From the IMG/VR virus record IMGVR_UViG_2681813316_000026: a stretch of 34,941 nt of DNA. One strand, written 5' to 3'. Every line of letters begins with the position of its first letter. Positions within the stretch are counted from its first letter, which is position 1. A program made the translations under genes and the position numbers. A model generated the notes under the pieces. That model was not told the origin of the DNA and did no database searches. It worked only from the letters and a program-made list of their open reading frames with translations. This document shows positions 1 through 34,941 of the stretch, piece after piece. The stretch is from a virus (taxonomy: Duplodnaviria > Heunggongvirae > Uroviricota > Caudoviricetes).

Positions 1-495
1 ATGCCATTTGCTCGTTATTTCTGCATTTTCATAAACGTTGGTTTGGGAGAAGGTGCTCCAGCTATTGGCGTTCCGTTCTTCTGGCCGTCCGCTGCAATGC
101 CAAATACTGTAATCGACAGCTGGTCCAGTATGGTGTTTTTGAAGTTCAACGGGGCGAAATTTTCTGCCTCTGATTACCCTGTGCTGGCGAAAGTGTTTCC
201 TTCACTGGTATTACCTGAAGCCCGCGGTGATTTCATTCGTATCTGGGATGATGGGCGAGGGGCGGACAGTGGGCGAGCATTATTAAGTTGGCAGGCAGCA
301 ACAGCTTTATCGCAATTTGGCGGTAATTATCCAGAAGGGTCCGGCCATTCGATTGATAATCACGATGGGATATCAGCACACCACCCAGGTTTCTCTCGAT
401 TTCAGTACACCAGTAACTCAGTAGGAGATGGGGTTAATTTTATTGCCGTCAGACCACGTAACATTGCATTTAACTTTCTGGTGAGGGCTAAATAA
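1..495 (+). CDS. Tail-fibre C-terminal variable segment, alternative copy (Sv'), currently in the silent orientation of the invertible cassette
   Basis: ORF on the strand opposite the fibre gene at 1490-2074. The crossover site at 26-51 lies inside its 5' end and encodes GLGEG, matching GFGEG at the junction in the expressed fibre. Bases 1-25 are the reverse complement of the pin-proximal flank at 31705-31729. Confidence 0.6.
   Translation: MPFARYFCIFINVGLGEGAPAIGVPFFWPSAAMPNTVIDSWSSMVFLKFNGAKFSASDYPVLAKVFPSLVLPEARGDFIRIWDDGRGADSGRALLSWQAATALSQFGGNYPEGSGHSIDNHDGISAHHPGFSRFQYTSNSVGDGVNFIAVRPRNIAFNFLVRAK
26..51. repeat. Invertase crossover site, right inverted repeat (gix/hix-like, 26 bp)
   Basis: Reverse complement reads TTCTCCCAAACCAACGTTTATGAAAA. 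Matches the site at 1772-1797 in inverted orientation and resembles recalled hix/gix sites with a central AA dinucleotide. Confidence 0.6.
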
Positions 496-1088
496 TGAAA
501 CCTGTTTTTGATGAAAATGGACTGGCTACAGTGCCGGGTGATATGCGTTGTTTTTATTATGATGCAGTAACGTATGAATATACGGGCTGGTCTGATGAAT
601 ATATTAATACTGGTGTAAGTATGCCCGCCTGTTCCACTGGTATTGACCCTGGCGAAAACATTCCGGGAAAAGCGGCTGTATTTACAGGTAAGGGATGGAG
701 CCATGAAGAGGACCATCGCAATGAGACTGTTTACTCAATCGAAAATGGCGCAGCTGTTACAGTGGGTTATATCGGTGCTATCAAAAACGGTTATGTCACG
801 CTTTCACCGTTAACGCCATATGATAAATGGGATGGTGAGAAATGGGTGACAGATACTGAGGCACAACACAGTGCCGCAGTAGAAGCGGCAGAAGCACAGC
901 GCCAGTCACTGATTGATGCAGCAATGGCTTCCATCAGTCTGATTCAGCTGAAATTACAGGCCGGACGGAAACTGACTCAGGCAGAAACAACCCGACTTAA
1001 CGCCGTGCTGGATTACATTGACGCGGTGACGGCAACAGATACCAGCACCGCGCCGGATGTCATCTGGCCTGAACTGCCGGAGGCGTAG
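495..1088 (+). CDS. Tail fibre assembly protein (Tfa/U' type), alternative copy
   Basis: Immediately follows the alternative fibre segment. Its 3' end overlaps the convergent tfa at 1060-1488, as in Mu G-segment U/U' pairs. C-terminal TSTAPD.IWP.LP motif is shared with the other Tfa. Confidence 0.7.
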
Positions 1089-1488
1089 GCCATTCAATAT
1101 CGGGTGCTGTTGAAGTATCAACACGCATCAGCAGCACACGGTATTTCTTCCATTCGGTGAGAGTTGAAGTTTCTTCATCAGTTGCGATATCAGCATCAAC
1201 AGCATCCTGACGCCAGGATATTTCACTGTCAGCTTTTTCCCGTAATTGGGATTTTTTAACTTCAGCAATAGCTATTAATTCCTTTTTGGTCGGCTGAGGA
1301 ATATCTATCAGTGCTGGTTTTCCATTCAGTGTTCCAATCTGTTTTCCTGGTGGAATATCCATAAATAACTTTTTATGTTCTTCCTCACTGACTATTACAC
1401 CATCATCAGGCCACAGACCTGATGCCTCAAATTTTTCTTTCTCCGATATGGGGAAAAAGCCATTTGCTTTAGCGCTCCATACGTACAT
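1060..1488 (-). CDS. Tail fibre assembly protein (Tfa/U type)
   Basis: ATG at 1488 directly after the fibre stop. C-terminal [10 protein letters not shown] motif. 5' 269 bp is duplicated at 31127-31395. Confidence 0.7.
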
Positions 1489-1489
1489 A

Positions 1490-2074
1490 TCAATACCCCA
1501 CCGCTATAATGTCCACATTAAATCCCCCGGGACCTGCCTGCCAGATGCTGGCCCCTGTTAATGATTTTGTTTGATGAACAACCGCCACATTTGCTGGCGA
1601 TAGTGTTTCAGTTGTTACAGTACCGATATCATTCCAGTTAATTGAGATGGAATAGTTCGTTGTTGTAAACGACCGGGGGAAAGTTATGTGTCTTGCATTG
1701 GTGCCAACAGGAAATCCAAGATAAACACGCTGAATTATCATTCCTCCAGGTAACATAACCCAGTTAGCACCTTCTCCAAAACCAAGGTTTTCGAGAGCCG
1801 TTTGCACAGTGCCATCCGATTTGATATCGCCAAACGGATTCTTGCGGCTTAACAGCAGCGCGCGAAGTGCGGTAAGTAACTGGTCGTGCCGCCCCTTCTC
1901 CAGGCTGGCACCGGATGCCTCCACCACGCTGCAAAGTTCCTCCTGCAACATGTCAAAGTAGTCATCATCCAGATCGGTGGCAGGCGTGCCGGTCTGGGGG
2001 TTACCACGGGTAAAACCGTTCTTACCCGCGCCGAACTTATCCTTCTGCGCGGTTTTCGTGTCTATACGATGCAT
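1490..2074 (-). CDS. Tail fibre protein: constant N-terminal part joined across the crossover site to the expressed variable C-terminal part
   Basis: Last late gene after the baseplate genes. Crossover site 1772-1797 lies in frame inside the ORF. Sequence downstream of the site (1490-1785) is duplicated at 31397-31692. Confidence 0.7.
1772..1797. repeat. Invertase crossover site, left inverted repeat (gix/hix-like)
   Basis: TTCTCCAAAACCAAGGTTTTCGAGAG, an imperfect palindrome around a central AA. Inverted relative to the site at 26-51. Confidence 0.6.
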
Positions 2075-2077
2075 GGA

Positions 2078-2662
2078 TTACTCCGGATATTTAAAAATTA
2101 CGTAGGTATGCGACGGGCAGAGTTTGTTAAGCACACACTCGACAACGGTGTCACCCCAGATACGCAGTGCGGAATCACAGGGATCGCCACATGTCATCCA
2201 GGTGGAGTTGGTGGTGGCTGGCATGTTGACCTGCCAGTAATACCGCCATTCCGGCGCATTCACCGCGTCAGTACAGGCCGATGAGCAGGTGAAAGTGCTT
2301 TTGTCGTATCGCGTGATGGTGGCATCTGGTCTGCCCAGGGCAGCAAGCTGTGCAAGATAAAAATCCTCGTTGATGCCGCCCGCCAGGTTAACCTTCGCAT
2401 CCAGCCGTTGCTGACGCTGGCGAAGGGTCTGCGTTCCCGCCGGAATACATTCATCCGGCAGACCGCACAGACGCTCCCAGCGGTTTATCAGTTCAGTGGT
2501 GGTGCGCGGATCCAGCTCCCGCATCAGGTCATCCGCACGCTGATGAACACGGGTTAATGACGGTGCCGCACCGGCAATCGCCGGATCGCTGGCTGACCAC
2601 GCCGGACCGGGCGGCAACAGTGCCGATAACAGGCGGATGTAATCATCGTTTGTCACGTCCAT
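2078..2662 (-). CDS. Mu gp48-like tail protein (DUF2313, YmfQ-like)
   Basis: 194-aa ORF between baseplate J and the tail fibre, the position and size of e14 YmfQ / Mu gp48. Overlaps the upstream gene. Confidence 0.65.
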
Positions 2663-3711
2663 GAAATCGTCCCCAGTACCGCCAGTTCGTTTTTCGCAAT
2701 GGAGATATTGTCCACCGGTGCAAGCAACTGATGGCTGTATTCCCCGTTCGCACCGGAAATCGCCTCACTGATACGCGATACCTTGAGTTCTCCCTGCGGA
2801 TAACCATCACGCAGCAGGAACGAACGCAACTCCGCGGTAATGGCAGCCCGTATTTCTGGTGTGTCCGGCGTCACGCGGATATGAAAATCCACCGTATGTG
2901 CCACCGGCCTGAATACATACAAATCAGAGCCTGCCACCGGGGCCAGTGGCCAGATATGTTGTCTTGCTGCCGTTTCCGTTGATTCTTCCGGAATGGGATT
3001 AATCAGGTCACTGCTGGCAATCATCACACCGACAGTTCCCGTTCCCATCCAGTGACGGTATGTCCATGCGCGGGTAATGCCGGGCACTTCTTTAGCCCAG
3101 ACGACATAGTCCCCGTCAGCCCCGCCCTGAGGCGTCCAGTAATACCGCTCAATGACGCGGGCGCGCCACGTTTCCAGCTCTTCAGTATCAAATCCACCTG
3201 TCAGGGTATCTGCCACGCCGGAAGACGGCAGACCATTAACCGGCGTGACCAGGATTAATGACGTACCGTCGTCAGCGTTACCGACCGCGCCTGCACTTGA
3301 GCAGGCGATCGGCACGCGCAGGACACCACCGGAGCTGGTTGCATCGGCAGTTGCCGTGTACTGAACCAGGTCATCGCGCTGAATAACACTCCCGGCGGTC
3401 ACCTTCAGGCCATCGCTGACACCTTCCCAGCGCATATACCCGCTGGCAGCCGTGGCCCCCTTGCGCGGACACCGTTTCATCGCAGCATGTCGCGCCAGCC
3501 AGGACTCATCGCACAGGTCAGGCAGAATGTTCATTGCCAGATAATCGATGTACCCGTAAACCGTATGCAGCGCCGCCGCATACACCTTTGCCCGCACGTC
3601 TTCATCCATGCGCCGGAGCGTGTCGCTGACGTCCAGCCTGGCGAATAAATCGTTACGGAGCATACTGATATTTTCTGCCAGCGTCGGGCGCTGAAATTCA
3701 CTGTCCGCCAT
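2653..3711 (-). CDS. Baseplate J-like protein (Mu gp47 family)
   Basis: 352-aa ORF in the conserved Mu-like order (gp45-gp46-gp47-gp48). Translationally coupled to its neighbours. Confidence 0.75.
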
Positions 3712-4126
3712 GCGTTATCGCACTCCACAGATCATCAAAAGAAATCATTACCGGTCCGTCACGACGCCAGAGAGTGATACTATTACCCAGTTCATTAATC
3801 CCGGTGCGGCGGATATCCAGATCAATACGGGACACCACGCCGTCATCAATCATCCATTGCAGGCATTCGCGGATATACCCCCTTACCGTCTGCACCAGCT
3901 GATTGGTCAGTTTGCTGCGCTGAAGCAGCCACAGTCGGGAGCCGTAACGGTCATTCTGTACCGCAGGCCAGGTATCCCCCCACCATCCCATCGGGACGTC
4001 GGCGTTGTCATCAGGCTCCGCCCGCCGCCAGGTAAACAGGGAAATCACCACGGCGCGGGTCAGCGGATCCAGCGGTGCGCTGGCGCAGGTGCGTTTACCG
4101 TTCACCGTCAGCCACAGTTCCATCAT
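3698..4126 (-). CDS. Baseplate protein (Mu gp46-like)
   Basis: 142-aa ORF between the spike and baseplate J genes, with overlapping start/stop codons. Confidence 0.6.
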   Translation of the reverse strand: MMELWLTVNGKRTCASAPLDPLTRAVVISLFTWRRAEPDDNADVPMGWWGDTWPAVQNDRYGSRLWLLQRSKLTNQLVQTVRGYIRECLQWMIDDGVVSRIDLDIRRTGINELGNSITLWRRDGPVMISFDDLWSAITHGGQ

Positions 4127-4671
4127 GCCTCCATCGCTTTATCAGGTTTGTCGGTGTTACTGCCCTGACCGTTCTCTCTGTGACGATGCCCGTTATAGGC
4201 AAGCCGCATCGCTGACATGGTGGTGCCGCTGGAGTCGCACAGGTCTTTCACCTGTCCTGTCACTTCTAGGTCCATTTCAAAACGTGCTTTAGGTGAATTG
4301 CGAAACGTGATCGTTTTACCTGCACCGTCCACCACGATCCCCTCCCGGGTCAGCGTCACGGACTGCCCCTGATCGTCATAGACCGCCACCTCACCCGTCT
4401 GCAGCCCTTTCAGGCGGTAGCGCCGGTCCGACACCGTAACAACCACCGCATGAGAACGGTCGCCATCCGGAAACAACACCACCGCTTCCGCACCGCTGTT
4501 TGCCCTTGCGGTAAAACCGTAGGGTTCAAGATGTTCAACCCCGGCTTTGGGTTCACCGGCAATCAGGGACACATCCACGGTCTGACATTTCGTGGCGGCA
4601 CTGATGCTTTTCACCACTGCCCGCCCAATCAGGCCGAGAAGTTGTCGCTGCATGGCTTCAATCGTCCTCAT
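4123..4671 (-). CDS. Baseplate assembly protein V / spike (Mu gp45-like)
   Basis: 182-aa ORF at the conserved position after the P-like gene, with a glycine-rich C-terminus. Confidence 0.65.
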   Translation of the reverse strand: MRTIEAMQRQLLGLIGRAVVKSISAATKCQTVDVSLIAGEPKAGVEHLEPYGFTARANSGAEAVVLFPDGDRSHAVVVTVSDRRYRLKGLQTGEVAVYDDQGQSVTLTREGIVVDGAGKTITFRNSPKARFEMDLEVTGQVKDLCDSSGTTMSAMRLAYNGHRHRENGQGSNTDKPDKAMEA

Positions 4672-5750
4672 CAGAACGGGTCCTCCTGTACTCTGGCTTT
4701 TTTCTTTTTCCGCGCGCCGGGGGCTTCGGGTTCAGGCAGATAAGCATCAGGCGGGCCGACACGGATTTCCGTCAGGGTGCCGTTCTGGTCCTGAGTAAAC
4801 GTGACTTCCGAAACAAGCAGTTCGGTATTGTCGAAACCACAGACCGGATCAAAGACAATCACCCGCTGGTTGGGCTGCCACAGCGTACCGTTACCCTGTC
4901 GCCAGCCCTGCACCACATAGGTGGTTTCATCCGTTCGCGCCGCCCGTTGCCGGGCTTCAAAGTCAGCACGCGCAATACAGCCAGCCCCCGTGGCCTGCCC
5001 TGTCTGCCTGATATACATCGGACGGTAACGGGCAATAAATGCGTCCTCTGTGCGGGCCCGCAGCGCGGTGGTGGTGGCCTCACCGAAATCATCGTCGTTT
5101 CCGGCACGCTGCCCCGCCACCTGGTAAACAGAAAACCGCTCCCGGATACTCTTCTCCGTATCGCAGGAAAGGATGTTTTCCCCGAGTACCAGCGCAGTAT
5201 GTGCCCGCGTTGAGCCAATACCACCAATCACCAGCCTGCCGTGCGGGTCGTCGTAAGCCAGTGCCTGCTGCTGACCGAGTATTTTGTTGATTACCTCAAT
5301 CACCGTTTCACCGTGATCGGGCTGGACGTCAGGAATAACACCCGACGGCGCACCGTTGTTCACCACCTCAATGCCGAAAGGCGCAGCAAGCGCCTGCGCA
5401 ATCTGTACCAGCGATCGTCCGTTAAACTGTGTCGGTTCGGCTGCACAGTCAATCAGGTCAGCAGTCAGACTACGTCCGGCAATACCGGTGCTGACCGAAC
5501 GGGCATCGTAACGAACGGGGGTCGCCTCCACCCAGCCGGTGATCACCAGCTCATCACCAATCAGCACTTCCACTTTTGAACCATTTTTAATGCGCGGCTG
5601 AAGCGTGGTGATACCCTCATCTCCCGGCCACTGGCGGGTGATCTCCACGCTGAAATCCCGCGCCAGCCGTTCAATACCGGCACCGATGCGCACCGATGTC
5701 CAGCCATTCCACTCCCGGCCATTTACCCGTAGCGTGACATTGTCGTTCAT
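4671..5750 (-). CDS. Mu P-like tail/baseplate hub protein (gp44 family)
   Basis: 359-aa ORF following the DNA-circularisation gene with a 4-bp overlap, as in the Mu N-P pair. Confidence 0.7.
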   Translation of the reverse strand: MNDNVTLRVNGREWNGWTSVRIGAGIERLARDFSVEITRQWPGDEGITTLQPRIKNGSKVEVLIGDELVITGWVEATPVRYDARSVSTGIAGRSLTADLIDCAAEPTQFNGRSLVQIAQALAAPFGIEVVNNGAPSGVIPDVQPDHGETVIEVINKILGQQQALAYDDPHGRLVIGGIGSTRAHTALVLGENILSCDTEKSIRERFSVYQVAGQRAGNDDDFGEATTTALRARTEDAFIARYRPMYIRQTGQATGAGCIARADFEARQRAARTDETTYVVQGWRQGNGTLWQPNQRVIVFDPVCGFDNTELLVSEVTFTQDQNGTLTEIRVGPPDAYLPEPEAPGARKKKKARVQEDPF

Positions 5751-7075
5751 TGCACTGGCACCTTCAGAGGGATCACCGGCACAAAGCCGGGATGCGTAAT
5801 GGCATTACGCCGGATAATGTCCGCGTCACGCGCCGCGTTATCAAACCAGGTCGCCGCCAGCACCAGCGCGGGTAAAACCTCATCCGGCGTGCGCTGAATG
5901 ATCCGAGCAGACTGTTCAAGGCGCGTGTTGATATCCGCATTCAGATCTGCTTTCACCCGGCGCAGCGCCAGAAACAGCGCATCACTGGTTGTACGGGACA
6001 ACTCCTTATCAATTGCCATATTCAGTGTGTCGCGAATGTCGGTCAGTTCTTCCCACGTTGGCAGGTCAACCGTGTTTTTCACCGCCGGTGCATTGTTCAG
6101 CACCGGATGCGTGACGGCAGGCCAGCCGGAGCTCTGCGCGGGTGTTGTTGACTGCCCCACTGCGGCATTCTGCATCACCGCAGAAGTTGTTGGCGCAGGC
6201 AATCGGGTAACGGCATACGCCGCTTCGCTGATTGCGGTCGTACGAAGGGTGCTGGCAACCACGTTACGCTGCTGCGTCGCCGTGGCGGTGGTTTTACTGT
6301 CCGTTTTCCAGACGCCGCGCGGTTGCAGATCGCTGCCGAGGCTGACACCGGAAAGCGTTTTGATCATGGTGACCAGGTCGCTGGCGTTACCATAAAGGCG
6401 TTTCCCGGTACGCCACATTTTCTGCACCTGCTCAACGAAATTTTTGCCTGACGATGGCGGCGGCAGAAGTACCGAGATATCCCCCTGCAACAGCCTGGCG
6501 GCATCCGATACGGCAGAATCCACCACTTTCATCGCATCAGAAACATACCCAAGCATTGTGCTGGCATTACCGACGACATCGTTCTGCACAAAATCTGCCA
6601 CGCCATCGATACTGAAACTACTGAAACTGTCACTGATGCAGTCATCCAGTGCAGAACAGGATGACATCAGCGTCTGCGCCGTCGCCGCACCTGATGTGGG
6701 GTAAGAGAGTTCTCCTGCTTCGACAAACTTCAGGTCAAAGCGGACAATACGCCCTTCACTTTTCGATGTGCTGACCCGAACTTCCCCGTCAACACAGACT
6801 TTCAGCTCACCATATGTCGGGTGGACAAGCGTGCCGGGACCGGGTTTATTCAGCGCTTCAATCAGGCGATCGCGCTGGTCAAAGCAGTCATCTCCCACCA
6901 CATAAGCTGTGATGGACGGGCGGAAAGTGACTTTTCCCAGATCTTCGGTATAGGGCTTGTCGCGGTTCGGGTATTCATGTGTTTCCACACGGCGACCAGT
7001 TCCCGCACTTTCTTCTTCAACCTTAAACGGCACACCTCGAAATGACGCATCCTGAAGCCTGTCTTTCCACGTCAT
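5747..7075 (-). CDS. DNA circularisation protein (Mu N / gp43-like)
   Basis: N-terminal region resembles the Mu N family. Probable true start is the ATG at 7075 (the track ORF begins at a GTG at 7081). A GGAG ribosome-binding site sits 7 nt upstream. Confidence 0.7.
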   Translation of the reverse strand: MTWKDRLQDASFRGVPFKVEEESAGTGRRVETHEYPNRDKPYTEDLGKVTFRPSITAYVVGDDCFDQRDRLIEALNKPGPGTLVHPTYGELKVCVDGEVRVSTSKSEGRIVRFDLKFVEAGELSYPTSGAATAQTLMSSCSALDDCISDSFSSFSIDGVADFVQNDVVGNASTMLGYVSDAMKVVDSAVSDAARLLQGDISVLLPPPSSGKNFVEQVQKMWRTGKRLYGNASDLVTMIKTLSGVSLGSDLQPRGVWKTDSKTTATATQQRNVVASTLRTTAISEAAYAVTRLPAPTTSAVMQNAAVGQSTTPAQSSGWPAVTHPVLNNAPAVKNTVDLPTWEELTDIRDTLNMAIDKELSRTTSDALFLALRRVKADLNADINTRLEQSARIIQRTPDEVLPALVLAATWFDNAARDADIIRRNAITHPGFVPVIPLKVPVQ

Positions 7076-7085
7076 ATACACTCCG

Positions 7086-7116
7086 AAAATAAAAAAGCCA
7101 CCTATTAGAAGGTGGC
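7086..7116 (-). terminator. Rho-independent terminator closing the moron transcription unit
   Basis: Minus-strand hairpin GCCACC-N8-GGTGGC followed by TTTTTTATTTT, 20 nt downstream of the 7137-7667 stop and abutting the RBS of the next tail gene. Confidence 0.6.
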
Positions 7117-7136
7117 CTTGTAATGAATTTTATTAA

Positions 7137-7667
7137 TTAGCGAGTCAGAAACAACGAATCTTTATACTTTTGCTGTTGTTCATTTAAATACTTAGCTGTT
7201 TCATCGCTGGCAAATGGAAATATTACCGTATTTTTAGGCATGGTAATTTCTTTTTTGTCCAGCGTCAGAGTAAACATAGGAACATACTGAGCAGAGTAAC
7301 GCACCGCAGAAACGAGCTCTAGTTTAGACTCTTCAATAACACTTAAATTATCCAGGCTAACTTTCTCTTCATCTTTTTTCTTTGACGCATTTAAAGTTTT
7401 TATTACTTTATTTAATTTCTCCTGAAAATCCTCCTTAAAGTTTTCAGGATTGCCGTCGACAACAAGAATCTGTTCACCCTGATTATCTGGAAAAATAATC
7501 TTTGCACTTATCAATTTATTTTCTTTATAAACATCACCAAGTTTTATGGCTCCTCCAGATAACTGAATAATATGTTCATCTTTAAAGGAGATGTTGCCAG
7601 AGATTATGAGAGATGAAAAAATAGCCGCTGCTCCAAGAATTACACTTGCTGTGATATAGCCTTTCAT
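7137..7667 (-). CDS. Moron: AT-rich gene for a signal-peptide or membrane-anchored protein of unknown function
   Basis: 176-aa ORF with a hydrophobic N-terminus (MKGYITASVILGAAAIFSSLIISG) and a lysine/glutamate-rich body. GC content is visibly lower than the flanking tail genes. Has its own AT-rich upstream region and its own terminator. Confidence 0.6.
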   Translation of the reverse strand: MKGYITASVILGAAAIFSSLIISGNISFKDEHIIQLSGGAIKLGDVYKENKLISAKIIFPDNQGEQILVVDGNPENFKEDFQEKLNKVIKTLNASKKKDEEKVSLDNLSVIEESKLELVSAVRYSAQYVPMFTLTLDKKEITMPKNTVIFPFASDETAKYLNEQQQKYKDSLFLTR

Positions 7668-7758
7668 TTTTCGCCTATTAACATTTTTCTAAATGTGCAT
7701 TAATTCTATCACTCTATTTATGACTTACAACCAGCAATACATGTGAGGGGAATCCTGG

Positions 7759-9591
7759 CTACCAAAATCGGGTATAGCCAACATCGTGATTTATATCAAT
7801 GCCACTGGAGCGTGTTTCCGTAACCCGCATACCTGGTGGCATATTTATAAATGATACCTTGATCTCACCATCAACTTTTGGCGCGGTAGCTTTATTAATC
7901 ATGAAGGGATTCGAGCCTGTGGCATCGGAGGCGTTGTTTGCCTGAGCCGGATCCACCGCCGGATAAGGAGTGTATCCCCGTGCCGGTATTCCCGTCCCAT
8001 AAGCATCATAAGCACCCGCGCCCCACTGCGCAGAGTTAATGGCATCGACCGTGTCACCGGAACTGTCGGTAAACCACTCAATAATCGGCTTCAGCTTGTC
8101 CCACATATCCTGAAACCACTTAACAACCGGCCCCCAGTTATTGATCACCATCCCCATCGGCGACCAGGCAAAAACTTTCTTAAGGAGTTCCCAGCCAGCC
8201 TCAAAATAAGGACCAATGGTTTCCCAGAGCTTCTTGAAATAAGGTCCGACAACATCCCAGTTAGTGATAATTAATCCCGCAGCCAGGGCTATCGCCGTCG
8301 CAATCATGCCAATCGGCGTCATCGACATGATCCTGCTGACAATGCTGATGGCACTGCCCACGCCCATCAATCCCAGTTTCAGAATCGCAAGACCGGCAGC
8401 AAGCCCGACGACGCCGCGAATAACCCGGGGATTTTCATCCGCAAACTTCGTGAATTTTTCCCCCAACTCCCCCAGCCATTGCGTGATATTTTTGGCGTCA
8501 CCAGAAAATGCGCCGCCAATAGCCGCAAGGCCGTTAGTTGCGGTCCCCGTCATTGCCTCCCACAGGTTGGACAGCGTACCAAGCTGTGCCTGAACACGTT
8601 TATTCAGGCTGGCCTGTTTATTCATCTTTTGCTGGATCTGATCGTAACCATCCTTTCCTTTATCGATCAGCGCATTGACCACCTGAAGGGTTTCGGCATC
8701 ATCACCAAATATTGCCTTAAGTACACCTGTTCGCTTAACGTCGGTAAGTTTTCGCAGCTTTGCCAGTTGCTTAAACATGTTATCAAGACCGCCAAAACTT
8801 CCTTTGCCGTCAGTAAAATCGAGCTGTACCCCGAGTTTCTGACGGGCCATAACTTTATTGACGTCCCTGATTTTCTTAACGCTTAATCCGGACTGGATAA
8901 CTTTTCGCAGGGCATTACCTGCCGACTCCCCGTTCATCCCCATCTGATCCATCATGACGCTGATGGGGGCAAGGCTCTGTGCAGCCTGAAGACCGTCCTT
9001 GTTCACCATCTTCAGAACAGAACTGGTTTTAGTGAAGAAGGACAACATGTTGGTATCGTCAACGCCCAGATAAAACGCCTTCTGGATAGTGTCGAACAGC
9101 CCCATCATGTCTTCTGACGCCGTTCCGGTAGCATCCTGCATCTTTGCAGCAAACTCAGCAGCCGCTTCCGGTGTTTTTTTCAGTTGTACCGCAAGATAAG
9201 CTGTCGCTTTACCCACACCGCCAAGAATATTTTCTGCCGGGATCCCCTGACGCACCAGCATCTGCATCATGTTCTGGAAATCAGCCGTTGTACCGGGTAG
9301 CTGGTTACCCAGGCCAATAGCCAGTTTATTGATGTCCTGAAAGCTCTTTCCGACCTCGCCGTTCGCATCCATCATGGCGACTTTCAGCCCGGTGGCGGCG
9401 TTTTCCTGATCGGCATAAGATTTCAGGGAAAGCGTCAGACCCGCTGCCAGTCCGCCACCAAGCGCCAGCCCACCCTGTGATGCTTCTTCCGCCTGGCGTT
9501 TAAATCCCCGGATTTTCTTTTGCATTTTCGACAGCGCGGGAGAAAGTCTGTCGACACCGGTGATCAACGCCTTAAGCTCAAATTCAGCCAT
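7759..9591 (-). CDS. Tail tape measure protein
   Basis: 610-aa ORF immediately after the frameshifted chaperone pair, with Gly/Ala-rich hydrophobic stretches typical of tape measure proteins. Confidence 0.85.
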   Translation of the reverse strand: MAEFELKALITGVDRLSPALSKMQKKIRGFKRQAEEASQGGLALGGGLAAGLTLSLKSYADQENAATGLKVAMMDANGEVGKSFQDINKLAIGLGNQLPGTTADFQNMMQMLVRQGIPAENILGGVGKATAYLAVQLKKTPEAAAEFAAKMQDATGTASEDMMGLFDTIQKAFYLGVDDTNMLSFFTKTSSVLKMVNKDGLQAAQSLAPISVMMDQMGMNGESAGNALRKVIQSGLSVKKIRDVNKVMARQKLGVQLDFTDGKGSFGGLDNMFKQLAKLRKLTDVKRTGVLKAIFGDDAETLQVVNALIDKGKDGYDQIQQKMNKQASLNKRVQAQLGTLSNLWEAMTGTATNGLAAIGGAFSGDAKNITQWLGELGEKFTKFADENPRVIRGVVGLAAGLAILKLGLMGVGSAISIVSRIMSMTPIGMIATAIALAAGLIITNWDVVGPYFKKLWETIGPYFEAGWELLKKVFAWSPMGMVINNWGPVVKWFQDMWDKLKPIIEWFTDSSGDTVDAINSAQWGAGAYDAYGTGIPARGYTPYPAVDPAQANNASDATGSNPFMINKATAPKVDGEIKVSFINMPPGMRVTETRSSGIDINHDVGYTRFW

Positions 9592-9766
9592 GTGTGCGTT
9601 TCTCCTGCTCTATCCTGTTTGCCTGACTGACCAGCAAGGGAATTTCACTGATCGGCATATTCAGCAATTCGAAGGGATTAATGCGCCAGTAACTGGCGCA
9701 GTCAAAGAAGCGATCAGTGAGGTATTCAGCCGTCAGGCCTGGAGGAAAAAACCGGCCACAAGCCAC
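9584..9766 (-). CDS. Tail assembly chaperone, -1 frameshift extension
   Basis: Sits in the -1 frame relative to 9733-10002 and overlaps its 3' end. A slippery heptamer T_TTT_TTC lies in the overlap (plus-strand 9743-9752). Confidence 0.5.
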   Translation of the reverse strand: MACGRFFPPGLTAEYLTDRFFDCASYWRINPFELLNMPISEIPLLVSQANRIEQEKRTHG

Positions 9767-10002
9767 GCCGCTGCATTCAGGTCTGCCGGAGACATCTGGT
9801 CGACAGAGCTTTGCGGCACTTTCGCCAGCCGCACAATGTATTTCGACACCACATGCGCCAGAAGTCTGACGGACTCATCCTGATTCATCTGGTAGGGATA
9901 CCCCAGCTCGCGGACATCCTTCCCGGTGGGTTCATCAAACTCCAGTACGGAAAGTGTCTCACCATGAGCGATAATCGGTTTCTTTAACTCAAGCTCTTTC
10001 AT
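9733..10002 (-). CDS. Tail assembly chaperone (upstream frame)
   Basis: 89-aa ORF between the tail tube and tape measure genes, the standard chaperone position. Confidence 0.6.
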   Translation of the reverse strand: MKELELKKPIIAHGETLSVLEFDEPTGKDVRELGYPYQMNQDESVRLLAHVVSKYIVRLAKVPQSSVDQMSPADLNAAAWLVAGFFLQA

Positions 10003-10358
10003 TACTGGTAATCCCCTTCTTCACCGTGGAACTCAAGATCAACCGTGCCTTCTTCGGCATTATGGTTCGCTTCGCCGTGCAGCCAGGCGGACGACAATAC
10101 ATAGACCTGACCGTTCGCCAGCTCGGCAGTGATGGTCATCTCATCAGACGAGGTGATTTTGCTCACCGGAAAATTCTTCGGCACCTTGAAGGTCCCTTTG
10201 ACATAAGGCGCACGGTGAGTTTCCTTGCGGTCCACTGAACCGTCCAGGCCGATGATGTCATCATTGACCGTCCTGTTCATGGGCACCTCAATGCCGCCGG
10301 TCAGCGATAGCTGCTGACCGTCAATTTTGAAATAACAGGTTCCCCCGATACGGGCCAT
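10002..10358 (-). CDS. Tail tube protein (Mu gpM-like)
   Basis: 118-aa ORF directly downstream of the sheath gene with a 1-bp overlap. Confidence 0.75.
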   Translation of the reverse strand: MARIGGTCYFKIDGQQLSLTGGIEVPMNRTVNDDIIGLDGSVDRKETHRAPYVKGTFKVPKNFPVSKITSSDEMTITAELANGQVYVLSSAWLHGEANHNAEEGTVDLEFHGEEGDYQ

Positions 10359-11854
10359 TATGCAGACTCCTCTGAATACTGAAGACGGAACTGGTTAACC
10401 ACGGCAAAGACACGCAACTGGTTAACATAGTCAGGCGGGAACAGCGTGTTCAGGCGGTTCGGATCGCTGGCATCACGCTCCACAACCAGGTACTGCTTAA
10501 ACAGTTCGTAGTTTTCCACGATCCCCGCACGCTCAAGCTGACGGTAGGTTGCCAGCAGTTCCCCTTTGATCACCGCCGGTGTGACAATCGCCTGACCGGG
10601 ACCAAAGCGGGTACCGTCGCTGGCAAGCTTGTGACGCCCGTACTTACTGGTAATGACGGATTTCAGTTTGCGCAGCACATACGCGCTGGTATGCAGCGTC
10701 TCGCTGTCGAGGTAGCTGTTATCCGCAACACCGTAAGCGTTTTTCCTGTACGTGGTGACATCACGCTGAATGCGCAGCACCCCGCTTTCGACATACGCCG
10801 TTGCCACGCCATGAGACAGCAGGGTCTGTTGTTCGGTCATCGTGAACCGTTTCCCCTTCGGCGCAGGCAGCATCCCCACCAGCTCACCGGTCTGCGTGGG
10901 ACGTGCCGGATCGTTGCGAATAAACACCGCTGCGCGGGCGGTACGGCTTGCCGCCAGCTCGTCGGCAGGCGTCTGGGTCTCTTTTTCGTATCCCGCCAGG
11001 GTAATGTGCTGCTGGTTAAACTGGTCACCTGCGGTCACCAGTTCTGACAGCGTGCCGATCTTTGCCGTATACACATGACCATACAGCTGACGCGCATAGC
11101 TCCAGCGACCGCTGGTATCGTTCATCTCGGTCACCAGCGTGTTAACGGAGGCTGTGTCGTTGAACGGCAGGCCGATATAATCAAACGGCTCATCCGCCAT
11201 TGCAGCCACCGCGCCGGTGAGAACAGGAGCGCCCGTTCCGGCGGTACCCGTCGCCACGGCAATCTGTACGCCCGCTGGCAGCACTTCGCCCCCACCAAAG
11301 CCGTAGTAATTGAGGCTGACAGGAATTTCATTCCCGCAAAGCCCCTTATGACGCGCGGTCAGTGTGACCACGCCTGCCGAAGATGAGGCAGTAAACGGCA
11401 GGGTCGGAACGGCATTGATGGCATCCTGGATACTGCTGGCAATCGTCGCAACGTTATCGCCGTTGGTCACCGGTGCCTGCACGCGGGTACGTCCCACATA
11501 AACATTCACCGTGCCGGTTTCGGTTGCCGCGCCGGTCACCGTCAGCGTAACCGTTGCCGCCGCGCCCGTGGATTCAGGAACGGCAATCACATACAGCTCG
11601 CCAAACGGGTCGGTCTGGCGATAAGCCTCGACCATACGCGCCAGCTGACTTCCCGCACCACAAATCTGGCGTGCATAGTCTGCCGACGGCATCAGTACCA
11701 GACTGTTGGCAACAATCTCTGCACCGTTATTGGCATGACCAATCAGCAGCGATGCTCCGCTGTCCTGTGCAGTATTCGCCGCCTGATTATCCATTTCCGC
11801 ATAAAACAGCGGAACCAGCGTATTCGACGGAATGGTGTTAAAGCTTATCGTCAT
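10358..11854 (-). CDS. Tail sheath protein (contractile tail)
   Basis: 498-aa ORF with ATG at 11854, placed sheath-tube-chaperone-tape measure. Confidence 0.85.
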   Translation of the reverse strand: MTISFNTIPSNTLVPLFYAEMDNQAANTAQDSGASLLIGHANNGAEIVANSLVLMPSADYARQICGAGSQLARMVEAYRQTDPFGELYVIAVPESTGAAATVTLTVTGAATETGTVNVYVGRTRVQAPVTNGDNVATIASSIQDAINAVPTLPFTASSSAGVVTLTARHKGLCGNEIPVSLNYYGFGGGEVLPAGVQIAVATGTAGTGAPVLTGAVAAMADEPFDYIGLPFNDTASVNTLVTEMNDTSGRWSYARQLYGHVYTAKIGTLSELVTAGDQFNQQHITLAGYEKETQTPADELAASRTARAAVFIRNDPARPTQTGELVGMLPAPKGKRFTMTEQQTLLSHGVATAYVESGVLRIQRDVTTYRKNAYGVADNSYLDSETLHTSAYVLRKLKSVITSKYGRHKLASDGTRFGPGQAIVTPAVIKGELLATYRQLERAGIVENYELFKQYLVVERDASDPNRLNTLFPPDYVNQLRVFAVVNQFRLQYSEESA

Positions 11855-12008
11855 CGGTGTTCACCTTTTTATTCACGCGCCGGATATCACCCGCTACTTC
11901 ACGGCGCAGCCAGTAGTTGTTCTCGTCAACATTTCGCCCTTCGGCGGGCAAAAGGTCGCCGCGGGCAGGGTCAGGAACTGACCGCCCTTTAACAGGTTTG
12001 ACAAACAT
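11838..12008 (-). CDS. Small ORF (56 aa) between the tail-completion gene and the sheath gene
   Basis: ATG at 12008 preceded by GAGGA. Overlaps the sheath start. Not in the supplied track (below its length cut-off). Confidence 0.25.
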   Translation of the reverse strand: MFVKPVKGRSVPDPARGDLLPAEGRNVDENNYWLRREVAGDIRRVNKKVNTDDDKL

Positions 12009-12016
12009 GAGGATCC

Positions 12017-12577
12017 TCAGGAAGGAAGAGTTATTTCGGTGTGATGTTCGATATCGCCGTCAGGCCCGTTACCGGGCTCGAGATAATCAACATCAATCGC
12101 CAGCGTTTGCAGTTCATCCAGACTGTTCAGATCATCCTGCTGGCGGGTATCGTCTTCAGTCAGCTCGCTGATGACCGAAAAATCGAACTGATAAATCAGC
12201 TCATGACGATTCAGATCCAGCAGCGTGCCGCCGTCATAGGTAATCGGGTTACCGCACGCTTCCGGGTTCCAGCCCAGCAGGGCCTTAAAGAGCATCTGCC
12301 GGACATCGTCCACCACATCATACGAGGCAAACTGACCGCGCTCATCACGCCCGTTACTTAGTATGACAACCACGGAGAAGCCCTCTTTCAGCTCCTGCCA
12401 GTAGTCGGTCTGGCTTTTGTTTTCTCCCGGAGAGTCATCACCCGGTACCACATACGCCGCCGGGAGTCTCAGCTTTCCGACCTCCGGCAGATTTTTGAAC
12501 TGTGCCGCGCCTGCTACCCGGTTTTCAAAATACGGGCAGCGGGCACGCAGCGCAGCAATAACAGGCGTCAGTTTCAT
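12017..12577 (-). CDS. Putative tail completion / tail terminator protein (assigned by position)
   Basis: 186-aa ORF between the neck genes and the sheath. No family recognised with certainty. Confidence 0.45.
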   Translation of the reverse strand: MKLTPVIAALRARCPYFENRVAGAAQFKNLPEVGKLRLPAAYVVPGDDSPGENKSQTDYWQELKEGFSVVVILSNGRDERGQFASYDVVDDVRQMLFKALLGWNPEACGNPITYDGGTLLDLNRHELIYQFDFSVISELTEDDTRQQDDLNSLDELQTLAIDVDYLEPGNGPDGDIEHHTEITLPS

Positions 12578-13080
12578 CTGTGTCGTCGCTCCGGCTTCAG
12601 TGATTTACGCAATTCCCGCGCCAGAAAATAGCGTGTCCAGCTGCGGTTCTTTTCAAGCGTTTCCACCATGAAGTTATTACGTGGAGCCAGTCGCCAGCCG
12701 CTGCCACCGGATGCACCACGATGATGACTACGACGACGTTTTGCTCCTCCCCGGACACCAAAAAACAGAAATGCCGGATAGAAGTCACCAGAGATCATCC
12801 GGTTCCCCTTCCCGTTGCGCTGGTTAGGGGCAATGCGTGTCATAAAACCGGCTCGCTTTTTACTGGCTCTCGGCACCATATAACCAATCGAACGAGCCAA
12901 GCGTCCGGTCTGATAACCGGGGTTTTCACCTGGTGCCGACCGCGCACGGCGCATCACCAGCCGACGGGCATCACGCATATGACGCTGCCCAATCGTGACA
13001 AACGCCCGCCGGACACGGGCGCGGTTAAAGCGCATCTCGGCGGGCTGCTGAACATCAACGTGAAAAAAGGGAGTCGCCAT
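12574..13080 (-). CDS. Neck protein, HK97 gp10-like (putative)
   Basis: 168-aa basic protein in the head-tail joining block, coupled to both neighbours. Confidence 0.5.
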   Translation of the reverse strand: MATPFFHVDVQQPAEMRFNRARVRRAFVTIGQRHMRDARRLVMRRARSAPGENPGYQTGRLARSIGYMVPRASKKRAGFMTRIAPNQRNGKGNRMISGDFYPAFLFFGVRGGAKRRRSHHRGASGGSGWRLAPRNNFMVETLEKNRSWTRYFLARELRKSLKPERRHR

Positions 13081-13465
13081 TGCTGCCTCCGTGACTCTGC
13101 CTACATTCGCCCAGCTCCGTACACTCCAGCAGCAGAAAGCGCCGCGCCCCGTTCAGATCACGCTGACGTTTCACCCGGTACACACTGTCATCACAGACCA
13201 CCTCATAATCAGCAGTGATCCCCCGGCGGTAACGAATGGTGATGTAATGGGTGATGGCGTCCCCGGTCTGCGCGGTTTCCTGCCAGGTGGTGGCACTGGT
13301 CTGGATAACCTTCGCCCATGTCCGGAACGTAACCGGGTATTGAGGCTCCACGCCAAAGTTATCCGCGGGCATATCCACCCGCTGGCGGATCAGGACGCGT
13401 TTATTCAGTTCACCGGGGTCCGGCAGAATGTAGGTTGCGCTGGTCTGCGCCTGACGAATTTTCAT
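13055..13465 (-). CDS. Head-tail adaptor / head closure protein (putative)
   Basis: Position after the connector gene. The listed start is probably upstream of the true start. Confidence 0.5.
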   Translation of the reverse strand: MKIRQAQTSATYILPDPGELNKRVLIRQRVDMPADNFGVEPQYPVTFRTWAKVIQTSATTWQETAQTGDAITHYITIRYRRGITADYEVVCDDSVYRVKRQRDLNGARRFLLLECTELGECRQSHGGSNGDSLFSR

Positions 13466-13785
13466 TGCGGAAAGTACCTGTACGGGCCGACAAGCCAGCC
13501 AAAACTCTGCGGCATGTCGAGTTTCTCCACTTCCGTAACCGACGAGCGGTTTTCGTAAAAATGGCTGATAAGCATCAGCATCCCCAGACGAATATCATCC
13601 GGCAGGTGCAGCCCGTCCGGATCGCTGTCCGGAATGGTTTCATCCGGTGCATAGAGCTTCCGGTTCAGATACGTTTCCGTCCGCTTTTGTGCCGCACAGG
13701 CCAGCAGTTGCAGATGGCGGTCATCAGCATCGAAATCCTCATCCAGCCGGAGTTGGGCTTTAATCTCTTCCATTGTCAGAAGCAT
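13462..13785 (-). CDS. Head-tail connector protein (gp6-like)
   Basis: 107-aa acidic ORF just downstream of the capsid block. Confidence 0.55.
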   Translation of the reverse strand: MLLTMEEIKAQLRLDEDFDADDRHLQLLACAAQKRTETYLNRKLYAPDETIPDSDPDGLHLPDDIRLGMLMLISHFYENRSSVTEVEKLDMPQSFGWLVGPYRYFPQ

Positions 13786-13787
13786 AC

Positions 13788-13988
13788 TCAGCCCTCTTTA
13801 CTGGTCGTGGCTTTTTTCTCTTTTGCCGCTTTACTGCTTTTTGCACTGATTCCGCGCTCTGCTAACCCGGCCTGAAGTGCAATCTCCTGCACCCGGGCAG
13901 GAAGTGCCCCGTCGTCATACTCACCGGCCCGAATGACCTCAACACGCATACCGTCCGGTGACCATTTCAGATCTTGTTTCAGGATCAT
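13788..13988 (-). CDS. Small head-module protein (hypothetical)
   Basis: 66-aa ORF between the major capsid and connector genes, with a lysine-rich C-terminus. Confidence 0.4.
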   Translation of the reverse strand: MILKQDLKWSPDGMRVEVIRAGEYDDGALPARVQEIALQAGLAERGISAKSSKAAKEKKATTSKEG

Positions 13989-14037
13989 GATTCTTCACCC
14001 GTCAGAACAGGGGGCGCGGTTCCGCGCCCTTGAGTGA

Positions 14038-15243
14038 TTACGCCGCTGCAATCTTCAGCAGTTTGATGGCCTGCGAATCGACCAGCATCCCGCCGGTGCG
14101 CTTGGTGGTATAAAAACCGACAAACGGTTTATTGGTGTACGGGTCACGCAGAATGCGGGTGCCGATACGGTCAACGATGGTGTAACCCCGTTTGAAGTTA
14201 CCAAATGCAATGGCTTTCGCATCAGCGGCGATATCCGGCATCTGTTCGTTTTCAGCGATACCGTAACCCGCCAGAGAGGACGGCTGCCCCAGTTCCAGCC
14301 CCGGACGCCACAGATAGTTACCCTCGCTGTCTTTAAGCAGACGGATGGCAAACAGGCTGTTGTTGTTCATCATGAACTTCGCGCCAGTGCGGTGTGCCTT
14401 ACGCAGCGTGTAAATCAGTTTGATAATGGCGTCTGCGGTCACCGCGGTCGCTTCGCCGGATACAATATGCTGAAGTTTGCCGAACGCCCGGACCTTGTCG
14501 GTTTCATCAGTGGATTCATACGCCAGGAACCCTTTCGGCTTCTTGGTGCCATCGCCTGAGGTAAAGGCAATTTCTTCCTGTTCGGCAAATTCAGTTGCCA
14601 GCTCGCTGTTGATCCAGGCCTCCACGTTGAAGAAGGCATCGTCCAGCATTTTCTGGGTAGCCTGCGGGTTGCCGTAAATTTCCCCCATGAGAGGTTCAAT
14701 CAGCTCCAGTCTGGAGGTGGCAGTCTGGGATCGCGTATCCGTTTCCCCCACCCATCCGGAAGCCGTACCGCCCAGATTCACCAGTTTTTTGTAGTCGGAA
14801 CCGCCAACGGTGATCACCGTGGCTTCCTGACGCATCACCACTTCATCTTTCAGCAGGTTAAGAATGTTGCGATCCAGTTCTTCCGGCACGGCGTAGCCAC
14901 CGTCTTCATCGGTACCCACCTGCAATGCCTTACGCTCCAGATCGCGCAGACCGTCTTCACGGCCTTTACGCAGGAAGCCCACAAACGCCTCTTTATGCTC
15001 GGTGGCCAGTTTATTTTGCGCTCCACCAGCCGGACGTTTCAGCTCAAGCAGCTCTTTTTCAAGGTCGCTTTTGAGATTTTCCAGCTCGCTGAGTTTCCCG
15101 TTCAGGGTTTCCACCTGCCCGGCAAGCTTGCCTTTTTCCTGCTCAATCGCATCCACGCGCTTGTCGTTCTTTGCTTTGAAGTCGTCAAACTTCTGCTGCA
15201 GCTCCTGCGCGACCTGTTCGACATCTTTAATATCAACCGCCAT
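14038..15243 (-). CDS. Major capsid protein, HK97 family
   Basis: 401-aa ORF after the prohead protease, with an N-terminal coiled-coil delta domain. Confidence 0.85.
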   Translation of the reverse strand: MAVDIKDVEQVAQELQQKFDDFKAKNDKRVDAIEQEKGKLAGQVETLNGKLSELENLKSDLEKELLELKRPAGGAQNKLATEHKEAFVGFLRKGREDGLRDLERKALQVGTDEDGGYAVPEELDRNILNLLKDEVVMRQEATVITVGGSDYKKLVNLGGTASGWVGETDTRSQTATSRLELIEPLMGEIYGNPQATQKMLDDAFFNVEAWINSELATEFAEQEEIAFTSGDGTKKPKGFLAYESTDETDKVRAFGKLQHIVSGEATAVTADAIIKLIYTLRKAHRTGAKFMMNNNSLFAIRLLKDSEGNYLWRPGLELGQPSSLAGYGIAENEQMPDIAADAKAIAFGNFKRGYTIVDRIGTRILRDPYTNKPFVGFYTTKRTGGMLVDSQAIKLLKIAAA

Positions 15244-15257
15244 CGTATTTCTCCTGA

Positions 15258-15944
15258 TTAGAAGTTCAGATTTTTCAGTGCATTCAGTGCAGAGCCCACA
15301 TCCTCAGCGTCGCGCAGGGACAGTGCGCTATAGCCCCCGGCCATGAATGCTTTGGCCTGGGTGCGGGAGAGTCCGACATCACGCAGGACTCTTTCGATTT
15401 TTTTCTGTTCGGGGATTTCCCCGCGGGCCAGTGCGTTCTTGACGTCGCTGATCCGCGCCTCGTCGTTAGACGGGAACGTCACCAGGCTGACTTCCCAGAG
15501 GTCGATTTCTTTCAGCAGAAAGGCTTCTTTGCTCCGGTCGTATTCCCAGTCTTTCAGGACGTACCCAATAGAAAGGCCGGTTAACGAACCGGCCTTCATG
15601 TGTGCATGTGCGCGTTTTGCGAGGGGATCATCATCAATAAGCAACCGTCCCCTGACGTAAAGCCCGACATCGTCTTCCTTCATTTCGGTGTAAACACCGA
15701 TGGGTTCATCCATGCGGTGCTGCCAGAGCAGCGCAGGTAACGCTTTTCTGTCACTCCACGCCCGCAGGGAAGCAGCAAATGCCCCGGACATCACCACATC
15801 ATCGTGGCTGTCCTTTACACCAAAGACGGAGCCATACCCTTCAAACTCACCGGAGTCACTGACAGATTTCAGACTCAGCGGTACATCAAGACGTTGTTTC
15901 GTCTGCATTGGCGTTATCCTTCTGCTTACCGGCTTTACTGCCAT
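15258..15944 (-). CDS. Prohead maturation protease, HK97 family
   Basis: GEFEGYGSVFGVKDSHDD motif near the N-terminus. Overlaps the portal 3' end. True start may be the internal ATG at 15908. Confidence 0.8.
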   Translation of the reverse strand: MAVKPVSRRITPMQTKQRLDVPLSLKSVSDSGEFEGYGSVFGVKDSHDDVVMSGAFAASLRAWSDRKALPALLWQHRMDEPIGVYTEMKEDDVGLYVRGRLLIDDDPLAKRAHAHMKAGSLTGLSIGYVLKDWEYDRSKEAFLLKEIDLWEVSLVTFPSNDEARISDVKNALARGEIPEQKKIERVLRDVGLSRTQAKAFMAGGYSALSLRDAEDVGSALNALKNLNF

Positions 15945-17127
15945 CGGAGGGTTTCGTGGTCATGTTCATCGGTGTGAGATAGACATCACCACCGGGACGC
16001 GGATTCATATCTTCCAGGTCGCGGCAGTCATTGGGAGAGTAAATTCCCCAGTTGATCCCGGTGGCGTAGGCTTCAAAACGGGACTTCATATCCCCGCGCA
16101 GTAACGCCCCGGCGTTAAATTTGGCGTAATAAACGCCCTGCTTACTTTTTCGTACCAGTCCGGTGTTGATCCGCTGTTCGATGCGGGTCAGATACGGCAC
16201 CAGTGAATAGTTGATAAATCCCAGCCCCAGCTCTTCGATATTGTTGAAGGTGGCGCGATCGGTGTTCTGCACCATGTGCAACGGCACCCGGAACAGACGA
16301 CAGATTTCTTCAAGCTGAAACTTGCGGGTTTCCAGGAACTGGCTGTCCTCGGCGTTCAGCGCCATCGACTTCCAGTCCAGCCCCATCTCAAGGATCATCG
16401 GGCGGTGAGCATTGCCAAGCCCGGTGTGACGCTCCTCAAAATCTTTCTTCAGGCGCTCATAAGCCTGATCTGACAGCGTCTGCTCTGTACGCAACACACC
16501 CGACGTCACCGCGCCATTGCTGAACAGTCTGGCCCCGTGCTCTTCGGTCGCAGCTGCCAGCGATATTGCCTCGCGGGCATAGGCGATGGGATTCAGCCCC
16601 ACCAGTCCGTCCAGCGTCAGCGTGCGCACATGCCAGATATCCTCCTGGCTCAGTACATCCGTGGAGCCATCCGGGAATGTGACCTGATAGATCGGCTCCC
16701 AGCTACTGTTAAGCTTCGGTACCACACAGCCGGGATCGACGGGCAGCAGTTCAGCCACTTCGCCAAATGCTTTCACTTTGTAGGCGTAAAAGTTTCCCCG
16801 TAGGCACAGACAGGTGACCACCAGCTCCCAGAACTCCTGCGGCGTCATATAGCCATTGGGATGCGTGGAGATCAGTTTATGCAGACGTTCGCCGGTGGCT
16901 CTCTGTTTCAGGCTGCCGTTCAGGTGATACAGGTTGCAGGGCAACATCCCGACCGACTCCGCCAGCACCCTGACGCAGGAAAAAACCGCCGTCAGTCGCA
17001 TGGCCCGCTGGCTGCTGATCTGCTTTCCGGTATAGGTGTCATATGACAGCCCGATAGCATCCGCCAGCTCTGCTGGCGTGGTCACCGGTGCGTCACTTTT
17101 TCGTTGAAATAATCCCGAAAAGAACAC
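15886..17127 (-). CDS. Portal protein, HK97 family
   Basis: 413-aa ORF between terminase and protease. Confidence 0.85.
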   Translation of the reverse strand: MFFSGLFQRKSDAPVTTPAELADAIGLSYDTYTGKQISSQRAMRLTAVFSCVRVLAESVGMLPCNLYHLNGSLKQRATGERLHKLISTHPNGYMTPQEFWELVVTCLCLRGNFYAYKVKAFGEVAELLPVDPGCVVPKLNSSWEPIYQVTFPDGSTDVLSQEDIWHVRTLTLDGLVGLNPIAYAREAISLAAATEEHGARLFSNGAVTSGVLRTEQTLSDQAYERLKKDFEERHTGLGNAHRPMILEMGLDWKSMALNAEDSQFLETRKFQLEEICRLFRVPLHMVQNTDRATFNNIEELGLGFINYSLVPYLTRIEQRINTGLVRKSKQGVYYAKFNAGALLRGDMKSRFEAYATGINWGIYSPNDCRDLEDMNPRPGGDVYLTPMNMTTKPSDGSKAGKQKDNANADETTS

Positions 17128-17309
17128 TATTTACCTCCGCCGACAGACGGCTGTGTACGGTCGAGATATCGCGCCACCAGCCACGACCAGAACAGGCACA
17201 GCGCCCCGGCAACAACAAACCCCGCCGGGGGATAAATCAGCCAGGCACCATACGCCAGCAAAAGCGCACCCAGCACGCCCACCAGAGGCGCGAGAATCAG
17301 CATGATCAT
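17127..17309 (-). CDS. Small two-helix membrane protein (hypothetical)
   Basis: 60-aa hydrophobic ORF between terminase large subunit and portal. ATG at 17309 with a GAGGT ribosome-binding site. Confidence 0.45.
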
Positions 17310-17320
17310 AATTACCTCAG

Positions 17321-19054
17321 TTAAAGCGAGCGGATCCCATAGGACTCAATGTGGTCAGACAGCGTGTCTTCTTTCTCGTACAGCATGGCTCTGCCAACCG
17401 CCATAATCAGCGCAACTGCACCATCGATTTTGTTTTCCGCCTGCTCTTTGACGGGCTTCACCACATCATCGTTACCCGGAATGGTTTTGCCGACCACGTT
17501 GCCGATACACCAGGTCATGATGGGATTGCCATCATGATGAAAGCGCCCCGATTCAATTGCCGCTTCCAGCTCTTTCATCGGGTCGGACATGTTGGTGTAG
17601 TTCTGAATGATGGTGACGGGGTTCAGGTCTTCATCAGCAAGGTCATGTGAGAGCCCGGTCGCCCCGAAGGGGTCGATGGGTGACTCGCTGACCGGGCTGA
17701 TTTTGTTCGCCGCTTTGGCCTCTTCGAGGATGTAGCGATAATCCACCTCTGCACCATCGGTAACGGTCAGGACGCCCATTTCCACCCATTTCTGAAAGCG
17801 TTCGGCTGTCCGTCGATCTTCATTTTTCTCGACGCTGTACACCGTGTCATACGGTACCCAGAAACGCGGGGCCACACTGTAGTAATGCGTTTTACCGTCA
17901 ATCTCGCGGGTATAAAGTCGCGCCATGCTGTTCATATCCAGCTTACGCGCCAGGTCAAAGGCCAGAATGCACGGCTGCCCCTCGAACTGCTCAAGGGTCA
18001 GTGATTTATCCTCGCAGCTCTGCCAGCTTACCAGGTTGAAATACGCCGAACGCGCCGACACCCAGATATTGAGGTGTTTTGTTTTAAAGACGTTTGCCAG
18101 ACGGGCGTTATTTTTCGCACGCTGCTGCTGACTTAACAAAAATTCGCGATAAACCGACACGCCAATATTTGGATTGGCTTTTTCCAGCACCTGCGGGTCG
18201 GTCCAGTCATCACCTTCATCAACGGTATAGATGATCCCGAACAGTTCATCGTTGGGTACCGAACCGTTGAGCATCTCGATGACTTCCCGCCGTTTGTCGT
18301 AGCACGGCCCCTCAATGTTGTACCCGGCGGTAGTGATAGCCCACATCAGTGGCTGACGTCGCGCCCCCATCCCGGTAAGCATCGTGGTGTAAAGCGCATC
18401 TGTGGCGTGCTCGTGATATTCATCCACCACCGCACAGTGGGGTGATGAACCATCACCAGGGTTACCGATCAGCGGTTCAAAACGCGCACCATCCTCCGGA
18501 CGGTTCATGTTTGAGGCGTTAACCTCAATCCCGAACGCTTCCGTCAGCATGGGTGTGCGTTTACACATCAGTCGTGCCGGACGAAAGACTTCCCACGCCT
18601 GTTTCTCCGTCGTGGCACCGGAATACACTTCCGCGCCAAACTCGTTATCACAGGCAAAACAATAAAGGGCAACACCGGCAGAGATTGCCGATTTGCCGTT
18701 CTTACGGGGGATTTCGGTATACACCTCCCGGAAGCGGCGCAATCGGGAGCCTTTATTGACCCAGCCAAACGCACAGCAGATCACAAATAGCTGCCACGGC
18801 TCCAGCGTGATGGGCATCCGTTTAAATGCCCAATCACCCTTGGTGTGCGGCAACAGCTGAATAAATTTGGCGGCCCGTTCAGCCAGGTCCTTGTCGAAGC
18901 GGTAACGAAACGACTTACTTTTTTCCGCCATCAGGTCATCAAGATGGCGCTGGCAGGCCTGAATCACAAACTGGCAGGCCACAATCTTTCCGCGCACGAC
19001 ATCACGGGCATACTGATTGGCAGCATTTACGTTGGGGTAAGATTTCCGGCTCAT
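17321..19054 (-). CDS. Terminase large subunit
   Basis: 577-aa ORF with ATPase and nuclease regions, following the small subunit with a 4-bp overlap. Confidence 0.9.
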
Positions 19055-19554
19055 GATTCGATGATTTTCAGAAACGGGTTAGTGGCTTTCTTCTGCCCCG
19101 CCAGGCCAATCAGACGCTGGCGGCTGCTGGGGCCGAGTCCGAGCATTGCCCCCGTGCTGCTCATCTCGGACTCCTGTTCTTTCTTGGCGGTCAGCTCCGG
19201 ATTTTTGACCATGCCGCCCATTGCACCGGTGATGGTGTTGCCCTGTCTGGCAATATTTTTCACGGCACGTCGCCAGAACTCATAGGCCACGCACCACCGC
19301 TCAAGCACTGCGAGGTCAGTCACGCACAGCAGGCCCTGACCGCAGAGTTCTTTGGTTGTCAGTTGCCACATGATCGTGGCGAGAGGAAGCTCTTCTTCAG
19401 CGAACCACTCCGGTGGCTCAACACCTTTGATGGGCGTAAAAACAGGTTCATCTTTGTTCAGGGCTCGCTTGCCGGGGTTTCCGGCCAGCGCCTTGCGCGC
19501 CGTTGGCTTAGGGCGACGCCCGGAACGCCCCGCCGTTCCAGCCATATGCGGCAC
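19051..19554 (-). CDS. Terminase small subunit (P27 family)
   Basis: N-terminal [26 protein letters not shown] matches the P27-family signature as recalled. Confidence 0.7.
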
Positions 19555-19670
19555 TCCTGGTTAAATTTCATTTTTCGCGGGTATAAAAAAACGATGGGGC
19601 GGGCAGTCCGGAAGACGTCAGGCTGCAGGGATTTGACCCGCCCCTCCCCTCAGACAGTTGAGAATTATTA
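19555..19670. other. Candidate cos / packaging-site region
   Basis: Intergenic segment between the HNH and small-terminase genes. Contains an 8-bp inverted repeat GGGGCGGG (19596-19603) / CCCGCCCC (19637-19644). Confidence 0.3.
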
Positions 19671-20021
19671 TCACTTTAACCGTTCACGGGCCGTCTTCGC
19701 CTTATGACACGGCCAGCACAGACTCTGCAGATTACTGTCAGCATCAGTGCCGCCATGCGCTTTAGGGATGATGTGGTCAACAGTTTTCGCCTCACGCACC
19801 ACACCAGCACGCAGACATAATTGACACAGGCCTTTGTCACGCTTCAGAACACGCGCGCGGATACTGTCCCACTTCGAACCGTAGCCGCGCTGATGACGGG
19901 ATTGTCCAGGTTTGTATTGCTTCCAGCCTTCGCTTTTGTGGCTTTCGCAGTAGCCTGAAGGGTCAGTAGTGGTATGGCGGCAGCCGCGAACACGGCAGGC
20001 TTTCGGGGTTCGTGGCGGCAT
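19671..20021 (-). CDS. HNH endonuclease (terminase-associated)
   Basis: Cysteine pairs flanking DHIIPKAHGGTDADSNLQSLCWPCH. Sits immediately upstream of terS. Confidence 0.85.
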   Translation of the reverse strand: MPPRTPKACRVRGCRHTTTDPSGYCESHKSEGWKQYKPGQSRHQRGYGSKWDSIRARVLKRDKGLCQLCLRAGVVREAKTVDHIIPKAHGGTDADSNLQSLCWPCHKAKTARERLK

Positions 20022-20071
20022 TAATGCTTCCCTTTAAGTTATTACGATGGAACAGACCATAGAAATGGCAA

Positions 20072-20094
20072 TAAAAAACCGCCCGGAGGCGGTT
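20072..20094 (-). terminator. Rho-independent terminator
   Basis: Minus-strand hairpin CCGCC-N4-GGCGG followed by TTTTTTTAT, between the 20114-20434 moron and the HNH gene. Confidence 0.55.
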
Positions 20095-20113
20095 CAATTA
20101 TCATCTCGATAAA

Positions 20114-20434
20114 CTAAATCAGATCACCAATGTATTTTGCACTAATTGAAATTTGCATCTGAGGCATTCCGACCACAGATCCATTTAACAGGTAATCACG
20201 TCCTCGTTCCTGCAAAGAAAGACTCAATTCAAAGTTCTTTACCCCAGGGAAAACCGAGGTGACATTTAAATCATGCTGCGATACGCGCAGAATAAGTTGG
20301 CTACCGTCAATTTTTCCCTGATACGTAAAACCAAAATCTCCGCCGTTTACTGCATTGTTTTTGACAACTACGGTACCATTACCAAAATCACGTTGATTGC
20401 TTCTGAAAACAACAAAATAGATACCATCTTTCAT
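20114..20434 (-). CDS. Moron: small AT-rich hypothetical protein downstream of the lysis cassette
   Basis: 106-aa ORF with an ATG start, low GC, and its own terminator. Confidence 0.5.
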   Translation of the reverse strand: MKDGIYFVVFRSNQRDFGNGTVVVKNNAVNGGDFGFTYQGKIDGSQLILRVSQHDLNVTSVFPGVKNFELSLSLQERGRDYLLNGSVVGMPQMQISISAKYIGDLI

Positions 20435-20526
20435 GTGTAAAGCCCTTTAAAAGAGTCACCAAAATCAGGTGCTTTGTATCTATTGGGCCATCACATATCA
20501 AATCAAGGAACAAAACAAAGTTAACA

Positions 20527-20796
20527 TCATTTTTTTTGCATGATGTGACCACGCTCAACTTCAATCCTTCTGATGTCAGCTTTATCGGTATTACACTGCG
20601 CCAATGCAGACAACAAGGCGACATTCAGATCTAAGCTCGAGCCCCACGTAAAATGATCAGGTAAATCAGGCTGAGGGGTTTCAGCCGTCAGGCTGGCTGG
20701 TAACGGAACTACCGGAACCTGGACGTAAACTGTTCGCGTACTTCCGCAACCGGTCAGCAGCGGCAGCAGGCACAGGACGTGAAGCACAATCATCAT
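20527..20796 (-). CDS. o-spanin (Rz1-like outer-membrane lipoprotein)
   Basis: Starts in the +1 frame inside the Rz gene (MMIVLHVLCLLPLLTGC, lipobox LTGC) and is proline-rich. Extends past the Rz stop. Confidence 0.55.
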   Translation of the reverse strand: MMIVLHVLCLLPLLTGCGSTRTVYVQVPVVPLPASLTAETPQPDLPDHFTWGSSLDLNVALLSALAQCNTDKADIRRIEVERGHIMQKK

Positions 20797-21073
20797 CCGC
20801 AACAGCCACTTTGATATCTTCCTGGGTTCTCTGTGACTCCAGTGCGATCTGCTGTTTTGCATGTTGATTCGCCTCCTGAATGATGTTCGTTATTGCCATA
20901 GTACGCAGAACATTCGCGGTGATAGCCTCAGTAGAATCAGCTCGCTGTTCCGCAGCATCAGCACGCTTCTGCTCCTCCAGAAACTTTCCATGATAGTGAT
21001 TCGCTGACCAGACAAGACCACCAGCGACACAAGCAATAAACGTTAAAATGAGCGCCCAATAACTCATCTTCAT
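20681..21073 (-). CDS. i-spanin (Rz-like)
   Basis: N-terminal transmembrane helix followed by a charged coiled-coil body. Follows the endolysin with a 4-bp overlap. Confidence 0.65.
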   Translation of the reverse strand: MKMSYWALILTFIACVAGGLVWSANHYHGKFLEEQKRADAAEQRADSTEAITANVLRTMAITNIIQEANQHAKQQIALESQRTQEDIKVAVADDDCASRPVPAAAADRLRKYANSLRPGSGSSVTSQPDG

Positions 21074-21684
21074 ACCAGCAGCGCCGCCCGCGCCTTGTTG
21101 TATCGGACCTTACGATCCTCAATACCGTTCAAACCGCCGTTAATGATGCGCGTAACACGGTTAATATCGGCACCGTAGATCATGCAACCTTTAGAGGTGT
21201 AGAACCATGCAGCTGAGCGCGCAGCCTGTAGTTCCTGTTCCAGTTGTTCAGGTGAAGTCACCAGATCTAACTTCAGCGCCGCGCCACAGATGCGATAATT
21301 ATGGAGGCCAGTGATTTGAATTAATCCTCTACCACGATATTTCCAGCCATCACCTGGTGCTTTGTTACCCAGTCGGTTGCTATACACCAGATTGGCAATA
21401 GCATCCTGACGAGCTGCATGTCCGGATGTTCTGCCAAGGGCATCAGCCTGCTGCTGTGTGATCCTCTTTCCGAACGTCGCCACAAGCGCAGATGGTGTGT
21501 AGTTAAGATTTTCAACTACGGCGCTAAACCCCATCGACTCATGGCCTACCTGAGCGATAAACATTGCCTGATCCGCTGGTGCTGTAATGCCGAATTCCTT
21601 CATCGCCGCATCAATGTGCGGAAACCAGCGCGCAGCCAGCCCGGCGCTAATACCAGCCGCCTTTTGAAATAATTGTTGGTTCAT
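21070..21684 (-). CDS. Endolysin, glycoside hydrolase family 19 (chitinase-like lysozyme)
   Basis: FIAQVGHESMGF and GRGLIQITGLHNY motifs. Confidence 0.8.
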   Translation of the reverse strand: MNQQLFQKAAGISAGLAARWFPHIDAAMKEFGITAPADQAMFIAQVGHESMGFSAVVENLNYTPSALVATFGKRITQQQADALGRTSGHAARQDAIANLVYSNRLGNKAPGDGWKYRGRGLIQITGLHNYRICGAALKLDLVTSPEQLEQELQAARSAAWFYTSKGCMIYGADINRVTRIINGGLNGIEDRKVRYNKARAALLV

Positions 21685-21965
21685 TAGTGCCTCAGATGAT
21701 CAACCAGACGTGCAACGTTGCCTCTGACAGCCACCAGCACGGAAAGAAAAATAGTGTTCGCCACGATAATGGGCCATGAGGAATGGGGATAAATCCCACA
21801 GAGATAGGCCAACGGAACAGCACTGTATGTAACAGTAATCAGCCAGGCTAAACGTGAAACCCAAGGACGATGCCGCGAATCACCACGACGATAAAACATC
21901 AGAGTAATAACAACACAAGCACATAACAGCGCATTTATAGTTGCTGTCGGGTCATTTAGCTCCAC
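21684..21965 (-). CDS. Holin-like small membrane protein (second holin or antiholin candidate)
   Basis: 93-aa ORF with about three hydrophobic helices, between holin and endolysin, overlapping the holin 3' end. Confidence 0.45.
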   Translation of the reverse strand: MELNDPTATINALLCACVVITLMFYRRGDSRHRPWVSRLAWLITVTYSAVPLAYLCGIYPHSSWPIIVANTIFLSVLVAVRGNVARLVDHLRH

Positions 21966-22338
21966 CTGAACCTCCCCGGCGCGTTATGAGCGCCACCAGC
22001 GAGCCGATATCCTGATTATTCAGGAACGTCAGGATTTTAACGGCTAAAGCAGAGACGATTACGGCACCAATAGCATCCAGAGGTTTATCACTGTATCCGG
22101 TCAAGTTCGCCAGCTTGGAGCCAACCAACCCAGAGCAAAGAATCCCGGCAATATATGACACGATAAAATATGCCAGTCGGCGCGATGCACTCAGATCTGC
22201 AGCTGTTGCTATGTAGAATACAGCCCCTGCAAATGCGCCAAATACAACGCCGTAATCAGTTCCGGTCAGCAGTCCATAAACACTGGCACCCGTCAGGGCA
22301 CCACCAGCCAGCCCAGTACCGGAAATCGGATCGGACAT
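21952..22338 (-). CDS. Putative holin
   Basis: 128-aa Gly/Ala-rich multi-helix membrane protein, first gene of the lysis cassette. ATG at 22338 with a GAGGGGG ribosome-binding site. Confidence 0.55.
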   Translation of the reverse strand: MSDPISGTGLAGGALTGASVYGLLTGTDYGVVFGAFAGAVFYIATAADLSASRRLAYFIVSYIAGILCSGLVGSKLANLTGYSDKPLDAIGAVIVSALAVKILTFLNNQDIGSLVALITRRGGSGGAK

Positions 22339-22382
22339 TTAGCCCCCTCTTAATTGCTGTTGGTCCTCTCAGAACGAGGGGA

Positions 22383-22410
22383 AACAAAAAAGGCCGCATT
22401 AAGGCGGCCT
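22383..22410 (-). terminator. Rho-independent terminator after the Q-S moron
   Basis: Minus-strand hairpin AGGCCGCC-TTAAT-GCGGCCT followed by TTTTTTG, 19 nt downstream of the 22429 stop. Confidence 0.6.
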
Positions 22411-22428
22411 TGGTAAGGTATAGTTTTT

Positions 22429-23025
22429 TTAAGATAAACTTTGATTGATATACTCATGACACCCAAAAATAAAGGCGTTTTGTGCATCAATAAATGACTT
22501 TTTTTCTTCCGGAGTAAAATACCCTTTTGTAAAACATACTTTTAGCGCTTTTTGAAGATCTGCCGTCAGGGTTATCAACTTACAACCTTCCTCATCAGGC
22601 CTTATTAATAGAAGTAATTTATTTTTACTTATTTCAGCGGCCTTTATTGGAACTTGAATCTCCTCAGGGAAAACACCCTTAGCCAATATATCCATATTCT
22701 TATTTCCGACCAGATGCCATTGCTCAAATGTGCTGGCCAACATAATTACGTCTGTCACATGCTCAGCGCCAGCAAAACGTATTTGTTGCGCCAATTCTTT
22801 ATTAGTATTCAAGTGAGCCTGTAATGTGGCTAAGGCAAAATTTTCTTTGATTGCCCTGTATGCAACCCAACCAGTTATTCCTGCGGCAATAACGCCTGCA
22901 AGAGCAGTAATGAGTGTTTCAAAAGGAAAGGAAGAACTGATTTCAATTGGCGGTAATTTTTCTATTACCAAGGTCAACTCGCCAGTAGTTTTTTCGAAAG
23001 CGTACGGTACGTTTTGCCAAGTCAT
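22429..23025 (-). CDS. Moron: single-pass membrane protein of unknown function between the Q-like gene and the holin
   Basis: 198-aa ORF with ATG at 23025 and an AGGAGG ribosome-binding site. One predicted TM helix (LITALAGVIAAGITGWVAYRAI). AT-rich, flanked by terminators on both sides. Confidence 0.6.
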   Translation of the reverse strand: MTWQNVPYAFEKTTGELTLVIEKLPPIEISSSFPFETLITALAGVIAAGITGWVAYRAIKENFALATLQAHLNTNKELAQQIRFAGAEHVTDVIMLASTFEQWHLVGNKNMDILAKGVFPEEIQVPIKAAEISKNKLLLLIRPDEEGCKLITLTADLQKALKVCFTKGYFTPEEKKSFIDAQNAFIFGCHEYINQSLS

Positions 23026-23054
23026 GAAGCCTCCTGAGTTTCAGAGGAATCATA

Positions 23055-23082
23055 ACAAAAAAACCCGCTCAATGGCGGGCTC
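23055..23082 (-). terminator. tR'-like rho-independent terminator downstream of the Q-like gene
   Basis: Minus-strand hairpin CCCGC-CATTGA-GCGGG followed by TTTTTTT, about 50 nt after the Q-like stop and just upstream of the moron RBS. Confidence 0.55.
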
Positions 23083-23131
23083 TTAATGTTGTGTTGCTCA
23101 GTTCGCTTTAACGTCCCGAGCCTACCACAAT

Positions 23132-23710
23132 TTAAGCACTTTCTTGCTCACTCTGCAACTTAAATCTGTCGCTATTTGTGCCGAATGCGTCACAAACTGG
23201 AGCGTACAGGATCGATTCTGCAAGACTTAGCCAAGTGTCAATGCGTCGACGACAGGTGATCAGCGGCCAGTCAGGATGTTTAGCCTGCAGTTCATTGGCC
23301 ATCTGCAACTTGCTCTTACGAAGACGATACCGGTCAACAATCACGCTATAGAGCGATCGGTAGTCATCATTCATCAGTACTGAAGCAATGACACCGTCCA
23401 CTAACAACCCTTCTTCATCTGAACAGAACGCCAGGCCGCTTTTATTTTTGCTGTTGAGAATTTCACGCAGGTACGCTTCAAGTTCAGGCTTGGTGATACC
23501 CGCTATCTTCATCCGGCGTAGCGCTTCATTGATAGCTGTCTTGGTGATTTTCCCGGATGCCAGAAGCTGGTTAAACATGTTTCCACCACTACCACCGCCG
23601 ATATAAGACCAGCGGCCCCACATGCGCAACTTGCCTTGTATCCAGATACTTTCCAGAGTACGAAGGCGAACCATTTCACCTGATTTGCCAACTTCAGAAG
23701 GATTAATCAT
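23132..23710 (-). CDS. Putative late-gene antiterminator (Q-like)
   Basis: 192-aa ORF, last gene of the nin-like block and immediately upstream of a terminator and the lysis genes. Assigned mainly by position. Confidence 0.45.
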   Translation of the reverse strand: MINPSEVGKSGEMVRLRTLESIWIQGKLRMWGRWSYIGGGSGGNMFNQLLASGKITKTAINEALRRMKIAGITKPELEAYLREILNSKNKSGLAFCSDEEGLLVDGVIASVLMNDDYRSLYSVIVDRYRLRKSKLQMANELQAKHPDWPLITCRRRIDTWLSLAESILYAPVCDAFGTNSDRFKLQSEQESA

Positions 23711-23724
23711 TTAGCATTCTCCAC

Positions 23725-24720
23725 TTACGCCAGTACGCCTATTGCCAGCGCACGATCGATAAAACGAAATATCAGCTCCAGCTGGGAGCCATACTTCTCT
23801 TCAAATGCCACGGTATCCGCATGCAGCTCGTCGTGATGCTTTCTGCACAAAGGCAACACAAAGAGGTCATGCGCTTTTGTTCCCATTCCACCCTGACCGT
23901 GACCTATCAGGTGGTGGGGATCATCAGCAGGCTTTCCACAACATGCACACGGCTGTGTCTTAACCCAGCGCGTGTACTTTTCATTAACCCAGCGGCGACG
24001 TTTTGGGCGTAACATAAAAGACTCCGGCGACTCCGGATCCACTTTCAGCGCCAGCACCTTTTTCGCCTTATCATGGATGATGCTGGTGGCAGGAATCGAA
24101 GGCACAAGGTCACTTTCCCGGGTGACAGACGGCACAACAGGCTTCGGTAATCTCAGTGCCTTACGGGCTGCACTTTCCGGTAAGGCATCCGCCAGGTCAT
24201 TACGAATCAGCCACCAGCACAGTTCCGGCATTGTCACAACGTGACTGTCATCAAAACCGAGATCCCGACGCACAACAGACAACACCCAGCGGGCACAGTT
24301 ATCCGTTGCCATTGATTCCAGCCGTTCCGTGAACTGATCGCGCAGCTGGTTATCGCAGTGCCAGCACAGACGGATCGCGCCCGGCGCGTGTCGTATTGTG
24401 GTCATGTTCTCGCTGTGCCAGTCGGAATGAGGCCACTGACAGCCCTTTTCACGAAGTAACCAGCTTTCAAGACATTCCACGCCACCAGCACGACGGATCA
24501 CTGCCTCATTGCAGAACACGGCCCGAACGGCAGGATCATCCGCCAGCGGTTGTGATGCCGCGGGAACGGCACCACTGGCGAAAGATGAATAACGTTCCGG
24601 CTCAGGCTCCAGCAGGACACGCCCCTGCATAAACAGGGGCATCAGCTCTGAACTGGGTCTGAACAATACGATCCCCATACGCGGGGCTATTTCAGGGGTC
24701 AGTAGTGCTCTCACGGTCAC
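23725..24720 (-). CDS. DUF968-family protein (YdfU-like)
   Basis: C-terminal cysteine/histidine-rich segment QPCACCGKPADDPHHLIGHG...CRKHHDELH, typical of lambdoid nin regions. Confidence 0.55.
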   Translation of the reverse strand: MTVRALLTPEIAPRMGIVLFRPSSELMPLFMQGRVLLEPEPERYSSFASGAVPAASQPLADDPAVRAVFCNEAVIRRAGGVECLESWLLREKGCQWPHSDWHSENMTTIRHAPGAIRLCWHCDNQLRDQFTERLESMATDNCARWVLSVVRRDLGFDDSHVVTMPELCWWLIRNDLADALPESAARKALRLPKPVVPSVTRESDLVPSIPATSIIHDKAKKVLALKVDPESPESFMLRPKRRRWVNEKYTRWVKTQPCACCGKPADDPHHLIGHGQGGMGTKAHDLFVLPLCRKHHDELHADTVAFEEKYGSQLELIFRFIDRALAIGVLA

Positions 24721-24721
24721 C

Positions 24722-25519
24722 TCAATGAACGGTATCGAGCAGCTTTAACAGCTCAGGGAATCGGGATTCGAAGAAATGCGGCTGCGTCTCGCGCGGATTT
24801 GCGGGACTGGTGATATTCTTGCCGAACATGCAGCCTTTCGCTGTCAGCGACCAGAATTTTTTGATGTTGTTAATCGCGGTACGGCTGTATCGTTCGCGCT
24901 GCTCGACGATCCCCAGCTTCACCATCTGGTGATATGCCTGATTAGCTGTCAGGCGGATACCATACTGCTTCAGCAGTGCACTCAGTGACAGCGTGGGGCG
25001 GCTTGAGCCATCAGGCGCGTCAGCAGGAGCATCAATGGCATAGCGCGGTGCCAGATTCGGTAAGCCAACAGCCTCCTGGAGTTTCTGACAGGCCCCAAGC
25101 ACAGATGAGTTAGACAGATTTAACTCCCGACGCATAAAGTCCAGCAGAATCACACCAGCCTGCATCTTGTCAGCAGCCTGCCCGGATAATTTTTCCGGTA
25201 TGCTGGTTACCATGTCAAAAGTACGGATCACCTTCAGATGGAATGACGGGCTAATCCACATTGCATAGGCATACACCAGTTCCTTGCAGACATACGTTCC
25301 CTGGTTATTTCCACCACGAATGACATTAACTGGCGCTATATTGACCGAGTTGCAAATCTGCAACTCGCTTATTAAGCGTTCAGTTTGCTCATTGCGGAGC
25401 CAGAATGCGGGCTTATGCTTATCCAGAGAACCAGCAGCCCTGTGCAGATCGTTCAGGCTGTAACGACCATAAGCATCACGACGAACTTCAATACCATCAA
25501 TGACCATCAGATTATTCAT
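24722..25519 (-). CDS. KilA-N domain protein (antirepressor-like)
   Basis: Probable start is the ATG at 25519 (MNNLMVIDGIEVR) with an AGGAG ribosome-binding site. N-terminal region resembles the KilA-N domain. Confidence 0.65.
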   Translation of the reverse strand: MNNLMVIDGIEVRRDAYGRYSLNDLHRAAGSLDKHKPAFWLRNEQTERLISELQICNSVNIAPVNVIRGGNNQGTYVCKELVYAYAMWISPSFHLKVIRTFDMVTSIPEKLSGQAADKMQAGVILLDFMRRELNLSNSSVLGACQKLQEAVGLPNLAPRYAIDAPADAPDGSSRPTLSLSALLKQYGIRLTANQAYHQMVKLGIVEQRERYSRTAINNIKKFWSLTAKGCMFGKNITSPANPRETQPHFFESRFPELLKLLDTVH

Positions 25520-25538
25520 ACTTCGTTTCTCCTCTTGA

Positions 25539-25928
25539 TCAGGCGGCTGCACCCGCCGTTTTCTCGTACTTACTGATAGTGATCTCGACCTTCCCTTCCG
25601 GGATAACCGGTCCCCACTCCACCAGCATTCTTTTCACCTGACTGTCGTCCTCCCACACACCCGCGTGGGTCAGGGCGTCAAACAGCGCCTTGTTATAGTT
25701 GTCCAGATCGCGGATCCGGTTATCCGGAGGAAACAACACGATCTCCACTGAAGCAGGTGCCGACGTTGGTTTCGGCAGACGACGTAACTGCTCAACTATT
25801 GCTGCGCACGCCGCGCTCTGGAATTTTCGCCCCGCCGCGCTTATCAGGCTCTTACCAGCAAACGCCCCTTTGTTGGGGTGTCGCCAGTACGTGTTCACGC
25901 TGGGCGGAAAAGGCAGGATCAGCTTCAT
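25539..25928 (-). CDS. rusA: Holliday-junction resolvase RusA
   Basis: 129-aa ORF starting MKLILPFPPSVNTYWRH with acidic residues at RusA-typical positions. Confidence 0.8.
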   Translation of the reverse strand: MKLILPFPPSVNTYWRHPNKGAFAGKSLISAAGRKFQSAACAAIVEQLRRLPKPTSAPASVEIVLFPPDNRIRDLDNYNKALFDALTHAGVWEDDSQVKRMLVEWGPVIPEGKVEITISKYEKTAGAAA

Positions 25929-26251
25929 ACTTTCAGGTCCCTCTCATGTAACCAGTGGGTTGCACGCAGCCTTGCGTTTTCCTCACCGGCAAGCAGTGCG
26001 CGGATAATCCCGACCGCCTCGCTGTCGTCGTCCTTCACCGCGGTATGAAGCGTTATCCCCCGGGCCACGCCACGCTTTATCGTGATGACGCCTTTTTTCT
26101 CCAGTGCGCGAAGATGCTCCACCGCTGCATTCACCGAACGGTATCCCAGCATGGTTGCCACCTCCTGATTGGTTGGCGGGAAGCCACGTTCTTTCTGATA
26201 AGAAATCAGCATATCCAGCACCTGCTGCTGGCATTGAGTTAACGTCGTCAT
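25925..26251 (-). CDS. LexA-like winged-helix DNA-binding protein lacking the S24 peptidase domain
   Basis: 108 aa. Residues about 5-70 resemble the LexA N-terminal DNA-binding domain. No catalytic domain follows. Confidence 0.55.
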   Translation of the reverse strand: MTTLTQCQQQVLDMLISYQKERGFPPTNQEVATMLGYRSVNAAVEHLRALEKKGVITIKRGVARGITLHTAVKDDDSEAVGIIRALLAGEENARLRATHWLHERDLKV

Positions 26252-26901
26252 GCCGCCATCTCCCTGACCAGTTTTTCCGCCTGCTGGCGAACCTGCGCCA
26301 GAAACGCCTCACCACATGCCTCAAGTTCATCGCGCCCGATGTAGCTGATTGCCGGTCCCTTCCAGGTCTTGTCAAAAACAGCAATAGCACCAGCGAAAAA
26401 AGCTCCTGTCGGTACCTGCTTCTCGTCTTTCGGGATAAACCAGACAGGCAGTTCAAAACCAATACGCCCGCGAATAAAAGCAATATGATCTGCATCTTCC
26501 GGCCACCACACTTCGCTGGTGGCAGCTTTGATCAGGAAAACATAGCGCCCGCCCTTATCACGCATGGCACTGGCATGTTTCATGATGTAACGCATGCCGG
26601 TGATGTATTGCCCCTCATGCTGACTGGCGCGGCTGTATGGGGGATTACCAAAGGCAGCACCTTTAAGCTCCGCAAGACGTTCTGACCAGTCATGCGCCAG
26701 CGCGTTGTCTTCCGCCGTGTAATACGCGGCACATTTGGCGTTATCACCGTCAGTGAACAGATCCAGAACAAACGGACCAAACAAGGTGTTAATTCCCCAG
26801 AAAATGTTGTCCGGCGTGCGCCACTGATCGCCCACTTCCTTCAGTTCATGGGCTGGTTTGTTCCGCAGTTCCACCAGCGCCTGGCAATATTTATTACTCA
26901 T
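26248..26901 (-). CDS. Phage N6-adenine DNA methyltransferase (Dam-like)
   Basis: NPPYS catalytic motif. Probable start ATG at 26901 overlaps the upstream stop (TAATG). Confidence 0.75.
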   Translation of the reverse strand: MSNKYCQALVELRNKPAHELKEVGDQWRTPDNIFWGINTLFGPFVLDLFTDGDNAKCAAYYTAEDNALAHDWSERLAELKGAAFGNPPYSRASQHEGQYITGMRYIMKHASAMRDKGGRYVFLIKAATSEVWWPEDADHIAFIRGRIGFELPVWFIPKDEKQVPTGAFFAGAIAVFDKTWKGPAISYIGRDELEACGEAFLAQVRQQAEKLVREMAA

Positions 26902-27389
26902 TAAGCCCCCACGTAATTCCCTGACAGATACCACTCTTCACCCGATGCAGCGCGCTTGCTGCTTTTCCGTAAGCACCGCTCACGACGCGCCAGAAAATTG
27001 TTTCGTTCTGGCTGGGAGTGGCTTTCACGGAATGCCGCCATCCACACGGTTGCAGCACGACGGTATAAGCCCCTGGACTCCAGTTCTTCCGCCTGGCGGG
27101 TCAGGCACAAAATCACACGGGGATCGTTAGTGCCGACATAGAAATTGCGCACAGGTCTGGTTTCACGAACTGGTTGTGGTTCCGGTTCCTGCGCTCTCTC
27201 AGTCAGGCGCGGGAAATGTCTGCGTGTATCTCCTTCACAACGGTGAGCCACACGCCCACTCTGACGTAACTTGCTTGCTGACTGCAGAACGCGCTGCCGT
27301 GAGTAACCGGCAAAAGCATCCGCAATATCTCCGGAAGTACAGCCCGGATGGGCTTCAATGAATTTCTGAACGTCATTCAAAAGACTCAT
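26901..27389 (-). CDS. Hypothetical protein in the replication module
   Basis: Probable start ATG at 27389 (MSLLNDVQKFIEAHPG). Overlaps the 3' end of the initiator gene. Confidence 0.4.
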   Translation of the reverse strand: MSLLNDVQKFIEAHPGCTSGDIADAFAGYSRQRVLQSASKLRQSGRVAHRCEGDTRRHFPRLTERAQEPEPQPVRETRPVRNFYVGTNDPRVILCLTRQAEELESRGLYRRAATVWMAAFRESHSQPERNNFLARRERCLRKSSKRAASGEEWYLSGNYVGA

Positions 27390-28332
27390 GCTCACCCCTG
27401 AATCCTGCCGGGATCTGGCTGTAGTCCACGTTGTCGTAACTGGCTTTGAAGTACGGGTCTTCGCGTTTTTCGGTGTACGTGCTGACGGACGGCGATAAGC
27501 GCAGGGAAAGCTCATCCCATTTTTCCCGCAGCTTCGACGGGCTGAGCACGTTACGGCACCAGAACGGATCGCGACTGACGCGGCTGTACATCTCGCAGAT
27601 TTGTTTATGAGTACGACCATCCTGCACACACATCAGGCGAATTTCGTTTGCCCAGGCTGTCCAGTTCGGTTCTTTGGGACGAACCACCTCGCCGTCACAT
27701 TCGGCGGCCTGCTCGTACAGGGCGATGATTTTTTTCCAGAGCCACTGTGCGCAGGTCAAATCATCCTGCGTTCCCCACTGGCGCTTTTTAGGGCTGAATA
27801 CAACCGCATCAGGATGGCGAGTTAAAAACTCCTGTTCAGCCGTCTGCGTGTCCGGTTGCGAAGCGTCCGGACGAGAAGTTTTTTTATCTGACGGATCATG
27901 TTTTGATTTTACTGACGGATCCCCGCCAGATTCTGACGGGTGAAAACCCGCTTTTTTGCCAGATTTCGACGCATCAAATTTTGACGGGTCAGATTTTGAT
28001 GCGTCAGATTTTGACGGGTCAGAATCTGACAGTTGAGAAAATGCCGCTGCCTGAAGCTTCGCAACGTTAAGCTGATAAACATTCGACGCATTGCGGTTAC
28101 CCTGGCGACGCGCCTTACGCGTTAACCAGCCTTCTGCTTCCAGCCGTGCGATAGCCGTTCTGACGGTACTCATTCCCGCGCCAATCTGGCGGGCAATGGT
28201 TTCAATTGATGGCCAGCACACACCTTCGTCATTACTGAAATCAGCCAGGCGGGCCATAATTGCCACGCTGGATAATTTCATGCCTGATGCAGCGCAACCA
28301 TCCCATACATAGCCGGTTAATTTAGTGCTCAT
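27373..28332 (-). CDS. Replication initiation protein (lambda O-like) carrying the origin iterons
   Basis: N-terminal winged-helix-like region, a central low-complexity SDxSKSD repeat encoded by DNA iterons, and a Trp-rich C-terminal domain. Confidence 0.6.
   Translation of the reverse strand: MSTKLTGYVWDGCAASGMKLSSVAIMARLADFSNDEGVCWPSIETIARQIGAGMSTVRTAIARLEAEGWLTRKARRQGNRNASNVYQLNVAKLQAAAFSQLSDSDPSKSDASKSDPSKFDASKSGKKAGFHPSESGGDPSVKSKHDPSDKKTSRPDASQPDTQTAEQEFLTRHPDAVVFSPKKRQWGTQDDLTCAQWLWKKIIALYEQAAECDGEVVRPKEPNWTAWANEIRLMCVQDGRTHKQICEMYSRVSRDPFWCRNVLSPSKLREKWDELSLRLSPSVSTYTEKREDPYFKASYDNVDYSQIPAGFRGEHESFE
27880..28040. repeat. Iteron array: putative origin of replication inside the initiator gene
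   Basis: At least five direct repeats of a TGACGG(G/A)T-containing unit interleaved with the palindrome TGACGCATCA. Confidence 0.5.
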
Positions 28333-28341
28333 GACCGACCT

Positions 28342-28680
28342 CTATTTCCCTGAATTTACGACGAAACTGTTCGAGCGGGCTGAAGCACTCATGCTCATAG
28401 CCTTCGCGGAGGTAGATAACACGTTGTGTTTCCGGCTCCCAACGAATGACTCTGACGGGCACTCCGTAGTGATCTTTGAACCAGCGGTTAACTTGTCGCA
28501 AAGGACTGTCTCCTTCTGCCGGTTGAAATCACCCACAGCCCACTCTGCAAAGCTGTGGGTTACAATTTCCCTGTCACCTGGTACATTCACTGCATAGCAA
28601 TATTCCACCTTCGCTTTTCCACCCGGTACAGGAAGCGCAATCAGTTGCGAGCGACGGTAGTGTGTTGTTAAACTGTTCAT
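28342..28680 (-). CDS. Hypothetical early protein
   Basis: 112-aa ORF with ATG at 28680, coupled to the upstream gene. No family recognised. Confidence 0.4.
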
Positions 28681-29246
28681 GCGTTAGTTTCTCCACAACC
28701 AGAAGCAATCGACGCCACGACGCCCGGAGCTGCACACTCGCGGGCGTCATTACTTTCTGAAATGCAAAAAATTTTGTAGACAAGTGCTGCATGCTCCTGC
28801 AGCTTCGAAATTGAGAGATACAGCTCGTCGTTAATTGCTGTCTTCTCATGCGGTTCCACTACACCGTCTTCGATTGCTGAACGAATCTGTTTTGAATAAC
28901 TGCCGATCTGTTCAATGACTTCCAGCAGACGCTGGTTAATATCGGCGTTGTCCACATCCTCGACGTCAGGAAGAGACACAAAGACGCCATTTGCAGACTG
29001 CGCCACAGCATCAGCAATGAAGTGAGTGCCACCAGCACGCTGTAAAACCATTGCCCATCCCAGCGGGAAAATCTGATCGCCATCTGCACGAAGGCGGTTG
29101 AATAAAGCGTTTTCTGTTACATCGAGCCAGTCAGCCGCTTCAGCGTAACCACCCGGCAACGCCGCGATAGTTTTTCTGACAGCTTTCACGTACCACTCAG
29201 GCTGTTTTTCTATTTTCCAGTGATGCTTACCCACGATTAGCCTCAT
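28677..29246 (-). CDS. Putative regulatory protein immediately downstream of cro (CII/YdaT-like position)
   Basis: 189-aa ORF, second gene of the rightward early operon. Assigned by position only. Confidence 0.35.
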
Positions 29247-29277
29247 CGTTCTGTGGTTAAAAATTGAAAGTGTTCTG

Positions 29278-29478
29278 CTAATCTTTCGGATAGATATCCG
29301 GTCTTAAGTCAGATTTCGTAATTGCACCTGACGTGCATTGCTCAAGTTTTTTAGCCAGCACAAAACTGGCTTTTTTATAGCCATTGAAAACCAGCCGTAA
29401 GTAGCCAGGTGTTGAGCCAACTTTTCCGGCCAACTCGCCCTGCTGTTCTTTGGTTAAAGAGTCCCAATACGCTTTCAT
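29278..29478 (-). CDS. Cro-like repressor
   Basis: 66-aa ORF with ATG at 29478, divergent from cI across the operator region, with a helix-turn-helix-like segment. Confidence 0.65.
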   Translation of the reverse strand: MKAYWDSLTKEQQGELAGKVGSTPGYLRLVFNGYKKASFVLAKKLEQCTSGAITKSDLRPDIYPKD

Positions 29479-29481
29479 ACA

Positions 29482-29553
29482 ATATGTACCTCCGGTGTAC
29501 ATATTACATGATTGAAATGAACCTTCACGATACTTGTACCTTAACGGTACAAG
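29482..29553. promoter_or_regulatory. Right operator region between cro and cI
   Basis: Two perfect palindromes sharing the TGTACC half-site: ATATGTAC-N7-GTACATAT (29482-29504) and CTTGTACC-N5-GGTACAAG (29533-29553). Confidence 0.55.
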
Positions 29554-29568
29554 GGTTTTAATTTCGTT

Positions 29569-30243
29569 ATGAAAACAATCCATGACATCCGGCGGTCTAA
29601 CGCCAGAAAACTGAGAGATGGTGTTGGCGGGAATTCTTCCTTTGCCACTATGATTGATCGCGAGCCAACCCAGACCAGCAGGTTTATGGGAGATGGTGCT
29701 ACTAAAAATATCGGTGACAGCATGGCACGACACATCGAAAAATGTTTCGACCTGCCTGTCGGATGGCTCGATCAAGAACACCAGACAACGAACATCACAA
29801 AAAAACCTGATGTTTCAATCACTAATAAACAAATCACATTAGTCCCTGTCATATCATGGGTACAGGCCGGAGCATGGAAAGAAGTTGGATATTCTGAGGT
29901 TGATTTGAGCACAGCAGAAACGTATCCCTGCCCTGTACCCTGTGGGGAAATGACTTATATCTTGCGGGTGATAGGTGATTCAATGATTGATGAGTACCGC
30001 CCGGGAGACATGATTTTTGTCGATCCTGAAGTACCTGCCTGCCACGGTGACGACGTTATTGCATTGATGCACGATACAGGTGAAACCACCTTCAAAAGGT
30101 TGATAGAAGATGGGACACAGCGTTATCTCAAAGCGTTAAACCCAAACTGGCCTGAGCCTTACATTAAGATCAACGGTAATTGCTCTATAATTGGTACAGT
30201 GATTTTCTCAGGAAAACCAAGAAGATACAAAATCAAAGCCTAA
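29569..30243 (+). CDS. CI-type repressor (HTH domain plus S24 LexA-like autopeptidase domain)
   Basis: 224 aa. C-terminal domain with the GDSM serine motif and a downstream lysine. Divergent from the cro-like gene. Confidence 0.85.
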   Translation: MKTIHDIRRSNARKLRDGVGGNSSFATMIDREPTQTSRFMGDGATKNIGDSMARHIEKCFDLPVGWLDQEHQTTNITKKPDVSITNKQITLVPVISWVQAGAWKEVGYSEVDLSTAETYPCPVPCGEMTYILRVIGDSMIDEYRPGDMIFVDPEVPACHGDDVIALMHDTGETTFKRLIEDGTQRYLKALNPNWPEPYIKINGNCSIIGTVIFSGKPRRYKIKA

Positions 30244-30255
30244 TCAATGTTTATG

Positions 30256-30279
30256 AACCTGCTTCGGCAGGTTTTTTTA
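30256..30279 (+). terminator. Rho-independent terminator after cI
   Basis: AACCTGC-TTCG-GCAGGTT followed by TTTTTT, 13 nt after the cI stop. Confidence 0.6.
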
Positions 30280-30282
30280 TAC

Positions 30283-30316
30283 TTGACAATGTACCTTTGA
30301 GATACATAATGTACCC
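30283..30316 (+). promoter_or_regulatory. Leftward-operon promoter analogue (PL-like) with operator half-sites
   Basis: TTGACA at 30283-30288 and CATAAT at 30305-30310. Overlaps ATGTACC-N5-GATACAT and a further ATGTACC repeat related to the right-operator half-sites. Confidence 0.45.
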
Positions 30317-30436
30317 AAGCGAAACAACGAACAGGCAGGACGCCCACGAAGTAGCCGCCTGGGGCATATGAAGTCCAGGATGATTCGTTGAGTCATGTTG
30401 TGCCACTAGGCACTCATGTTAAAGCAGGTGTATGAA

Positions 30437-30712
30437 ATGAAAGTCCAGATTTTAAACAATAACTGTGAAGTCGTTTGGTCATACGACATAGCCGCCCCTG
30501 TAGATCAGAGCGGCGATAGCTGGACCAATGGGAAACATCAGATTATGGCTGGAGTTGTGTTCTCTTTACGCCGTGCTTTGGAACAGGCTGAAGTATTTCC
30601 ATCAGACCCTGAATGGAAATGGCCTTTTTCTATTTGTCCAAATTCGGAGAGCACATTTCAGAAAATTGGTCAGAAAGTCGCACTCGAAGAGCATCAGCCA
30701 ACTGTTTCCTGA
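30437..30712 (+). CDS. Hypothetical protein, first gene downstream of the PL-like promoter
   Basis: ATG at 30437 (MKVQILNNN) with a GGTG ribosome-binding site. AT-rich. 3' end overlaps a convergent ORF. Confidence 0.4.
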   Translation: MKVQILNNNCEVVWSYDIAAPVDQSGDSWTNGKHQIMAGVVFSLRRALEQAEVFPSDPEWKWPFSICPNSESTFQKIGQKVALEEHQPTVS

Positions 30713-30875
30713 TTTTTTCAGGTAACTCGTCGGCATCGCAGAAACAACAACGCTCGATCATGTTGAAAGCCGATTCGTAGAACTGTTTCTGCTGAGTGTC
30801 GCTGAGACAGGAAAAGAGCGACGTTACGATGATTTTATTAATTGCATTATCAAGTTCTTTTTCATCAAAAGTCAT
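30630..30875 (-). CDS. Hypothetical small acidic protein, convergent with the PL-like transcript
   Basis: 81-aa ORF with ATG at 30875 and an AAGGA ribosome-binding site. Contains a CCFC motif. Confidence 0.4.
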   Translation of the reverse strand: MTFDEKELDNAINKIIVTSLFSCLSDTQQKQFYESAFNMIERCCFCDADELPEKIRKQLADALRVRLSDQFSEMCSPNLDK

Positions 30876-31126
30876 TTGATTTTCCTTTTATGTATACGGG
30901 CTTAAAAGGATACCACCGAGCCTGAAGTGGTGAAAAGACAGGCACATAACAGCTAAGTATTTTCAACCAAAGAGAATCCTTAGCGTTGTGGTGAATGCGG
31001 CTCAGCGCACGCGGGTTAAGGTTGAGGCTGACAGTCGACCTTCTGTGGATACCCACCCGCCTGGTGTGCAACCTTCGCCAGGCACCGGGAGGCACCCGGC
31101 ACCACAACTTTATGCTGTGTGTAGTC

Positions 31127-31395
31127 ATTTCACTGTCAGCTTTTTCCCGTAATTGGGATTTTTTAACTTCAGCAATAGCTATTAATTCCTTTTTGGTCGG
31201 CTGAGGAATATCTATCAGTGCTGGTTTTCCATTCAGTGTTCCAATCTGTTTTCCTGGTGGAATATCCATAAATAACTTTTTATGTTCTTCCTCACTGACT
31301 ATTACACCATCATCAGGCCACAGACCTGATGCCTCAAATTTTTCTTTCTCCGATATGGGGAAAAAGCCATTTGCTTTAGCGCTCCATACGTACAT
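31127..31395 (-). pseudogene. Truncated tail fibre assembly gene (5' 269 bp only)
   Basis: Near-identical to 1220-1488. Homology stops at 31127; the track ORF 30865-31395 continues into unrelated sequence with a non-protein-like tail. Confidence 0.65.
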
Positions 31396-31396
31396 A

Positions 31397-31732
31397 TCAA
31401 TACCCCACCGCTATAATGTCCACATTAAATCCCCCGGGACCTGCCTGCCAGATGCTGGCCCCTGTTAATGATTTTGTTTGATGAACAACCGCCACATTTG
31501 CTGGCGATAGTGTTTCAGTTGTTACAGTACCGATATCATTCCAGTTAATTGAGATGGAATAGTTCGTTGTTGTAAACGACCGGGGGAAAGTTATGTGTCT
31601 TGCATTGGTGCCAACAGGAAATCCAAGATAAACACGCTGAATTATCATTCCTCCAGGTAACATAACCCAGTTAGCACCTTCTCCAAAACCAACGTTTATG
31701 AAAATGCAGAAATAACGAGCAAATGGCATCAT
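31397..31732 (-). CDS. Tail-fibre variable C-terminal segment, duplicate of 1490-1785, joined to the pin-proximal flank
   Basis: Residues after the GFGEG crossover junction are identical to the expressed fibre at 1490-1785. The first 13 codons derive from the pin flank. Confidence 0.6.
   Translation of the reverse strand: MMPFARYFCIFINVGFGEGANWVMLPGGMIIQRVYLGFPVGTNARHITFPRSFTTTNYSISINWNDIGTVTTETLSPANVAVVHQTKSLTGASIWQAGPGGFNVDIIAVGY
31679..31704. repeat. Recombinant (hybrid) crossover site
   Basis: TTCTCCAAAACCAACGTTTATGAAAA: left half identical to the site at 1772-1797, right half to the inverted site at 26-51, i.e. the product expected from invertase-mediated exchange. Confidence 0.6.
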
Positions 31733-31758
31733 TCCTGCTTTTGTCAGAGGGATCCACT

Positions 31759-32313
31759 ATGCTTATTGGCTATGTACGCGTATCAACAAATGACCAGAAC
31801 ACCGATCTACAACGTAATGCGTTGAACTGTGCAGGATGTGAGCTGATTTTTGAAGACAAGATAAGCGGTACAAAGTCCGACAGACCAGGACTGAAAAAGC
31901 TGCTCAGGACATTATCGGCAGGTGACACGCTGGTGGTCTGGAAACTGGACCGACTGGGACGCAGTATGCGGCATCTTGTCGTGCTGGTGGAGGAGTTGCG
32001 CGAACGAGGCATCAACTTTCGTAGTCTGACGGATTCAATTGATACCAGTACCCCAATGGGGCGCTTTTTCTTTCATGTGATGGGTGCCCTGGCTGAAATG
32101 GAGCGTGAACTGATTGTTGAACGAACAAAAGCTGGACTGGAAGCAGCTCGCGCACAGGGACGAATTGGTGGACGTCGCCCCAAACTTACACCAGAACAAT
32201 GGGAGCAGGCTGGACGATTAATTGCATCAGGCGTTCCTCGCCAGAAGGTGGCGATCATCTATGATGTTGGTATATCGACACTGTATAAGAAGTTTCCGGT
32301 CGGAGATAAATGA
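31759..32313 (+). CDS. pin: Serine DNA invertase of the Pin/Gin/Hin family
   Basis: Starts MLIGYVRVSTNDQNTDLQRNAL (catalytic serine in the YVRVS motif), with a C-terminal HTH. About 184 aa, GAGGGA ribosome-binding site, directly adjacent to the crossover site. Confidence 0.9.
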   Translation: MLIGYVRVSTNDQNTDLQRNALNCAGCELIFEDKISGTKSDRPGLKKLLRTLSAGDTLVVWKLDRLGRSMRHLVVLVEELRERGINFRSLTDSIDTSTPMGRFFFHVMGALAEMERELIVERTKAGLEAARAQGRIGGRRPKLTPEQWEQAGRLIASGVPRQKVAIIYDVGISTLYKKFPVGDK

Positions 32314-32373
32314 AACCGTAGCACGTCGTATGCAAGAAGATCGTGCTGCGGTTTATGCTTATCACTTAAAGAC

Positions 32374-33243
<870 letters not shown>

Positions 33244-33325
33244 CTAACCCTTTGAATTTACATAGCGCAAAAAGATACCTTTCCTCATAATGTGAGCTAA
33301 TTTTATGTTTCGTTTGATGATCGGG

Positions 33326-33387
33326 TCGGTCTCGAAAACCGGAGTAGGGGCAACTCTACCGGGGGTTCAAATCCCCCTCTCTCCGCC
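33326..33387 (+). other. 3' fragment (about 62 nt) of tRNA-Ser(CGA), putative attachment-site core
   Basis: Matches, from memory, the anticodon stem-loop (CTCGAAA, anticodon CGA), long variable arm, T-arm and acceptor 3' end (GGTTCAAATCC...CCGCCA) of E. coli serU. The 5' acceptor/D-arm is absent. Confidence 0.6.
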
Positions 33388-33961
33388 ACTTTATCAATGA
33401 CTTATCTCCCGACTTCCCGCCTTGCTTTTCCTAAACAGAACAATCGTAGAATATTCTTGAAGGGTTAGATCGTCACTGTTTTCTGTTCGATACTGTGACA
33501 TTCAGCACTTGATTCGCTATGGATCTGACAGGAAGATTTCGAGCGAAAATCTGCAGTTATTCAGTCGTTTTCTTATCGGTCACCATTATTCTTTTAGACA
33601 TTGATCCTACAAAGCTGCCGCAAAGTTGGTGGTGGGAACTGAAGTTGCGTAGAGAAGGGGTCAATACCCGGAGGCAAACATGGGCTGGCAAAAGTGTAGC
33701 GGTATTAGGCGCAGCTATTTAGCCTAGTTATGTTTTATGAAAACTTGATATCATATAAGTGTCTTACTTATTGGCTGTAAATAAGTTTTTCCTAAGGAAT
33801 TGTTTCTTGAATATCATTTGTAACTGTAACGGAATTTATAATCCTTTGCTTTATTGTTACGGTATTTTTTATCACACCCTATTTTTAGTGGTTTTTTATA
33901 CTGAAGTTTGGCAAAGTGAACTTTATATACATATACTTCATCCTGGTTTCAGTTAAATTGG

Positions 33962-34714
33962 GTGGATGATATGGCAACTACATGTTCAGTTATATTGATT
34001 TTGGAGTCCTTTGATGTTTATTTCGGAAAAGAGAGTGTGTTTCTGGAGAGAGGTTCATCTGTACTTGTCGACTCTAGCTCTAGAGATTTTTTCCTGACAT
34101 ATCCTGAAAGAGTGATAGTGGCGGATTTTGGCGCTGAGTTTATTAGTCGCTATTTGAAAGCTAATAACTTAAGGGATATTTCTGATTGTAGGGAATATCC
34201 ATCTTATTTAAAAATAAACTTTGCTGACTTCAGTTTAATTAAAGGATTAATTAGTTGGGCTAATCACTGTGCTGAATACATAGAAATTTTTGATGAGTCT
34301 ATTGCTTTTACATGTCTCTCTGCATTTTCTTCTGAAAAACAATTTGGAGTATTTCTGTTTGGATGTTTGAAAAGCACAGGGGCTAAAGTTAAAACGATTA
34401 TTCATACGGATTTATCTGCACCATGGCGTCTTAAGGATATATCATCAAGATTATATCTCAGCGAAAGTTTACTAAAGAGGAAATTGAAAGAAGAGGGGGT
34501 ATCATTCAGTAAGATCATACTTGATGAGAGGATGCAAATGGCTGAATATTTACTCAGCACTCGTTGTTATCCTATTAGTAAAGTAGCTAAGGTCTGTGGT
34601 TATGCCAGTGTCTCATACTTTACTTATGTATTTAGACGTTATTTTGGTGTTTCTCCAAGTCAATACTCTCAGAGGAGTTCAGAAAGTAAAATTCTTACTC
34701 ACCAGGGAATCTGA
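33962..34714 (+). CDS. AraC-family transcriptional regulator (AppY/GadX-like architecture)
   Basis: 250 aa with a C-terminal AraC-type HTH (ISKVAKVCGYASVSYFTYVFRRYFGVSPSQY). Strongly AT-rich gene and upstream region. Confidence 0.7.
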   Translation: MDDMATTCSVILILESFDVYFGKESVFLERGSSVLVDSSSRDFFLTYPERVIVADFGAEFISRYLKANNLRDISDCREYPSYLKINFADFSLIKGLISWANHCAEYIEIFDESIAFTCLSAFSSEKQFGVFLFGCLKSTGAKVKTIIHTDLSAPWRLKDISSRLYLSESLLKRKLKEEGVSFSKIILDERMQMAEYLLSTRCYPISKVAKVCGYASVSYFTYVFRRYFGVSPSQYSQRSSESKILTHQGI

Positions 34715-34755
34715 TCATTGTTCTTGCCCCCTTATTTCCAGACAGGGGGTGTATC

Positions 34756-34941
34756 TTAAGTTAACGTTACCCGCTGACGTCGATATTCTCGCAGAGAGCG
34801 ATAACCCAACGCACTGTGCGGATGGTTTTCATTGTAATGTTCGATCGCCACTGCAAGATTATGCAATGCCGTTCTTACATTCGGTTTCGGCATGAACGCG
34901 ATGTAGTCTTCCTTCATCGTTTTCACGAACCTTTCTGCCAT
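34756..34941 (-). mobile_element. IS-element transposase fragment (C-terminal end of a DDE integrase-core domain)
   Basis: 61-aa ORF ending ...[18 protein letters not shown], resembling the C-terminus of IS3-type transposases. The rest of the transposase is not in the window. Confidence 0.5.

Follow-up and report, generated by a model that had tools for sequence, protein, structure and literature searches.

The left end of the window (the whole stretch of viral DNA analysed here, 34,941 nt; IMG/VR record IMGVR_UViG_2681813316_000026) carries the host-range switch of an SfV/e14-type myovirus prophage of E. coli. This invertible cassette is very probably a Pin-type allele of the e14 P segment, with the pin gene located elsewhere in the window as its invertase (Table 1). 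The system is already known and ordinary, being a close relative of the long-known P segment of K-12 e14. Within positions 1-2074 are a constant fibre region, two inverted 26 bp sites and two convergent pairs of variable segment and chaperone. An earlier note, made from the sequence alone, had described a complete Gin/Pin-type cassette with both crossover sites at the coordinates given here, and all of its features were found to be present.

Table 1. Features of the invertible cassette, the pin locus and the duplicated region in the window.
Feature	Position	Strand	Description
Pin-proximal flank	1..25	.	Short leader of silent ORF 1-495; inverted copy of 31705-31729
Crossover site A	26..51	-	Minus strand reading TTCTCCCAAACC AA CGTTTATGAAAA; Sv′ half-site plus pin half-site
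Sv′	52..495	+	Silent alternative fibre C-terminal segment; in ORF 1-495
tfa′	495..1088	+	Tail-fibre assembly chaperone paired with Sv′, 197 aa; Pfam Caudo_TAP, E=1.6e-27
tfa	1060..1488	-	Chaperone, 142 aa, for the currently expressed Sv; Pfam Caudo_TAP, E=1e-33
Sv	1490..1771	-	Currently expressed fibre C-terminal segment; Gp53-like_C, PF21882, E=1.7e-5, residues 108-194
Crossover site B	1772..1797	+	TTCTCCAAAACC AA GGTTTTCGAGAG; Sv half-site plus Sc half-site
Sc	1798..2074	-	Constant N-terminal part of the fibre gene; residues 1-98 100% identical to K-12 StfP/YcfK
Breakpoint J	31126..31127	.	Early-region gene upstream of yfdP joined head-to-tail to mid-tfa
Direct duplicate of 1220-1785	31127..31692	-	First 269 nt of tfa, the complete Sv and its half-site as far as the central AA
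Crossover site C	31679..31704	+	TTCTCCAAAACC AA CGTTTATGAAAA; Sv half-site of B plus pin half-site of A
pin	31759..32313	+	Serine DNA invertase, 184 aa; Resolvase PF00239, E=1.3e-51, and HTH_7 PF02796, E=3.9e-13

The architecture is that of an in-frame fusion, in which a constant fibre N-terminus can be joined to alternative C-termini, each with its own Caudo_TAP chaperone. The fibre ORF (2074 to 1490, minus strand, 194 aa) is open across 1772-1797, and Sc lies directly downstream of a Mu gp48-like baseplate gene (2078-2662, gp48 Pfam match). On the plus strand, ORF 1-495 reads INVGLGEGAPA across 26-51. Its Sv′ part, which becomes fibre residues ~101-248 when the segment is inverted in silico, shares 43% identity with K-12 StfE and shows a weak, below-threshold Pfam match to the Collar domain, while the PF21882 match to Sv exceeds the curated cut-off. 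The genes tfa and tfa′ are convergent and overlap by 29 nt.

The two crossover sites overlap a 25 nt inverted repeat (33-57 and 1766-1790) that is 92% complementary. A sequence shared by them, TTCTCCNAAACCAANGTTT, has three perfect matches in the window: 33-51 (minus strand), 1772-1790 (plus) and 31679-31697 (plus). In dinucleotide shuffles searched with a tolerance of up to three mismatches it occurred at a mean of 0.12 copies, and 0/100 shuffles reached three, ruling out a chance inverted repeat. Sites A and B, both imperfect dyads, are inverted relative to each other with a central dinucleotide of AA/TT in both, and all three copies (A, B and C) are intact and have the central AA in common. 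Alignment of the 26 bp sites with validated ones had been set beforehand as a point on which the earlier reading could fail, and it held: site A is identical at 26/26 positions to the pinE-proximal e14 site of K-12, and site B at 25/26 to the site on the stfP side. The half-sites also align with gixL and gixR of Mu, with a common core AAACC..GGTTT. The repeat published for e14, TTGGTTTGGGAGAAGG (PMC12529663), is contained in site A.

The match of bases 1-25 to the flank of pin, which had already been pointed out, proved to be part of a longer one. Bases 1-57 are an inverted copy of 31673-31729 at 98% identity, the sole mismatch being base 45 in the inner half-site, and bases 1-7 are the reverse complement of 31723-31729, the start of a long ORF (31723-32313) that contains pin. 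A further 51 identical nt follow the 1-25 flank in the source contig, where the 57 nt inverted repeat grows to 108 nt with one mismatch.

The sole complete invertase gene in the window is pin. Its product shows 96% identity to PinE of K-12 and 81% to Gin of Mu, and retains the N-terminal motif MLIGYVRVST, with the serine motif YVRVST. The first 200 nt of the gene match K-12 pinE at 187/200 positions and Mu gin at 145/200, and by analogy with related systems this 5′ part is expected to carry the predicted Fis-dependent enhancer. A gene for a LEM-3-like GIY-YIG protein adjoins pin. The earlier note had suggested a probable invertase gene just left of the window, and as stated this was not supported: the contig extends only 51 nt leftward, and as these nt are the reverse complement of the 5′ end of the same pin, they make a second invertase on that side unlikely. 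With its serine invertase, inverted sites that align with validated ones and both orientations on record, the cassette belongs to the Gin/Pin/Hin/Cin (Din) group.

Transcription of the late operon would read through Sc, across the 26 bp site and into one of the two C-terminal segments together with its own chaperone. Pin would pair the two inverted sites and exchange strands at the central AA/TT dinucleotide, a reaction that, as for Gin and Hin, would need Fis and the enhancer in the 5′ end of pin, and 1,746 bp (39-1784) would be inverted. Such a flip would convert Sc::Sv (194 aa, with a Gp53-like tip and the 142 aa chaperone) to Sc::Sv′ (248 aa, with the 197 aa chaperone), and the segment not fused to Sc would sit beside pin behind a short leader.

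The proposed swap of the fibre C-terminus and its chaperone was borne out when the segment was flipped in silico, as the fibre stays in frame at 248 aa and is followed by the 197 aa tfa′ product. The flipped sequence is present at 100% coverage in at least 12 complete genomes, and natural loci in the flipped state have the 248 aa fibre gene and the predicted hybrid sites. The orientation seen in the window occurs in seven complete genomes at 100% coverage and in one more at 98% (H8), so that both orientations are represented among complete E. coli genomes. We infer that switching is active in this strain, and the presence of sites A and C in one assembly points to heterogeneity of orientation in this isolate. 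It is very unlikely that the cassette is a frozen relic, its sites and genes persisting with no inversion in this strain. Strain I4, in which the same cassette accompanies a pinE truncated by IS26, would favour such a state, and there only a different Pin acting in trans could keep the cassette from being locked. Here, however, pin and its serine motif are conserved, the three site copies are intact with their common central AA, the recombinant site C is part of the same assembly, and near-identical cassettes occur in both orientations across genomes.

Gene order is the same as in e14 (stfP/ycfK, tfaP, tfaE, stfE, pinE), as is the baseplate context, with ymfQ/gp48 upstream, and the flank and leader are near-identical. 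The variable modules, in contrast, are different alleles: the Gp53-like Sv is only weakly similar to its e14 counterpart, the chaperones here are of 142 and 197 aa, and the segment is 1,746 bp compared with 1,797 bp in e14. The surrounding prophage looks complete and is SfV/SfII-like (97% identity across the morphogenesis genes), whereas e14 is a 15 kb remnant. Its canonical relatives sit at thrW/pao and e14 at icd, and the cargo gene beside pin is the LEM-3-like GIY-YIG gene in place of the mcrA of e14. The P segment of e14 has been inverted experimentally, by PinE, PinQ and PinR, and both forms coexist in clonal cultures (PMC12529663, PMC4272514). The cassette would give one prophage virions with two alternative receptor-binding tips. 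The homologous K-12 switch has recently been linked to defence against phage T2 (PMC12529663), and nothing in the present cassette alters that picture.

Beyond what the earlier note had described, the window holds a third crossover site, a 566 nt duplicate (31127-31692) and a breakpoint at 31126/31127 (J). The duplicate is identical to 1220-1785 at 566/566 positions and its identity ends right after the crossover dinucleotide. Site C is an exact A x B recombinant, and in genomes with the flipped state the same hybrid site adjoins pin. The complete pin adjoins site C, 31.6 kb from site A, and the flank of A holds only the first 22 nt of a pin ORF, after which the source contig ends; in canonical relatives pin is directly beside site A. 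Compared with the canonical genome XJ55, the path of the window is collinear to 31126, jumps back on the same strand to 1220, and switches strand at site C into the pin flank.

Alignment across J revealed no microhomology, no shared k-mer and no Ns. The junction was not found in 5,426 complete E. coli genomes or, by exact searches, in viral, GTDB-representative and metagenome collections. The gene collection holding the source contig, CYBQ01000013.1, has no record of either of the two ORFs crossing it. Reading 31127-31692 as an inverted duplication was rejected, as the repeat is direct and J is therefore head-to-tail, and models based on inversion were dropped for the same reason. The contig was not reproduced by a simple inversion between the early gene and mid-tfa, by staggered inversion, by a tandem dilysogen with inversion, or by deletion between head-to-head prophages. 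A simple deletion remnant, with the early region joined to tfa-pin, does not fit the strands of the canonical order, and neither Pin acting at a pseudo-site nor an IS end accounts for J, which lacks an AAACC/GGTTT core, an IS terminus and microhomology.

The source contig matches window positions 1-10495 at its positions 52-10546 with 0 mismatches, and starts 51 nt to the left of base 1. Together with window positions 1-44, these 51 nt form an exact 95 nt reverse copy of the 5′ end of pin (31686-31780). The exact run ends at the first difference between Sv and Sv′, a pattern characteristic of a de Bruijn graph branching onto one and the same pin node. At the other end, the right-hand copy of pin runs unbroken into unique chromosome (AraC, IS remnant), and the AraC/GIY-YIG/IS flank recurs in XJ55 and in a sister assembly (CXZY01000007.1), both of which are canonical in layout with a single pin. 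No canonical relative examined has two pins at this locus. There is probably one pin locus, arranged as in XJ55 in the order pin, site, cassette, site, Sc. The layout of the window would then represent a walk through an assembly graph that held both pin-proximal junctions, A (pin/Sv′) and C (pin/Sv), since both orientations would have coexisted in the sequenced culture, and the head-to-tail junction from 31126 to 1220 would stem from tandem duplication or circularisation of the 29.9 kb segment 1220-31126.

Taken literally as one molecule, the contig requires that no less than the first 22 nt of pin and its flank be repeated to the left of the window, and would imply a second pin, or its 5′ end and flank, in inverted orientation. 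A prophage body of 31.6 kb would then lie between the inverted sites A and C, and recombination by Pin could flip the 1.7 kb cassette (through A x B) or the entire prophage (through A x C). Were the assembled distances true, with pin physically 30-31.6 kb from A and B, switching could be inefficient. The sequence does read this way as deposited, the 57 nt inverted repeat lengthens in the source contig to 108 nt with a single mismatch, and J is seamless, like a real junction. Even so, such a molecule is unlikely: the contig stops one k-mer length (95 nt exact) into the shared sequence, as if both ends met one pin node, the unbroken right-hand copy is unexpected for a long two-copy pin repeat, canonical relatives lack a second pin, and more rearrangement events are needed than in the single-locus model.

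Ambiguity in the graph is not enough to produce J, at which no k-mer is shared, so that a real rearranged molecule or a chimeric join is required. J is fairly likely to be real DNA. That it is purely an artefact of assembly or scaffolding, the true genome being canonical as in XJ55 with only the flipping of the cassette real, is rather unlikely. Short-read assemblies are known to be disrupted by invertible cassettes, J is unique to this draft assembly, its two spanning ORFs are missing from the gene collection, and in another phage record (ON470584.1) an invertase and mcrA lie directly against a truncated fibre gene and the cassette is missing. De Bruijn misjoins, however, normally occur at shared k-mers, and J has neither shared sequence nor Ns. 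For scans of genomes this calls for caution, as draft assemblies of invertible cassettes retain recombinant junctions, duplicated nodes and contig ends, and such traces can mimic extra sites or extra invertases.

It is improbable that the deposited layout exists physically in some or all of the population, having arisen by a 29.9 kb head-to-tail duplication (1220-31126) and then by recombination, through Pin, of the pin-proximal site with the fibre site of the second copy. If 31126/31127 were real in this form, it would document Pin action over tens of kilobases after prophage duplication. A Din-family invertase would have flipped ~31.6 kb of prophage, leaving two prophage copies head-to-head around a shared cassette, or the body between inverted pix sites, and the StfE2-like leader::Sv ORF would be fixed permanently beside pin.

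That ORF, of 111 aa (31732 to 31397), is formed by the duplicate and its flank and is of the StfE2 type. Inversion in e14 creates StfE2, the stfE leader joined to the Gp53-like C-terminus of StfP, which is reported to lower T2 adsorption (PMC12529663). The function in the lysogen might accordingly lie not, or not only, in virion host range but in this putative StfE2 counterpart, a role suggested by the published effect, by the same leader (MMPFARYFCIFINVGFGEG compared with MPFACYFFIFINVGLGEG) and by the Gp53-like_C domain of the window ORF. Such a role seems improbable here, as its variable domain and the K-12 StfP domain are only distant relatives, and the prophage, unlike e14, looks morphogenetically complete, so that the classical host-range role is sufficient.

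Among other known systems, the G segment of Mu with Gin (and likewise the C segment of P1 with Cin) follows the same logic of Sc, gix, Sv-U / U′-Sv′, gix and gin, and the prophage has Mu-like baseplate genes gp45-48. The Mu segment spans ~3 kb and has a long fibre (S, 504 aa), whereas the fibre here is short (194 or 248 aa), and Mu has TC/GA as its central dinucleotide in place of AA/TT. The Hin/hix system of Salmonella shares the invertase family and 26 bp site architecture, and has the Fis/enhancer mechanism of the Din family, but Hin inverts a promoter rather than a coding-sequence fusion and has no fibre or chaperone cargo. PinE is able to invert the Salmonella H segment (PMC12529663). A shufflon (Rci tyrosine recombinase, 19 bp sfx sites, pilV) was rejected, the cassette having a serine invertase, 26 bp pix-type sites and phage fibre cargo.

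With three site copies (A, B and C) in a single sequence, the window resembles multiple-inversion systems such as Min of p15B and the multi-site cassettes of some P2-like prophages (PMC4272514). It differs in that site C brings along no further variable segment: what lies beside it is Sv duplicated exactly, and its two half-sites are those expected from A x B recombination. Shuffling of multiple segments of the Min type was rejected. Exact copies of the 111, 142 and 197 aa products are found beside a 197 aa invertase in P2-like prophages (L009, L014, L019, L022-L024 and L026). In these prophages a P2 H-type fibre (373-465 aa, Phage_tail_fib) supplies the constant region and the invertase is a different allele, showing horizontal exchange of the Sv/tfa/tfa′/Sv′ module at the crossover site.

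The cassette at the left end of the window belongs to the Din family of DNA-inversion systems, and is specifically an allele of the P segment of e14 (the invertible stfP/stfE fibre cassette of that E. coli K-12 cryptic prophage, with invertase PinE). Its constant region, crossover sites, flank and invertase are the same as those of e14, whereas the variable and chaperone modules differ. Residues 1-98 of the fibre show 100% identity to K-12 StfP, and similarity collapses directly past the GxGEG motif. The expressed C-terminal segment (Sv, 1490-1771) carries a Gp53-like_C domain by Pfam domain search, the silent alternative (Sv', 52-495) is 43% identical to StfE, and the invertase shares 96% identity with PinE and 81% with Mu Gin. 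A system of this kind, with its mechanism and biology, is textbook material; RefSeq annotation of relatives already assigns pinE, tail fiber assembly protein and phage tail protein. All coordinates that an earlier note had assigned to the cassette features were borne out when ORFs, repeats and sites were re-examined.

Features of the invertible fibre cassette, its invertase, and a gene pair in P2-like prophages
Feature	Position	Strand	Description
Fibre ORF	2074->1490	-	194 aa; downstream of Mu gp48-like baseplate gene; reads across site 1772-1797
tfa	1488->1060	-	Caudo_TAP chaperone, 142 aa; after fibre ORF
Alternative-segment ORF	1-495	+	reads ...INVGLGEGAPA... across 26-51
tfa'	495-1088	+	second Caudo_TAP gene, 197 aa; after ORF 1-495
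Site A	26-51	read on -	TTCTCCCAAACC AA CGTTTATGAAAA
Site B	1772-1797		TTCTCCAAAACC AA GGTTTTCGAGAG
Site C	31679-31704		TTCTCCAAAACC AA CGTTTATGAAAA
Leader::Sv ORF	31397-31732	-	111 aa; pin-flank leader and Gp53-like Sv domain
Invertase (pin)	31759-32313		Resolvase and HTH_7 domains; only invertase in window
PycTM and cyclase-like pair	L017 4222-6124; L021 4918-6820; L022 14711-16613		in P2-like prophages with the cassette

A 25-nt inverted repeat pairs 33-57 with 1766-1790, and the motif TTCTCCNAAACCAANGTTT occurs in three copies in the window with 0 mismatches; in shuffled controls allowing up to 3 mismatches the mean was 0.12, and 0/100 shuffles reached three. The 26-bp site copies were compared after splitting at the central dinucleotide. 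Site A is identical to the e14 site adjoining pinE (TTCTCCCAAACC AA CGTTTATGAAAA), and site B differs by one base from the e14 site inside stfP (reverse complement, TTCTCCCAAACC AA GGTTTTCGAGAG). The Mu gix sites (TTATCCAAAACC TC GGTTTACAGGAA and TTCCTGTAAACC GA GGTTTTGGATAA) have the AAACC..GGTTT core in common with the window sites. Site C is composed of the Sv half of B and the pin half of A.

Gin and Hin act in a synapse with an enhancer that is bound by Fis and lies in the 5' end of the invertase gene, strand exchange taking place at a 2-bp core. By analogy, the same synapse and 2-bp-core exchange would operate on the window cassette. The first 200 nt of pin match pinE at 187/200 positions. 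Strand exchange performed in silico at the central dinucleotide inverts 39-1784 (1,746 bp) and keeps the reading frame. The earlier interpretation of the cassette was right, as was the consequence given there, namely that inversion would swap the fibre C-terminus together with its chaperone. The computed flipped state has a 248-aa fibre, in which the constant N-terminus (1798-2074) is joined to Sv', followed by tfa', and Sv now follows the pin-proximal leader, forming a 110/111-aa ORF. This arrangement is found in many E. coli contigs, with pin, the exact 111-aa ORF, the 142-aa and 197-aa chaperones and the 248-aa fibre gene, and alignment to CP101858.1 shows both hybrid sites as predicted by the exchange. 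The flipped sequence has full-length matches in at least 12 complete genomes, and the window orientation occurs in seven at 100% coverage and in an eighth (H8) at 98%. Experiments have shown that PinE, PinQ and PinR invert the homologous e14 segment, and both of its forms occur together in clonal cultures (PMC12529663; PMC4272514).

The exact 111-aa leader::Sv protein was present in 47 blocks of a public gene collection. K-12 StfE2 has the same architecture and is reported to block T2 adsorption (PMC12529663), and by analogy the pin-proximal ORF may act likewise against other phages.

The invertase gene lies inside the window, and its placement just left of base 1 in the earlier note is unsupported, if not wrong. 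Window 1-10495 equals 52-10546 of CYBQ01000013.1 (draft assembly GCA_001284265.1) with 0 mismatches, so that contig extends just 51 nt to the left of base 1. This 51-nt extension is the reverse complement of window 31730-31780, a stretch that takes in the opening 22 nt of the pin ORF. From the first base of the contig the exact match runs for 95 nt and ends at window base 45, the first difference between the Sv' and Sv half-sites. Such a contig end is expected from a de Bruijn assembler where two paths converge on one node, and the simplest reading of the left flank is therefore that the assembly reaches one and the same pin locus from the opposite orientation. This is supported by the hybrid composition of site C and by a 566-nt direct copy of 1220-1785 to its left (31127-31692, 100%), in which identity stops exactly past the central AA. 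Bases 1-57 and 31673-31729 are inverted copies (98%).

E. coli XJ55 shows the gene order IS remnant, AraC, GIY-YIG, pinE, site, cassette, site, constant fibre region, late genes, early genes, cI, ..., int, tRNA-Thr, proA; in a sister assembly, CXZY01000007.1, the fetched locus runs from the IS remnant into the tail genes and agrees with this order. The window is collinear with XJ55 over 1-31126, returns from there, without a change of strand, to the equivalent of window 1220, and at the crossover site crosses to the other strand, which leads through pin, GIY-YIG and AraC to the IS remnant. The strand switch is an ordinary Pin recombinant junction. At the breakpoint J (31126|31127) an early-region gene located upstream of yfdP runs into mid-tfa without microhomology, and this junction was not found in 5,426 complete E. 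coli genomes or in viral, GTDB-representative and metagenome contig collections. Taken literally, the sequence would place another pin on the left and set inverted sites at both ends of the entire 31.6-kb prophage, which is possible but requires more events and fits the contig end less well than a single locus. We prefer one pin locus, which is quite probable, with both cassette orientations in the sequenced DNA, which would account for sites A and C both being present. J, which is probably real DNA and not a chimeric join, would then be a head-to-tail junction from tandem duplication or circularisation of 1220-31126, through which the assembler walked. The unique J, with the duplicated Sv and tfa 5' part, is the sole unusual element, and is either a strain-specific duplication seen via the assembly graph or an artefact.

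An ATG stands exactly at each extreme of the window, that of a + strand ORF on the left and that of a 61-aa integrase-core fragment (34756-34941, - strand) on the right, so the limits look as if a provirus prediction had cut at gene calls and do not resemble biological ends. Inside the window there is neither an integrase nor an att site of the prophage; in relatives both lie beyond the point matching the 31126 breakpoint.

The morphogenesis genes are ~97% identical to those of Shigella phages SfII, SfI, SfIV and SfV, the lineage from which the remnant e14 derives. P2-like prophages (loci L009, L014, L019, L022-L024 and L026, cassette at ~9.4-12.6 kb in each) also have this Sv/tfa/tfa'/Sv' module, its 111-, 142- and 197-aa products being identical, fused to P2 H-type fibre genes (373-465 aa) beside a different invertase allele (188-197 aa). 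This shows that modules are exchanged at the crossover site, which is their boundary, and that the cassette travels between tail types that are unrelated. In loci L017, L021 and L022, P2-like prophages with the cassette carry, between tail gene S and baseplate gene V, a PycTM gene together with a cyclase-like gene that has weak Guanylate_cyc/AGS_C matches; the pair may be Pycsar-type defence cargo.

In E. coli I4 (NZ_CP195978.1, locus L002, 5073-5971) pinE is truncated by an IS26 belonging to a qnrB19/tet(A) resistance region, so the cassette must be fixed in one orientation unless some other Pin works on it in trans; this prophage is also cut by IS3/IS1 just past ymfQ. In the phage record vB_EcoM-689R6 (ON470584.1, 'partial genome'; locus L027, 1-2900) a DNA invertase and mcrA directly adjoin a truncated side-tail-fibre gene, without the cassette, and host genes (icd and others) occupy the other end; here, too, the assembly seems to have been broken at an invertible fibre cassette.

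Directly downstream of pin, a LEM-3-like GIY-YIG nuclease gene (32374-33198, - strand; PF22945, E=2.4e-14) holds the position of mcrA in e14, and for this reason may serve as cargo or in defence; in XJ55 the gene carries a frameshift. Tandem repeats of ~15 nt (CAGATTTTGACGGGT-like), reported as four overlapping 30-nt copies at a 15-nt offset, lie at 27960-28034 within a - strand ORF (27373-28332) that is a helix-turn-helix replication-type gene in relatives, and look like origin iterons inside an initiator gene, by analogy with lambda O/ori.

Follow-up and report, generated by a model that had tools for sequence, protein, structure and literature searches.

P1 Sim is a processed periplasmic superimmunity protein that blocks infection after adsorption, and the exclusion genes imm and sp of T4 and llp of T5 are placed among early or middle genes. 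HK97 gp15 is the product of a moron beside the tape measure protein (TMP) gene; it inserts into the inner membrane and prevents DNA entry, and its specificity hinges on the tail region of the infecting phage (Cumby et al. 2012, via PMC3594210). T5 Llp, phi80 and N15 Cor and Streptococcus TP-J34 Ltp are envelope-tethered proteins that also block entry, and Ltp is reported to target TMP-dependent injection (PMC3952083). The Tab (JBD26) and Tai systems are late-operon morons directed against tail proteins and act on assembly in the cytoplasm (PMC10884400). In the defence hotspots of P2 and P4 prophages, a fixed junction holds interchangeable, unrelated cargo across E. coli (Rousset et al. 2022, PMC9122126). 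Tail-operon morons for membrane proteins are already known, and the finding of another is in itself unsurprising.

The gene described here lies in a stretch of 34,941 nucleotides (IMGVR_UViG_2681813316_000026, hereafter the window) and encodes a protein of 176 aa (WP_000679479.1, the window protein). Like HK97 gp15, it is a single-gene moron in a tail operon that adjoins the TMP gene and has its own terminator; both proteins have an N-terminal membrane-spanning or export segment, and both have related phages without the gene. The entry block has been demonstrated for gp15, whereas for the window protein it is proposed by analogy. The two also differ in size (62 aa for gp15) and in position, with gp15 upstream of the TMP gene in a siphophage and the window gene downstream of it in a Mu-like myophage tail module. 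Unlike gp15, the window protein would consist mainly of a folded, predicted periplasmic domain of ~150 aa, and alignment of its family with HK97 gp15 using hhalign (probability 0.2%, E 0.32) indicated no homology. P1 SimC resembles the window protein in being exported, prophage-encoded and specified by a gene adjacent to a tail block (pmgC, tub, sit), but it has 264 aa and belongs to the three-gene sim operon, whereas the window gene is single; hhalign of the family against SimC (probability 0.3%) again indicated no homology. Judged from its sequence, the window protein is built like the gp15/Sim/Llp class and is a member of none of them. The junction that it occupies, between the TMP gene and a Mu N-like gene (the TMP-N slot), resembles the P2/P4 hotspots in that conserved phage genes flank interchangeable cargo. 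It differs from them in lying inside a tail operon and in holding small envelope proteins, whereas P2/P4 cargos are cytoplasmic nuclease and abortive-infection systems, and a defence role at TMP-N is hypothetical.

The cargo gene and its neighbours

The window derives from an E. coli prophage with lambdoid regulation and a Mu-like tail that belongs to the SfV/SfII/SfI group and has its late genes on the minus strand. The features that frame the cargo gene are:

5747-7075, minus strand: Mu N-like DNA-circulation gene (gene N), 442 aa, downstream flank of the slot; PF07157 DNA_circ_N, E 3.6e-34
7084-7081, minus strand: GGAG, ribosome-binding site (RBS) of gene N; the ATG of gene N is at 7075-7073
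7137-7667, minus strand: cargo ORF, 176 aa; ATG 7667-7665, TAA 7139-7137
7761-7759, minus strand: TAG stop codon of the TMP gene
7759-9591, minus strand: tape measure gene, 610 aa, upstream flank of the slot; PF10145 PhageMin_Tail, E 1.1e-26
20530-21684: lysis cassette
23135-23710, minus strand: Q antiterminator gene
29569-30240, plus strand: cI-like repressor gene

An earlier reading made from the letters of this DNA (the sequence-only reading) had placed a 176-aa ORF between the tape measure and Mu N-like genes, which the coordinates and the Pfam matches of the two flanks confirm. The TMP is also annotated as tape measure in its SfII, SKA5 and RefSeq E. coli counterparts. Using Pfam, we identified genes for a tail assembly chaperone, the tube and the sheath upstream of the TMP gene, and homologs of Mu P, gp45, gp46, baseplate J and gp48 downstream of gene N. 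A role of the cargo as a spanin or lysis gene was rejected, as the lysis cassette lies elsewhere.

The cargo ORF has a GC content of 0.343 (GC3 0.30), compared with 0.51-0.59 (GC3 0.56-0.66) in the neighbouring genes. The 673-nt unit at 7086-7758 has 33.7% GC against 51.2% for the window (z = -2.7 relative to all 500-nt windows) and is one of four low-GC islands in it. The proposal of an AT-rich unit with an AT-rich upstream region was thus borne out, the 91 nt upstream of the ORF having 34% GC.

An accessory gene at a variable junction

A megablast search of positions 6500-8400 against deposited phages matched SfII, SfI, SfV and vB_EcoM-689R6, in which the flanks are 94-95% identical and the insert is absent. 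The matching span is 1281 nt in these four phages and 1901 nt in the window, and the TMP-N separation, measured from anchor to anchor, is 104 nt in SfII and 724 nt in the window. At the empty SfII site, a small annotated terminator comes after the TMP stop, and the same T-run, RBS and ATGACGTGGAAAGA then follow. Three of the five features in the Juhala/Hendrix definition of morons (PMC3594210) were found here, namely extra DNA between adjacent genes, deviant composition and an own terminator; the remaining two are an own promoter and expression from the repressed prophage. The low GC relative to the flanks recurs in five other phage contexts of the family. The cargo gene is a single-gene moron, accessory and horizontally mobile; as the sequence-only reading had it, the gene is extra, being absent from near-identical relatives and replaced by unrelated cargo in SKA5 and other E. 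coli prophages. The same reading spoke of an insertion, and here a recent event does not hold up, since the slot is filled in the same way by orthologs of 59, 53, 41 and 33% identity. These orthologs make the gene an old resident that is still AT-rich. What the SfIV paper terms a "moron" is another locus, situated between Q and the lysis genes.

We matched the TMP-N flanks in 1096 of 5426 complete E. coli genomes, 170 of them with the full window version; the insert alone was found at 99-100% identity in 179 of the 5426. Empty sites make up the majority of the sampled rows among the 1096 flank-bearing genomes. Found in some 3% of the complete E. coli genomes, WP_000679479.1 is a concrete candidate whose family is unannotated and whose confidently modelled fold is unmatched. 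Counting the window gene, at least five unrelated AT-rich cargos (31-42% GC) occupy this junction in E. coli; of the further ones listed here, the last three were found by sampling other size classes of the slot:

SKA5-type cargo: 170-aa ORF with the signal peptide ...FNLAA/EE, same span as in the window; 85 genomes
OB-fold cargo: 148 aa, tRNA_anti-like, with an N-terminal transmembrane (TM) anchor, opposite strand; 72 genomes
Lipoprotein cargo: 225 aa, lipobox LLGG/C; 55 genomes
Two-segment cargo: 145 aa, two hydrophobic TM-like segments, opposite strand

The SKA5 ORF is unrelated to the window protein (BLASTP E 2.9). All five slot cargos are predicted envelope proteins, and none was matched by PADLOC. 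In roughly a third of SfV-like prophages the slot holds one of these at least five unrelated cargos, which makes the cargos a compact panel for finding entry-level phage exclusion in E. coli and Shigella. Such exclusion is relevant to host range in phage therapy and to the spread of serotype-converting phages. Each same-strand cargo has a different hairpin stem joined to the conserved T-run and RBS, and for the opposite-strand cargos the terminator is placed between the cargo and the TMP gene. The two opposite-strand cargos could not be expressed from the late promoter and are the best indirect evidence for independently expressed cargo in this slot. The slot may also be just a tolerated intergenic gap with a terminator, and its proximity to the TMP gene would then possibly be meaningless. 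A literature search with WP_000679479.1 found no mention of the protein; the family and the hotspot are undescribed, and the kind of cargo is ordinary for phages.

Upstream region and terminator

The following signals surround the cargo ORF:

7668-7758, minus strand: AT-rich region of 91 nt from the TMP stop to the cargo start, GC 0.341
7730-7703, minus strand: sole promoter-like match in the 91-nt region, TTGTAA-16-TG-n-TAGAAT, 9/12, with extended -10
7684-7664, minus strand: 6-codon uORF whose stop overlaps the cargo ATG
6 nt before the cargo ATG, minus strand: weak AGG Shine-Dalgarno, by sequence inspection
7119-7094, with the U-run to 7086, minus strand: predicted intrinsic terminator, 10-bp stem and 6-nt loop

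The predicted terminator folds with a dG of -15.6 kcal/mol (z = -3.6), a value that was not equalled in any of 200 shuffles. Its U-run ends at 7086, 1 nt short of the GGAG of gene N, in agreement with the proposed terminator that ends on the RBS of the next gene. The stem sequence is particular to this cargo, and the empty SfII site has its own smaller hairpin; equivalent hairpins with differing stems and a common T-run were identified in SfII (empty), SKA5, L024, L026 and Leclercia. The T-run, the RBS and ATGACGTGGAAAGA are conserved in every same-strand variant of the slot, and a predicted terminator immediately ahead of gene N belongs to the site in general and not to this insert alone. The L020 ortholog (31-33% identity) starts 28 nt after the TMP gene and is without a terminator.

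Scanning positions 6500-8300 for promoters gave three sites of this kind, against 2.5 +/- 1.6 in shuffles, which is chance level. The same scan upstream of the Leclercia ortholog gave no match, and that of the L020 ortholog gave one promoter-like match, within the 3' end of the TMP gene. Of the independent transcription unit suggested by the sequence-only reading, the terminator part stands, albeit common to the empty site, and the promoter part does not, the match being at chance level and absent in Leclercia. Since the cargo gene is on the late-operon strand, downstream of the Q gene, late read-through should reach it with or without its own promoter, and expression by this route is predicted.

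Export signal and predicted structure

The window protein is divided as follows:

7596-7667, codons 1-24, minus strand: predicted N-terminal export signal, a Sec signal peptide or signal-anchor helix; MKGYITASVILGAAAIFSSLIISG
7140-7595, codons 25-176, minus strand: predicted periplasmic alpha/beta domain, from the alignment and the AlphaFold (AF2) model

Its N-terminus reads MK followed by GYITASVILGAAAIFSSLIISG, with an uncharged stretch of 26 residues. An uncharged N-terminal stretch (median 22 aa) is present in 56 of 57 family members, with K or R before it in 54 of the 57. The net charge, +2.0 before the stretch and -0.6 after it, corresponds to an N-in/C-out orientation in 53 of 56 members. 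Across the 57-member family, the uncharged segment and the charge pattern uphold the view that the N-terminus is signal-peptide-like and the product secreted or anchored; a Leclercia ortholog also carries the UniRef label 'Secreted protein'. The segment ends in small residues (S23 in 32/57, G/A24 in 33/57) that are compatible with cleavage by signal peptidase I, and the signal would be either cleaved at about G24/N25 or kept as an inner-membrane anchor. The lipobox check suggested by the sequence-only reading came out negative: the whole protein has no cysteine and is thus not a lipoprotein, and in the family a lipobox appears as a chance match in 2/57 members, with none conserved.

In the alignment of 57 sequences, G44 and Y124 are invariant. 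Three motifs characterise the family, the first ([KQ]-[DN]-[EQ]-[NH]-[VI]) just after the hydrophobic segment and the other two being G-x-[VI]-[KR]-L-G-x-V-Y-x-E and Y-x-S-E-x-x-P-x-F-x-L. The AF2 model built from these sequences has a pLDDT of 92 and a pTM of 0.77 (pLDDT 64 with a shallow alignment), and comprises a helix at 2-23, a linker, strands within 33-72, a helix at 74-93, a long hairpin at 114-143 and a helix at 149-171. We infer that the domain is located in the periplasm.

The window protein matches PHROG 5485 (function unknown) with an E-value of 3.8e-108 over positions 1-176 of 176. Scans of the window protein and the 57 members against Pfam, NCBIfam and PADLOC gave only isolated, chance-level Pfam matches, with none at E <= 1 for PADLOC. 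A profile search of PDB sequences gave no match, and the model has no relative in the PDB. This confident model predicts that the ~150-residue domain is a previously undescribed fold.

Distribution of the family

A word-indexed search detected only close relatives, in E. coli and, at 52-59% identity, in Leclercia, Lelliottia and metagenomes. With a HMMER profile search of 1.84 billion cluster representatives, we obtained 79 clusters at E < 1e-3; the complete ones are nearly all 166-203 aa long and match from end to end. Searching 50,697 deposited phage genomes by tblastn with the window protein, P0041 and P0057 gave no match, nor did a scan of IMG/VR with P0066.

The arrangement of TMP, cargo (X) and N is kept in Citrobacter (59% identity), Leclercia (53%), Edwardsiella (41%) and a metagenomic Mu-like module (31-33%). 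The gene is in the TMP-N slot in 78 of 80 IMG/VR loci, the remaining two being contig ends. Identities of X, TMP and N to the window (in %) are 59/75/71, 55/77/69, 53/35/68, 41/44/68 and 33/37/43, which indicates that X co-diverged with the tail module and did so faster than N in every lineage. Its orthologs stay at 34-35% GC, 15-20 points under their flanks.

Further homologs are found in other contexts. One lies between the hub-like and central spike genes of an E217/PhiTE-type myophage, on the same strand (30% identity), another is convergent to the TMP_3 gene of a further element (23% identity), and a Pantoea prophage has its homolog between lysis and early genes, outside the tail module. 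In Pseudomonas or marine genomes, the homolog is located in an island of ~11 kb together with two serine recombinases and an Mrr_cat nuclease; one further homolog lies in an integrase/SRAP region. The Vibrio parahaemolyticus homolog is an integron gene cassette bracketed by two attC-like repeats, on a contig where nine such repeats of ~120 nt separate every ORF. The 180-aa gene upstream in the Pseudomonas island was considered as a paralog and rejected (no HMM match), and none of the family loci examined contains a paralog. One family thus occurs as phage moron, island cargo and integron cassette, and these contexts suggest that the gene works alone, spreads in several ways and is independent of the assembly of any one phage.

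Comparing the model with viral models using Foldseek, we found one significant match (E 6.4e-7, TM 0.66 on target). The matched protein has 144 aa, is encoded by the lytic Pseudomonas phage ventosus and is named lipoprotein in UniProt:

MG018930 51995-52429, minus strand: ventosus lipoprotein gene, lipobox LLTG/C, in a block of early/middle genes

Alignment of the family with this protein using hhalign covers 132 columns (E 7.8e-5, probability 62%) and places the lipobox G/C of the ventosus lipoprotein on G24/N25 of the window protein. Three other Pseudomonas phages encode relatives of the ventosus lipoprotein. This fold relative shares its lipoprotein nature with Llp, Cor and Ltp. Proteins of that exclusion class have a lipobox cysteine, as does the ventosus relative, whereas the window protein has no cysteine. 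The placement of the ventosus gene in an early/middle block, like the exclusion genes of T4 and T5, argues against a virulence role in an animal host.

Proposed function and alternative readings

The function that we tentatively consider most likely is superinfection exclusion at the stage of entry by a protein facing the periplasm, analogous and not homologous to HK97 gp15; P1 Sim and T4 Imm and Sp would be further examples of this kind of exclusion. The sequence-only reading had offered, by analogy, a block of DNA entry or a modification of the envelope, and the present findings make such a role more plausible. The N-terminal Sec signal or anchor would place the alpha/beta domain in the periplasm, where it would stay attached to the inner membrane or be set free by cleavage. 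It would act in the envelope, in lysogens as well as during lytic infection, and stop incoming related phages after adsorption by interfering with proteins that they eject (tail-tip, tape-measure or N) or with the channel that these form. Expression would come from late-operon read-through and possibly also from a weak promoter of its own. Exclusion by a prophage would require expression in lysogens, which we infer, and the promoter match that might provide it is at chance level and not conserved. Several observations favour exclusion: every cargo of the slot is a predicted envelope protein, the family recurs beside genes of ejected tail-tip proteins in two unrelated tail types, the neighbour in the island is a restriction-type nuclease, the relatives in lytic phages are lipoproteins amid early/middle genes, and HK97 gp15 sets the precedent of a moron adjoining the tape measure gene. 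The faster evolution of the cargo gene relative to gene N also speaks for it. The family members far from any tail gene count against it, as do the null comparisons with gp15 and SimC and the lack of a PADLOC match.

The cargo could instead serve lysogenic conversion and, from a permissive gap in the tail operon, benefit the host through an envelope role that has nothing to do with phages, such as stress tolerance, adhesion or serum resistance; lambda Bor and Lom are examples of this kind. We consider this unlikely. Many characterised morons act in this way (PMC3594210), and the moron hallmarks, the exported product, the generic nature of the slot and the several homologs outside tail modules would all fit. 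Yet a niche-specific virulence function is improbable for a family found in enterics, Vibrio, Pseudomonas or marine genomes, Pantoea and lytic Pseudomonas phages; lytic phages would gain little from a factor for host fitness, and the protein has neither a lipobox nor beta-barrel features for placement in the outer membrane. It is likewise unlikely that the gene is expressed only late, as an accessory to lytic growth of the phage itself, with a product that would mask receptors or debris to shield progeny, like T5 Llp, or tune lysis or the envelope, and that would not protect the lysogen. Such a role would agree with the position on the same strand inside a Q-dependent late operon, the short gaps in some orthologs (L020, 28 nt after TMP and without terminator), the lack of a convincing promoter and the relatives in lytic phages, but homologs in an integron cassette and a non-phage island cannot serve a lytic cycle, two alternative cargos of the slot are transcribed against the late operon, and SfV, SfII and SfI dispense with the gene.

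Quite unlikely is an orphan periplasmic immunity or inhibitor protein against a T6SS or bacteriocin effector or a peptidoglycan hydrolase, mobile as a single gene. The small size, the export, the movement of one gene through phages, islands and an integron and the lack of an enzyme-like fold match would suit it; however, no cognate effector gene adjoins the homologs in any context examined, and the placement by TMP, hub and spike genes would be unexplained, unless the target is a tail-borne lysin, in which case this possibility merges with exclusion. The structural role that the sequence-only reading had set against its own proposal, a missed structural or assembly component of the tail, is very unlikely. 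Its one attraction is the position in the tail block, kept down to 33% identity. Because plaque-forming relatives with near-identical tail genes do without the gene, its product is almost certainly not a virion component. Among the sampled rows, moreover, most prophages of the group have an empty site, the export signal is incompatible with tail assembly in the cytoplasm, homologs occur outside phages, and the protein is encoded in none of the 50,697 deposited phage genomes searched by tblastn. A tail-assembly blocker of the Tab or Tai kind was rejected, as those act in the cytoplasm and the window protein has an export signal.

Superinfection exclusion, the preferred reading, can be extended to the family and the slot as a whole. 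The window protein would then be the founding member of a widespread periplasmic family with a new fold that provides single-gene defence against entry, and TMP-N would be a dedicated hotspot for exclusion genes; that all of this holds jointly is doubtful. The targets would be the ejected tape measure, N, hub or spike proteins of contractile-tailed phages, and the family would have spread by tail-operon morons, integrative islands and integron cassettes. The long-maintained AT-richness would belong to lysogen-specific regulation, and its retention over long divergence bears on how accessory genes stay silent yet are retained.

Cargo genes at the tape measure/N junction

The junction between the tape measure gene and the Mu N-like gene is a cargo hotspot of SfV-like prophages, and in the window it is occupied by the gene for the 176-aa exported protein:

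5747-7075 (-), Mu N-like DNA-circulation gene
7086-7758, cargo site
7137-7667 (-), 176-aa ORF
7759-9591 (-), tape measure gene

We compared this site with the retrieved loci L001, L002 and L022-L026. The junction is empty in most sampled Escherichia coli prophages of the SfV-like group. Each occupied site carries a single gene, drawn from at least five that are AT-rich and unrelated to one another. All five cargos encode envelope proteins, and two of the five lie on the opposite strand. Counts among 5426 complete E. coli genomes cover four of the five.

Cargos of the tape measure/N junction (genomes in brackets)
Cargo 1: window gene (179)
Cargo 2: signal-peptide protein (85)
Cargo 3: TM-anchored OB-fold protein (72)
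Cargo 4: lipoprotein (55)
Cargo 5: protein with two hydrophobic TM-like segments

Persistent AT-richness of the window gene

Composition and divergence of the window gene were compared across L003, L020, L112, L114, L116 and L117. It has diverged together with its phage module, remaining in the same slot down to 33% identity, and its orthologs keep a GC content of about 0.34 and a GC3 of about 0.30 next to neighbours with a GC content of 0.51-0.60. Since the low GC was retained through this same-slot co-divergence, it is not a sign of recent transfer. One possibility is that the lasting low GC reflects silencing or regulation under selection.

Upstream of the 176-aa ORF, a six-codon uORF at 7684-7664 (-), ATG TTA ATA GGC GAA AAA TGA, has a stop codon that overlaps the ATG of the ORF (ATGA); this overlap may be due to chance.

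Relatives outside the slot

At 2047-2838 of a Vibrio parahaemolyticus contig (LHQW01000005.1, L034), a family member with 22% identity forms one of the cassettes of a chromosomal integron. All ORFs of the contig are separated by attC-like repeats of about 120 nt (TAACAAA...GCGTTA), nine in total, and the homolog is flanked by two of them. In Pseudomonas or marine contigs (L014-L017), the family member (9001-9534 in L014) is found in an island of about 11 kb that splits an FKBP gene and also encodes two serine recombinases and a Mrr_cat restriction-type nuclease, with an unrelated 180-aa ORF immediately upstream of the family member.

The sole fold relative of the window protein, using Foldseek against viral models, is a lipoprotein of 144 aa that has the lipobox LLTG|C and is encoded by the lytic 97-kb Pseudomonas phage ventosus (MG018930, 51995-52429 (-); L028, 1995-2429). 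Phages UAVern, Bitten and vB_PF_Y1-MI carry relatives of this lipoprotein.

Other regions of the window

A second low-GC island (22351-23000, 38% GC) holds a 198-aa ORF (22429-23025 (-)) with no Pfam match. With the Q antiterminator gene on one side and the lysis genes on the other, the island occupies a classical site for morons. The third (20051-20600) adjoins the Rz1-like LysC gene and contains a 106-aa ORF (20114-20434 (-)) with a borderline match to GrlR, a negative regulator of the T3SS (26.7 bits, cut-off 26.8). The lowest GC of the window (32%) is found at 33401-34850, a stretch probably outside the prophage core; it includes an AraC-family regulator ORF (33962-34714 (+)), which a GIY-YIG-domain ORF (32374-33198 (-)) adjoins.

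Past the cI-like gene, 30865-32313 encodes a Pin-like invertase (Resolvase and HTH_7 domains) together with a tail-fibre assembly protein and the C-terminal fragment of a tail fibre. At the opposite end of the window, fibre-assembly genes at 1-1088 (+) face fibre and assembly genes at 1060-2074 (-). Both regions (30865-32313 and 1-2074) look like invertible tail-fibre segments.

Follow-up and report, generated by a model that had tools for sequence, protein, structure and literature searches.

A predicted single-pass membrane protein family with moron-type gene architecture in the Q-to-holin slot of enterobacterial lambdoid prophages

Between the Q-like late antiterminator gene and the holin genes of a lambda-like E. 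coli prophage lies a gene for a protein of 198 amino acids, which we read from its sequence context as a classical moron, i.e. a promoter-ORF-terminator cassette that would be on in lysogens and reached in addition by Q readthrough after induction. Throughout, the whole stretch of 34,941 nucleotides that was analysed is referred to as the window. As judged from homology searches, the encoded protein belongs to a family that is an Enterobacterales orphan, uncharacterised and catalogued only as PHROG 18859. The slot between Q and the holin carries Shiga toxin in Stx phages, so that what else is carried there matters to medicine and ecology. The kind of element is already familiar, a textbook case of a moron at a site well known for cargo, and it is the protein family that is the orphan. 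The literature searched contains no description of its slot-locked distribution, of a promoter nested in a terminator tail, of the predicted topology or of the allele classes. What had been an anonymous 'hypothetical protein' is now a defined family with a fixed address, a compact regulatory design, a predicted topology and distinct classes of alleles.

The moron ORF occupies positions 22429-23025 on the minus strand, starts with an ATG at 23025-23023 and ends with a stop codon at 22431-22429. A Shine-Dalgarno sequence, AGGAGG (23030-23035, minus strand), is located 4 nt 5' of the start codon and is kept as AAGGAGG in the Enterobacter homologues. An ORF of this length with an AGGAGG site and a low GC content had been described in an earlier sequence-only reading of the same DNA, and our analysis agrees on all three points: the ORF has a GC content of 38.4% and a GC3 of 32.7%, against 51.2% GC in the window as a whole and 48-55% in the neighbouring genes. 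It is a real gene and not a chance ORF. Comparison of the window with three Enterobacter loci, whose homologues are 70-75% identical, yielded a dN/dS of ~0.07 in every region of the protein (dN 0.13-0.19; dS above 2 or saturated). Such a low ratio in combination with saturated synonymous sites demonstrates a real gene under purifying selection. Some E. coli carry a frameshifted allele of the gene (P0002), and the gene is thus dispensable in these strains.

The genes flanking the moron define its address. On its 5' side, a gene of 192 codons on the minus strand (23132-23710) encodes a Q-like late antiterminator as judged from matches to DUF1133 (E 3.4e-92), to Phage_antitermQ (E 1.8e-8) and to PHROG 753, 'anti-termination protein Q-like' (E 2.5e-68). 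On its 3' side follows a lysis cassette (21070-22338, minus strand) recognized by Pfam and PHROG matches, with a Phage_holin_8 gene (21952-22338), a Phage_holin_3_7 gene (21684-21965) and the gene of a GH19 endolysin (21070-21684), all on the minus strand; the ORFs beyond the endolysin we read as Rz/Rz1-type. The proposed location between a Q-like gene and a holin gene is thereby confirmed. The likeness to the position of the toxin genes in Stx phages also stands, as the moron lies on the same strand, 3' of Q and of a candidate PR' and tR', and 5' of the holin. Unlike the slot of Stx phages, that of the window contains no tRNA genes.

A candidate late promoter with a pause-type element spans positions 23119-23158 on the minus strand. 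It was found by sequence, and a function is assigned to it by analogy with lambda PR'/qut. Its putative -35 element TTGCAG (23158-23153) is separated by an N18 spacer from the -10 element TAAATT (23134-23129), which overlaps the Q stop codon, and a -10-like TAGGCT (23124-23119) follows four bases further on. The layout of lambda PR' includes a sigma-dependent pause element, and we take the whole arrangement as a candidate PR'-type late promoter with such an element. The combination TAAATT-N4-TARGCT is found downstream of DUF1133 genes in three loci, i.e. the window, the viral contig L100 and the Serratia locus L013, and a variant, TAACTT-N4-TAAGCT, occurs in the Serratia locus L155. Downstream of the candidate promoter lies an intrinsic terminator (23057-23084, minus strand) consisting of a hairpin (23084-23059) and a T run, with a folding energy of -16.4 kcal/mol and a z-score of -4.4 against dinucleotide shuffles. 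This hairpin would act as tR' and give rise to a terminated short RNA of ~70 nt. A second intrinsic terminator (22384-22411, minus strand; hairpin 22411-22390 and T run; -14.3 kcal/mol, z-score of -4.0 against the same kind of shuffles) separates the moron from the holin genes, and a scripted scan found a comparable hairpin 3' of the ORF in 11 of the 20 family loci. These two elements are the flanking terminators that had been placed at 23055-23082 and 22383-22410, with slightly different bounds. The upstream hairpin is near-identical in E. coli, Serratia and Citrobacter loci and was considered as a marker of the family. This was rejected, as a scan of viral contigs returned at least 120 matches to it in front of many unrelated genes, e.g. 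major tail genes; the hairpin is a generic enterobacterial phage terminator and for this reason not specific evidence.

The T tail of the upstream terminator contains the extended -10 element TGTTATGAT (23049-23057, minus strand), with the TG at 23057-23056 and the hexamer TATGAT at 23054-23049. No match to a -35 element accompanies it. We consider TGTTATGAT as the candidate promoter of the moron itself, with a predicted transcript start near 23042. Of the 20 family loci, 11 have the pattern TGnTAnnAT at 30-38 nt 5' of the ATG; they represent 6 of 12 clusters, and the proteins of these six clusters share just 24-35% identity with one another. The same interval holds the pattern in only 2.1% of shuffled upstream regions and in front of one of 205 control ORFs taken from the same loci. 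It is this recurrence at a fixed offset on which we base our reading of the gene as a classical moron, and it lends support to the cryptic promoter that had been suggested earlier. Moreover, a scan of viral contigs for the hairpin tail joined to GYTATGAT found 20 sites with a proper hairpin, 17 of which precede a member of the family, several of them representing further alleles. The 60 nt upstream of the ATG are conserved among close homologues whose synonymous sites are saturated, which indicates that this stretch is under selection. Half of the clusters have no extended -10 element at the offset in question. Three clusters without the motif (L139, L141 and L143) have their ATG ~15-20 nt after the hairpin, and their gene must therefore depend on transcription from upstream.

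These elements would work together as follows. In the lysogen, transcripts from a constitutive PR' would end at the upstream hairpin, and the extended -10 element in the terminator tail, being independent of a -35 element, would drive the moron gene, with the downstream terminator shielding the holin genes from this transcription. After induction, Q-modified RNA polymerase would pass both terminators, and strong transcription of the moron ahead of the lysis genes would result. At the level of the sequence, the label of a moron given in the earlier reading is well matched by the variable slot, the deviant composition, the gene's own terminator and the candidate promoter.

How firmly the family is tied to this slot was seen in a survey of position that covered 20 loci, forming 12 clusters at 50% identity, together with the cultured phage LLS. 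For 11 of the 12 clusters, and also for phage LLS, the gene maps to the late strand between Q and the holin, usually as the very first gene after Q. The exception is the weakest member, L156, which is located near an integrase. The Q proteins encoded 5' of the family genes match four different Pfam models (DUF1133, the lambda-type PF03589, PF06323 and PF06530). The lysis cassettes on the 3' side vary as well, with holin_8/holin_3_7 and GH19, holin_3_1 and CHAP, a holin_3_1-like gene and GH19, or holin_2_1 and lysozyme; phage LLS has a pinholin and a SAR endolysin. Across the surveyed loci, the family does not co-vary with one type of holin. In remnant or degraded prophages (L002-4 of E. hormaechei, L155 of Serratia and L153), the ORF is intact and the promoter motif present, with most of the phage gone. 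In some phages, the slot is shared with other cargo, i.e. HicAB and a 161-aa ORF, Mom or DNA methylases; another cargo ORF of the slot appears secreted-nuclease-like in our reading of its sequence. Several E. coli relatives with near-identical holin genes have the moron replaced by ORFs of 85 aa, 261 aa, 264 plus 89 aa, or by one of 198 aa on the opposite strand, all of which are anonymous and unrelated to the moron. The DNA homology of these prophages to the window begins at ~22383-22411, and thus at the downstream terminator.

We then asked how widely the protein occurs. Of 5426 complete E. coli genomes, 32 contain the region in identical form; their hosts and serotypes are unrelated, and they come from humans, animals and water. 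In E. coli strain D10, the protein is annotated as WP_000220228.1, 'hypothetical protein', and is encoded by a full lambdoid prophage adjoining a tRNA-Thr gene and proA. Strain EC93 carries the prophage, too. When 5.8 billion proteins were searched by a word index, only 11 clusters matched, from E. coli and, at 70-75% identity, from Enterobacter; ~35 more distant members of 190-232 aa came from a profile search run exhaustively over 1.84 billion representatives. A second indexed search contributed members from Citrobacter and Serratia, and locus searches added those from Pectobacterium and Pantoea; the latter employed sub-alignments of the family, as the full alignment is too poorly conserved. 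PHROG 18859, a group of unknown function, matches the window protein over its full length (1-198 of 198; E 7.3e-91) and is matched by all 51 aligned family members. It is the only match to a catalogued family, in line with the earlier statement that no family could be recognised. Pfam, NCBIfam and PADLOC gave no match for the window protein or the distant members, and no member carries a Pfam domain or a functional name. Among the defence HMMs of PADLOC-DB v2, none matched the window protein at E <= 1 and none matched four distant members at E <= 0.1. Superinfection exclusion families (SieA/SieB, Imm etc.) gave no Pfam match for the family. Homology to an antiholin or another lysis accessory protein, which the sequence-only reading had named as the finding that would speak against it, was sought and not found: none of the 51 members matches the holin, antiholin or spanin families of Pfam and the PHROGs, the same searches revealed no homology to releasin-type proteins, and several unrelated lysis cassettes accompany the family. 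A profile search of PDB sequences returned coiled-coil or bundle matches only, all of them non-significant; Csx28 (E 8.3) was dismissed as a chance match. The literature and supplements searched hold no mention of WP_000220228.1, no paper on the family and no function for PHROG 18859.

With the family alignment at hand, we examined the architecture of the protein. It contains a single hydrophobic stretch at approximately residues 37-56, which is the sole candidate for a transmembrane (TM) helix, so that the single-pass membrane protein proposed earlier is predicted here as well. Three regions can be distinguished within the ORF: an acidic N-terminal tail (aa 1-36; 23025-22918), the TM helix (aa 37-56; 22917-22858) and a helical bundle (aa 57-198; 22857-22432), all read from the minus strand. 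An AlphaFold model built on the alignment of 51 sequences reached a pLDDT of 81.8, as compared to an unusable 41 with 10 close sequences. In this model, residues 1-33 are unstructured, one helix (35-107) forms both the TM segment and the first helix of the bundle, and three further helices (121-140, 145-167 and 172-196) complete a four-helix bundle. The N-terminal tail is acidic in all 51 members (mean of 1.9 K/R vs 4.4 D/E), and the 15 residues following the TM segment are basic in all of them (3.0 K/R vs 1.2 D/E). According to the positive-inside rule, this charge bias suggests an N-out, C-in topology. We thus expect, with good though not full confidence, a bitopic inner-membrane protein whose N-terminal tail is periplasmic and whose four-helix bundle is cytoplasmic. 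The 51 members have between 0 and 3 cysteines, with no conserved pairs.

Conservation decreases along the chain, from a mean pairwise identity of 39% in the N-terminal tail and 47% in the TM helix to 24% in residues 57-107 and 17% in the remainder up to the C-terminus. The N-terminal tail carries a strongly conserved motif next to the membrane, MxWxGxPF ... K(I/L)P ... SFSWE. The TM helix displays a stripe of small residues (41, 44, 48, 51/52 and 55), among them G44, A48 and G52, and the helix after it has the near-invariant polar residues N62, Q69 and R83 in heptad spacing. The stripe and these three polar residues, read together with the N-terminal motif as one conserved helix face, suggest that the protein probably forms a homo-oligomer or binds a fixed partner. 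A structural search found no significant match beyond generic four-helix bundles.

A comparison of the window with L100 points to a swapping of alleles. This viral contig shares with the window, at 72-77% DNA identity, the DUF968 gene, Q, PR', tR' and promoter on the upstream side as well as the holin on the downstream side. By BLAST, the two DNAs remain homologous up to 12 nt inside the ORF and become so again in the downstream terminator; their moron proteins are only 29% identical. Judging from these breakpoints, the alleles are exchanged precisely at the level of the ORF. Within a clade, purifying selection acts strongly on the entire protein, whereas the bundle is almost unrecognisable between clades, a pattern that looks like one of discrete specificity types.

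Regarding the function, a role in phage-phage competition, either by phage exclusion or by abortive infection, appears to us the most likely single reading, although we hold it tentatively and at somewhat less than an even chance. It draws on the design of the cassette, its retention in decayed prophages, the conflict-type neighbours in the slot, the membrane location and the swapping of alleles. The conserved N-terminal tail, TM helix and first helix would then do the membrane work, and the divergent, allele-swapped bundle would set the specificity. With the variable domain predicted to be cytoplasmic and the membrane portion conserved, abortive infection or a sensor-effector mode seems to us somewhat more likely than a block of DNA entry. 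Phage competition in its most explicit form, for which the case is weaker still and which we regard as rather doubtful, would make the family a new anti-phage immunity module consisting of one membrane-anchored protein. The N-terminal tail and TM helix would form a conserved, oligomerising scaffold and the cytoplasmic bundle the variable part, with discrete specificity alleles, and a terminator-promoter cassette would lock the gene into the Q-to-holin slot of Enterobacterales lambdoid phages, on in lysogens and boosted at induction. If defence or exclusion proves true, this would be a new single-gene membrane system, and the Q-to-holin slot a defence hotspot of lambdoid phages. A sub-variant of phage competition with another mechanism is superinfection exclusion, in which the protein would act like Imm, SieA or gp15 and keep incoming DNA from crossing the inner membrane. 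A single-pass membrane protein encoded by a moron would suit this role, as would the very conserved N-terminal motif (MxWxGxPF ... KIP ... SFSWE) beside the membrane, and an inverted topology would turn the variable bundle towards the incoming phage. The predicted topology, however, places most of the protein in the cytoplasm, the part predicted to be periplasmic is the most conserved and not the most variable, and Pfam searches revealed no similarity in sequence to known families of Sie proteins. We consider an entry block unlikely as matters stand; if the topology were inverted, it would be the better reading.

Several points speak against phage competition in general. Neither the PADLOC defence models nor Pfam or NCBIfam gave a match, the structural matches do not go beyond generic four-helix bundles, half of the clusters have no extended -10 element at the offset in question, and the gene is dispensable in those E. 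coli that carry the frameshifted allele. The strict linkage to Q and the holin could equally reflect a job in the late or lysis phase, and a membrane-active effector made at the onset of late transcription risks premature triggering of the holin. The protein might accordingly be a membrane-acting but holin-independent accessory of the phage's own lytic cycle, with a role in lysis timing, membrane conditioning or a block of re-infection. That 11 of 12 clusters have the gene on the late strand between Q and the holin is what one would expect for such a factor, and so are the three clusters (L139, L141 and L143) that leave no room for a promoter between terminator and ATG; most lysis factors are membrane proteins, too. 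Yet, none of the 51 members resembles holins, antiholins, spanins or releasin-type proteins in Pfam and the PHROGs, and the presence of several unrelated lysis cassettes makes binding to a specific holin unlikely. A terminator separates moron and holin, which are not translationally coupled, and the gene is intact in prophage remnants that have no full lysis or structural module. Close E. coli relatives have the same holins and other cargo in the slot, so that the lysis cassette evidently works without the moron. We therefore judge a late-phase role improbable, and the least likely of the readings considered here; if true, it would add a new holin-independent element to the biology of lambdoid lysis. 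A further alternative, to which we also give a low probability, slightly above that of the late-phase role, is a lysogenic-conversion factor that alters host physiology, e.g. envelope stress tolerance, signalling or colonisation, comparable to bor, lom or prophage porins. A moron with its own promoter and terminator, kept in decayed prophages and shared as one identical allele by 32 E. coli genomes that are unrelated and of human, animal or water origin, would fit such a factor, as would a fold like that of sensor four-helix bundles. However, the discrete, very divergent alleles and their ORF-precise swaps speak more for an arms race, few E. coli carry the gene (32 of 5426 genomes), and neither a signal peptide nor a lipobox nor similarity to virulence families was seen in the protein.

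The cassette resembles several known systems in part. Like the morons of lambdoid phages as defined for HK97 and HK022, in which a promoter, an ORF and a terminator are inserted between conserved genes (e.g. HK97 gene 15), it has an atypical composition, a terminator and a candidate promoter of its own, an insertion point between genes that remain neighbours in relatives, and a predicted membrane product. HK97 gp15 is a protein of 62 aa encoded in the tail region, annotated as 'moron product' and followed by a terminator. The protein described here differs from it in its 198 aa and its unrelated sequence, in the attachment of the family to the Q-to-holin slot, and in a candidate promoter that overlaps the tail of the upstream terminator; gp15 was thus discarded as a relative on grounds of its size and its different slot. 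In HK97 itself, no gene is annotated between Q and the holin. The stx genes of Stx phages share the slot and the strand and likewise follow the late promoter and its terminator, and from this position we infer that the moron, too, is amplified on induction. In cryptic E. coli prophages, porin and cold-shock genes are found in the slot between Q-PR'-tR' and the holin. Unlike stx, the moron is accompanied by no tRNA genes, shows no toxin homology, encodes a predicted integral membrane and not a secreted product, and has a second terminator that insulates the holins.

The four-helix-bundle sensor domains of TorS, NarQ, McpN, Tar/Tsr and HK9 are similar to the model in their fold only. The moron protein has no sequence or Pfam match to these sensors and lacks both a second TM helix and an output domain, and its bundle is predicted to be cytoplasmic, whereas theirs is periplasmic. 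Bundles of talin and catenin as well as designed ones reach nearly the same scores, so that the match is one to a generic fold. P22 SieA/SieB, T4 Imm, lambda RexB and lactococcal Sie2009 are likewise small prophage-encoded inner-membrane proteins. Proteins of this type are known to be expressed in the lysogen, as we propose for the moron from its candidate promoter. They differ from it in their genomic position and show no sequence similarity to it in Pfam, the PHROGs or PADLOC. Tai systems were considered too and set aside, as they lie upstream of the packaging module and not in the Q-to-holin slot.

With the window protein as query, tblastn gave no match in 50,697 phage genomes, and phage LLS was the sole genome of this collection to be matched through distant members of the family. 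Phage LLS (HER 843) is available in culture and grows on E. coli K-12 (PMC12315714), and thus provides a tractable experimental handle on the family. Its member of the family is gene 50, which spans 38668-39273 of PQ299149.1 once its start codon, mis-annotated in GenBank, is corrected, and which has the extended -10 motif at -33.

The interval between the Q-like gene and the holin genes, in which the 198-aa membrane-protein moron resides, is a variable cargo hotspot. In E. coli relatives this slot holds alternative ORFs, namely one of 85 aa (L149, 3467-3724), one of 261 aa (L150, 3481-4266), one of 198 aa on the opposite strand (L151, 2409-3005) and a pair of 264 aa and 89 aa (L152, 3496-4290 and 4500-4769). 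None of these slot ORFs matched Pfam or PADLOC, except for a sub-threshold hit of the 89-aa ORF to DUF2513 (E 2.4e-4, 21.8 bits, cut-off 29.6). Moreover, the viral contig L184 (IMGVR_UViG_3300048887_000342) carries at ~446-462 the same hairpin and TGCTATGAT cassette as found at the moron, here 5' of an unrelated 225-aa ORF (sequence MDIINLIELLKPQD...). Because the same cassette precedes an unrelated ORF, the terminator-promoter unit may be a feature of the slot itself, with different ORFs being exchanged behind it. The moron gene is also decaying in some strains, as seen for P0002, a frameshifted allele of 224 aa with an altered C-terminus that was found in 16 member sequences (E. coli, e.g. 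NZ_CP049845.1, hit H58).

On one side, the slot is bordered by the DUF1133 gene, whose Pfam label reads 'domain of unknown function'. The sequence layout 3' of this gene reveals a candidate lambda-PR'-like promoter (window 23119-23158, minus strand), in which a -10 element TAAATT is followed after 4 nt by a -10-like TARGCT and then a terminator. This layout is shared by the window, the viral contig L100 and the Serratia loci L013 and L155, with TAACTT replacing TAAATT in L155. As candidate promoter and terminator come after the DUF1133 gene, this arrangement supports the idea that DUF1133 proteins would be true Q-type antiterminators with a putative qut-like site. A 331-aa DUF968/HNHc_6 protein (23725-24720, minus strand) is encoded directly before Q, and a DUF968 gene likewise lies ahead of Q in most related loci examined. 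It is one of two HNH-type genes in the prophage, the other encoding a 116-aa HNH endonuclease (19671-20021, minus strand) directly before the terminase genes.

On the holin side, Phage_holin_8 (128 aa) and Phage_holin_3_7 (93 aa) are encoded in tandem (21684-22338, minus strand) with an overlap of 14 nt. The two belong to distinct holin families and could act together either as holin and antiholin or as a two-component holin. The same two genes are also found paired in many Citrobacter and E. coli prophages.

A second low-GC cargo gene (20114-20434, minus strand; GC 39%) lies between Rz/Rz1 and the HNH/terminase genes and encodes a GrlR-like protein of 106 aa. It scored 26.7 bits against Pfam GrlR (cut-off 26.8) and matched NCBIfam GrlR with an E of 2e-10, far under the family cut-off. 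The protein matches PHROG 2483 (unknown), and a homologue is named 'GrlR family regulatory protein' in RefSeq. Tai defence genes are reported to occupy the same slot upstream of the packaging module (PMC11364771).

Finally, two GenBank gene calls of phage LLS, those for genes 49 and 50, appear to be wrong (L158 3469-4103, corresponding to PQ299149.1 38639-39273). The moron-family ORF of this phage spans 3498 to 4103 of L158 (201 aa) and starts with ATG TGG CAA GGT ATA CCA TTT, i.e. MWQGIPF. The annotated 'gene 50' begins from an internal ATG, and 'gene 49', the start of which falls within the -10 element, is probably spurious.

Follow-up and report, generated by a model that had tools for sequence, protein, structure and literature searches.

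A predicted LexA-type DNA-binding protein with its own helical tail in an early lytic operon of a prophage

The locus and its LexA-like gene

The stretch of viral DNA analysed here, termed the window (34,941 nucleotides), contains a prophage whose minus strand carries a run of abutting or overlapping genes in the order replication protein, PerC-like, dam, LexA-like, rusA, KilA-N, DUF968 and Q-like antiterminator (Table 1). The open reading frame of the LexA-like gene starts with an ATG and is interlocked with both of its neighbours: the TGA of dam overlaps its start codon in an ATGA at 26248-26251, and its own TGA overlaps the ATG of rusA in a second ATGA at 25925-25928. For dam, the likely true start is an ATG near 26901, at a TAATG junction in the sequence. 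No sigma-70-like promoter was predicted 5' of the LexA-like gene on the same strand, and the weak dam promoter annotated in phage SfV, with the -35 element TTGCGC, has the weaker TGGCGC in the window; a promoter of its own was thus discarded as a candidate. The overlapping codons inside the replication-to-Q operon and the lack of a predicted upstream promoter suggest that the gene is probably expressed with delayed-early timing from the early-right promoter during lytic growth, and not in the lysogen. For the same reasons, namely translational coupling within a delayed-early operon and no predicted promoter, it appears unlikely that the protein acts in the uninduced lysogen or sets spontaneous induction, and any action on SOS boxes would come after induction. 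A role of the gene in a defence system was also considered and dropped, as PADLOC returned only a weak, generic winged-helix (wHTH) match.

Table 1. Coordinates of the LexA-like gene, its parts and the surrounding genes in the window.
Feature	Position	Strand	Basis
LexA-like gene, complete, 108 aa, wHTH and helical tail, no S24	25925..26251	minus	ORF list; PF01726; PHROG 362
Shine-Dalgarno GGGAG, 8 nt 5' of the LexA-like ATG, within the end of dam	26260..26264	minus	sequence
LexA-type wHTH, residues 1-68 (helices 6-22, 28-35, 40-52; strands 56-58, 66-68)	26048..26251	minus	AlphaFold2 block pLDDT 80-90; Foldseek 3jso_B
Recognition helix VNAAVEHLRALEK, residues 40-52 (LexA counterpart PNAAEEHLKALAR)	26096..26134	minus	alignments
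Wing KGVITIKRGVARGI, residues 53-66	26054..26095	minus	AlphaFold2 model; family columns
Helical hairpin, residues 74-103 (helix 74-88, Gly89 turn, helix 93-103)	25943..26032	minus	AlphaFold2 block pLDDT ~88-90; conservation
Dam-type N6-adenine methyltransferase (phage), 5' neighbour	26248..26934	minus	PF05869 E=1.1e-45; PADLOC MTase_II residues 12-228
RusA Holliday-junction resolvase, 3' neighbour	25539..25928	minus	PF05866
KilA-N protein, abuts rusA	24722..25552	minus	domain search
DUF968/HNH-like protein	23725..24720	minus	domain search
Q-like antiterminator DUF1133	23132..23710	minus	domain search
Terminator after the Q-like gene	23059..23084		prediction
Replication protein, operon start	27373..28332	minus	
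Prophage CI repressor with S24 peptidase	29569..30243	plus	PF00717 E=1.5e-26

A reading made from the DNA letters alone, henceforth the sequence-only reading, had described the product as a LexA DNA-binding domain encoded without the autopeptidase domain, and profile searches and modelling bear this description out. The Pfam family PF01726 (LexA_DNA_bind) matches over profile positions 1-65 of 65 with E=2.9e-19 and 69 bits, against a gathering cutoff of 23.7, and PHROG 362 aligns residues 1-108 of the protein with its positions 1-106 of 106 (E=3.8e-59). Among sequences of known structure, phmmer retrieved the E. coli LexA DNA-binding domain (1lea, E=6e-16), and BLASTP against E. coli LexA gave 43% identity over 90 aa (E=1e-21). 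An AlphaFold2 model built from 21 family sequences shows three helices and a two-stranded wing with a mean pLDDT of 84; Foldseek ranks DNA-bound E. coli LexA (3jso_B) first among its structural matches (rmsd 1.0 Å over 68 columns, 50% identity), so that the predicted fold is that of LexA and not a different one. The protein nevertheless falls short of a LexA repressor proper as defined by the equivalog TIGR00498, which scores it at 70.6 bits, under the NCBI cutoff of 110.95: the winged helix is present, and the S24 domain with its Ser119/Lys156 dyad is absent. No PF00717 match was found in the protein, which ends at residue 108 and is followed directly by the RusA open reading frame. The CI repressor of the same prophage, by contrast, keeps its S24 peptidase (Table 1), again in agreement with the sequence-only reading.

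The gene is already known and widely annotated, by sequence only. PHROG 362 bears the label 'transcriptional repressor', and a copy with a 100% identical nucleotide sequence in NZ_CP029973.1 is listed in RefSeq as WP_000210155.1, 'LexA family transcriptional regulator'. The same gene is orf42 of SfV, is called 'LexA DNA binding domain protein' in SfII and in mEp460 (mEp460_046), 'repressor, lexA family' in Stx2a/Stx2c phages, and 'LexA-like protein' in several recent phage genomes; the SfV, SfII, mEp460 and Stx2a/Stx2c copies share 96-98% protein identity with that of the window. A comparative study of Stx phages recorded a PF01726-only family in 15 phages. Of 5426 complete E. coli genomes, 2233 (~41%) contain the gene, which makes it one of the most frequent prophage accessory genes of the species. 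A full-text literature search found no functional work on the family. At present, it is best regarded as an unremarkable nin-region accessory gene whose annotation is correct; its annotation in thousands of genomes lay outside the sequence-only reading, which also overlooked the conserved helical hairpin at the C-terminus.

DNA-contact residues, selection and the C-terminal hairpin

For analysis of family variation, 226 copies were collected from viral contigs and reduced to 130 unique sequences, most of which encode proteins of 106-111 aa; the 114 unique sequences of 95-125 aa were aligned. They form four subfamilies, whose identity to the window protein is 42-52%. The closest full-length relative, P0146, is a bona fide LexA of 205 aa whose N-terminal domain is 58% identical.

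E. coli LexA contacts DNA through Ser39, Asn41, Ala42, Glu44 and Glu45 (PMC3091678). Four of these five residues are retained in the window protein, and Glu44 is replaced by Val; Ser39 directly precedes the recognition helix. Across the 114 sequences, S39, N41, A43, K53, G54, R64, G65 and I66 are invariant and A42 occurs in 111, so the framework of the recognition helix and wing is shared throughout. Position 44 is never Glu (Ala in 41 sequences, Val in 40, Thr in 32, Phe in one), whereas full-length LexAs retrieved by the same search retain Glu44. Position 45 is variable (Glu in 59, Asp in 33, Ala in 21, Thr in one), flips between Glu and Ala even among close alleles, and is Ser or Thr in a tail-less subfamily. 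At position 40, real LexAs likewise show Val or Ala. The recognition helices of the subfamilies (SVNAAVEHL, SPNAAAEHV, SPNAAVAHV, SPNAATDML, SPNAAASHL and SANGAFEHI) thus vary at positions 44-46; among E. coli alleles, SVNAAVEHL is constant. Since four contacts are kept and Glu44 is always replaced, the protein looks like a CTGT-type binder with one systematically changed contact; its site need not be the SOS box.

The gene is under purifying selection. Nei-Gojobori estimates gave a dN/dS of 0.08 among 46 E. coli-type alleles, with 0.016 for the N-terminal domain and 0.23 for the tail, and values of 0.20 and 0.24 in two other subfamilies tested; for the tail, values span 0.19-0.31. These data bear on the notion that the gene is a decaying, functionless remnant of a captured lexA, which could be read from the loss of the C-terminal two thirds of LexA. 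However, constraint is seen in all three subfamilies and extends to the tail, protein length is stable, the gene is carried by a large share of complete E. coli genomes, and its ribosome-binding site is good. We therefore rejected a pseudogene or remnant, whose probability is practically negligible.

Beyond the winged helix, a linker (residues 69-74) of low confidence in the AlphaFold2 model leads into the confidently predicted hairpin. Its residues V80, I82, I83, L86, L87, G89, A93, R94, A97, W100 and L101 are conserved in the 114 aligned sequences, with the turn glycine G89 present in 101 of them. As this hydrophobic pattern exceeds the buried surface that a lone two-helix hairpin would need, we infer that two subunits associate through the tail, probably in a four-helix bundle, and that the tail may thereby stand in for the absent S24 domain in dimerisation. 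The Foldseek matches that follow LexA are weak and consist of dimeric wHTH regulators with C-terminal helices (MepR, MntR and the BlaI-like 2g9w). Two proteins, P0130 and P0131, contain two LexA_DNA_bind domains per chain and no S24 domain, which suggests that a pair of such domains works without the peptidase. The tail-less subfamily mentioned above (P0141, ~78 aa) occupies the same genomic position.

Both HMMER and BLASTP place Ala88-Gly89 of the hairpin on the LexA cleavage bond Ala84-Gly85, in alignments that run as far as LexA residue 86. This raised the idea that the RALLA-GE tail, which resembles RVAA-GE of LexA, is a cleavage-site decoy that docks in RecA* or in the catalytic cleft of LexA or CI, where it would be cut in trans or inhibit autocleavage. 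However, only 16 of the 114 unique sequences have Ala at position 88 (the others have Ser, Glu, Asn or Thr), Gly89 acts as a helix cap, and the segment forms the end of a helix predicted at high confidence, in contrast to the strand-loop found in LexA. Conservation and predicted structure led us to reject the decoy, which we consider highly improbable, and to rule out Ala88-Gly89 as a cleavage site. The lack of a catalytic domain, the unconserved Ala-Gly pair and the helical nature of the segment support the conclusion that the protein is not cleavable, as the sequence-only reading had proposed.

The search for target sites

A search of the window for LexA-box-like palindromes, suggested along with the proposal that the protein binds LexA boxes, found none above chance, and canonical SOS boxes in the window were rejected on this basis. 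There is no perfect CTGT-N8-ACAG; sites with one mismatch number 18 against 11.25 expected. With a 20 bp weight matrix derived from LexA sites of E. coli, the best score in the window was 13.7, compared with a shuffle maximum of 11.6 +/- 2.2, and the top matches fall within duplicated genes for tail-fibre assembly and within a host AraC-like gene beyond the attachment site, outside the prophage. A broader search of the prophage for repeated palindromes (arms of 4-6 nt, spacers of 0-12) returned only codon-bias words and a 300-bp duplication. No candidate site was found 3' of the Q-like gene, where late-region intergenic DNA shows only the terminator, and the LexA-like gene adjoins no non-coding DNA that could hold a linked operator. 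Targets of the SOS type would accordingly be on the host chromosome or on other prophages, and the lack of an operator candidate in the prophage fits targets that lie elsewhere.

Sister phages with the LexA-like gene do contain very strong SOS boxes, which score 22-27 with the matrix and recur at three locations: TACTGTATGTAAAAACAGTA within the stretch of the mEp460-type cI gene that encodes the linker, CACTGTTCATAAATACAGTA between rusA and kilA-N, and a further box where a DNA methylase gene of the late region begins. The LexA-like gene is present in 10 of 10 distinct INPHARED phages with the mEp460-type cI allele, and in 16 of 17 suitable IMG/VR contigs with the box inside cI. To set a base rate, 69 loci chosen only by identical RusA were compared, and the gene was found in 64 of them, rusA standing without it in the remaining five. 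Its frequency was 24/27 in loci with the upstream box versus 40/42 in loci without it, and 29 of the 64 loci with the gene have no strong box within 7 kb. Because the base rate accounts for the co-occurrence, a functional link between the gene and these boxes was rejected; they are probably host-LexA sites. The interval between rusA and the next gene was likewise discarded as a conserved site, since the SOS box occurs there in only 10-11 loci and in the window rusA abuts kilA-N.

Of 147 diverged loci, 145 have rusA as the next gene 3' of the LexA-like gene and 139 contain DUF968. This synteny and the start and stop codons that overlap at both gene ends would suit a DNA-binding accessory of RusA, the DUF968/HNH-like protein and Dam, which would target or tether these enzymes to DNA during replication and recombination rather than act as a transcription factor. 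A natural fusion of a LexA DNA-binding domain with a DUF968 C-terminal domain (P0158) points in the same direction. Yet the linked genes may simply be inherited as a module, rusA does occur without the LexA-like gene in the base-rate set, the fusion is a single example that could stem from a deletion in a decaying prophage, and the protein has the fold and conserved residues of an operator binder with sequence specificity. We regard an accessory role as improbable.

In these same loci, LexA-like proteins of different subfamilies are only 42-52% identical, compared with 70-80% for RusA and 63-68% for the DUF968 protein. Divergence of this speed commonly marks the specificity determinants of mosaic phages and would suit a phage-specific transcription factor with its own operator. 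In that case, the LexA head acquired by the phage would have shifted its preference to a site on phage DNA and would switch a phage promoter on or off, such as one near the late region, instead of acting on SOS boxes. Precedent exists in gp6 of GIL01, a Bacillus thuringiensis tectivirus: this truncated LexA homologue of 66 aa recognises a palindrome of its own and turns on the late promoter P3 (PMC6182141). The differences between subfamilies at recognition-helix positions 44-46 and the constant loss of Glu44 also favour such a shift. Against it stand the lack of any repeated or conserved palindrome in the prophage, the absence of adjoining non-coding DNA for a linked operator, late-region intergenic DNA that holds a terminator only, and Ser39, Asn41 and Ala42, which remain LexA-like across the family. 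We regard a gp6-like factor as the main rival of the reading preferred below, if on balance somewhat unlikely.

Proposed action and comparison with known systems

We conclude with high confidence that the gene encodes a functional, RecA-insensitive LexA-type DNA-binding protein that has its own conserved helical tail and belongs to a lytic early operon. What the analysis adds to existing annotation is this tail, the purifying selection that acts on the gene, the absence of a real cleavage site, the constant loss of the LexA residue Glu44 and the lack of a cognate SOS box in the prophage. As to how the protein acts, our preferred but tentative reading, to which we assign a probability of about 0.4, is that a RecA-insensitive dimer held together by the tail binds SOS-box-like CTGT palindromes and represses them once host LexA is gone.

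According to this reading, the protein would descend from the N-terminal domain of a gammaproteobacterial LexA, and the hairpin would pair two subunits in place of S24-mediated dimerisation. The dimer would then bind CTGT-type palindromes of the SOS-box kind, as suggested by the retained Ser39, Asn41, Ala42, Glu45 and wing. Production would be confined to the period after induction or infection, together with the delayed-early genes, and would not occur in a quiescent lysogen. Because it cannot be cleaved, the protein may occupy SOS-type sites after destruction of host LexA, so that promoters under SOS control, whether they belong to the host chromosome or to other prophages in the cell, would be silenced again during lytic growth.

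In favour of the preferred reading, Kim and Little are said to have found in 1992 that some operator binding persists in the N-terminal fragment of LexA and that this fragment forms dimers on DNA, and according to Neher et al. in 2003, cells reportedly need ClpXP to remove it. Several observations speak against the preferred reading: Glu44 is Ala, Val, Thr or Phe in every one of the aligned family sequences, a variable residue 45 is not expected of a protein that targets a fixed host SOS box, gp6, which alone among phage-borne truncated LexAs has been characterised, works as an activator at a shifted site, and the strong SOS boxes of sister phages lack a specific association with the LexA-like gene. 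The proposal of the sequence-only reading, that the protein could bind LexA boxes and uncouple SOS targets from RecA control, is plausible, with three qualifications: the altered contact at position 44 and variable residue 45, the lack of an SOS box above chance in the prophage, and expression that probably comes only after induction. A more specific version of the preferred reading holds that the protein is an uncleavable LexA mimic that is made only after induction, dimerises through its tail and re-occupies the SOS boxes of the host itself after LexA has been destroyed; this we consider unlikely, although far from negligibly so.

If the mimic reading were true, recA, error-prone polymerases, SOS toxins and the LexA-controlled antirepressors of rival prophages would be shut down during phage replication; in effect, the phage would impose an 'SOS off' switch on its host, one that RecA could not undo. 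More generally, were SOS boxes truly bound, an induced prophage, including Shiga-toxin phages, could override the DNA-damage response of its host, and mutagenesis, cross-induction of other prophages and toxin output could be affected.

Among known systems, E. coli LexA (1lea, 3jso) is a close counterpart. E. coli LexA and the window protein have the same winged helix (rmsd 1.0 Å, ~48-51% identity over residues 1-70) and share Ser39, Asn41, Ala42, Glu45 and the wing residues Arg64-Gly65. The window protein differs in that it lacks the S24 peptidase and dimerisation domain, a conserved Ala-Gly and the response to RecA*, has Glu44 replaced, carries a 35-residue helical hairpin after the linker, and is encoded in a phage lytic operon. 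Partial resemblance also extends to the BlaI/MecI-like 2g9w, MarR-type MepR and MntR/DtxR, in which an N-terminal winged helix is followed by helices that pair the subunits, an arrangement that we propose for the window protein; however, these matches are partial and weak (E ~1e-2), with high rmsd and no sequence relationship. With GIL01 gp6, its nearest characterised analogue, the window protein has in common a LexA DNA-binding domain without the catalytic domain, a temperate phage as its carrier and a place among early genes. In contrast to the window protein, gp6 has no C-terminal tail, and its site and activator role have been demonstrated, whereas those proposed for the window protein are predictions. 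BLASTP of gp6 against the window protein gave no alignment at E<=100, which suggests that the two are independent captures from different host LexA lineages.

SOS boxes in sister phages and probable operators in the window

A near-consensus SOS box is embedded in the coding region for the mEp460-type cI repressor, at the linker joining its HTH and S24 domains. This box is retained even where cI identity falls to 71% (sister-phage locus L308), and TTGACG, a possible antisense -35 element, is located 8 nt away from it. The box may be a LexA-controlled element within mEp460-type cI; the cI-internal box is absent from the window's own cI allele. A second good SOS box is found in the short rusA-kilA-N intergenic region of some sister phages, and its position between the two genes suggests that a LexA-controlled promoter drives the antirepressor-like KilA-N gene and the downstream Q in these phages. 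In the window, kilA-N directly abuts rusA and the box between them is absent. In mEp460-like phages, the third recurrent box overlaps the opening codons of a DNA methylase gene in the late region, 3' of Q.

The window's cI is flanked by TTGTACC-N-GGTACAA sites, which are probable CI/Cro operators and are unrelated to the SOS box. TGTAC repeats related to their perfect palindrome occur at 29486-29504 and downstream of cI.

Coordinates of boxes, probable operators and end features (scores from the 20-bp LexA weight matrix; positions refer to the window unless a locus is named)
Feature	Position	Strand	Context	Score
SOS box TACTGTATGTAAAAACAGTA	L001 (mEp460) 11245-11264; L002:444; L045:1043; L115:430		within cI	25-27
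SOS box CACTGTTCATAAATACAGTA	L012:4765-4784; 10-11 IMG/VR loci		rusA/kilA-N intergenic	21.7
SOS box CACTGTTTATTTTTACAGTA	L001:2194-2213; L009:7921		methylase gene start	22.3
Probable CI/Cro operators TTGTACC-N-GGTACAA	29486-29553; 30283-30315			
Perfect palindrome CTTGTACCTTAACGGTACAAG	29533-29553			
Perfect direct repeat, 300 bp	1220-1519; 31127-31426			
Inverted repeat, 57 bp, 98%	1-57; 31673-31729			
Hin/Pin-type DNA invertase ORF	31723-32313		adjoins repeat copy near 31 kb	
ORF, 274 aa	32374-33198	-	between invertase and att-site fragment	
tRNA 3' fragment, long variable arm, ends in CTCTCCGCCA	33317-33389			
AraC-type regulator gene, low GC	33962-34714		downstream of tRNA fragment	
IS transposase gene, end only	34756-34941	-	downstream of tRNA fragment	

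Prophage ends

The direct and inverted repeats both consist of tail-fibre and tail-fibre-assembly sequence and are located at the prophage's two ends. Past cI, the window holds no N, recombination or integrase genes. The prophage seems to have undergone rearrangement, or fusion to what remains of a second element. The 274-aa ORF carries a putative GIY-YIG-like motif (YVGKGKGNR) at its N-terminus. Since ARAGORN detected no complete tRNA and only a 3' fragment is present, presumably matching serU, tRNA-Ser(CGA), this fragment is likely an attachment-site duplicate marking the prophage end.

Variant architectures of LexA DNA-binding proteins

A tail-less subfamily of ca. 78 aa (loci L084-L091; proteins P0134 and P0141) fills the same slot upstream of rusA, with SPNAAASHL or SPNAAATHL as recognition helix; the end of rusA in these loci contains CACTGAACAAACATCCAGCA, a palindrome that weakly resembles the box and scores 15.3. 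In one database protein, P0158 (240 aa), a LexA DNA-binding domain is joined without a break to a C-terminal domain of DUF968/HNH-like type. The latter is closely similar to the C-terminal part of the window's DUF968 protein (23725-24720), which is encoded two genes downstream. This fusion may represent a Rosetta-stone hint, or else an artefact of deletion. Other proteins, including P0130, P0131, P0148 and P0150, lack an S24 domain and carry a tandem pair of LexA_DNA_bind domains, which makes each a pseudo-dimer of the LexA head in a single chain.

Follow-up and report, generated by a model that had tools for sequence, protein, structure and literature searches.

In phage lambda the cI mRNA is leaderless, the operators of OR are spaced 24 and 23 bp apart, OR2 lies at about −43 of the cI promoter, and the OR3 position is the weakest CI site. 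In phages of the HK022 type, the put RNA brings about factor-independent read-through of terminators, which is blocked by mutations in the zinc-binding domain of the RNA polymerase beta-prime subunit. More closely related to the locus described here are phage SfV and the Escherichia coli K-12 prophage e14. The SfV GenBank record (U82619.2) marks the cI terminator and a “putative operator region” at the equivalent of positions 29484–29552, so that the operator region is already known as such, with the individual operators and the PL sites left undivided in public annotations. For K-12, annotations still call YmfK (CohE) and YmfT (CroE) “putative”, and only co-expression defines their regulon; the genes of e14 are co-expressed as a single module, which comes on under oxidative or DNA-damaging conditions (PMC10602906). 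A literature search, including operator sequence strings, retrieved no report of YmfK or YmfT binding and no match to the strings.

I analysed the immunity region of a 34,941-nucleotide stretch of Caudoviricetes DNA (IMG/VR record IMGVR_UViG_2681813316_000026, hereafter the window). This region is 98.2% identical to phage SfV over 1.3 kb and up to 99.8% identical to E. coli prophages, and K-12 e14 differs from it by 1 base between the cro and cI start codons. The e14/SfV immunity type is present in ∼1,050–2,160 of 5,426 complete E. coli genomes, the range depending on query length. For comparison I used 22 unique OR sequences (from Escherichia, Klebsiella, Atlantibacter, Leclercia, Pantoea, Rahnella, Edwardsiella, Hafnia and other genera) and 23 unique OL sequences, from relatives whose cI proteins are 69–100% identical. 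The region is very probably a lambda-style on/off immunity switch of the e14/SfV prophage family, bistable in the manner of lambda, and its three promoters are in all likelihood served by five copies of a single 17-bp operator type, TGTACC-N5-GGTACA. The genes and the terminator are as follows:

29278–29478, minus strand: cro-like gene (ymfT homologue, 66 aa), an open reading frame that the E. coli and SfV annotations name ymfT or cro
29569–30243, plus strand: cI-like repressor gene (ymfK homologue, 224 aa), matching Peptidase_S24 (E 1.5e-26)
30255–30281, plus strand: cI intrinsic terminator, a hairpin at 30255–30274 (8-bp stem, 4-nt loop) followed by a T run
30416–30712, plus strand: first early-left gene (SfV orf33 homologue, 98 aa), an open reading frame of phrog_3195 (unknown function), from the SfV annotation

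The two regulatory genes are divergent and separated by a 90-bp gap, with the cro ATG at complement 29476–29478 and the cI ATG at 29569, which is the short regulatory gap of lambdoid CI/Cro switches. The cI-like protein is a phrog_4 repressor (E 2e-49) with the lambdoid arrangement of an N-terminal DNA-binding domain and a C-terminal LexA/S24 domain. The latter aligns with the lambda cI C-terminal domain (E 2e-9, the lysine of TFKRL falling on that of lambda TFKKL), and the Ala100-Gly101 site and the Ser138-Lys176 dyad can be read in the sequence. The N-terminal domain resembles phage repressors weakly (phrog_12107, E 9e-13; repressor 5d50_A for residues 1–76, E 2e-3); a Pfam search with the isolated N-terminal 81 residues gave no match and no HTH. 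In the cI relatives this domain is 69–90% identical, and T-Q-x-S-R of the recognition helix is invariant. The Cro-like protein is a phrog_35 transcriptional repressor (E 3e-15), with YdaS_toxin and HTH_3 Pfam matches below threshold and a weak match to PDB Cro structures 8co2/8c7k (E 0.01). The terminator stem is kept in relatives by paired changes, CCTGC/GCAGG versus CCCGC/GCGGG. The divergent cI-like and Cro-like genes, the operators between them and the operator-covered PL-like promoter behind the cI terminator bear out the original prediction of an immunity switch.

Within the gap between the two genes, I assigned the following elements:

29485–29501, both strands: OR1-like operator, TGTACC TCCGG TGTACA, the core of palindrome 1, with 1 mismatch to TGTACCNNNNNGGTACA
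29501–29506, minus strand: putative PR −10, TAATAT, with a predicted start at ∼29493–29496
29518–29534, both strands: OR2-like operator (degenerate), TGAACC TTCAC GATACT, covering the putative PR −35 and assigned from conservation
29523–29528, minus strand: putative PR −35, GTGAAG, which is TTGAAG, TTGATG or TTGTAG in most relatives
29534–29562, plus strand: PRM-like cI promoter, with −35 TTGTAC (29534–29539), a 17-nt spacer and −10 TTTAAT (29557–29562)
29535–29551, both strands: OR3-like operator, TGTACC TTAAC GGTACA, the core of palindrome 2, a perfect match

The start site mapped for K-12 ymfK is its start codon, with a leader of 0 nt (PMC4681348, Table S3), which places the start of the cI promoter at the A of the cI ATG (29569), and gives a leaderless cI mRNA from the maintenance promoter as in lambdoid switches. 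The pattern nnTAAT-N6-ATG is kept in relatives, while N6 is free. From ymfJ through to ymfL, no further start site is recorded for uninduced K-12, so that neither a cro (ymfT) start nor activity of the PL-like promoter appears there (PMC4681348). In MG1655 coordinates (U00096.3), the predicted starts would fall at ∼1203008 (+) for ymfT and ∼1202185 (−) for the early-left promoter. The putative cro promoter is weak by consensus (8/12 matches in K-12, 7/12 in the window, where position 29528 within the −35 carries a private A-to-C change, found in the window alone), and the promoter scan did not pick it up. Its −10 hexamer is in the same place in all relatives (TAATAT, CATAAT, TAGAAT, TATCCT) and always has A as its second and T as its sixth base, and CAAG (complement CTTG) in the −35 region is near-invariant. 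OR1-like spans −7 to +10 of this promoter, with the cro Shine-Dalgarno (GGAGG, minus strand) in its centre; OR3-like spans −34 to −18 of the cI promoter. Several similar inverted repeats thus overlap both divergent promoters, as in lambdoid switches, with OR1-like and OR3-like as significant matches and the third site placed by conservation alone; the mapped start supports the overlap at the cI promoter, and the putative hexamers that at the cro promoter.

The two perfect palindromes that had been proposed between cro and cI both lie inside the 90-bp gap. Palindrome 1 (29481–29505) reads AATATGTAC (29481–29489), CTCCGGT, GTACATATT (29497–29505), with perfect 9-bp arms and 7 nt between them; palindrome 2 (29533–29553) reads CTTGTACC (29533–29540), TTAAC, GGTACAAG (29546–29553), with perfect 8-bp arms and 5 nt between them. 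The half-site TGTACC that they were said to share is present in the left arm of palindrome 1, but its right arm reads TGTACA. The 17-bp frame fits TGTACC-N5-GGTACA with 1 mismatch at 29485–29501 and with 0 at 29535–29551. Over the window TGTACC occurs 20 times (10.3 expected), a count reached in none of 100 shuffles, and TGTACCNNNNNGGTACA at up to 2 mismatches gives 5 matches (0.84 expected), again reached in none of 100 shuffles, all of them within 29485–30326. One of these, at 29934–29950 inside cI, I take as chance, as it lies in coding sequence and has a poor right half (GGGAAA). Over the 22 unique OR sequences the half-sites, ATGAACC and the promoter hexamers are invariant or nearly so. 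For OR1-like this holds for TGTACCTCC and TACAT, with varying bases between them, and for OR3-like both half-sites are invariant and N5 is free, as is the N6 before the ATG.

Beyond the cI terminator, the following elements were found:

30283–30310, plus strand: PL-like early-left promoter, TTGACA (30283–30288), 16 nt, CATAAT (30305–30310), with a predicted start at ∼30317
30290–30306, both strands: OL1 operator, TGTACC TTTGA GATACA, filling the promoter spacer, with 1 mismatch
30310–30326, both strands: OL2 operator, TGTACC CAAGC GAAACA, with 2 mismatches

The near-consensus promoter (11/12 matches) right behind the terminator and pointing away from cI is as originally described, with a spacer of 16 nt, and both of its hexamers are near-invariant in the 23 unique relatives. 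TGTACC copies had also been noted on it, and indeed overlap it at 30290 and 30310, where they form a 20-bp direct repeat of AATGTACC; they are, however, not mere half-sites but parts of complete 17-bp operators. OL2 extends from the final −10 base across the predicted start. Across the 23 unique OL sequences TTGACAATGTACC-N5-G[GA]TACATAATGTACC is essentially invariant, the exceptions being one G for A and, in OL2, T for C in a few. In OL1, TGTACC and G[GA]TACA are invariant around at least 15 different N5 sequences; in OL2 the left half is near-invariant and the right half moderately conserved (GnAACA). As in lambdoid switches, a second set of operators thus accompanies an early-left promoter past cI. 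In the window the early-left operon is truncated beyond the orf33 homologue, similarity to SfV stopping near 31126; in an intact relative the operon continues to an integrase gene. It is plausible from their sequences that the five sites differ in affinity, since they lie 0–3 mismatches from the consensus, with the sequence rather than the spacer as the reason.

The proposed switch would work as follows. Dimers of the cI-like repressor YmfK would read (A)TGTACC-N5-GGTACA(T), and, by analogy with lambdoid phages, the Cro-like YmfT may read the same 17-bp operators. OR1-like would cover the −10/+1 region of the cro promoter together with the ribosome-binding site, OR2-like the cro promoter −35, from a position centred at −43 of the cI promoter where it might serve activation of cI, and OR3-like, the perfect consensus, the cI promoter −35 and spacer, while OL1 and OL2, 20 bp apart, would occupy the spacer and the start of the strong early-left promoter. 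In the lysogen, the repressor would shut both early promoters and be made from the leaderless mRNA, with OR3 occupancy limiting its synthesis. Upon DNA damage, the LexA-like C-terminal domain is predicted to cleave itself, the early promoters would fire, and Cro would then shut off the cI promoter. Such a map would explain the joint switch-on of the e14 genes, including the division inhibitor ymfM, after DNA damage.

The original prediction suggested that the different spacers of the palindromes, N7 and N5, mark separate classes of site for CI and for Cro. The outer arms are indeed unlike (AATA...TATT versus CT...AG), and maximal perfect arms do give spacers of 7 and 5 nt, but this is an artefact of how the arms are delimited: the GTAC cores are 11 bp apart, start to start, in both palindromes, and the single 17-bp pattern fits both with 0–1 mismatch, as it does the PL sites. 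In addition, the inner positions of palindrome 1 are TG, TA, GA or GG in relatives (right halves TGTACA, TATACA, GATACA and GGTACA), with a Pantoea sequence (L016) having GGTACA, which is the “N5” form, so that conservation does not extend to the perfect N7 palindrome; the asymmetry of its inner base pair is explained by the cro ribosome-binding site, which constrains the centre. Two kinds of site are therefore very unlikely, and the idea that the two spacer lengths point to different proteins falls with them. I give still less credence to the palindromes acting as RNA hairpins, palindrome 1 masking or exposing the cro ribosome-binding site and palindrome 2 terminating transcription before cI. 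Palindrome 2, together with the GGTTTTAATT after it, was picked out as a terminator-like element, and the cro Shine-Dalgarno does lie in the “loop” of palindrome 1. However, the T-rich tail is not kept in relatives, the arms show no compensatory change and the half-sites are invariant, as predicted by protein recognition and not by pairing, the predicted cro start (∼29494) is within palindrome 1, leaving its upstream arm untranscribed, and palindrome 2 lies upstream of the mapped cI start (29569).

The original prediction did not include the third, degenerate operator at 29518–29534. In the window that site departs from the consensus at 3 positions, in most relatives at 2 (TGAACC-N5-GGTACT), and taken by itself it lacks significance, since allowing up to 3 mismatches yields 13 matches where 9.8 are expected; every relative has A at the third position, where the consensus has T. 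It could then be that OR has two operators only, ATGAACC serving the cro promoter or another factor (the CII-like YmfL, or a host protein). I regard this as improbable, because ATGAACC (29517–29523) is invariant in all 22 unique sequences even though it lies in the promoter spacer, where RNA polymerase constrains sequence little, is one base from the ATGTACC of OR1, OL1 and OL2, and has a (G)GTAC partner at the exact operator spacing in most relatives; the centre of the site (29526) is moreover at −43 from the mapped cI start, the position of lambda OR2. With three operators at OR, it is still conceivable, if the less probable course, that the operators are real and their logic is not that of lambda, CI repressing all three promoters in plain negative autoregulation with no activation from −43, and the abutting OR2 and OR3 being mutually exclusive or one extended site. 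The perfect-consensus site overlapping the cI promoter agrees with this, as do OR2 and OR3 centres 17 bp apart, ∼1.6 helical turns, and hence on opposite faces. Against it, the uninduced lysogen has no active start site other than that of cI, which implies that OR3 is not fully occupied in vivo; in all other respects the observations suit both models.

With the lambda-type switch as the preferred reading, the locus is similar to lambda in its divergent cro and cI genes, its 17-bp, partly symmetric operators and its repressor with an S24 autocleavage domain, in having three OR sites across the two promoters, of which the central one is at ∼−43 relative to the cI start, in its leaderless cI mRNA, and in a further group of operators at a strong leftward promoter past the end of the cI transcript. 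In contrast, the half-site sequence is unrelated, the centre-to-centre distances are 33 bp (OR1–OR2) and 17 bp (OR2–OR3, abutting) rather than 24 and 23 bp, two OL sites are evident, PL has neither an N gene nor a nut site downstream, and the OR3 position holds the site closest to the consensus. A perfect site where lambda has its weakest CI site, together with the 33/17-bp spacings, means that the lambda cooperativity rules are not simply transferable: the logic is the same, but with another site spacing and another place for the best site. The result is a concrete map of the operators in the e14/SfV immunity type, with five sites, three promoters, one consensus and the exact bases to mutate, which makes footprinting, reporter assays and engineering of the switch straightforward. 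The larger potential value, however, may lie in an adjacent leader RNA:

30327–30388, plus strand: conserved structured leader RNA, 62 nt, just downstream of the PL-like promoter, identified by covariation

Its helices are an outer one (30327–30331/30384–30388), a small hairpin (30334–30336/30342–30344) and a further hairpin (30358–30362/30375–30379). In the alignment 94% of cells are paired and 9 of the 13 pairs are changed on both sides, a covariation reached in none of 500 shuffles. The structure emerged from comparative data only, as the single-sequence fold is no better than that of shuffles (z = −0.84). The outer helix first given by RNAalifold, pairing the central CGAA with a 3′ UUCG, was replaced, a full CCACC/GGTGG swap in mEp237 pairing the 5′ with the 3′ end. 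The covariance model (R1) scores 95.5 bits on the RNA of the window and 83–95 bits on the members. An Rfam scan of 29200–30800 with E up to 10 returned no family for the RNA, only noise from terminator-like matches, a literature search with leader sequence strings found nothing, and the RNA appears to be undescribed so far.

By its promoter-proximal place in the early-left transcript, the leader RNA resembles HK022 put and HK639 putL, which are likewise structured RNAs a few nt past the early-left start with no N gene evident downstream; it is also of similar size (∼62 versus ∼70 nt), and shares with HK022 putL the short 5′ motif CGAAC.GGC and a GGAUGA motif. Similarity to put in sequence and structure was nevertheless not found, as blastn against HK022 and HK639 gave no match and the R1 model scores at most 7 bits, which is noise, at their put loci. 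The layouts also differ, the leader RNA having a closing helix and two hairpins and lacking the 5′ AGACG/CGUCU pairing (PMC9378689). A second copy, comparable to putR in the rightward operon, was not found in the window; a 13-bit match at 26435–26499 (E 0.07) is on the wrong strand for that operon and was taken as chance. HK639 is annotated with putL only, suggesting that a second copy may not be obligatory. A lambda N/nut arrangement, with boxA, a boxB hairpin and an N gene past PL, was set aside as well: the covarying hairpin has a 12-nt loop (GGCRUAYGAANN) and not the 5-nt GNRA-like loop of boxB, and the 98-aa phrog_3195 product, judged by reading the sequences, is acidic, devoid of an arginine-rich motif and different between phages that carry the RNA. 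A simple scan of the SfV early-left operon revealed no convincing intrinsic terminator on the transcribed strand that would call for antitermination.

By analogy with put, I tentatively propose that the leader RNA could represent an undescribed, widespread class of promoter-proximal, cis-acting phage RNA, which would modify the elongating host RNA polymerase and allow early-left read-through without an N protein, though with a sequence and fold unlike those of put. Should it prove to be an antiterminator, processive antitermination by RNA alone would be far commoner in temperate enterobacterial phages than the few put examples suggest. At least 120 viral contigs carry the RNA, in which it follows no fewer than 59 different promoter/operator types, and in most of the 59 different upstream contexts its invariant core starts ∼20–31 nt after the best-scoring −10 hexamer. 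It travels as a module behind many unrelated repressor/operator systems, following the repressor gene in ST64B, YeP2 and ZF40 and an HTH-regulator gene in mEp237, and is also found in the pre-early region of T5-like Providencia phages.

The window carries an ordinary lambdoid immunity region, annotated before and correctly recognised in the original prediction. Its DNA is 98.2% identical to the immunity region of Shigella phage SfV. Over 2,000 complete E. coli genomes have prophages that reach up to 99.8% identity to it and in which the genes bear the names ymfK, ymfT and ymfL; a single base separates the window from K-12 e14 in the interval from the cro start codon to that of cI. The SfV GenBank record (2002) has a 'putative operator region' at the equivalent of 29484–29552 plus the cI terminator, and the Ayreon record annotates a terminator and a promoter past cI. 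I found no paper in the open literature that maps or prints the operators. New here are a single 17-bp operator consensus, a third OR site, two complete OL sites, and the register of these operators with a mapped start site.

Genes and predicted operator sites of the switch (window coordinates)
29278–29478, minus strand: Cro-like gene, 66 aa
29485–29501: first (OR1-like) site, −7 to +10 of the inferred cro promoter
29518–29534: middle (OR2-like) site, over the cro −35, with its centre at −43 of the mapped cI start
29535–29551: third (OR3-like) site, −34 to −18 of the cI promoter
29569–30243, plus strand: cI-like gene, 224 aa
30290–30306: OL1, occupying the spacer of the early-left promoter
30310–30326: OL2, over the final base of the early-left −10 and the predicted start

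The Cro-like and cI-like genes are separated by 90 bp. In the cI-like protein, a Peptidase_S24 domain scores E 1.5e-26. The C-terminal half is similar to the C-terminal domain of lambda cI (E 2e-9), and residues 1–76 give a weak alignment to 5d50_A, a phage repressor whose structure has been solved (E 2e-3). Judging from its sequence, Ala100-Gly101, Ser138 and Lys176 are placed as one would expect for RecA-stimulated self-cleavage. For the Cro-like protein, the matches are to families of phage repressors (phrog_35, E 3e-15) and to PDB Cro entries (E 0.01); the neighbouring gene beyond cro is CII-like.

The original placement is confirmed for both perfect palindromes, for the terminator, and for the TTGACA-16-CATAAT promoter with its two TGTACC copies. 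A TGTACC half-site common to both palindromes had also been proposed; this holds for the left arm of palindrome 1, but its right arm is not TGTACC. The hexamer occurs in the window at twice the expected frequency, and TGTACCNNNNNGGTACA (17 bp, at most two mismatches) has five matches against 0.84 expected, all five within 29485–30326, so that the sites are more than chance. The fifth match, TGTACCCTGTGGGGAAA at 29934–29950 within the cI coding sequence (two mismatches), is probably a chance occurrence, its right half being poor.

The different spacers, N7 and N5, had been proposed to mark two kinds of site, perhaps bound by different proteins. This is contradicted by the shared geometry of the two sites, since the GTAC cores start 11 bp apart in both palindromes. 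In a common frame, palindrome 1 reads TGTACC-TCCGG-TGTACA (29485–29501, one mismatch) and palindrome 2 TGTACC-TTAAC-GGTACA (29535–29551, no mismatch); the apparent difference comes solely from the asymmetry of the innermost pair in the first site, and relatives exist in which this site has the 'N5' form, which also contradicts the two-protein model. At the centre of the first site, and constraining it, is the Shine-Dalgarno sequence of cro (GGAGG, minus strand). The copies on the early-left promoter share the same frame, TGTACC-TTTGA-GATACA (30290–30306) and TGTACC-CAAGC-GAAACA (30310–30326): the half-sites seen there are indeed present, but as parts of complete predicted operators 20 bp apart rather than in isolation.

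For comparison, 19 genome loci with a cI 73–100% identical (tblastn) were gathered from Escherichia, Pseudocitrobacter, Klebsiella, Atlantibacter, Leclercia, Phytobacter, Enterobacter, Pantoea, Trabulsiella, Kluyvera, Limnobaculum, Rahnella, Edwardsiella and others, along with four phages (SfV, Ayreon, Hafnia yong2 and Edwardsiella EPP-1). Gap-free anchoring of the 22 unique intergenic sequences gives the OR consensus a.t.tt..a.aataTGTACCTCCtgtgTACATatTaCA.ga.t.aaATGAACCt.CAAGgtACTTGTACC.....GGTACA.a.t.T.TAAT......atgaAA, whose first column is window position 29471. The half-sites are invariant, while the central five bases of the second palindrome, like the six that precede the ATG, vary freely, and such invariant half-sites with free spacers are the signature of protein recognition. 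The unchanged half-site fits the presumed cI recognition helix, T-Q-x-S-R, which is invariant even in relatives whose N-terminal domain is only ~70% identical. At the early-left promoter, 23 unique sequences, with 15 or more different N5 among them, share TTGACAATGTACC-N5-G[GA]TACATAATGTACC with hardly any change, the exceptions being G for A in one and T for C in the second TGTACC in a few; the right half of OL2 is only moderately conserved.

The cI terminator stem (30255–30274) is kept across genera via paired changes (CCTGC/GCAGG, CCCGC/GCGGG, GACCCGC/GCGGGTC), which supports a working terminator that would insulate the early-left promoter from cI read-through.

In nearly all relatives, nnTAAT lies exactly six bases 5′ of the cI ATG, with TTGTAC 17 bp upstream, a placement that predicts a leaderless mRNA. 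In K-12 differential RNA-seq, the ymfK start site is the gene start, with a leader of 0 nt (Romero et al., 2014; PMC4681348). The start-site list of that study has no other entry across old-coordinate 1200691–1203043, from beyond ymfJ through ymfL, so that neither the cro nor the early-left promoter is active in uninduced K-12 cells. I place the putative cro −10 (TAATAT) at 29506 to 29501 on the minus strand, where every relative retains a hexamer whose second base is A and whose sixth is T, and the −35 16 bp upstream, at 29528 to 29523, where most relatives have TTGAAG, TTGATG or TTGTAG; transcription is predicted to start near 29494. This promoter, inferred rather than mapped, is weak by consensus. 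At 29528 the window carries C, against A in all 21 other unique sequences, in K-12 e14 and in SfV, and an exact match to its 63-mer is absent from all 1,050 complete E. coli genomes with the region. The change turns TTGAAG into GTGAAG, and is likely a promoter-down mutation.

The invariant ATGAACC (29517–29523) is one base off the ATGTACC of three other sites and has, in most relatives, a GGTAC partner at operator spacing. The segment 29518–29534 is therefore read as a third, intrinsically weaker operator; that OR holds two operators only, with ATGAACC serving some other purpose, seems quite improbable. With this site, the plan resembles the OR1-OR2-OR3 plus OL arrangement of lambda, where CI at OR2 activates PRM from a position close to −43, although the half-site is unrelated to lambda's. 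Unlike in lambda, the site centres lie 33 and 17 bp apart, with the second site abutting the third, a perfect-consensus site occupies the OR3 position, and just two sites are evident at OL. A logic other than lambda's, of pure autorepression, is a less favoured but still serious reading. The palindromes are unlikely to act as RNA hairpins, since their arms never covary, the U-rich tail past the second is not conserved, and the mapped or inferred starts leave at least one arm of each untranscribed.

Homology to SfV stops near 31126. Beyond this point (to 34941) are convergent ORFs, a DNA invertase gene (31723–32313) and sequence matching an IS transposase and an AraC-type regulator, indicating an early-left operon shortened to the orf33 homologue and, probably, a defective or rearranged prophage.

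Downstream of OL2, a conserved leader RNA was identified.

Leader RNA and its helices (within 30322–30394)
30327–30388: leader RNA, 62 nt, directly after OL2, conserved and covarying
30327–30331 with 30384–30388: closing helix
30334–30336 with 30342–30344: small invariant hairpin
30358–30362 with 30375–30379: second hairpin

Its invariant core is AGGCAGGACGCCCACGAAGUAGC. Over 12 diverse sequences, pairing holds in 94% of cells, and both sides change in 9 of 13 pairs; no shuffle scored as high, and slid controls were just 22–46% paired. The exact core 22-mer is found in at least 120 IMG/VR contigs, with closing-helix variants GCGAA/TTCGC, ACGAA/TTCGT, GCAAA/TTTGC, CCACC/GGTGG and GTCATC/GATGAC. 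The leader lies behind 59 different promoter/operator contexts (the TGTACC type at only 15 of 118 loci), in most of which the core starts ~20–31 nt past the best-scoring −10 hexamer. In ST64B, YeP2 and ZF40 it follows the repressor gene and in mEp237 an HTH-regulator gene, each time in the orientation of that gene.

Rfam has no family for this RNA, which may be a new promoter-proximal cis-acting element. It resembles put of HK022/HK639 in position and roughly in size, has a short 5′ motif in common with it and likewise occurs without an N gene, and by analogy could possibly act as an antiterminator; a scan of the transcribed strand of the SfV early-left operon gave no convincing terminators of the kind a put-like role would require. 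Neither blastn nor the covariance model detects a relationship to put itself (at most 7 bits, versus 83–95 for members).

The core is also present in Aeromonas phage pAEv1818, in PSTCR5, and in T5-like Providencia phages such as PR1 (1201–1240), where it lies in the terminal-repeat (pre-early) region, upstream of the pre-early genes and in matching orientation. The T5-like and Aeromonas occurrences extend the module beyond lambdoid immunity regions. A weak match to the leader-RNA model within the window (26435–26499, plus strand; 13 bits, E 0.07), on the strand opposite the rightward operon, was taken as chance. In a Klebsiella spallanzanii locus (2237–2290), a deletion brings the leader RNA's second hairpin directly next to the left half of OL2, with loss of the invariant core, and the model gives only 34 bits; this natural 'leader-less' variant could serve as a control.

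Follow-up and report, generated by a model that had tools for sequence, protein, structure and literature searches.

The segment at positions 30250-31126 of the window, as we call the whole 34,941-nt stretch of phage DNA analysed here, is very probably the promoter-proximal stump of an early-left (PL) operon of the SfV type, which includes the 5' part of an sRNA gene of the STnc100/PasD family and has been cut by a single junction. In order, the stump would comprise the terminator of the cI gene, PL with its operator palindrome, a 66-nt leader, a cassette of two convergent genes and the first ~165 nt of the sRNA gene, the 91-aa gene of the cassette presumably being expressed from PL and the 81-aa gene lying on the opposite strand. 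The sRNA of intact relatives is predicted to open with a GC-rich 5' domain of several helices, to continue as a short unpaired tail and to close with a strong terminator, with yfdP, yfdQ, yfdR, xis and int coming next. The break would fall just before the terminator stem and would be joined, without homology and head-to-tail, to the tail-fibre assembly gene of the same phage, midway through that gene. The Pin-invertible fibre segment would follow in its alternative orientation, with pin, a GIY-YIG gene and an AraC-family gene beyond it. For the region itself, which is a degraded or mis-joined prophage end with a GC-rich piece assigned to a known sRNA family, little changes; the PL leader is a well-supported structured RNA that has no family in Rfam and occupies a position typical of antitermination elements.

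Phage type and comparison with intact relatives

The window belongs to a temperate phage of the SfV type, whose early genes and regulation are lambdoid and whose tail genes resemble those of Mu. Over approximately positions 1-29246, the minus strand carries the genes for tail, head, lysis and replication, followed by cro (29278-29478, minus strand) and by a ymfK-type cI gene for a LexA-like repressor (29569-30243, plus strand), directly downstream of which lies the region under study. Over 30200-31126 the window is 99.2% identical to SfV, whose early-left region presents the same cI, promoter, orf33 and non-coding stretch; in SfV, orf33 is flanked by putative terminators and followed by orf32 to int. 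The two differ in that the non-coding stretch of SfV runs ~190 nt further past the equivalent of 31126 and is succeeded by orf32/yfdP, yfdQ, yfdR, two small genes, xis, int and gtr, none of which is carried by the window. The SfV record has no annotation of the 81-aa gene, of a leader RNA or of an sRNA, and a literature search on the SfV early region found nothing specific.

Collinearity with SfV, E. coli prophages and phage 720R4 reaches 31126 and goes no further, while in SfV and about 2,000 E. coli prophages the sequence carries on beyond this point into yfdP, yfdQ, yfdR, xis and int. Because these relatives continue into yfdP through int, the early-left region has been cut and is not naturally small. 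The earlier note had described it as reduced to two ORFs and a GC-rich segment; the comparison with intact phages that it proposed identifies the lost part as the sRNA terminator together with yfdP, yfdQ, yfdR, xis and int. The integrase arm is thus missing because of one private junction and not by design. The same note had reported that integrase, excisionase and recombination genes are all absent. This holds for tyrosine integrase and excisionase, neither of which was found in the window, and fails for recombination genes, since the window encodes the Pin serine invertase (31759-32313, plus strand) and RusA (25539-25928).

The PL promoter and its leader RNA

An intrinsic terminator of the cI gene, with an 8-bp stem and a T-run, is located at 30255-30274 on the plus strand, at the same place as a terminator annotated in SfV. 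It is followed by a PL-like promoter, TTGACA-16-CATAAT (30283-30310, plus strand), matching 11/12 consensus positions, with an operator-like palindrome, ATGTACC-N5-GATACAT, at 30289-30307 between the two hexamers. The same type of palindrome occurs twice in the cro-cI intergenic region, as ATGTACCTCCGGTGTACAT at 29484-29502 and as TTGTACCTTAACGGTACAA at 29534-29552. All these palindromes were read directly from the sequence, a degenerate pattern scan having been too strict and given 0 matches. Since they are found both inside the promoter and twice between cro and cI, the promoter proposed in the earlier note is, judging from its sequence, a genuine PL-type promoter under the control of the repressor, with the operators predicted.

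The most interesting item of the region is a structured and conserved leader RNA with which the PL transcript begins (30323-30393, plus strand, with the 66-nt element at 30326-30391). Its helix P1, in which 30326-30331 pairs with 30384-30389, begins ~10 nt after the predicted transcription start, and its helix P2 joins 30358-30362 to 30375-30379; the invariant blocks are GGCAGGACGCCCACGAAGUAGC and GGAUGA. By BLAST, the element is conserved in phages of Klebsiella, Yersinia, Pantoea and Citrobacter, and in the Yersinia, Pantoea and Citrobacter phages inspected it stands directly after a LexA-like repressor gene and a promoter. Overall, PL transcripts begin with it in phages of Escherichia, Salmonella, Yersinia, Pantoea and Citrobacter, with a similar sequence in Klebsiella phages, and more than 110 variants were collected by an IMG/VR scan. 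Among 30 diverse sequences, 95.8% of the cells of the two helices are paired and 10/11 pairs are changed on both sides, giving a covariation score of 0.764, compared with 0.19 in shuffles (0/500) and at most 0.156 for slid partners. With a covariance model built for the leader, the copy in the window reaches 92.3 bits and each phage gives a single hit; a search of the leader against Rfam gave no match at E ≤ 10. The leader is a well-supported structured RNA without an Rfam family and with strong covariation. In 56/121 distinct leader contexts the sRNA motif discussed below lies downstream on the same strand, and in Pantoea phage AH07 cI, promoter, leader, a small cassette and an STnc100-like sRNA are arranged in the same way.

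The convergent gene cassette

The first gene of the PL operon is of the orf33 type (30437-30712, plus strand, PHROG 3195). Its reading frame is open from 30416 (30416-30712, 98 aa), and the start backed by a ribosome-binding site, at 30437, yields 91 aa, the same protein that PGAP calls in identical prophages. The 81-aa convergent gene (30630-30875, minus strand, PHROG 3311) runs antisense to transcription from PL. Its ATG is preceded, at 7 nt, by AAGGA, a good Shine-Dalgarno sequence, and it is predicted to encode a three-helix protein (AF2 model, pLDDT 70.8) for which Foldseek returned no structural neighbour at E ≤ 0.001; the AlphaFold model of the orf33 product (pLDDT 44) is unusable. The 3' overlap of the two ORFs, previously estimated at about 80 nt, is confirmed and measures 83 nt (30630-30712). 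The only PHROGs matches, 3195 and 3311, are both families of unknown function, and neither protein had a significant match in Pfam, NCBIfam or PADLOC, the toxin-antitoxin and defence HMM scans being empty.

Diverged homologues were found at 52-68% identity for the orf33 type and 50-62% for the 81-aa protein, and the two recur as a convergent pair with overlapping ends at four levels of divergence. Substitutions in the non-overlapping part of each gene, counted by codon position, were 17/11/31 and 21/10/34 in the 91-aa gene; the 81-aa gene had 12/9/31 and 12/10/35. The dN/dS of the former is 0.13-0.18; for the latter dS is saturated, and its third-position excess is like that of its partner. 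Given this excess, the low dN/dS and the diverged homologues, both ORFs are real genes, selected as proteins and forming a portable two-gene cassette that merits a phenotype test. We infer that the 81-aa gene is expressed in the lysogen and opposed by lytic transcription from PL, with orf33 acting as an early lytic gene; the geometry and the conserved overlap make it plausible that the PL transcript and the 81-aa gene interfere with each other, by antisense action or at the level of transcription.

A probable truncated sRNA gene in the GC-rich stretch

The GC content of the region is 55% over 30900-31099, against 38-46% in the flanks, and reaches 64% in a core at 30987-31106. This segment, which the earlier note had left unexplained, is best described from its motifs and predicted fold as a truncated, divergent and sub-threshold member of the STnc100 family: the putative gene occupies 30963-31126 on the plus strand, in the form of its 5' part, the core being followed by most of a single-stranded 3' tail. 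In a permissive scan, the Rfam model RF02076 (STnc100) aligned with 30987-31106 over model positions 31-147 (35.6 bits, E 8e-6) and with the full SfV copy over model positions 1-206 (39.5 bits, E 8e-7). Both scores are below the gathering score of 47 bits, so that a default Rfam scan is empty; indeed, a scan of the whole window at the gathering threshold, together with ARAGORN, gave no match. Family membership consequently rests on motifs and helices and not on the curated test.

Two invariant blocks flank the core, GGUGAAU at 30991-30997 and CACCGGGAGGCACCCGGCACCA at 31084-31105, and the Rfam consensus independently shows both as conserved. A set of 124 unique cores was retrieved from IMG/VR by pattern scans with both blocks, whose invariance in that set is by construction; the blocks, of 7 and 22 nt, and the helices P1, P4 and P5, together with a candidate helix P3, are common to more than 110 variants. 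The local inverted repeats noticed earlier are part of a stable structure, since the minimum free energy (MFE) fold of 30984-31109 has five helices at -58 kcal/mol (z = -2.6; 0/200 shuffles as stable) and contains the closing helix P1 and the hairpins P4 and P5 in the consensus order. The outer pairs of P1 covary. P4 is formed by CCUGGUG/CGCCAGG here and by GUUCUGUG/CACAGAGU, GAUUCAG/CUGAAUU and others elsewhere. Among these cores, two elements vary in sequence together while remaining complementary, namely the helix that follows P2 and the hairpin that precedes the last block: the SfV type combines AAGGUUG/CAACCUU with CCUGGUG/CGCCAGG, and other cores combine CCAGAC/GUCUGG with the GUUCUGUG/CACAGAGU hairpin or AUCAGCA/UGCUGAU with GAUUCAG/CUGAAUU. 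The first of these elements, the candidate helix P3, would be made by the strand after P2 pairing with the P4 loop, which would give a pseudoknot across variants that lies outside the Rfam consensus. In the window, the P3 complement AAGGUUG/CAACCUU is present at the expected places, and the MFE fold prefers a nested partner, UCGACCUU. Column counts for P3 and P4 on a MAFFT alignment were modestly above controls, this weaker column-wise covariation being due to register shifts that blur the plain alignment, and a loop-shuffle control for P3 was mildly discriminating (mean 5.35 vs 6.59 observed).

Intact relatives have, after the core, a tail of ~25 nt and then a strong intrinsic terminator, which reads GCGGUACCAG...CUGGUACCGUCCUUUUU in SfV and all of them; it is missing in the window, where the sequence is cut just before its stem. 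A chance terminator-like hairpin with a T-run (31145-31158, plus strand; 5-bp stem with 3 G-C pairs) occurs 19 nt past the junction and could end the truncated transcript. The sRNA's own putative promoter, read from the sequence as AAGACA-17-TATTTT, is weak and falls below the scan threshold. STnc100 loci are present in multiple copies in O157 prophages and are expressed, one having been confirmed by Northern blot (PMC5331693). EcOnc27/sRNA103, an Hfq-bound sRNA of E. coli O157, shares sequence positions with one such copy, located downstream of stx2 (PMC12711010). The family is also related to the Hfq-bound PasD sRNAs of EPEC (bioRxiv 10.64898/2026.05.13.724894). By analogy, the sRNA would presumably be a base-pairing regulator of the Hfq type, as its relatives are thought to be, and would be disabled or altered in the window. 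SfV-type phages thus appear to carry an unannotated, sub-threshold subtype of STnc100 in the early-left operon, the family having so far been linked to late and stx regions.

Alternatives to this view of the cassette and of the GC-rich segment were considered. The latter might be a decayed protein-coding gene, given that PGAP reports a pseudogene ("frameshifted hypothetical protein") over the equivalent of 30988-31298 and that ORFs of 54-226 aa can be drawn through the segment. This reading is nevertheless very improbable: the segment aligns to an RNA covariance model, the 7-nt and 22-nt blocks remain invariant in the more than 110 variants with covarying helices between them, the copies of relatives end in an intrinsic terminator, and the ORFs called opposite the RNA in other phages look spurious, their translations running through its invariant block, one annotated gene of Pantoea phage AH07 being precisely the antisense strand of such an sRNA. 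The pseudogene and the ORFs are best read as artefacts, which the STnc100 subtype would explain for the early-left operon of SfV-type phages in general, and the non-coding nature first attributed to the stretch is borne out, the matching sequence of relatives being itself non-coding and no truncated gene. As for the convergent pair, it was suggested to be a self-contained regulatory or toxin-antitoxin-like module, in which antisense transcription from the 81-aa gene would control the PL transcript, or the reverse. In agreement with such a module, relatives from Salmonella and metagenomes retain both genes intact, in a convergent arrangement with overlap (identities for the 91-aa/81-aa proteins of 68%/62%, 61%/59% and 52%/50%), its 3' overlap is kept at 74-176 nt in four diverged lineages, the 52%/50% pair adjoins a lysis cassette instead of following PL, and one 81-aa homologue found alone, between Q and a holin gene, is again antisense to a lytic operon. 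We nonetheless regard the module as fairly unlikely, and its toxin-antitoxin form found no support, for neither protein matches a Pfam, NCBIfam or PADLOC family and the fold searches gave no match; type II systems are co-directional in one operon, whereas these genes converge; in type I systems a tiny hydrophobic toxin has an RNA as its counterpart, whereas both partners here are conserved, selected and soluble-looking proteins. Moreover, natural variants carry a frameshifted orf33 beside an intact 81-aa gene, and also the reverse, which argues against strict addiction. A portable cassette of two protein genes is the description that we retain.

The junction and the origin of the truncation

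The private junction at 31126-31127, where the earlier note had correctly placed the truncation against a duplicated fibre cassette, lacks homology and joins the stump head-to-tail to the equivalent of window position 1220; all relatives stop matching at exactly 31126. The sequence that follows, 31127-31692, is a direct repeat of 1220-1785 without a single mismatch as far as the AA at the centre of the invertase's 26-bp crossover site (31679-31704). It consists of the N-terminal 89 codons of a 142-aa tail-fibre assembly gene plus the fibre tip. The truncated assembly gene thereby occupies 31127-31395 and a silent fibre-tip cassette 31397-31732, both on the minus strand. Past the crossover site, the first copy leads into the constant part of the fibre gene and the second into pin, the GIY-YIG gene and the AraC-family gene, a block that in a normal prophage (E. 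coli 602) adjoins the fibre genes in the opposite orientation relative to them. The exact direct repeat implies a head-to-tail join of a 29,907-bp unit, with both states of the invertible segment represented on top. At the junction, a chimeric 176-aa ORF (30865-31395) is produced by the truncated assembly gene reading through the antisense strand of the sRNA, and its product is not on record in public assemblies. No microhomology was found at the junction, nor an invertase pseudo-site, the best match near either parent being 11-13/26, where shuffles average 13; as regards a product of the Pin/Gin invertase, the breakpoint is at neither a crossover site nor a pseudo-site. Searches for the junction in 5,426 complete E. 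coli genomes, INPHARED phages, GTDB representatives, IMG/VR and JGI metagenomes came back empty, and it may be absent from real DNA.

Two accounts of its origin can be weighed. The junction may be real, illegitimate recombination having joined 31126 to the equivalent of 1220 in a second, tandem prophage copy, or a 29.9-kb unit having been circularised or duplicated, so that one copy lost the sRNA terminator, yfdP through int, the att site and the pin-side end, with Pin-mediated flipping then giving the two states of the fibre segment. We give this account close to an even chance. Up to the crossover point the second copy is exact and in direct orientation, as expected of a head-to-tail join, the junction shares no k-mer from which a de Bruijn assembler would invent such a join, and remnants keeping only pin, GIY-YIG and AraC are common in E. 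coli for this prophage type; on the other hand, neither the junction, in the five large collections, nor the fusion ORF is on record elsewhere, and the pin-side flank recurs at either end of the window, an arrangement that no one simple structure accounts for. Alternatively, the junction, or at least the attachment of 31693-34941, would be an assembly or library artefact, in which mixed orientations of the invertible segment created repeat nodes and the block of pin, GIY-YIG and AraC belongs to the left of position 1. This we consider a serious possibility, if one towards which we do not lean. It would account for the window starting inside a 44-nt inverted copy (positions 1-44 are the exact reverse complement of 31686-31729, on the pin-side flank) and ending in an IS remnant, both typical of contig ends at repeats, for the inversion of the 3.8-kb right arm relative to its normal position and for the 100% identity of the duplicate. 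Yet the join between the sRNA and the middle of the assembly gene has zero overlap, so that a misjoin in the graph alone is insufficient and a chimeric read or an amplification chimera would be needed.

Comparison with known systems

The leader invites comparison with putL of phage HK022, a cis-acting antiterminator RNA. Both are located directly downstream of PL, measure ~70 nt, are highly structured and have the end motifs ACGAAC and CAGGAUGA in common. However, putL is made of two tandem stems, whereas the leader has one closing helix around an inner hairpin; HK022 carries a second put copy after PR, whereas the window has a single leader copy and none downstream of PR; and there is no overall sequence match between the two RNAs, HK022 giving no match to the covariance model of the leader. 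Sequence, topology and copy number thus rule out that the leader is putL itself. For the GC-rich segment an identity with the put RNA of HK022 is equally ruled out, as that phage does not have the motifs. It is conceivable, though improbable, that the leader represents a new class of cis-acting, put-like processive antiterminator whose first target would be the sRNA terminator, usually located a few hundred nt further downstream, with the convergent pair serving as a lysogeny-versus-lysis cassette under the same transcription. If this were true, PL would yield either the sRNA, upon termination, or the yfdP-int operon, upon read-through.

Convergent genes with overlapping 3' ends are also known from type I toxin-antitoxin loci, of which txpA/RatA is an example. 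Loci of this type and the pair described here have in common converging transcription units whose 3' ends overlap by ~80-180 nt; they differ in that both partners of the pair are conserved proteins (76-122 aa) and a hydrophobic toxin peptide is not among them. The flanking fibre cassette, in turn, resembles the segments inverted by Gin, Pin and Cin (Mu G, e14 P), where fibre tips and assembly genes likewise come in alternative versions, the 26-bp crossover sites are centred on AA and a gene for a serine invertase lies next door; the 31126 junction is not located at a crossover site and does not resemble one.

A further parallel is that between the GC-rich segment and STnc100. Both are prophage-borne, display the GGUGAAU and CACCGGGAGGCACCCGGCACCA blocks, and have the closing helix and the P4 and P5 hairpins in the same order, and the intact SfV-type copies additionally share with STnc100 a variable 3' tail and an intrinsic terminator. 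In the SfV-type copy, however, the P2 hairpin of STnc100, CCCCCUGUGCGGAGGGG, is replaced by GCGGCUCAGCGCACGC, and the core measures 122 nt, compared with about 102-113 nt in STnc100. Their settings differ as well, for STnc100 lies downstream of Q or stx, whereas the SfV-type copy is found in the early-left PL operon.

Early-left promoter, leader RNA and the convergent genes

The repressor operator palindrome, (A/T)TGTACC-N5-GGTACA(T/A), occurs three times in the window, twice between cro and cI (29484-29502 and 29534-29552) and once inside the early-left promoter PL (30289-30307). A conserved structured leader RNA (30323-30393, + strand) lies immediately downstream of the PL start; its two helices show strong covariation, its loops are invariant, and it was found in phages from at least five enterobacterial genera. 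This RNA, for which Rfam has no family, is a candidate for an element of the put or nut type. At the Salmonella enterica locus L405 (1552-2979), a 384-aa HSDR_N-domain gene separates the repressor from the leader, which therefore does not directly follow the repressor gene but lies away from it, approximately 20 nt upstream of the orf33 homologue.

Two natural variants show that orf33 (91 aa, 30437-30712, + strand) and its convergent overlapping partner, the 81-aa gene (30630-30875, - strand), can each decay independently of the other: in one (L408, 66-353), a frameshifted orf33 adjoins a 100% identical 81-aa gene, and in the other (L409, 1607-1831), the 81-aa gene carries an in-frame deletion of 21 codons.

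Right arm and ends of the window

Downstream of the serine invertase gene pin (31759-32313, + strand) are genes for a LEM-3-like GIY-YIG protein (32374-33198, - strand) and an AraC-family regulator (33962-34714, + strand), and a very AT-rich segment (33700-34400, 29-35% GC) extends across the interval separating these two genes into the beginning of the AraC gene. The block formed by the AraC gene and an IS remnant is also present at the ends of the lambdoid phages mEp332, ev099, and PhiR70_1. Three invertase crossover sites were found in the window (within 1-57, within 31673-31729, and at 1772-1797). The window starts within a 44-nt stretch that repeats the pin-side flank exactly in inverted orientation, and its other end falls in the IS remnant, so both ends resemble places where a contig breaks at a repeat.

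The STnc100-like sRNA

ORFs antisense to STnc100-like sRNAs are annotated or callable in Pantoea phage AH07 (L414, 1784-2020, - strand) and in the window (30865-31395, - strand), and in both the invariant RNA block reads as "...VPPGA..."; such ORFs are probably spurious. In E. coli prophages, PGAP places a frameshifted pseudogene across the sRNA. Throughout the STnc100 superfamily, as seen in the structured core of the window's divergent member (30987-31106) and the IMG/VR loci L165-L402, the strand following helix P2 and the loop of hairpin P4 have complementary sequences. The two partners change in step in dozens of variants, and their pairing, absent from the Rfam consensus (RF02076), would create an H-type pseudoknot.

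Follow-up and report, generated by a model that had tools for sequence, protein, structure and literature searches.

A duplicated fibre-cassette arm with a hybrid crossover site in a prophage record is most likely a known Pin inversion system seen through a scaffolding artefact

The window analysed here (the whole 34,941-nt stretch of IMG/VR record IMGVR_UViG_2681813316_000026) begins and ends with parts of a tail fibre cassette. Positions 1-37 (minus strand) hold the pin-proximal flank in reverse complement, together with the outer half of a first crossover site, as determined by comparison of the contig ends. An ORF starting from an ATG inside this flank (1..495, plus strand) encodes variable fibre C-terminal segment A. 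In the window orientation it is promoterless and has no constant part; it gives a weak match to Collar and is annotated in the relative XJ55 as a tail protein missing its N-terminus. Next come tfa-A (495..1088, plus strand; Caudo_TAP, E = 1.6e-27), the tail fibre assembly chaperone for segment A, and, on the minus strand, a full-length, 142-aa tfa-B (1060..1488; Caudo_TAP, E = 1e-33), the chaperone for segment B. The expressed fibre gene (1490..2074, minus strand; 194 aa, Gp53-like_C) fuses a constant N-terminus to segment B. Two opposed sets of variable fibre end plus tfa thus lie downstream of one constant fibre N-terminus, which is the layout of an invertible cassette. At 3668-5744 of Logan assembly SRR6072491_42 (L004), this cassette recurs within a Mu-like tail cluster, and its segment-A ORF of 164 aa is identical; pin is not adjacent there, and genes with TrkH, ParB_N and TAGT domains lie upstream instead.

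At the other end of the window, segment B is encountered again as a 111-aa ORF on the minus strand (31397..31732) that starts from an ATG in the pin flank, a silent copy in the alternate orientation. A chimeric ORF of 176 aa (30865..31395, minus strand) begins with ~90 residues of tfa-B and then reads through into the early region; its match to Caudo_TAP spans only positions 3-84 of 131. The pin gene (31759..32313, plus strand) encodes a serine DNA invertase of 184 aa, with Resolvase (PF00239, E = 1.3e-51) and HTH_7 (PF02796, E = 3.9e-13) domains. Its product is identical to PinE of K-12 at 176 of 184 positions and retains the serine in YVRVSTNDQ, as expected of a serine invertase. A Fis-bound recombinational enhancer usually lies in cis within the 5' part of an invertase gene, and its presence here is assumed from the 96% identity to pinE. 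Beyond pin are a LEM-3-like GIY-YIG gene (32374..33147, minus strand), a common companion of pin at the end of prophages of this kind, a 62-nt 3' fragment of tRNA-Ser (serU; 33327..33388, plus strand) that is not a tRNA gene, and an AraC gene with an IS fragment.

Between these ends lies the prophage body. Mu-type baseplate and tail genes, an HK97-type head and terminase occupy approximately 2078-19054 on the minus strand, and a lambdoid early region extends to a LexA/CohE-like repressor of the ymfK type (29569..30243, plus strand; Peptidase_S24), which marks the early end of the body. The lysis and late regulation genes at 20032-25442 are not colinear with XJ55, with matches that are absent or 84-97% identical; judging from the alignments, this divergence would be ordinary module mosaicism in a prophage that is otherwise 98% identical. 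The replication gene (27373-28332), which encodes an O-like protein of 319 aa, contains approximately five tandem 15-nt repeats resembling CAGATTTTGACGGGT at 27960-28034, and these look like lambda-type origin iterons. A sub-threshold Rfam match to the sRNA family STnc100 was observed at 30987-31106 on the plus strand (35.6 bits against a gathering threshold of 47, E = 4e-5). This stretch is GC-rich and structured-looking, and its position in other prophages is taken by a diverged module that shares CACCACAAC.

Three 26-bp crossover sites can be read in the window, and a scan of the whole window with the pix pattern returned no sites beyond them. Site L (26..51, minus strand; TTCTCCCAAACCAACGTTTATGAAAA) joins segment A to the pin flank, reads TTCTCCCAAACC AA CGTTTATGAAAA and is identical to the pinE-proximal site of K-12 e14. 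Site R (1772..1797, plus strand; TTCTCCAAAACCAAGGTTTTCGAGAG) joins segment B to the constant fibre part, reads TTCTCCAAAACC AA GGTTTTCGAGAG and differs by one base from the second e14 site. L and R are inverted with respect to each other, share the central AA and bound the cassette segment, as the two sites of an invertible cassette should. The third, site H (31679..31704, plus strand; TTCTCCAAAACCAACGTTTATGAAAA), joins segment B to the pin flank and reads TTCTCCAAAACC AA CGTTTATGAAAA. The initial annotation was right to call it a hybrid and the product expected from invertase-mediated exchange, but it had the halves reversed: H combines the inner half of R with the outer half of L. Nor is H a special recombinant. 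The 111-aa ORF that crosses it is present in 19 complete genomes at the chromosomal locus of this prophage. It occurs in 47 blocks of the sequence collection, and in all 10 of the places shown it belongs to a normal cassette with a 142-aa tfa; H is therefore an ordinary alternate-orientation junction of the cassette.

Pairwise comparison of 1220-1785 with 31127-31692 confirmed the reported near-identical copy, as all 566 of 566 bases are the same in direct repeat, far beyond chance. The repeat ends at the first mismatch, G at 1786 versus C at 31693. Base 31127 is N in the source record, so the truly sequenced repeat is 565 nt, 31128-31692 versus 1221-1785. The first copy takes in segment B, the inner half-site and 269 nt from the 5' end of tfa-B; the second is cut off inside tfa, as had been described, and keeps tfa-B codons 1 to ~90 of 142. 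A further repeat, absent from the initial annotation, is inverted: window 1-57 is the inverted repeat of 31673-31729, and in the source contig it grows to 108 nt, starting from the first base of the contig and matching window 31673-31780 in reverse complement with one mismatch, located in the crossover site (95 nt exact, the mismatch, then 12 more nt). Contig positions 1-95 accordingly match window 31686-31780 exactly in reverse complement, and no further contig sequence lies beyond them; the pin flank at the left end of the window runs 51 nt further left in the contig and 22 nt into pin.

The 566-bp arm at 1220-1785 was also found to be 100% identical in SfV/e14-like, P2-like and Mu-like prophages (loci L001, L004 and L006-L015). 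Such identity across many chromosomal sites indicates that unrelated phages have probably exchanged cassette arms horizontally in recent times. The lack of any mismatch between the two copies in the window was considered as a sign of recent duplication; since unrelated prophages also have the block at 100% identity, this was rejected.

Comparison with relatives places both ends of the window. In XJ55, window 1-31126 is colinear with 3769610-3802380; directly left of the cassette lie pin, the GIY-YIG gene, AraC, the IS fragment, yagP' and pao, and past the equivalent of 31126 lie yfdP, yfdQ, yfdR, yfdT, an HTH gene and an integrase next to tRNA-Thr (thrW) and proA. Window 31127-34941 is present in isolate 602 and 18 other complete genomes at 97.5-99% identity, and those 19 genomes carry the full cassette beside pin at the same pao/yagP locus. 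The few contigs encoding the same rare O protein all show the normal order cI, yfdP, xis, int. The suggestion that the second copy sits where integrase and excisionase would be expected thus holds: relatives carry yfdP, yfdQ, yfdR, yfdT, xis and int at that position, with xis and int following cI and yfdP and with int adjoining thrW.

Integration at serU, which had also been supposed, is wrong. A prophage at serU should have the intact tRNA gene beside the integrase at one end and a repeat of the serU 3' part at the other, and the window contains only the 62-nt serU 3' fragment and no tRNA gene. A 48-nt repeat of the thrW 3' end lies beyond the IS fragment in XJ55, and a copy matching at 47 of 48 positions lies ~260 nt past the right end of the window in the source contig. 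On this comparison the prophage appears to be SfV/e14-like and to occupy the thrW (CP4-6) locus rather than serU. The serU fragment itself lies between the GIY-YIG and AraC genes, inside the element bounded by thrW and the thrW 3' repeat, which suggests either a composite island or a phage with a swapped integration module and an old att remnant.

The window was taken from draft record CYBQ01000013.1 (GCA_001284265.1, 123 kb), with window base 1 at contig base 52; no paper turned up in a search of the literature for this accession. The two agree over 10,495 nt with 0 mismatches and over 17,569 nt across the joint with a single mismatch, an N at contig position 31178 where window position 31127 has A. 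At the joint the record reads '...gtgtgtagtc n tttcactgtc...', and this N is the sole non-ACGT base in the 31.5 kb of the record that was read. Ambiguous bases were apparently replaced in the window, which hides scaffold gaps from a reader of the sequence alone. Left of 31127 the colinearity with XJ55 ends, and right of it the cassette arm begins. Since the source record has N exactly there, the joint is not sequenced DNA but a gap of one N separating two pieces of a short-read assembly. Scaffolders commonly use a single N to mark a gap that is unclosed or of zero length. No explicit single-N convention is given in the GapFiller paper. The left piece (piece A; contig 1-31177, window to 31126) contains the complete cassette in one Pin orientation. 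The right piece (piece B; from 31128) begins inside tfa-B, continues with segment B next to pin, and then runs into the chromosome. The 176-aa ORF at 30865-31395 exists only because of the scaffold join. The right end of piece A lies 1 nt from the boundary of the yfdP module, lacking the k-1 run-on of a plain de Bruijn contig, so the behaviour of the assembly pipeline is not fully explained.

No complete genome among 5,426 from E. coli spans the joint at 31126|31127, all matches ending at 31126, and the exact junction 45-mer is absent from IMG/VR. Neither joint-crossing ORF gave an exact-protein match in a non-exhaustive look-up, the 176-aa ORF being called in the source contig. A joint made by Pin at a quasi-site was considered and rejected, as there is neither a shared central dinucleotide nor a pix-like sequence at the joint, and no microhomology between the parental sequences in the joint's own orientation. 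An 8-nt inverted match (CGCCAGGA / TCCTGGCG) occurs at the two breakpoints (window 1211-1218; XJ55 locus L003, 13380-13387); no recombination or template-switch scheme yields the observed joint from it, and it is probably due to chance. The idea that both breakpoints are mosaic boundaries was likewise dropped: it holds for the left one, 1 nt away from the yfdP module, but the right one is not crisp. On the left of the yfdP module, which starts with TGGCGGTACCAG, E. coli prophages have at least two different neighbours, and the module thus marks a recurrent mosaic boundary. It opens with the inverted repeat CGGTACCAG-N20-CTGGTACCG (XJ55 locus L003, 13381-13422), possibly a terminator or a stretch that is difficult to sequence. 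Genuine joints formed by deletion are known between modules of this kind. In the complete genome of E. coli GPEC403-625 (NZ_CM142769.1, 1978263-1988870; L039), the natural remnant of a prophage that lies between dacD and sbcB has a truncated fibre gene and tfa fused directly to the same early module, followed by yfdR, yfdT and int; its joint differs from that of the window in point and orientation.

The origin of the second copy was examined by an in silico flip, in which piece A was placed with its left end on the pin flank and the DNA between the central dinucleotides of its two sites was inverted. The result equals window 31128-31780 at 653 of 653 bases and predicts A at the N. Because the flip reproduces it exactly, the start of piece B can be read as an arm of the same cassette in the other state of the Pin switch. 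Both orientations are also found in actual sequences, since pieces A and B are opposite to each other, as are XJ55 and isolate 602. For e14, both orientations of the pinE segment have been found to coexist in clonal cultures by whole-genome sequencing and PCR (PMC4272514), and a like coexistence here would have supplied reads supporting both junctions.

We therefore regard the second copy as very probably the single Pin cassette in its other orientation, misjoined across the one-N gap, and hence as an assembly artefact. In the mechanism we propose, Pin would exchange strands at the central AA of the two inverted 26-bp sites and flip the 1.75-kb segment between them, so that the constant fibre N-terminus would be fused either to segment A, served by tfa-A, or to segment B, served by tfa-B. 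The culture would have held both orientations, so that reads backed the segment A-pin and segment B-pin junctions alike, and a scaffolder or gap-filler would then have joined the early-gene end of piece A to piece B, leaving one N. In the real genome, piece A would be reversed with its pin-flank end joined to pin, while its early end would continue to yfdP, xis, int and thrW on another contig; no contig carrying yfdP, int and thrW was located in the assembly. The window as given places pin 30 kb away from the complete cassette, and the left end of the contig overlaps the pin flank and the start of pin; because this left end is the reverse complement of the pin flank over 95 nt, pieces A and B overlap at pin when set in the orientation of the normal layout. 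Pin adjoins the cassette in all relatives examined, and we infer the same adjacency in the source strain. The initial annotation had offered a tandem remnant of a related prophage or a large rearrangement replacing the int-xis region; neither is needed, as the joint is a single-N gap and the flip explains both the copy and its pin flank. The outcome it had named against itself, an assembly artefact with a single cassette, is the one best supported, given the N at the joint and the exact flip.

It is improbable, in our judgement, that the order of the scaffold is right and that a partial, inverted copy of the prophage's own cassette arm, with the 5' part of tfa-B, segment B and a site, replaces yfdP, xis and int at the early end of the prophage across a small unsequenced gap. 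The deposited record does have that order, scaffolders normally need read-pair support, L and H are inverted and both have the central AA, and natural fusions of a fibre cassette to an early module are known, as in the GPEC403-625 remnant. If the order were true, the 31.6-kb body would lie between inverted Pin sites at 26-51 and 31679-31704 and could invert as a whole; excision would be impossible and the prophage locked in the chromosome. Against this order stand the N exactly at the joint and the absence of that joint from the 5,426 complete genomes and IMG/VR. Moreover, L and H both abut the one pin flank, and on the same side, so that a second pin flank would be needed; the assembly shows none, and the contig ends within the flank. 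An illegitimate event of the duplication or inversion type, proceeding without microhomology, would also be required, whereas the flip of a single cassette accounts for every base.

The joint could instead be artefactual and the arm in piece B derived from a second pin-bearing prophage in the same genome, the identical repeat having produced a chimeric contig. In its favour, unrelated prophages of the SfV-like, P2-like and Mu-like kinds have the 566-bp block at 100% identity, different prophage types and loci have the pin flank and the 111-aa ORF in common, and several such cassettes are often found in one E. coli genome (up to 11 matching places per genome). This origin is nevertheless very unlikely, since the flip of the resident cassette already predicts piece B exactly, including the site variant and the flank, the coexistence of both states is documented for e14 (PMC4272514), and piece B runs directly into the chromosomal flank of this very locus.

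A second prophage or a real duplication would moreover require a sequenced novel joint, where the record has N, and unexplained sequence in the extra copy, where all 653 of 653 bases are predicted by the flip. A real tandem duplication or an extrachromosomal 29.9-kb circle of 1220-31126, combined with Pin flipping and a wrong path through a collapsed repeat, is scarcely credible: 31126 followed by 1220 on the same strand is indeed a head-to-tail joint, but a real joint at useful depth would be assembled through rather than left as N, and this one occurs in no other assembly examined. We also considered and rejected inversion, inversion with inverted duplication, tandem-inversion duplication, a tandem duplication or circle, and two prophages with a chromosomal inversion, as none of them works without a second pin flank or additional joints that were not observed.

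Read as a single cassette, the system is closest to the P segment and PinE of e14 in K-12, described by Plasterk and van de Putte (1985) and Mehta et al. (2004), both as cited in PMC4272514. The likeness extends from Pin (176 of 184 residues) and the sites, one identical and the other one base off, to the gene order of ymfQ, fibre gene (constant plus variable part), tfa, inverted tfa, inverted variable fibre end and pin; in both systems both orientations have been seen. The two differ in that the variable fibre and tfa alleles here are not stfP, tfaP, stfE and tfaE, that pin is followed by the GIY-YIG gene here and by mcrA in e14, and that the present element is a full-length SfV-like one at thrW whereas e14 is degraded and lies at icd. 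The G segment of Mu with Gin, the C segment of P1 with Cin, and Hin of Salmonella share the serine recombinase with Resolvase and HTH_7 domains beside inverted 26-bp sites with a 2-bp core. Their segments likewise switch alternative fibre C-termini and chaperones, in different phages and with different fibre alleles. Gin, Cin and Hin are serine invertases that depend on an enhancer and on Fis.

Among sequenced phages, the closest are SfII, SfI, SfIV and SfV. Together with the Escherichia phages vB_EcoM-689R6 and 720R4, these serotype-converting Shigella phages match 53-76% of window 1-25000 at ~97% identity, covering the HK97-type head, the Mu-type contractile tail and the baseplate. Among the matches listed, those of SfII, SfI and SfV begin only at window position ~1764-1771, inside site R and past the invertible segment. 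These phages reportedly carry gtr O-antigen modification genes near att instead of a Pin cassette. With its three sites, the window as written superficially resembles the multi-site systems of p15B Min and the shufflons. Multi-site inversion was rejected, as the third site, across the scaffold gap, is the same physical site in its other state, and the source record gives no evidence of three sites on one molecule.

Taken together, the window most likely contains a known Pin system and a scaffolding artefact, and its biology adds nothing new. The replacement of N by a real base hid the one revealing character. Where a 'recombinant' site is flagged, the contig ends, gaps in the source record and an in silico flip of the neighbouring cassette should be checked first, because an invertible segment present in both orientations within one culture gives rise to pseudo-duplications and pseudo-rearrangements when short reads are scaffolded.
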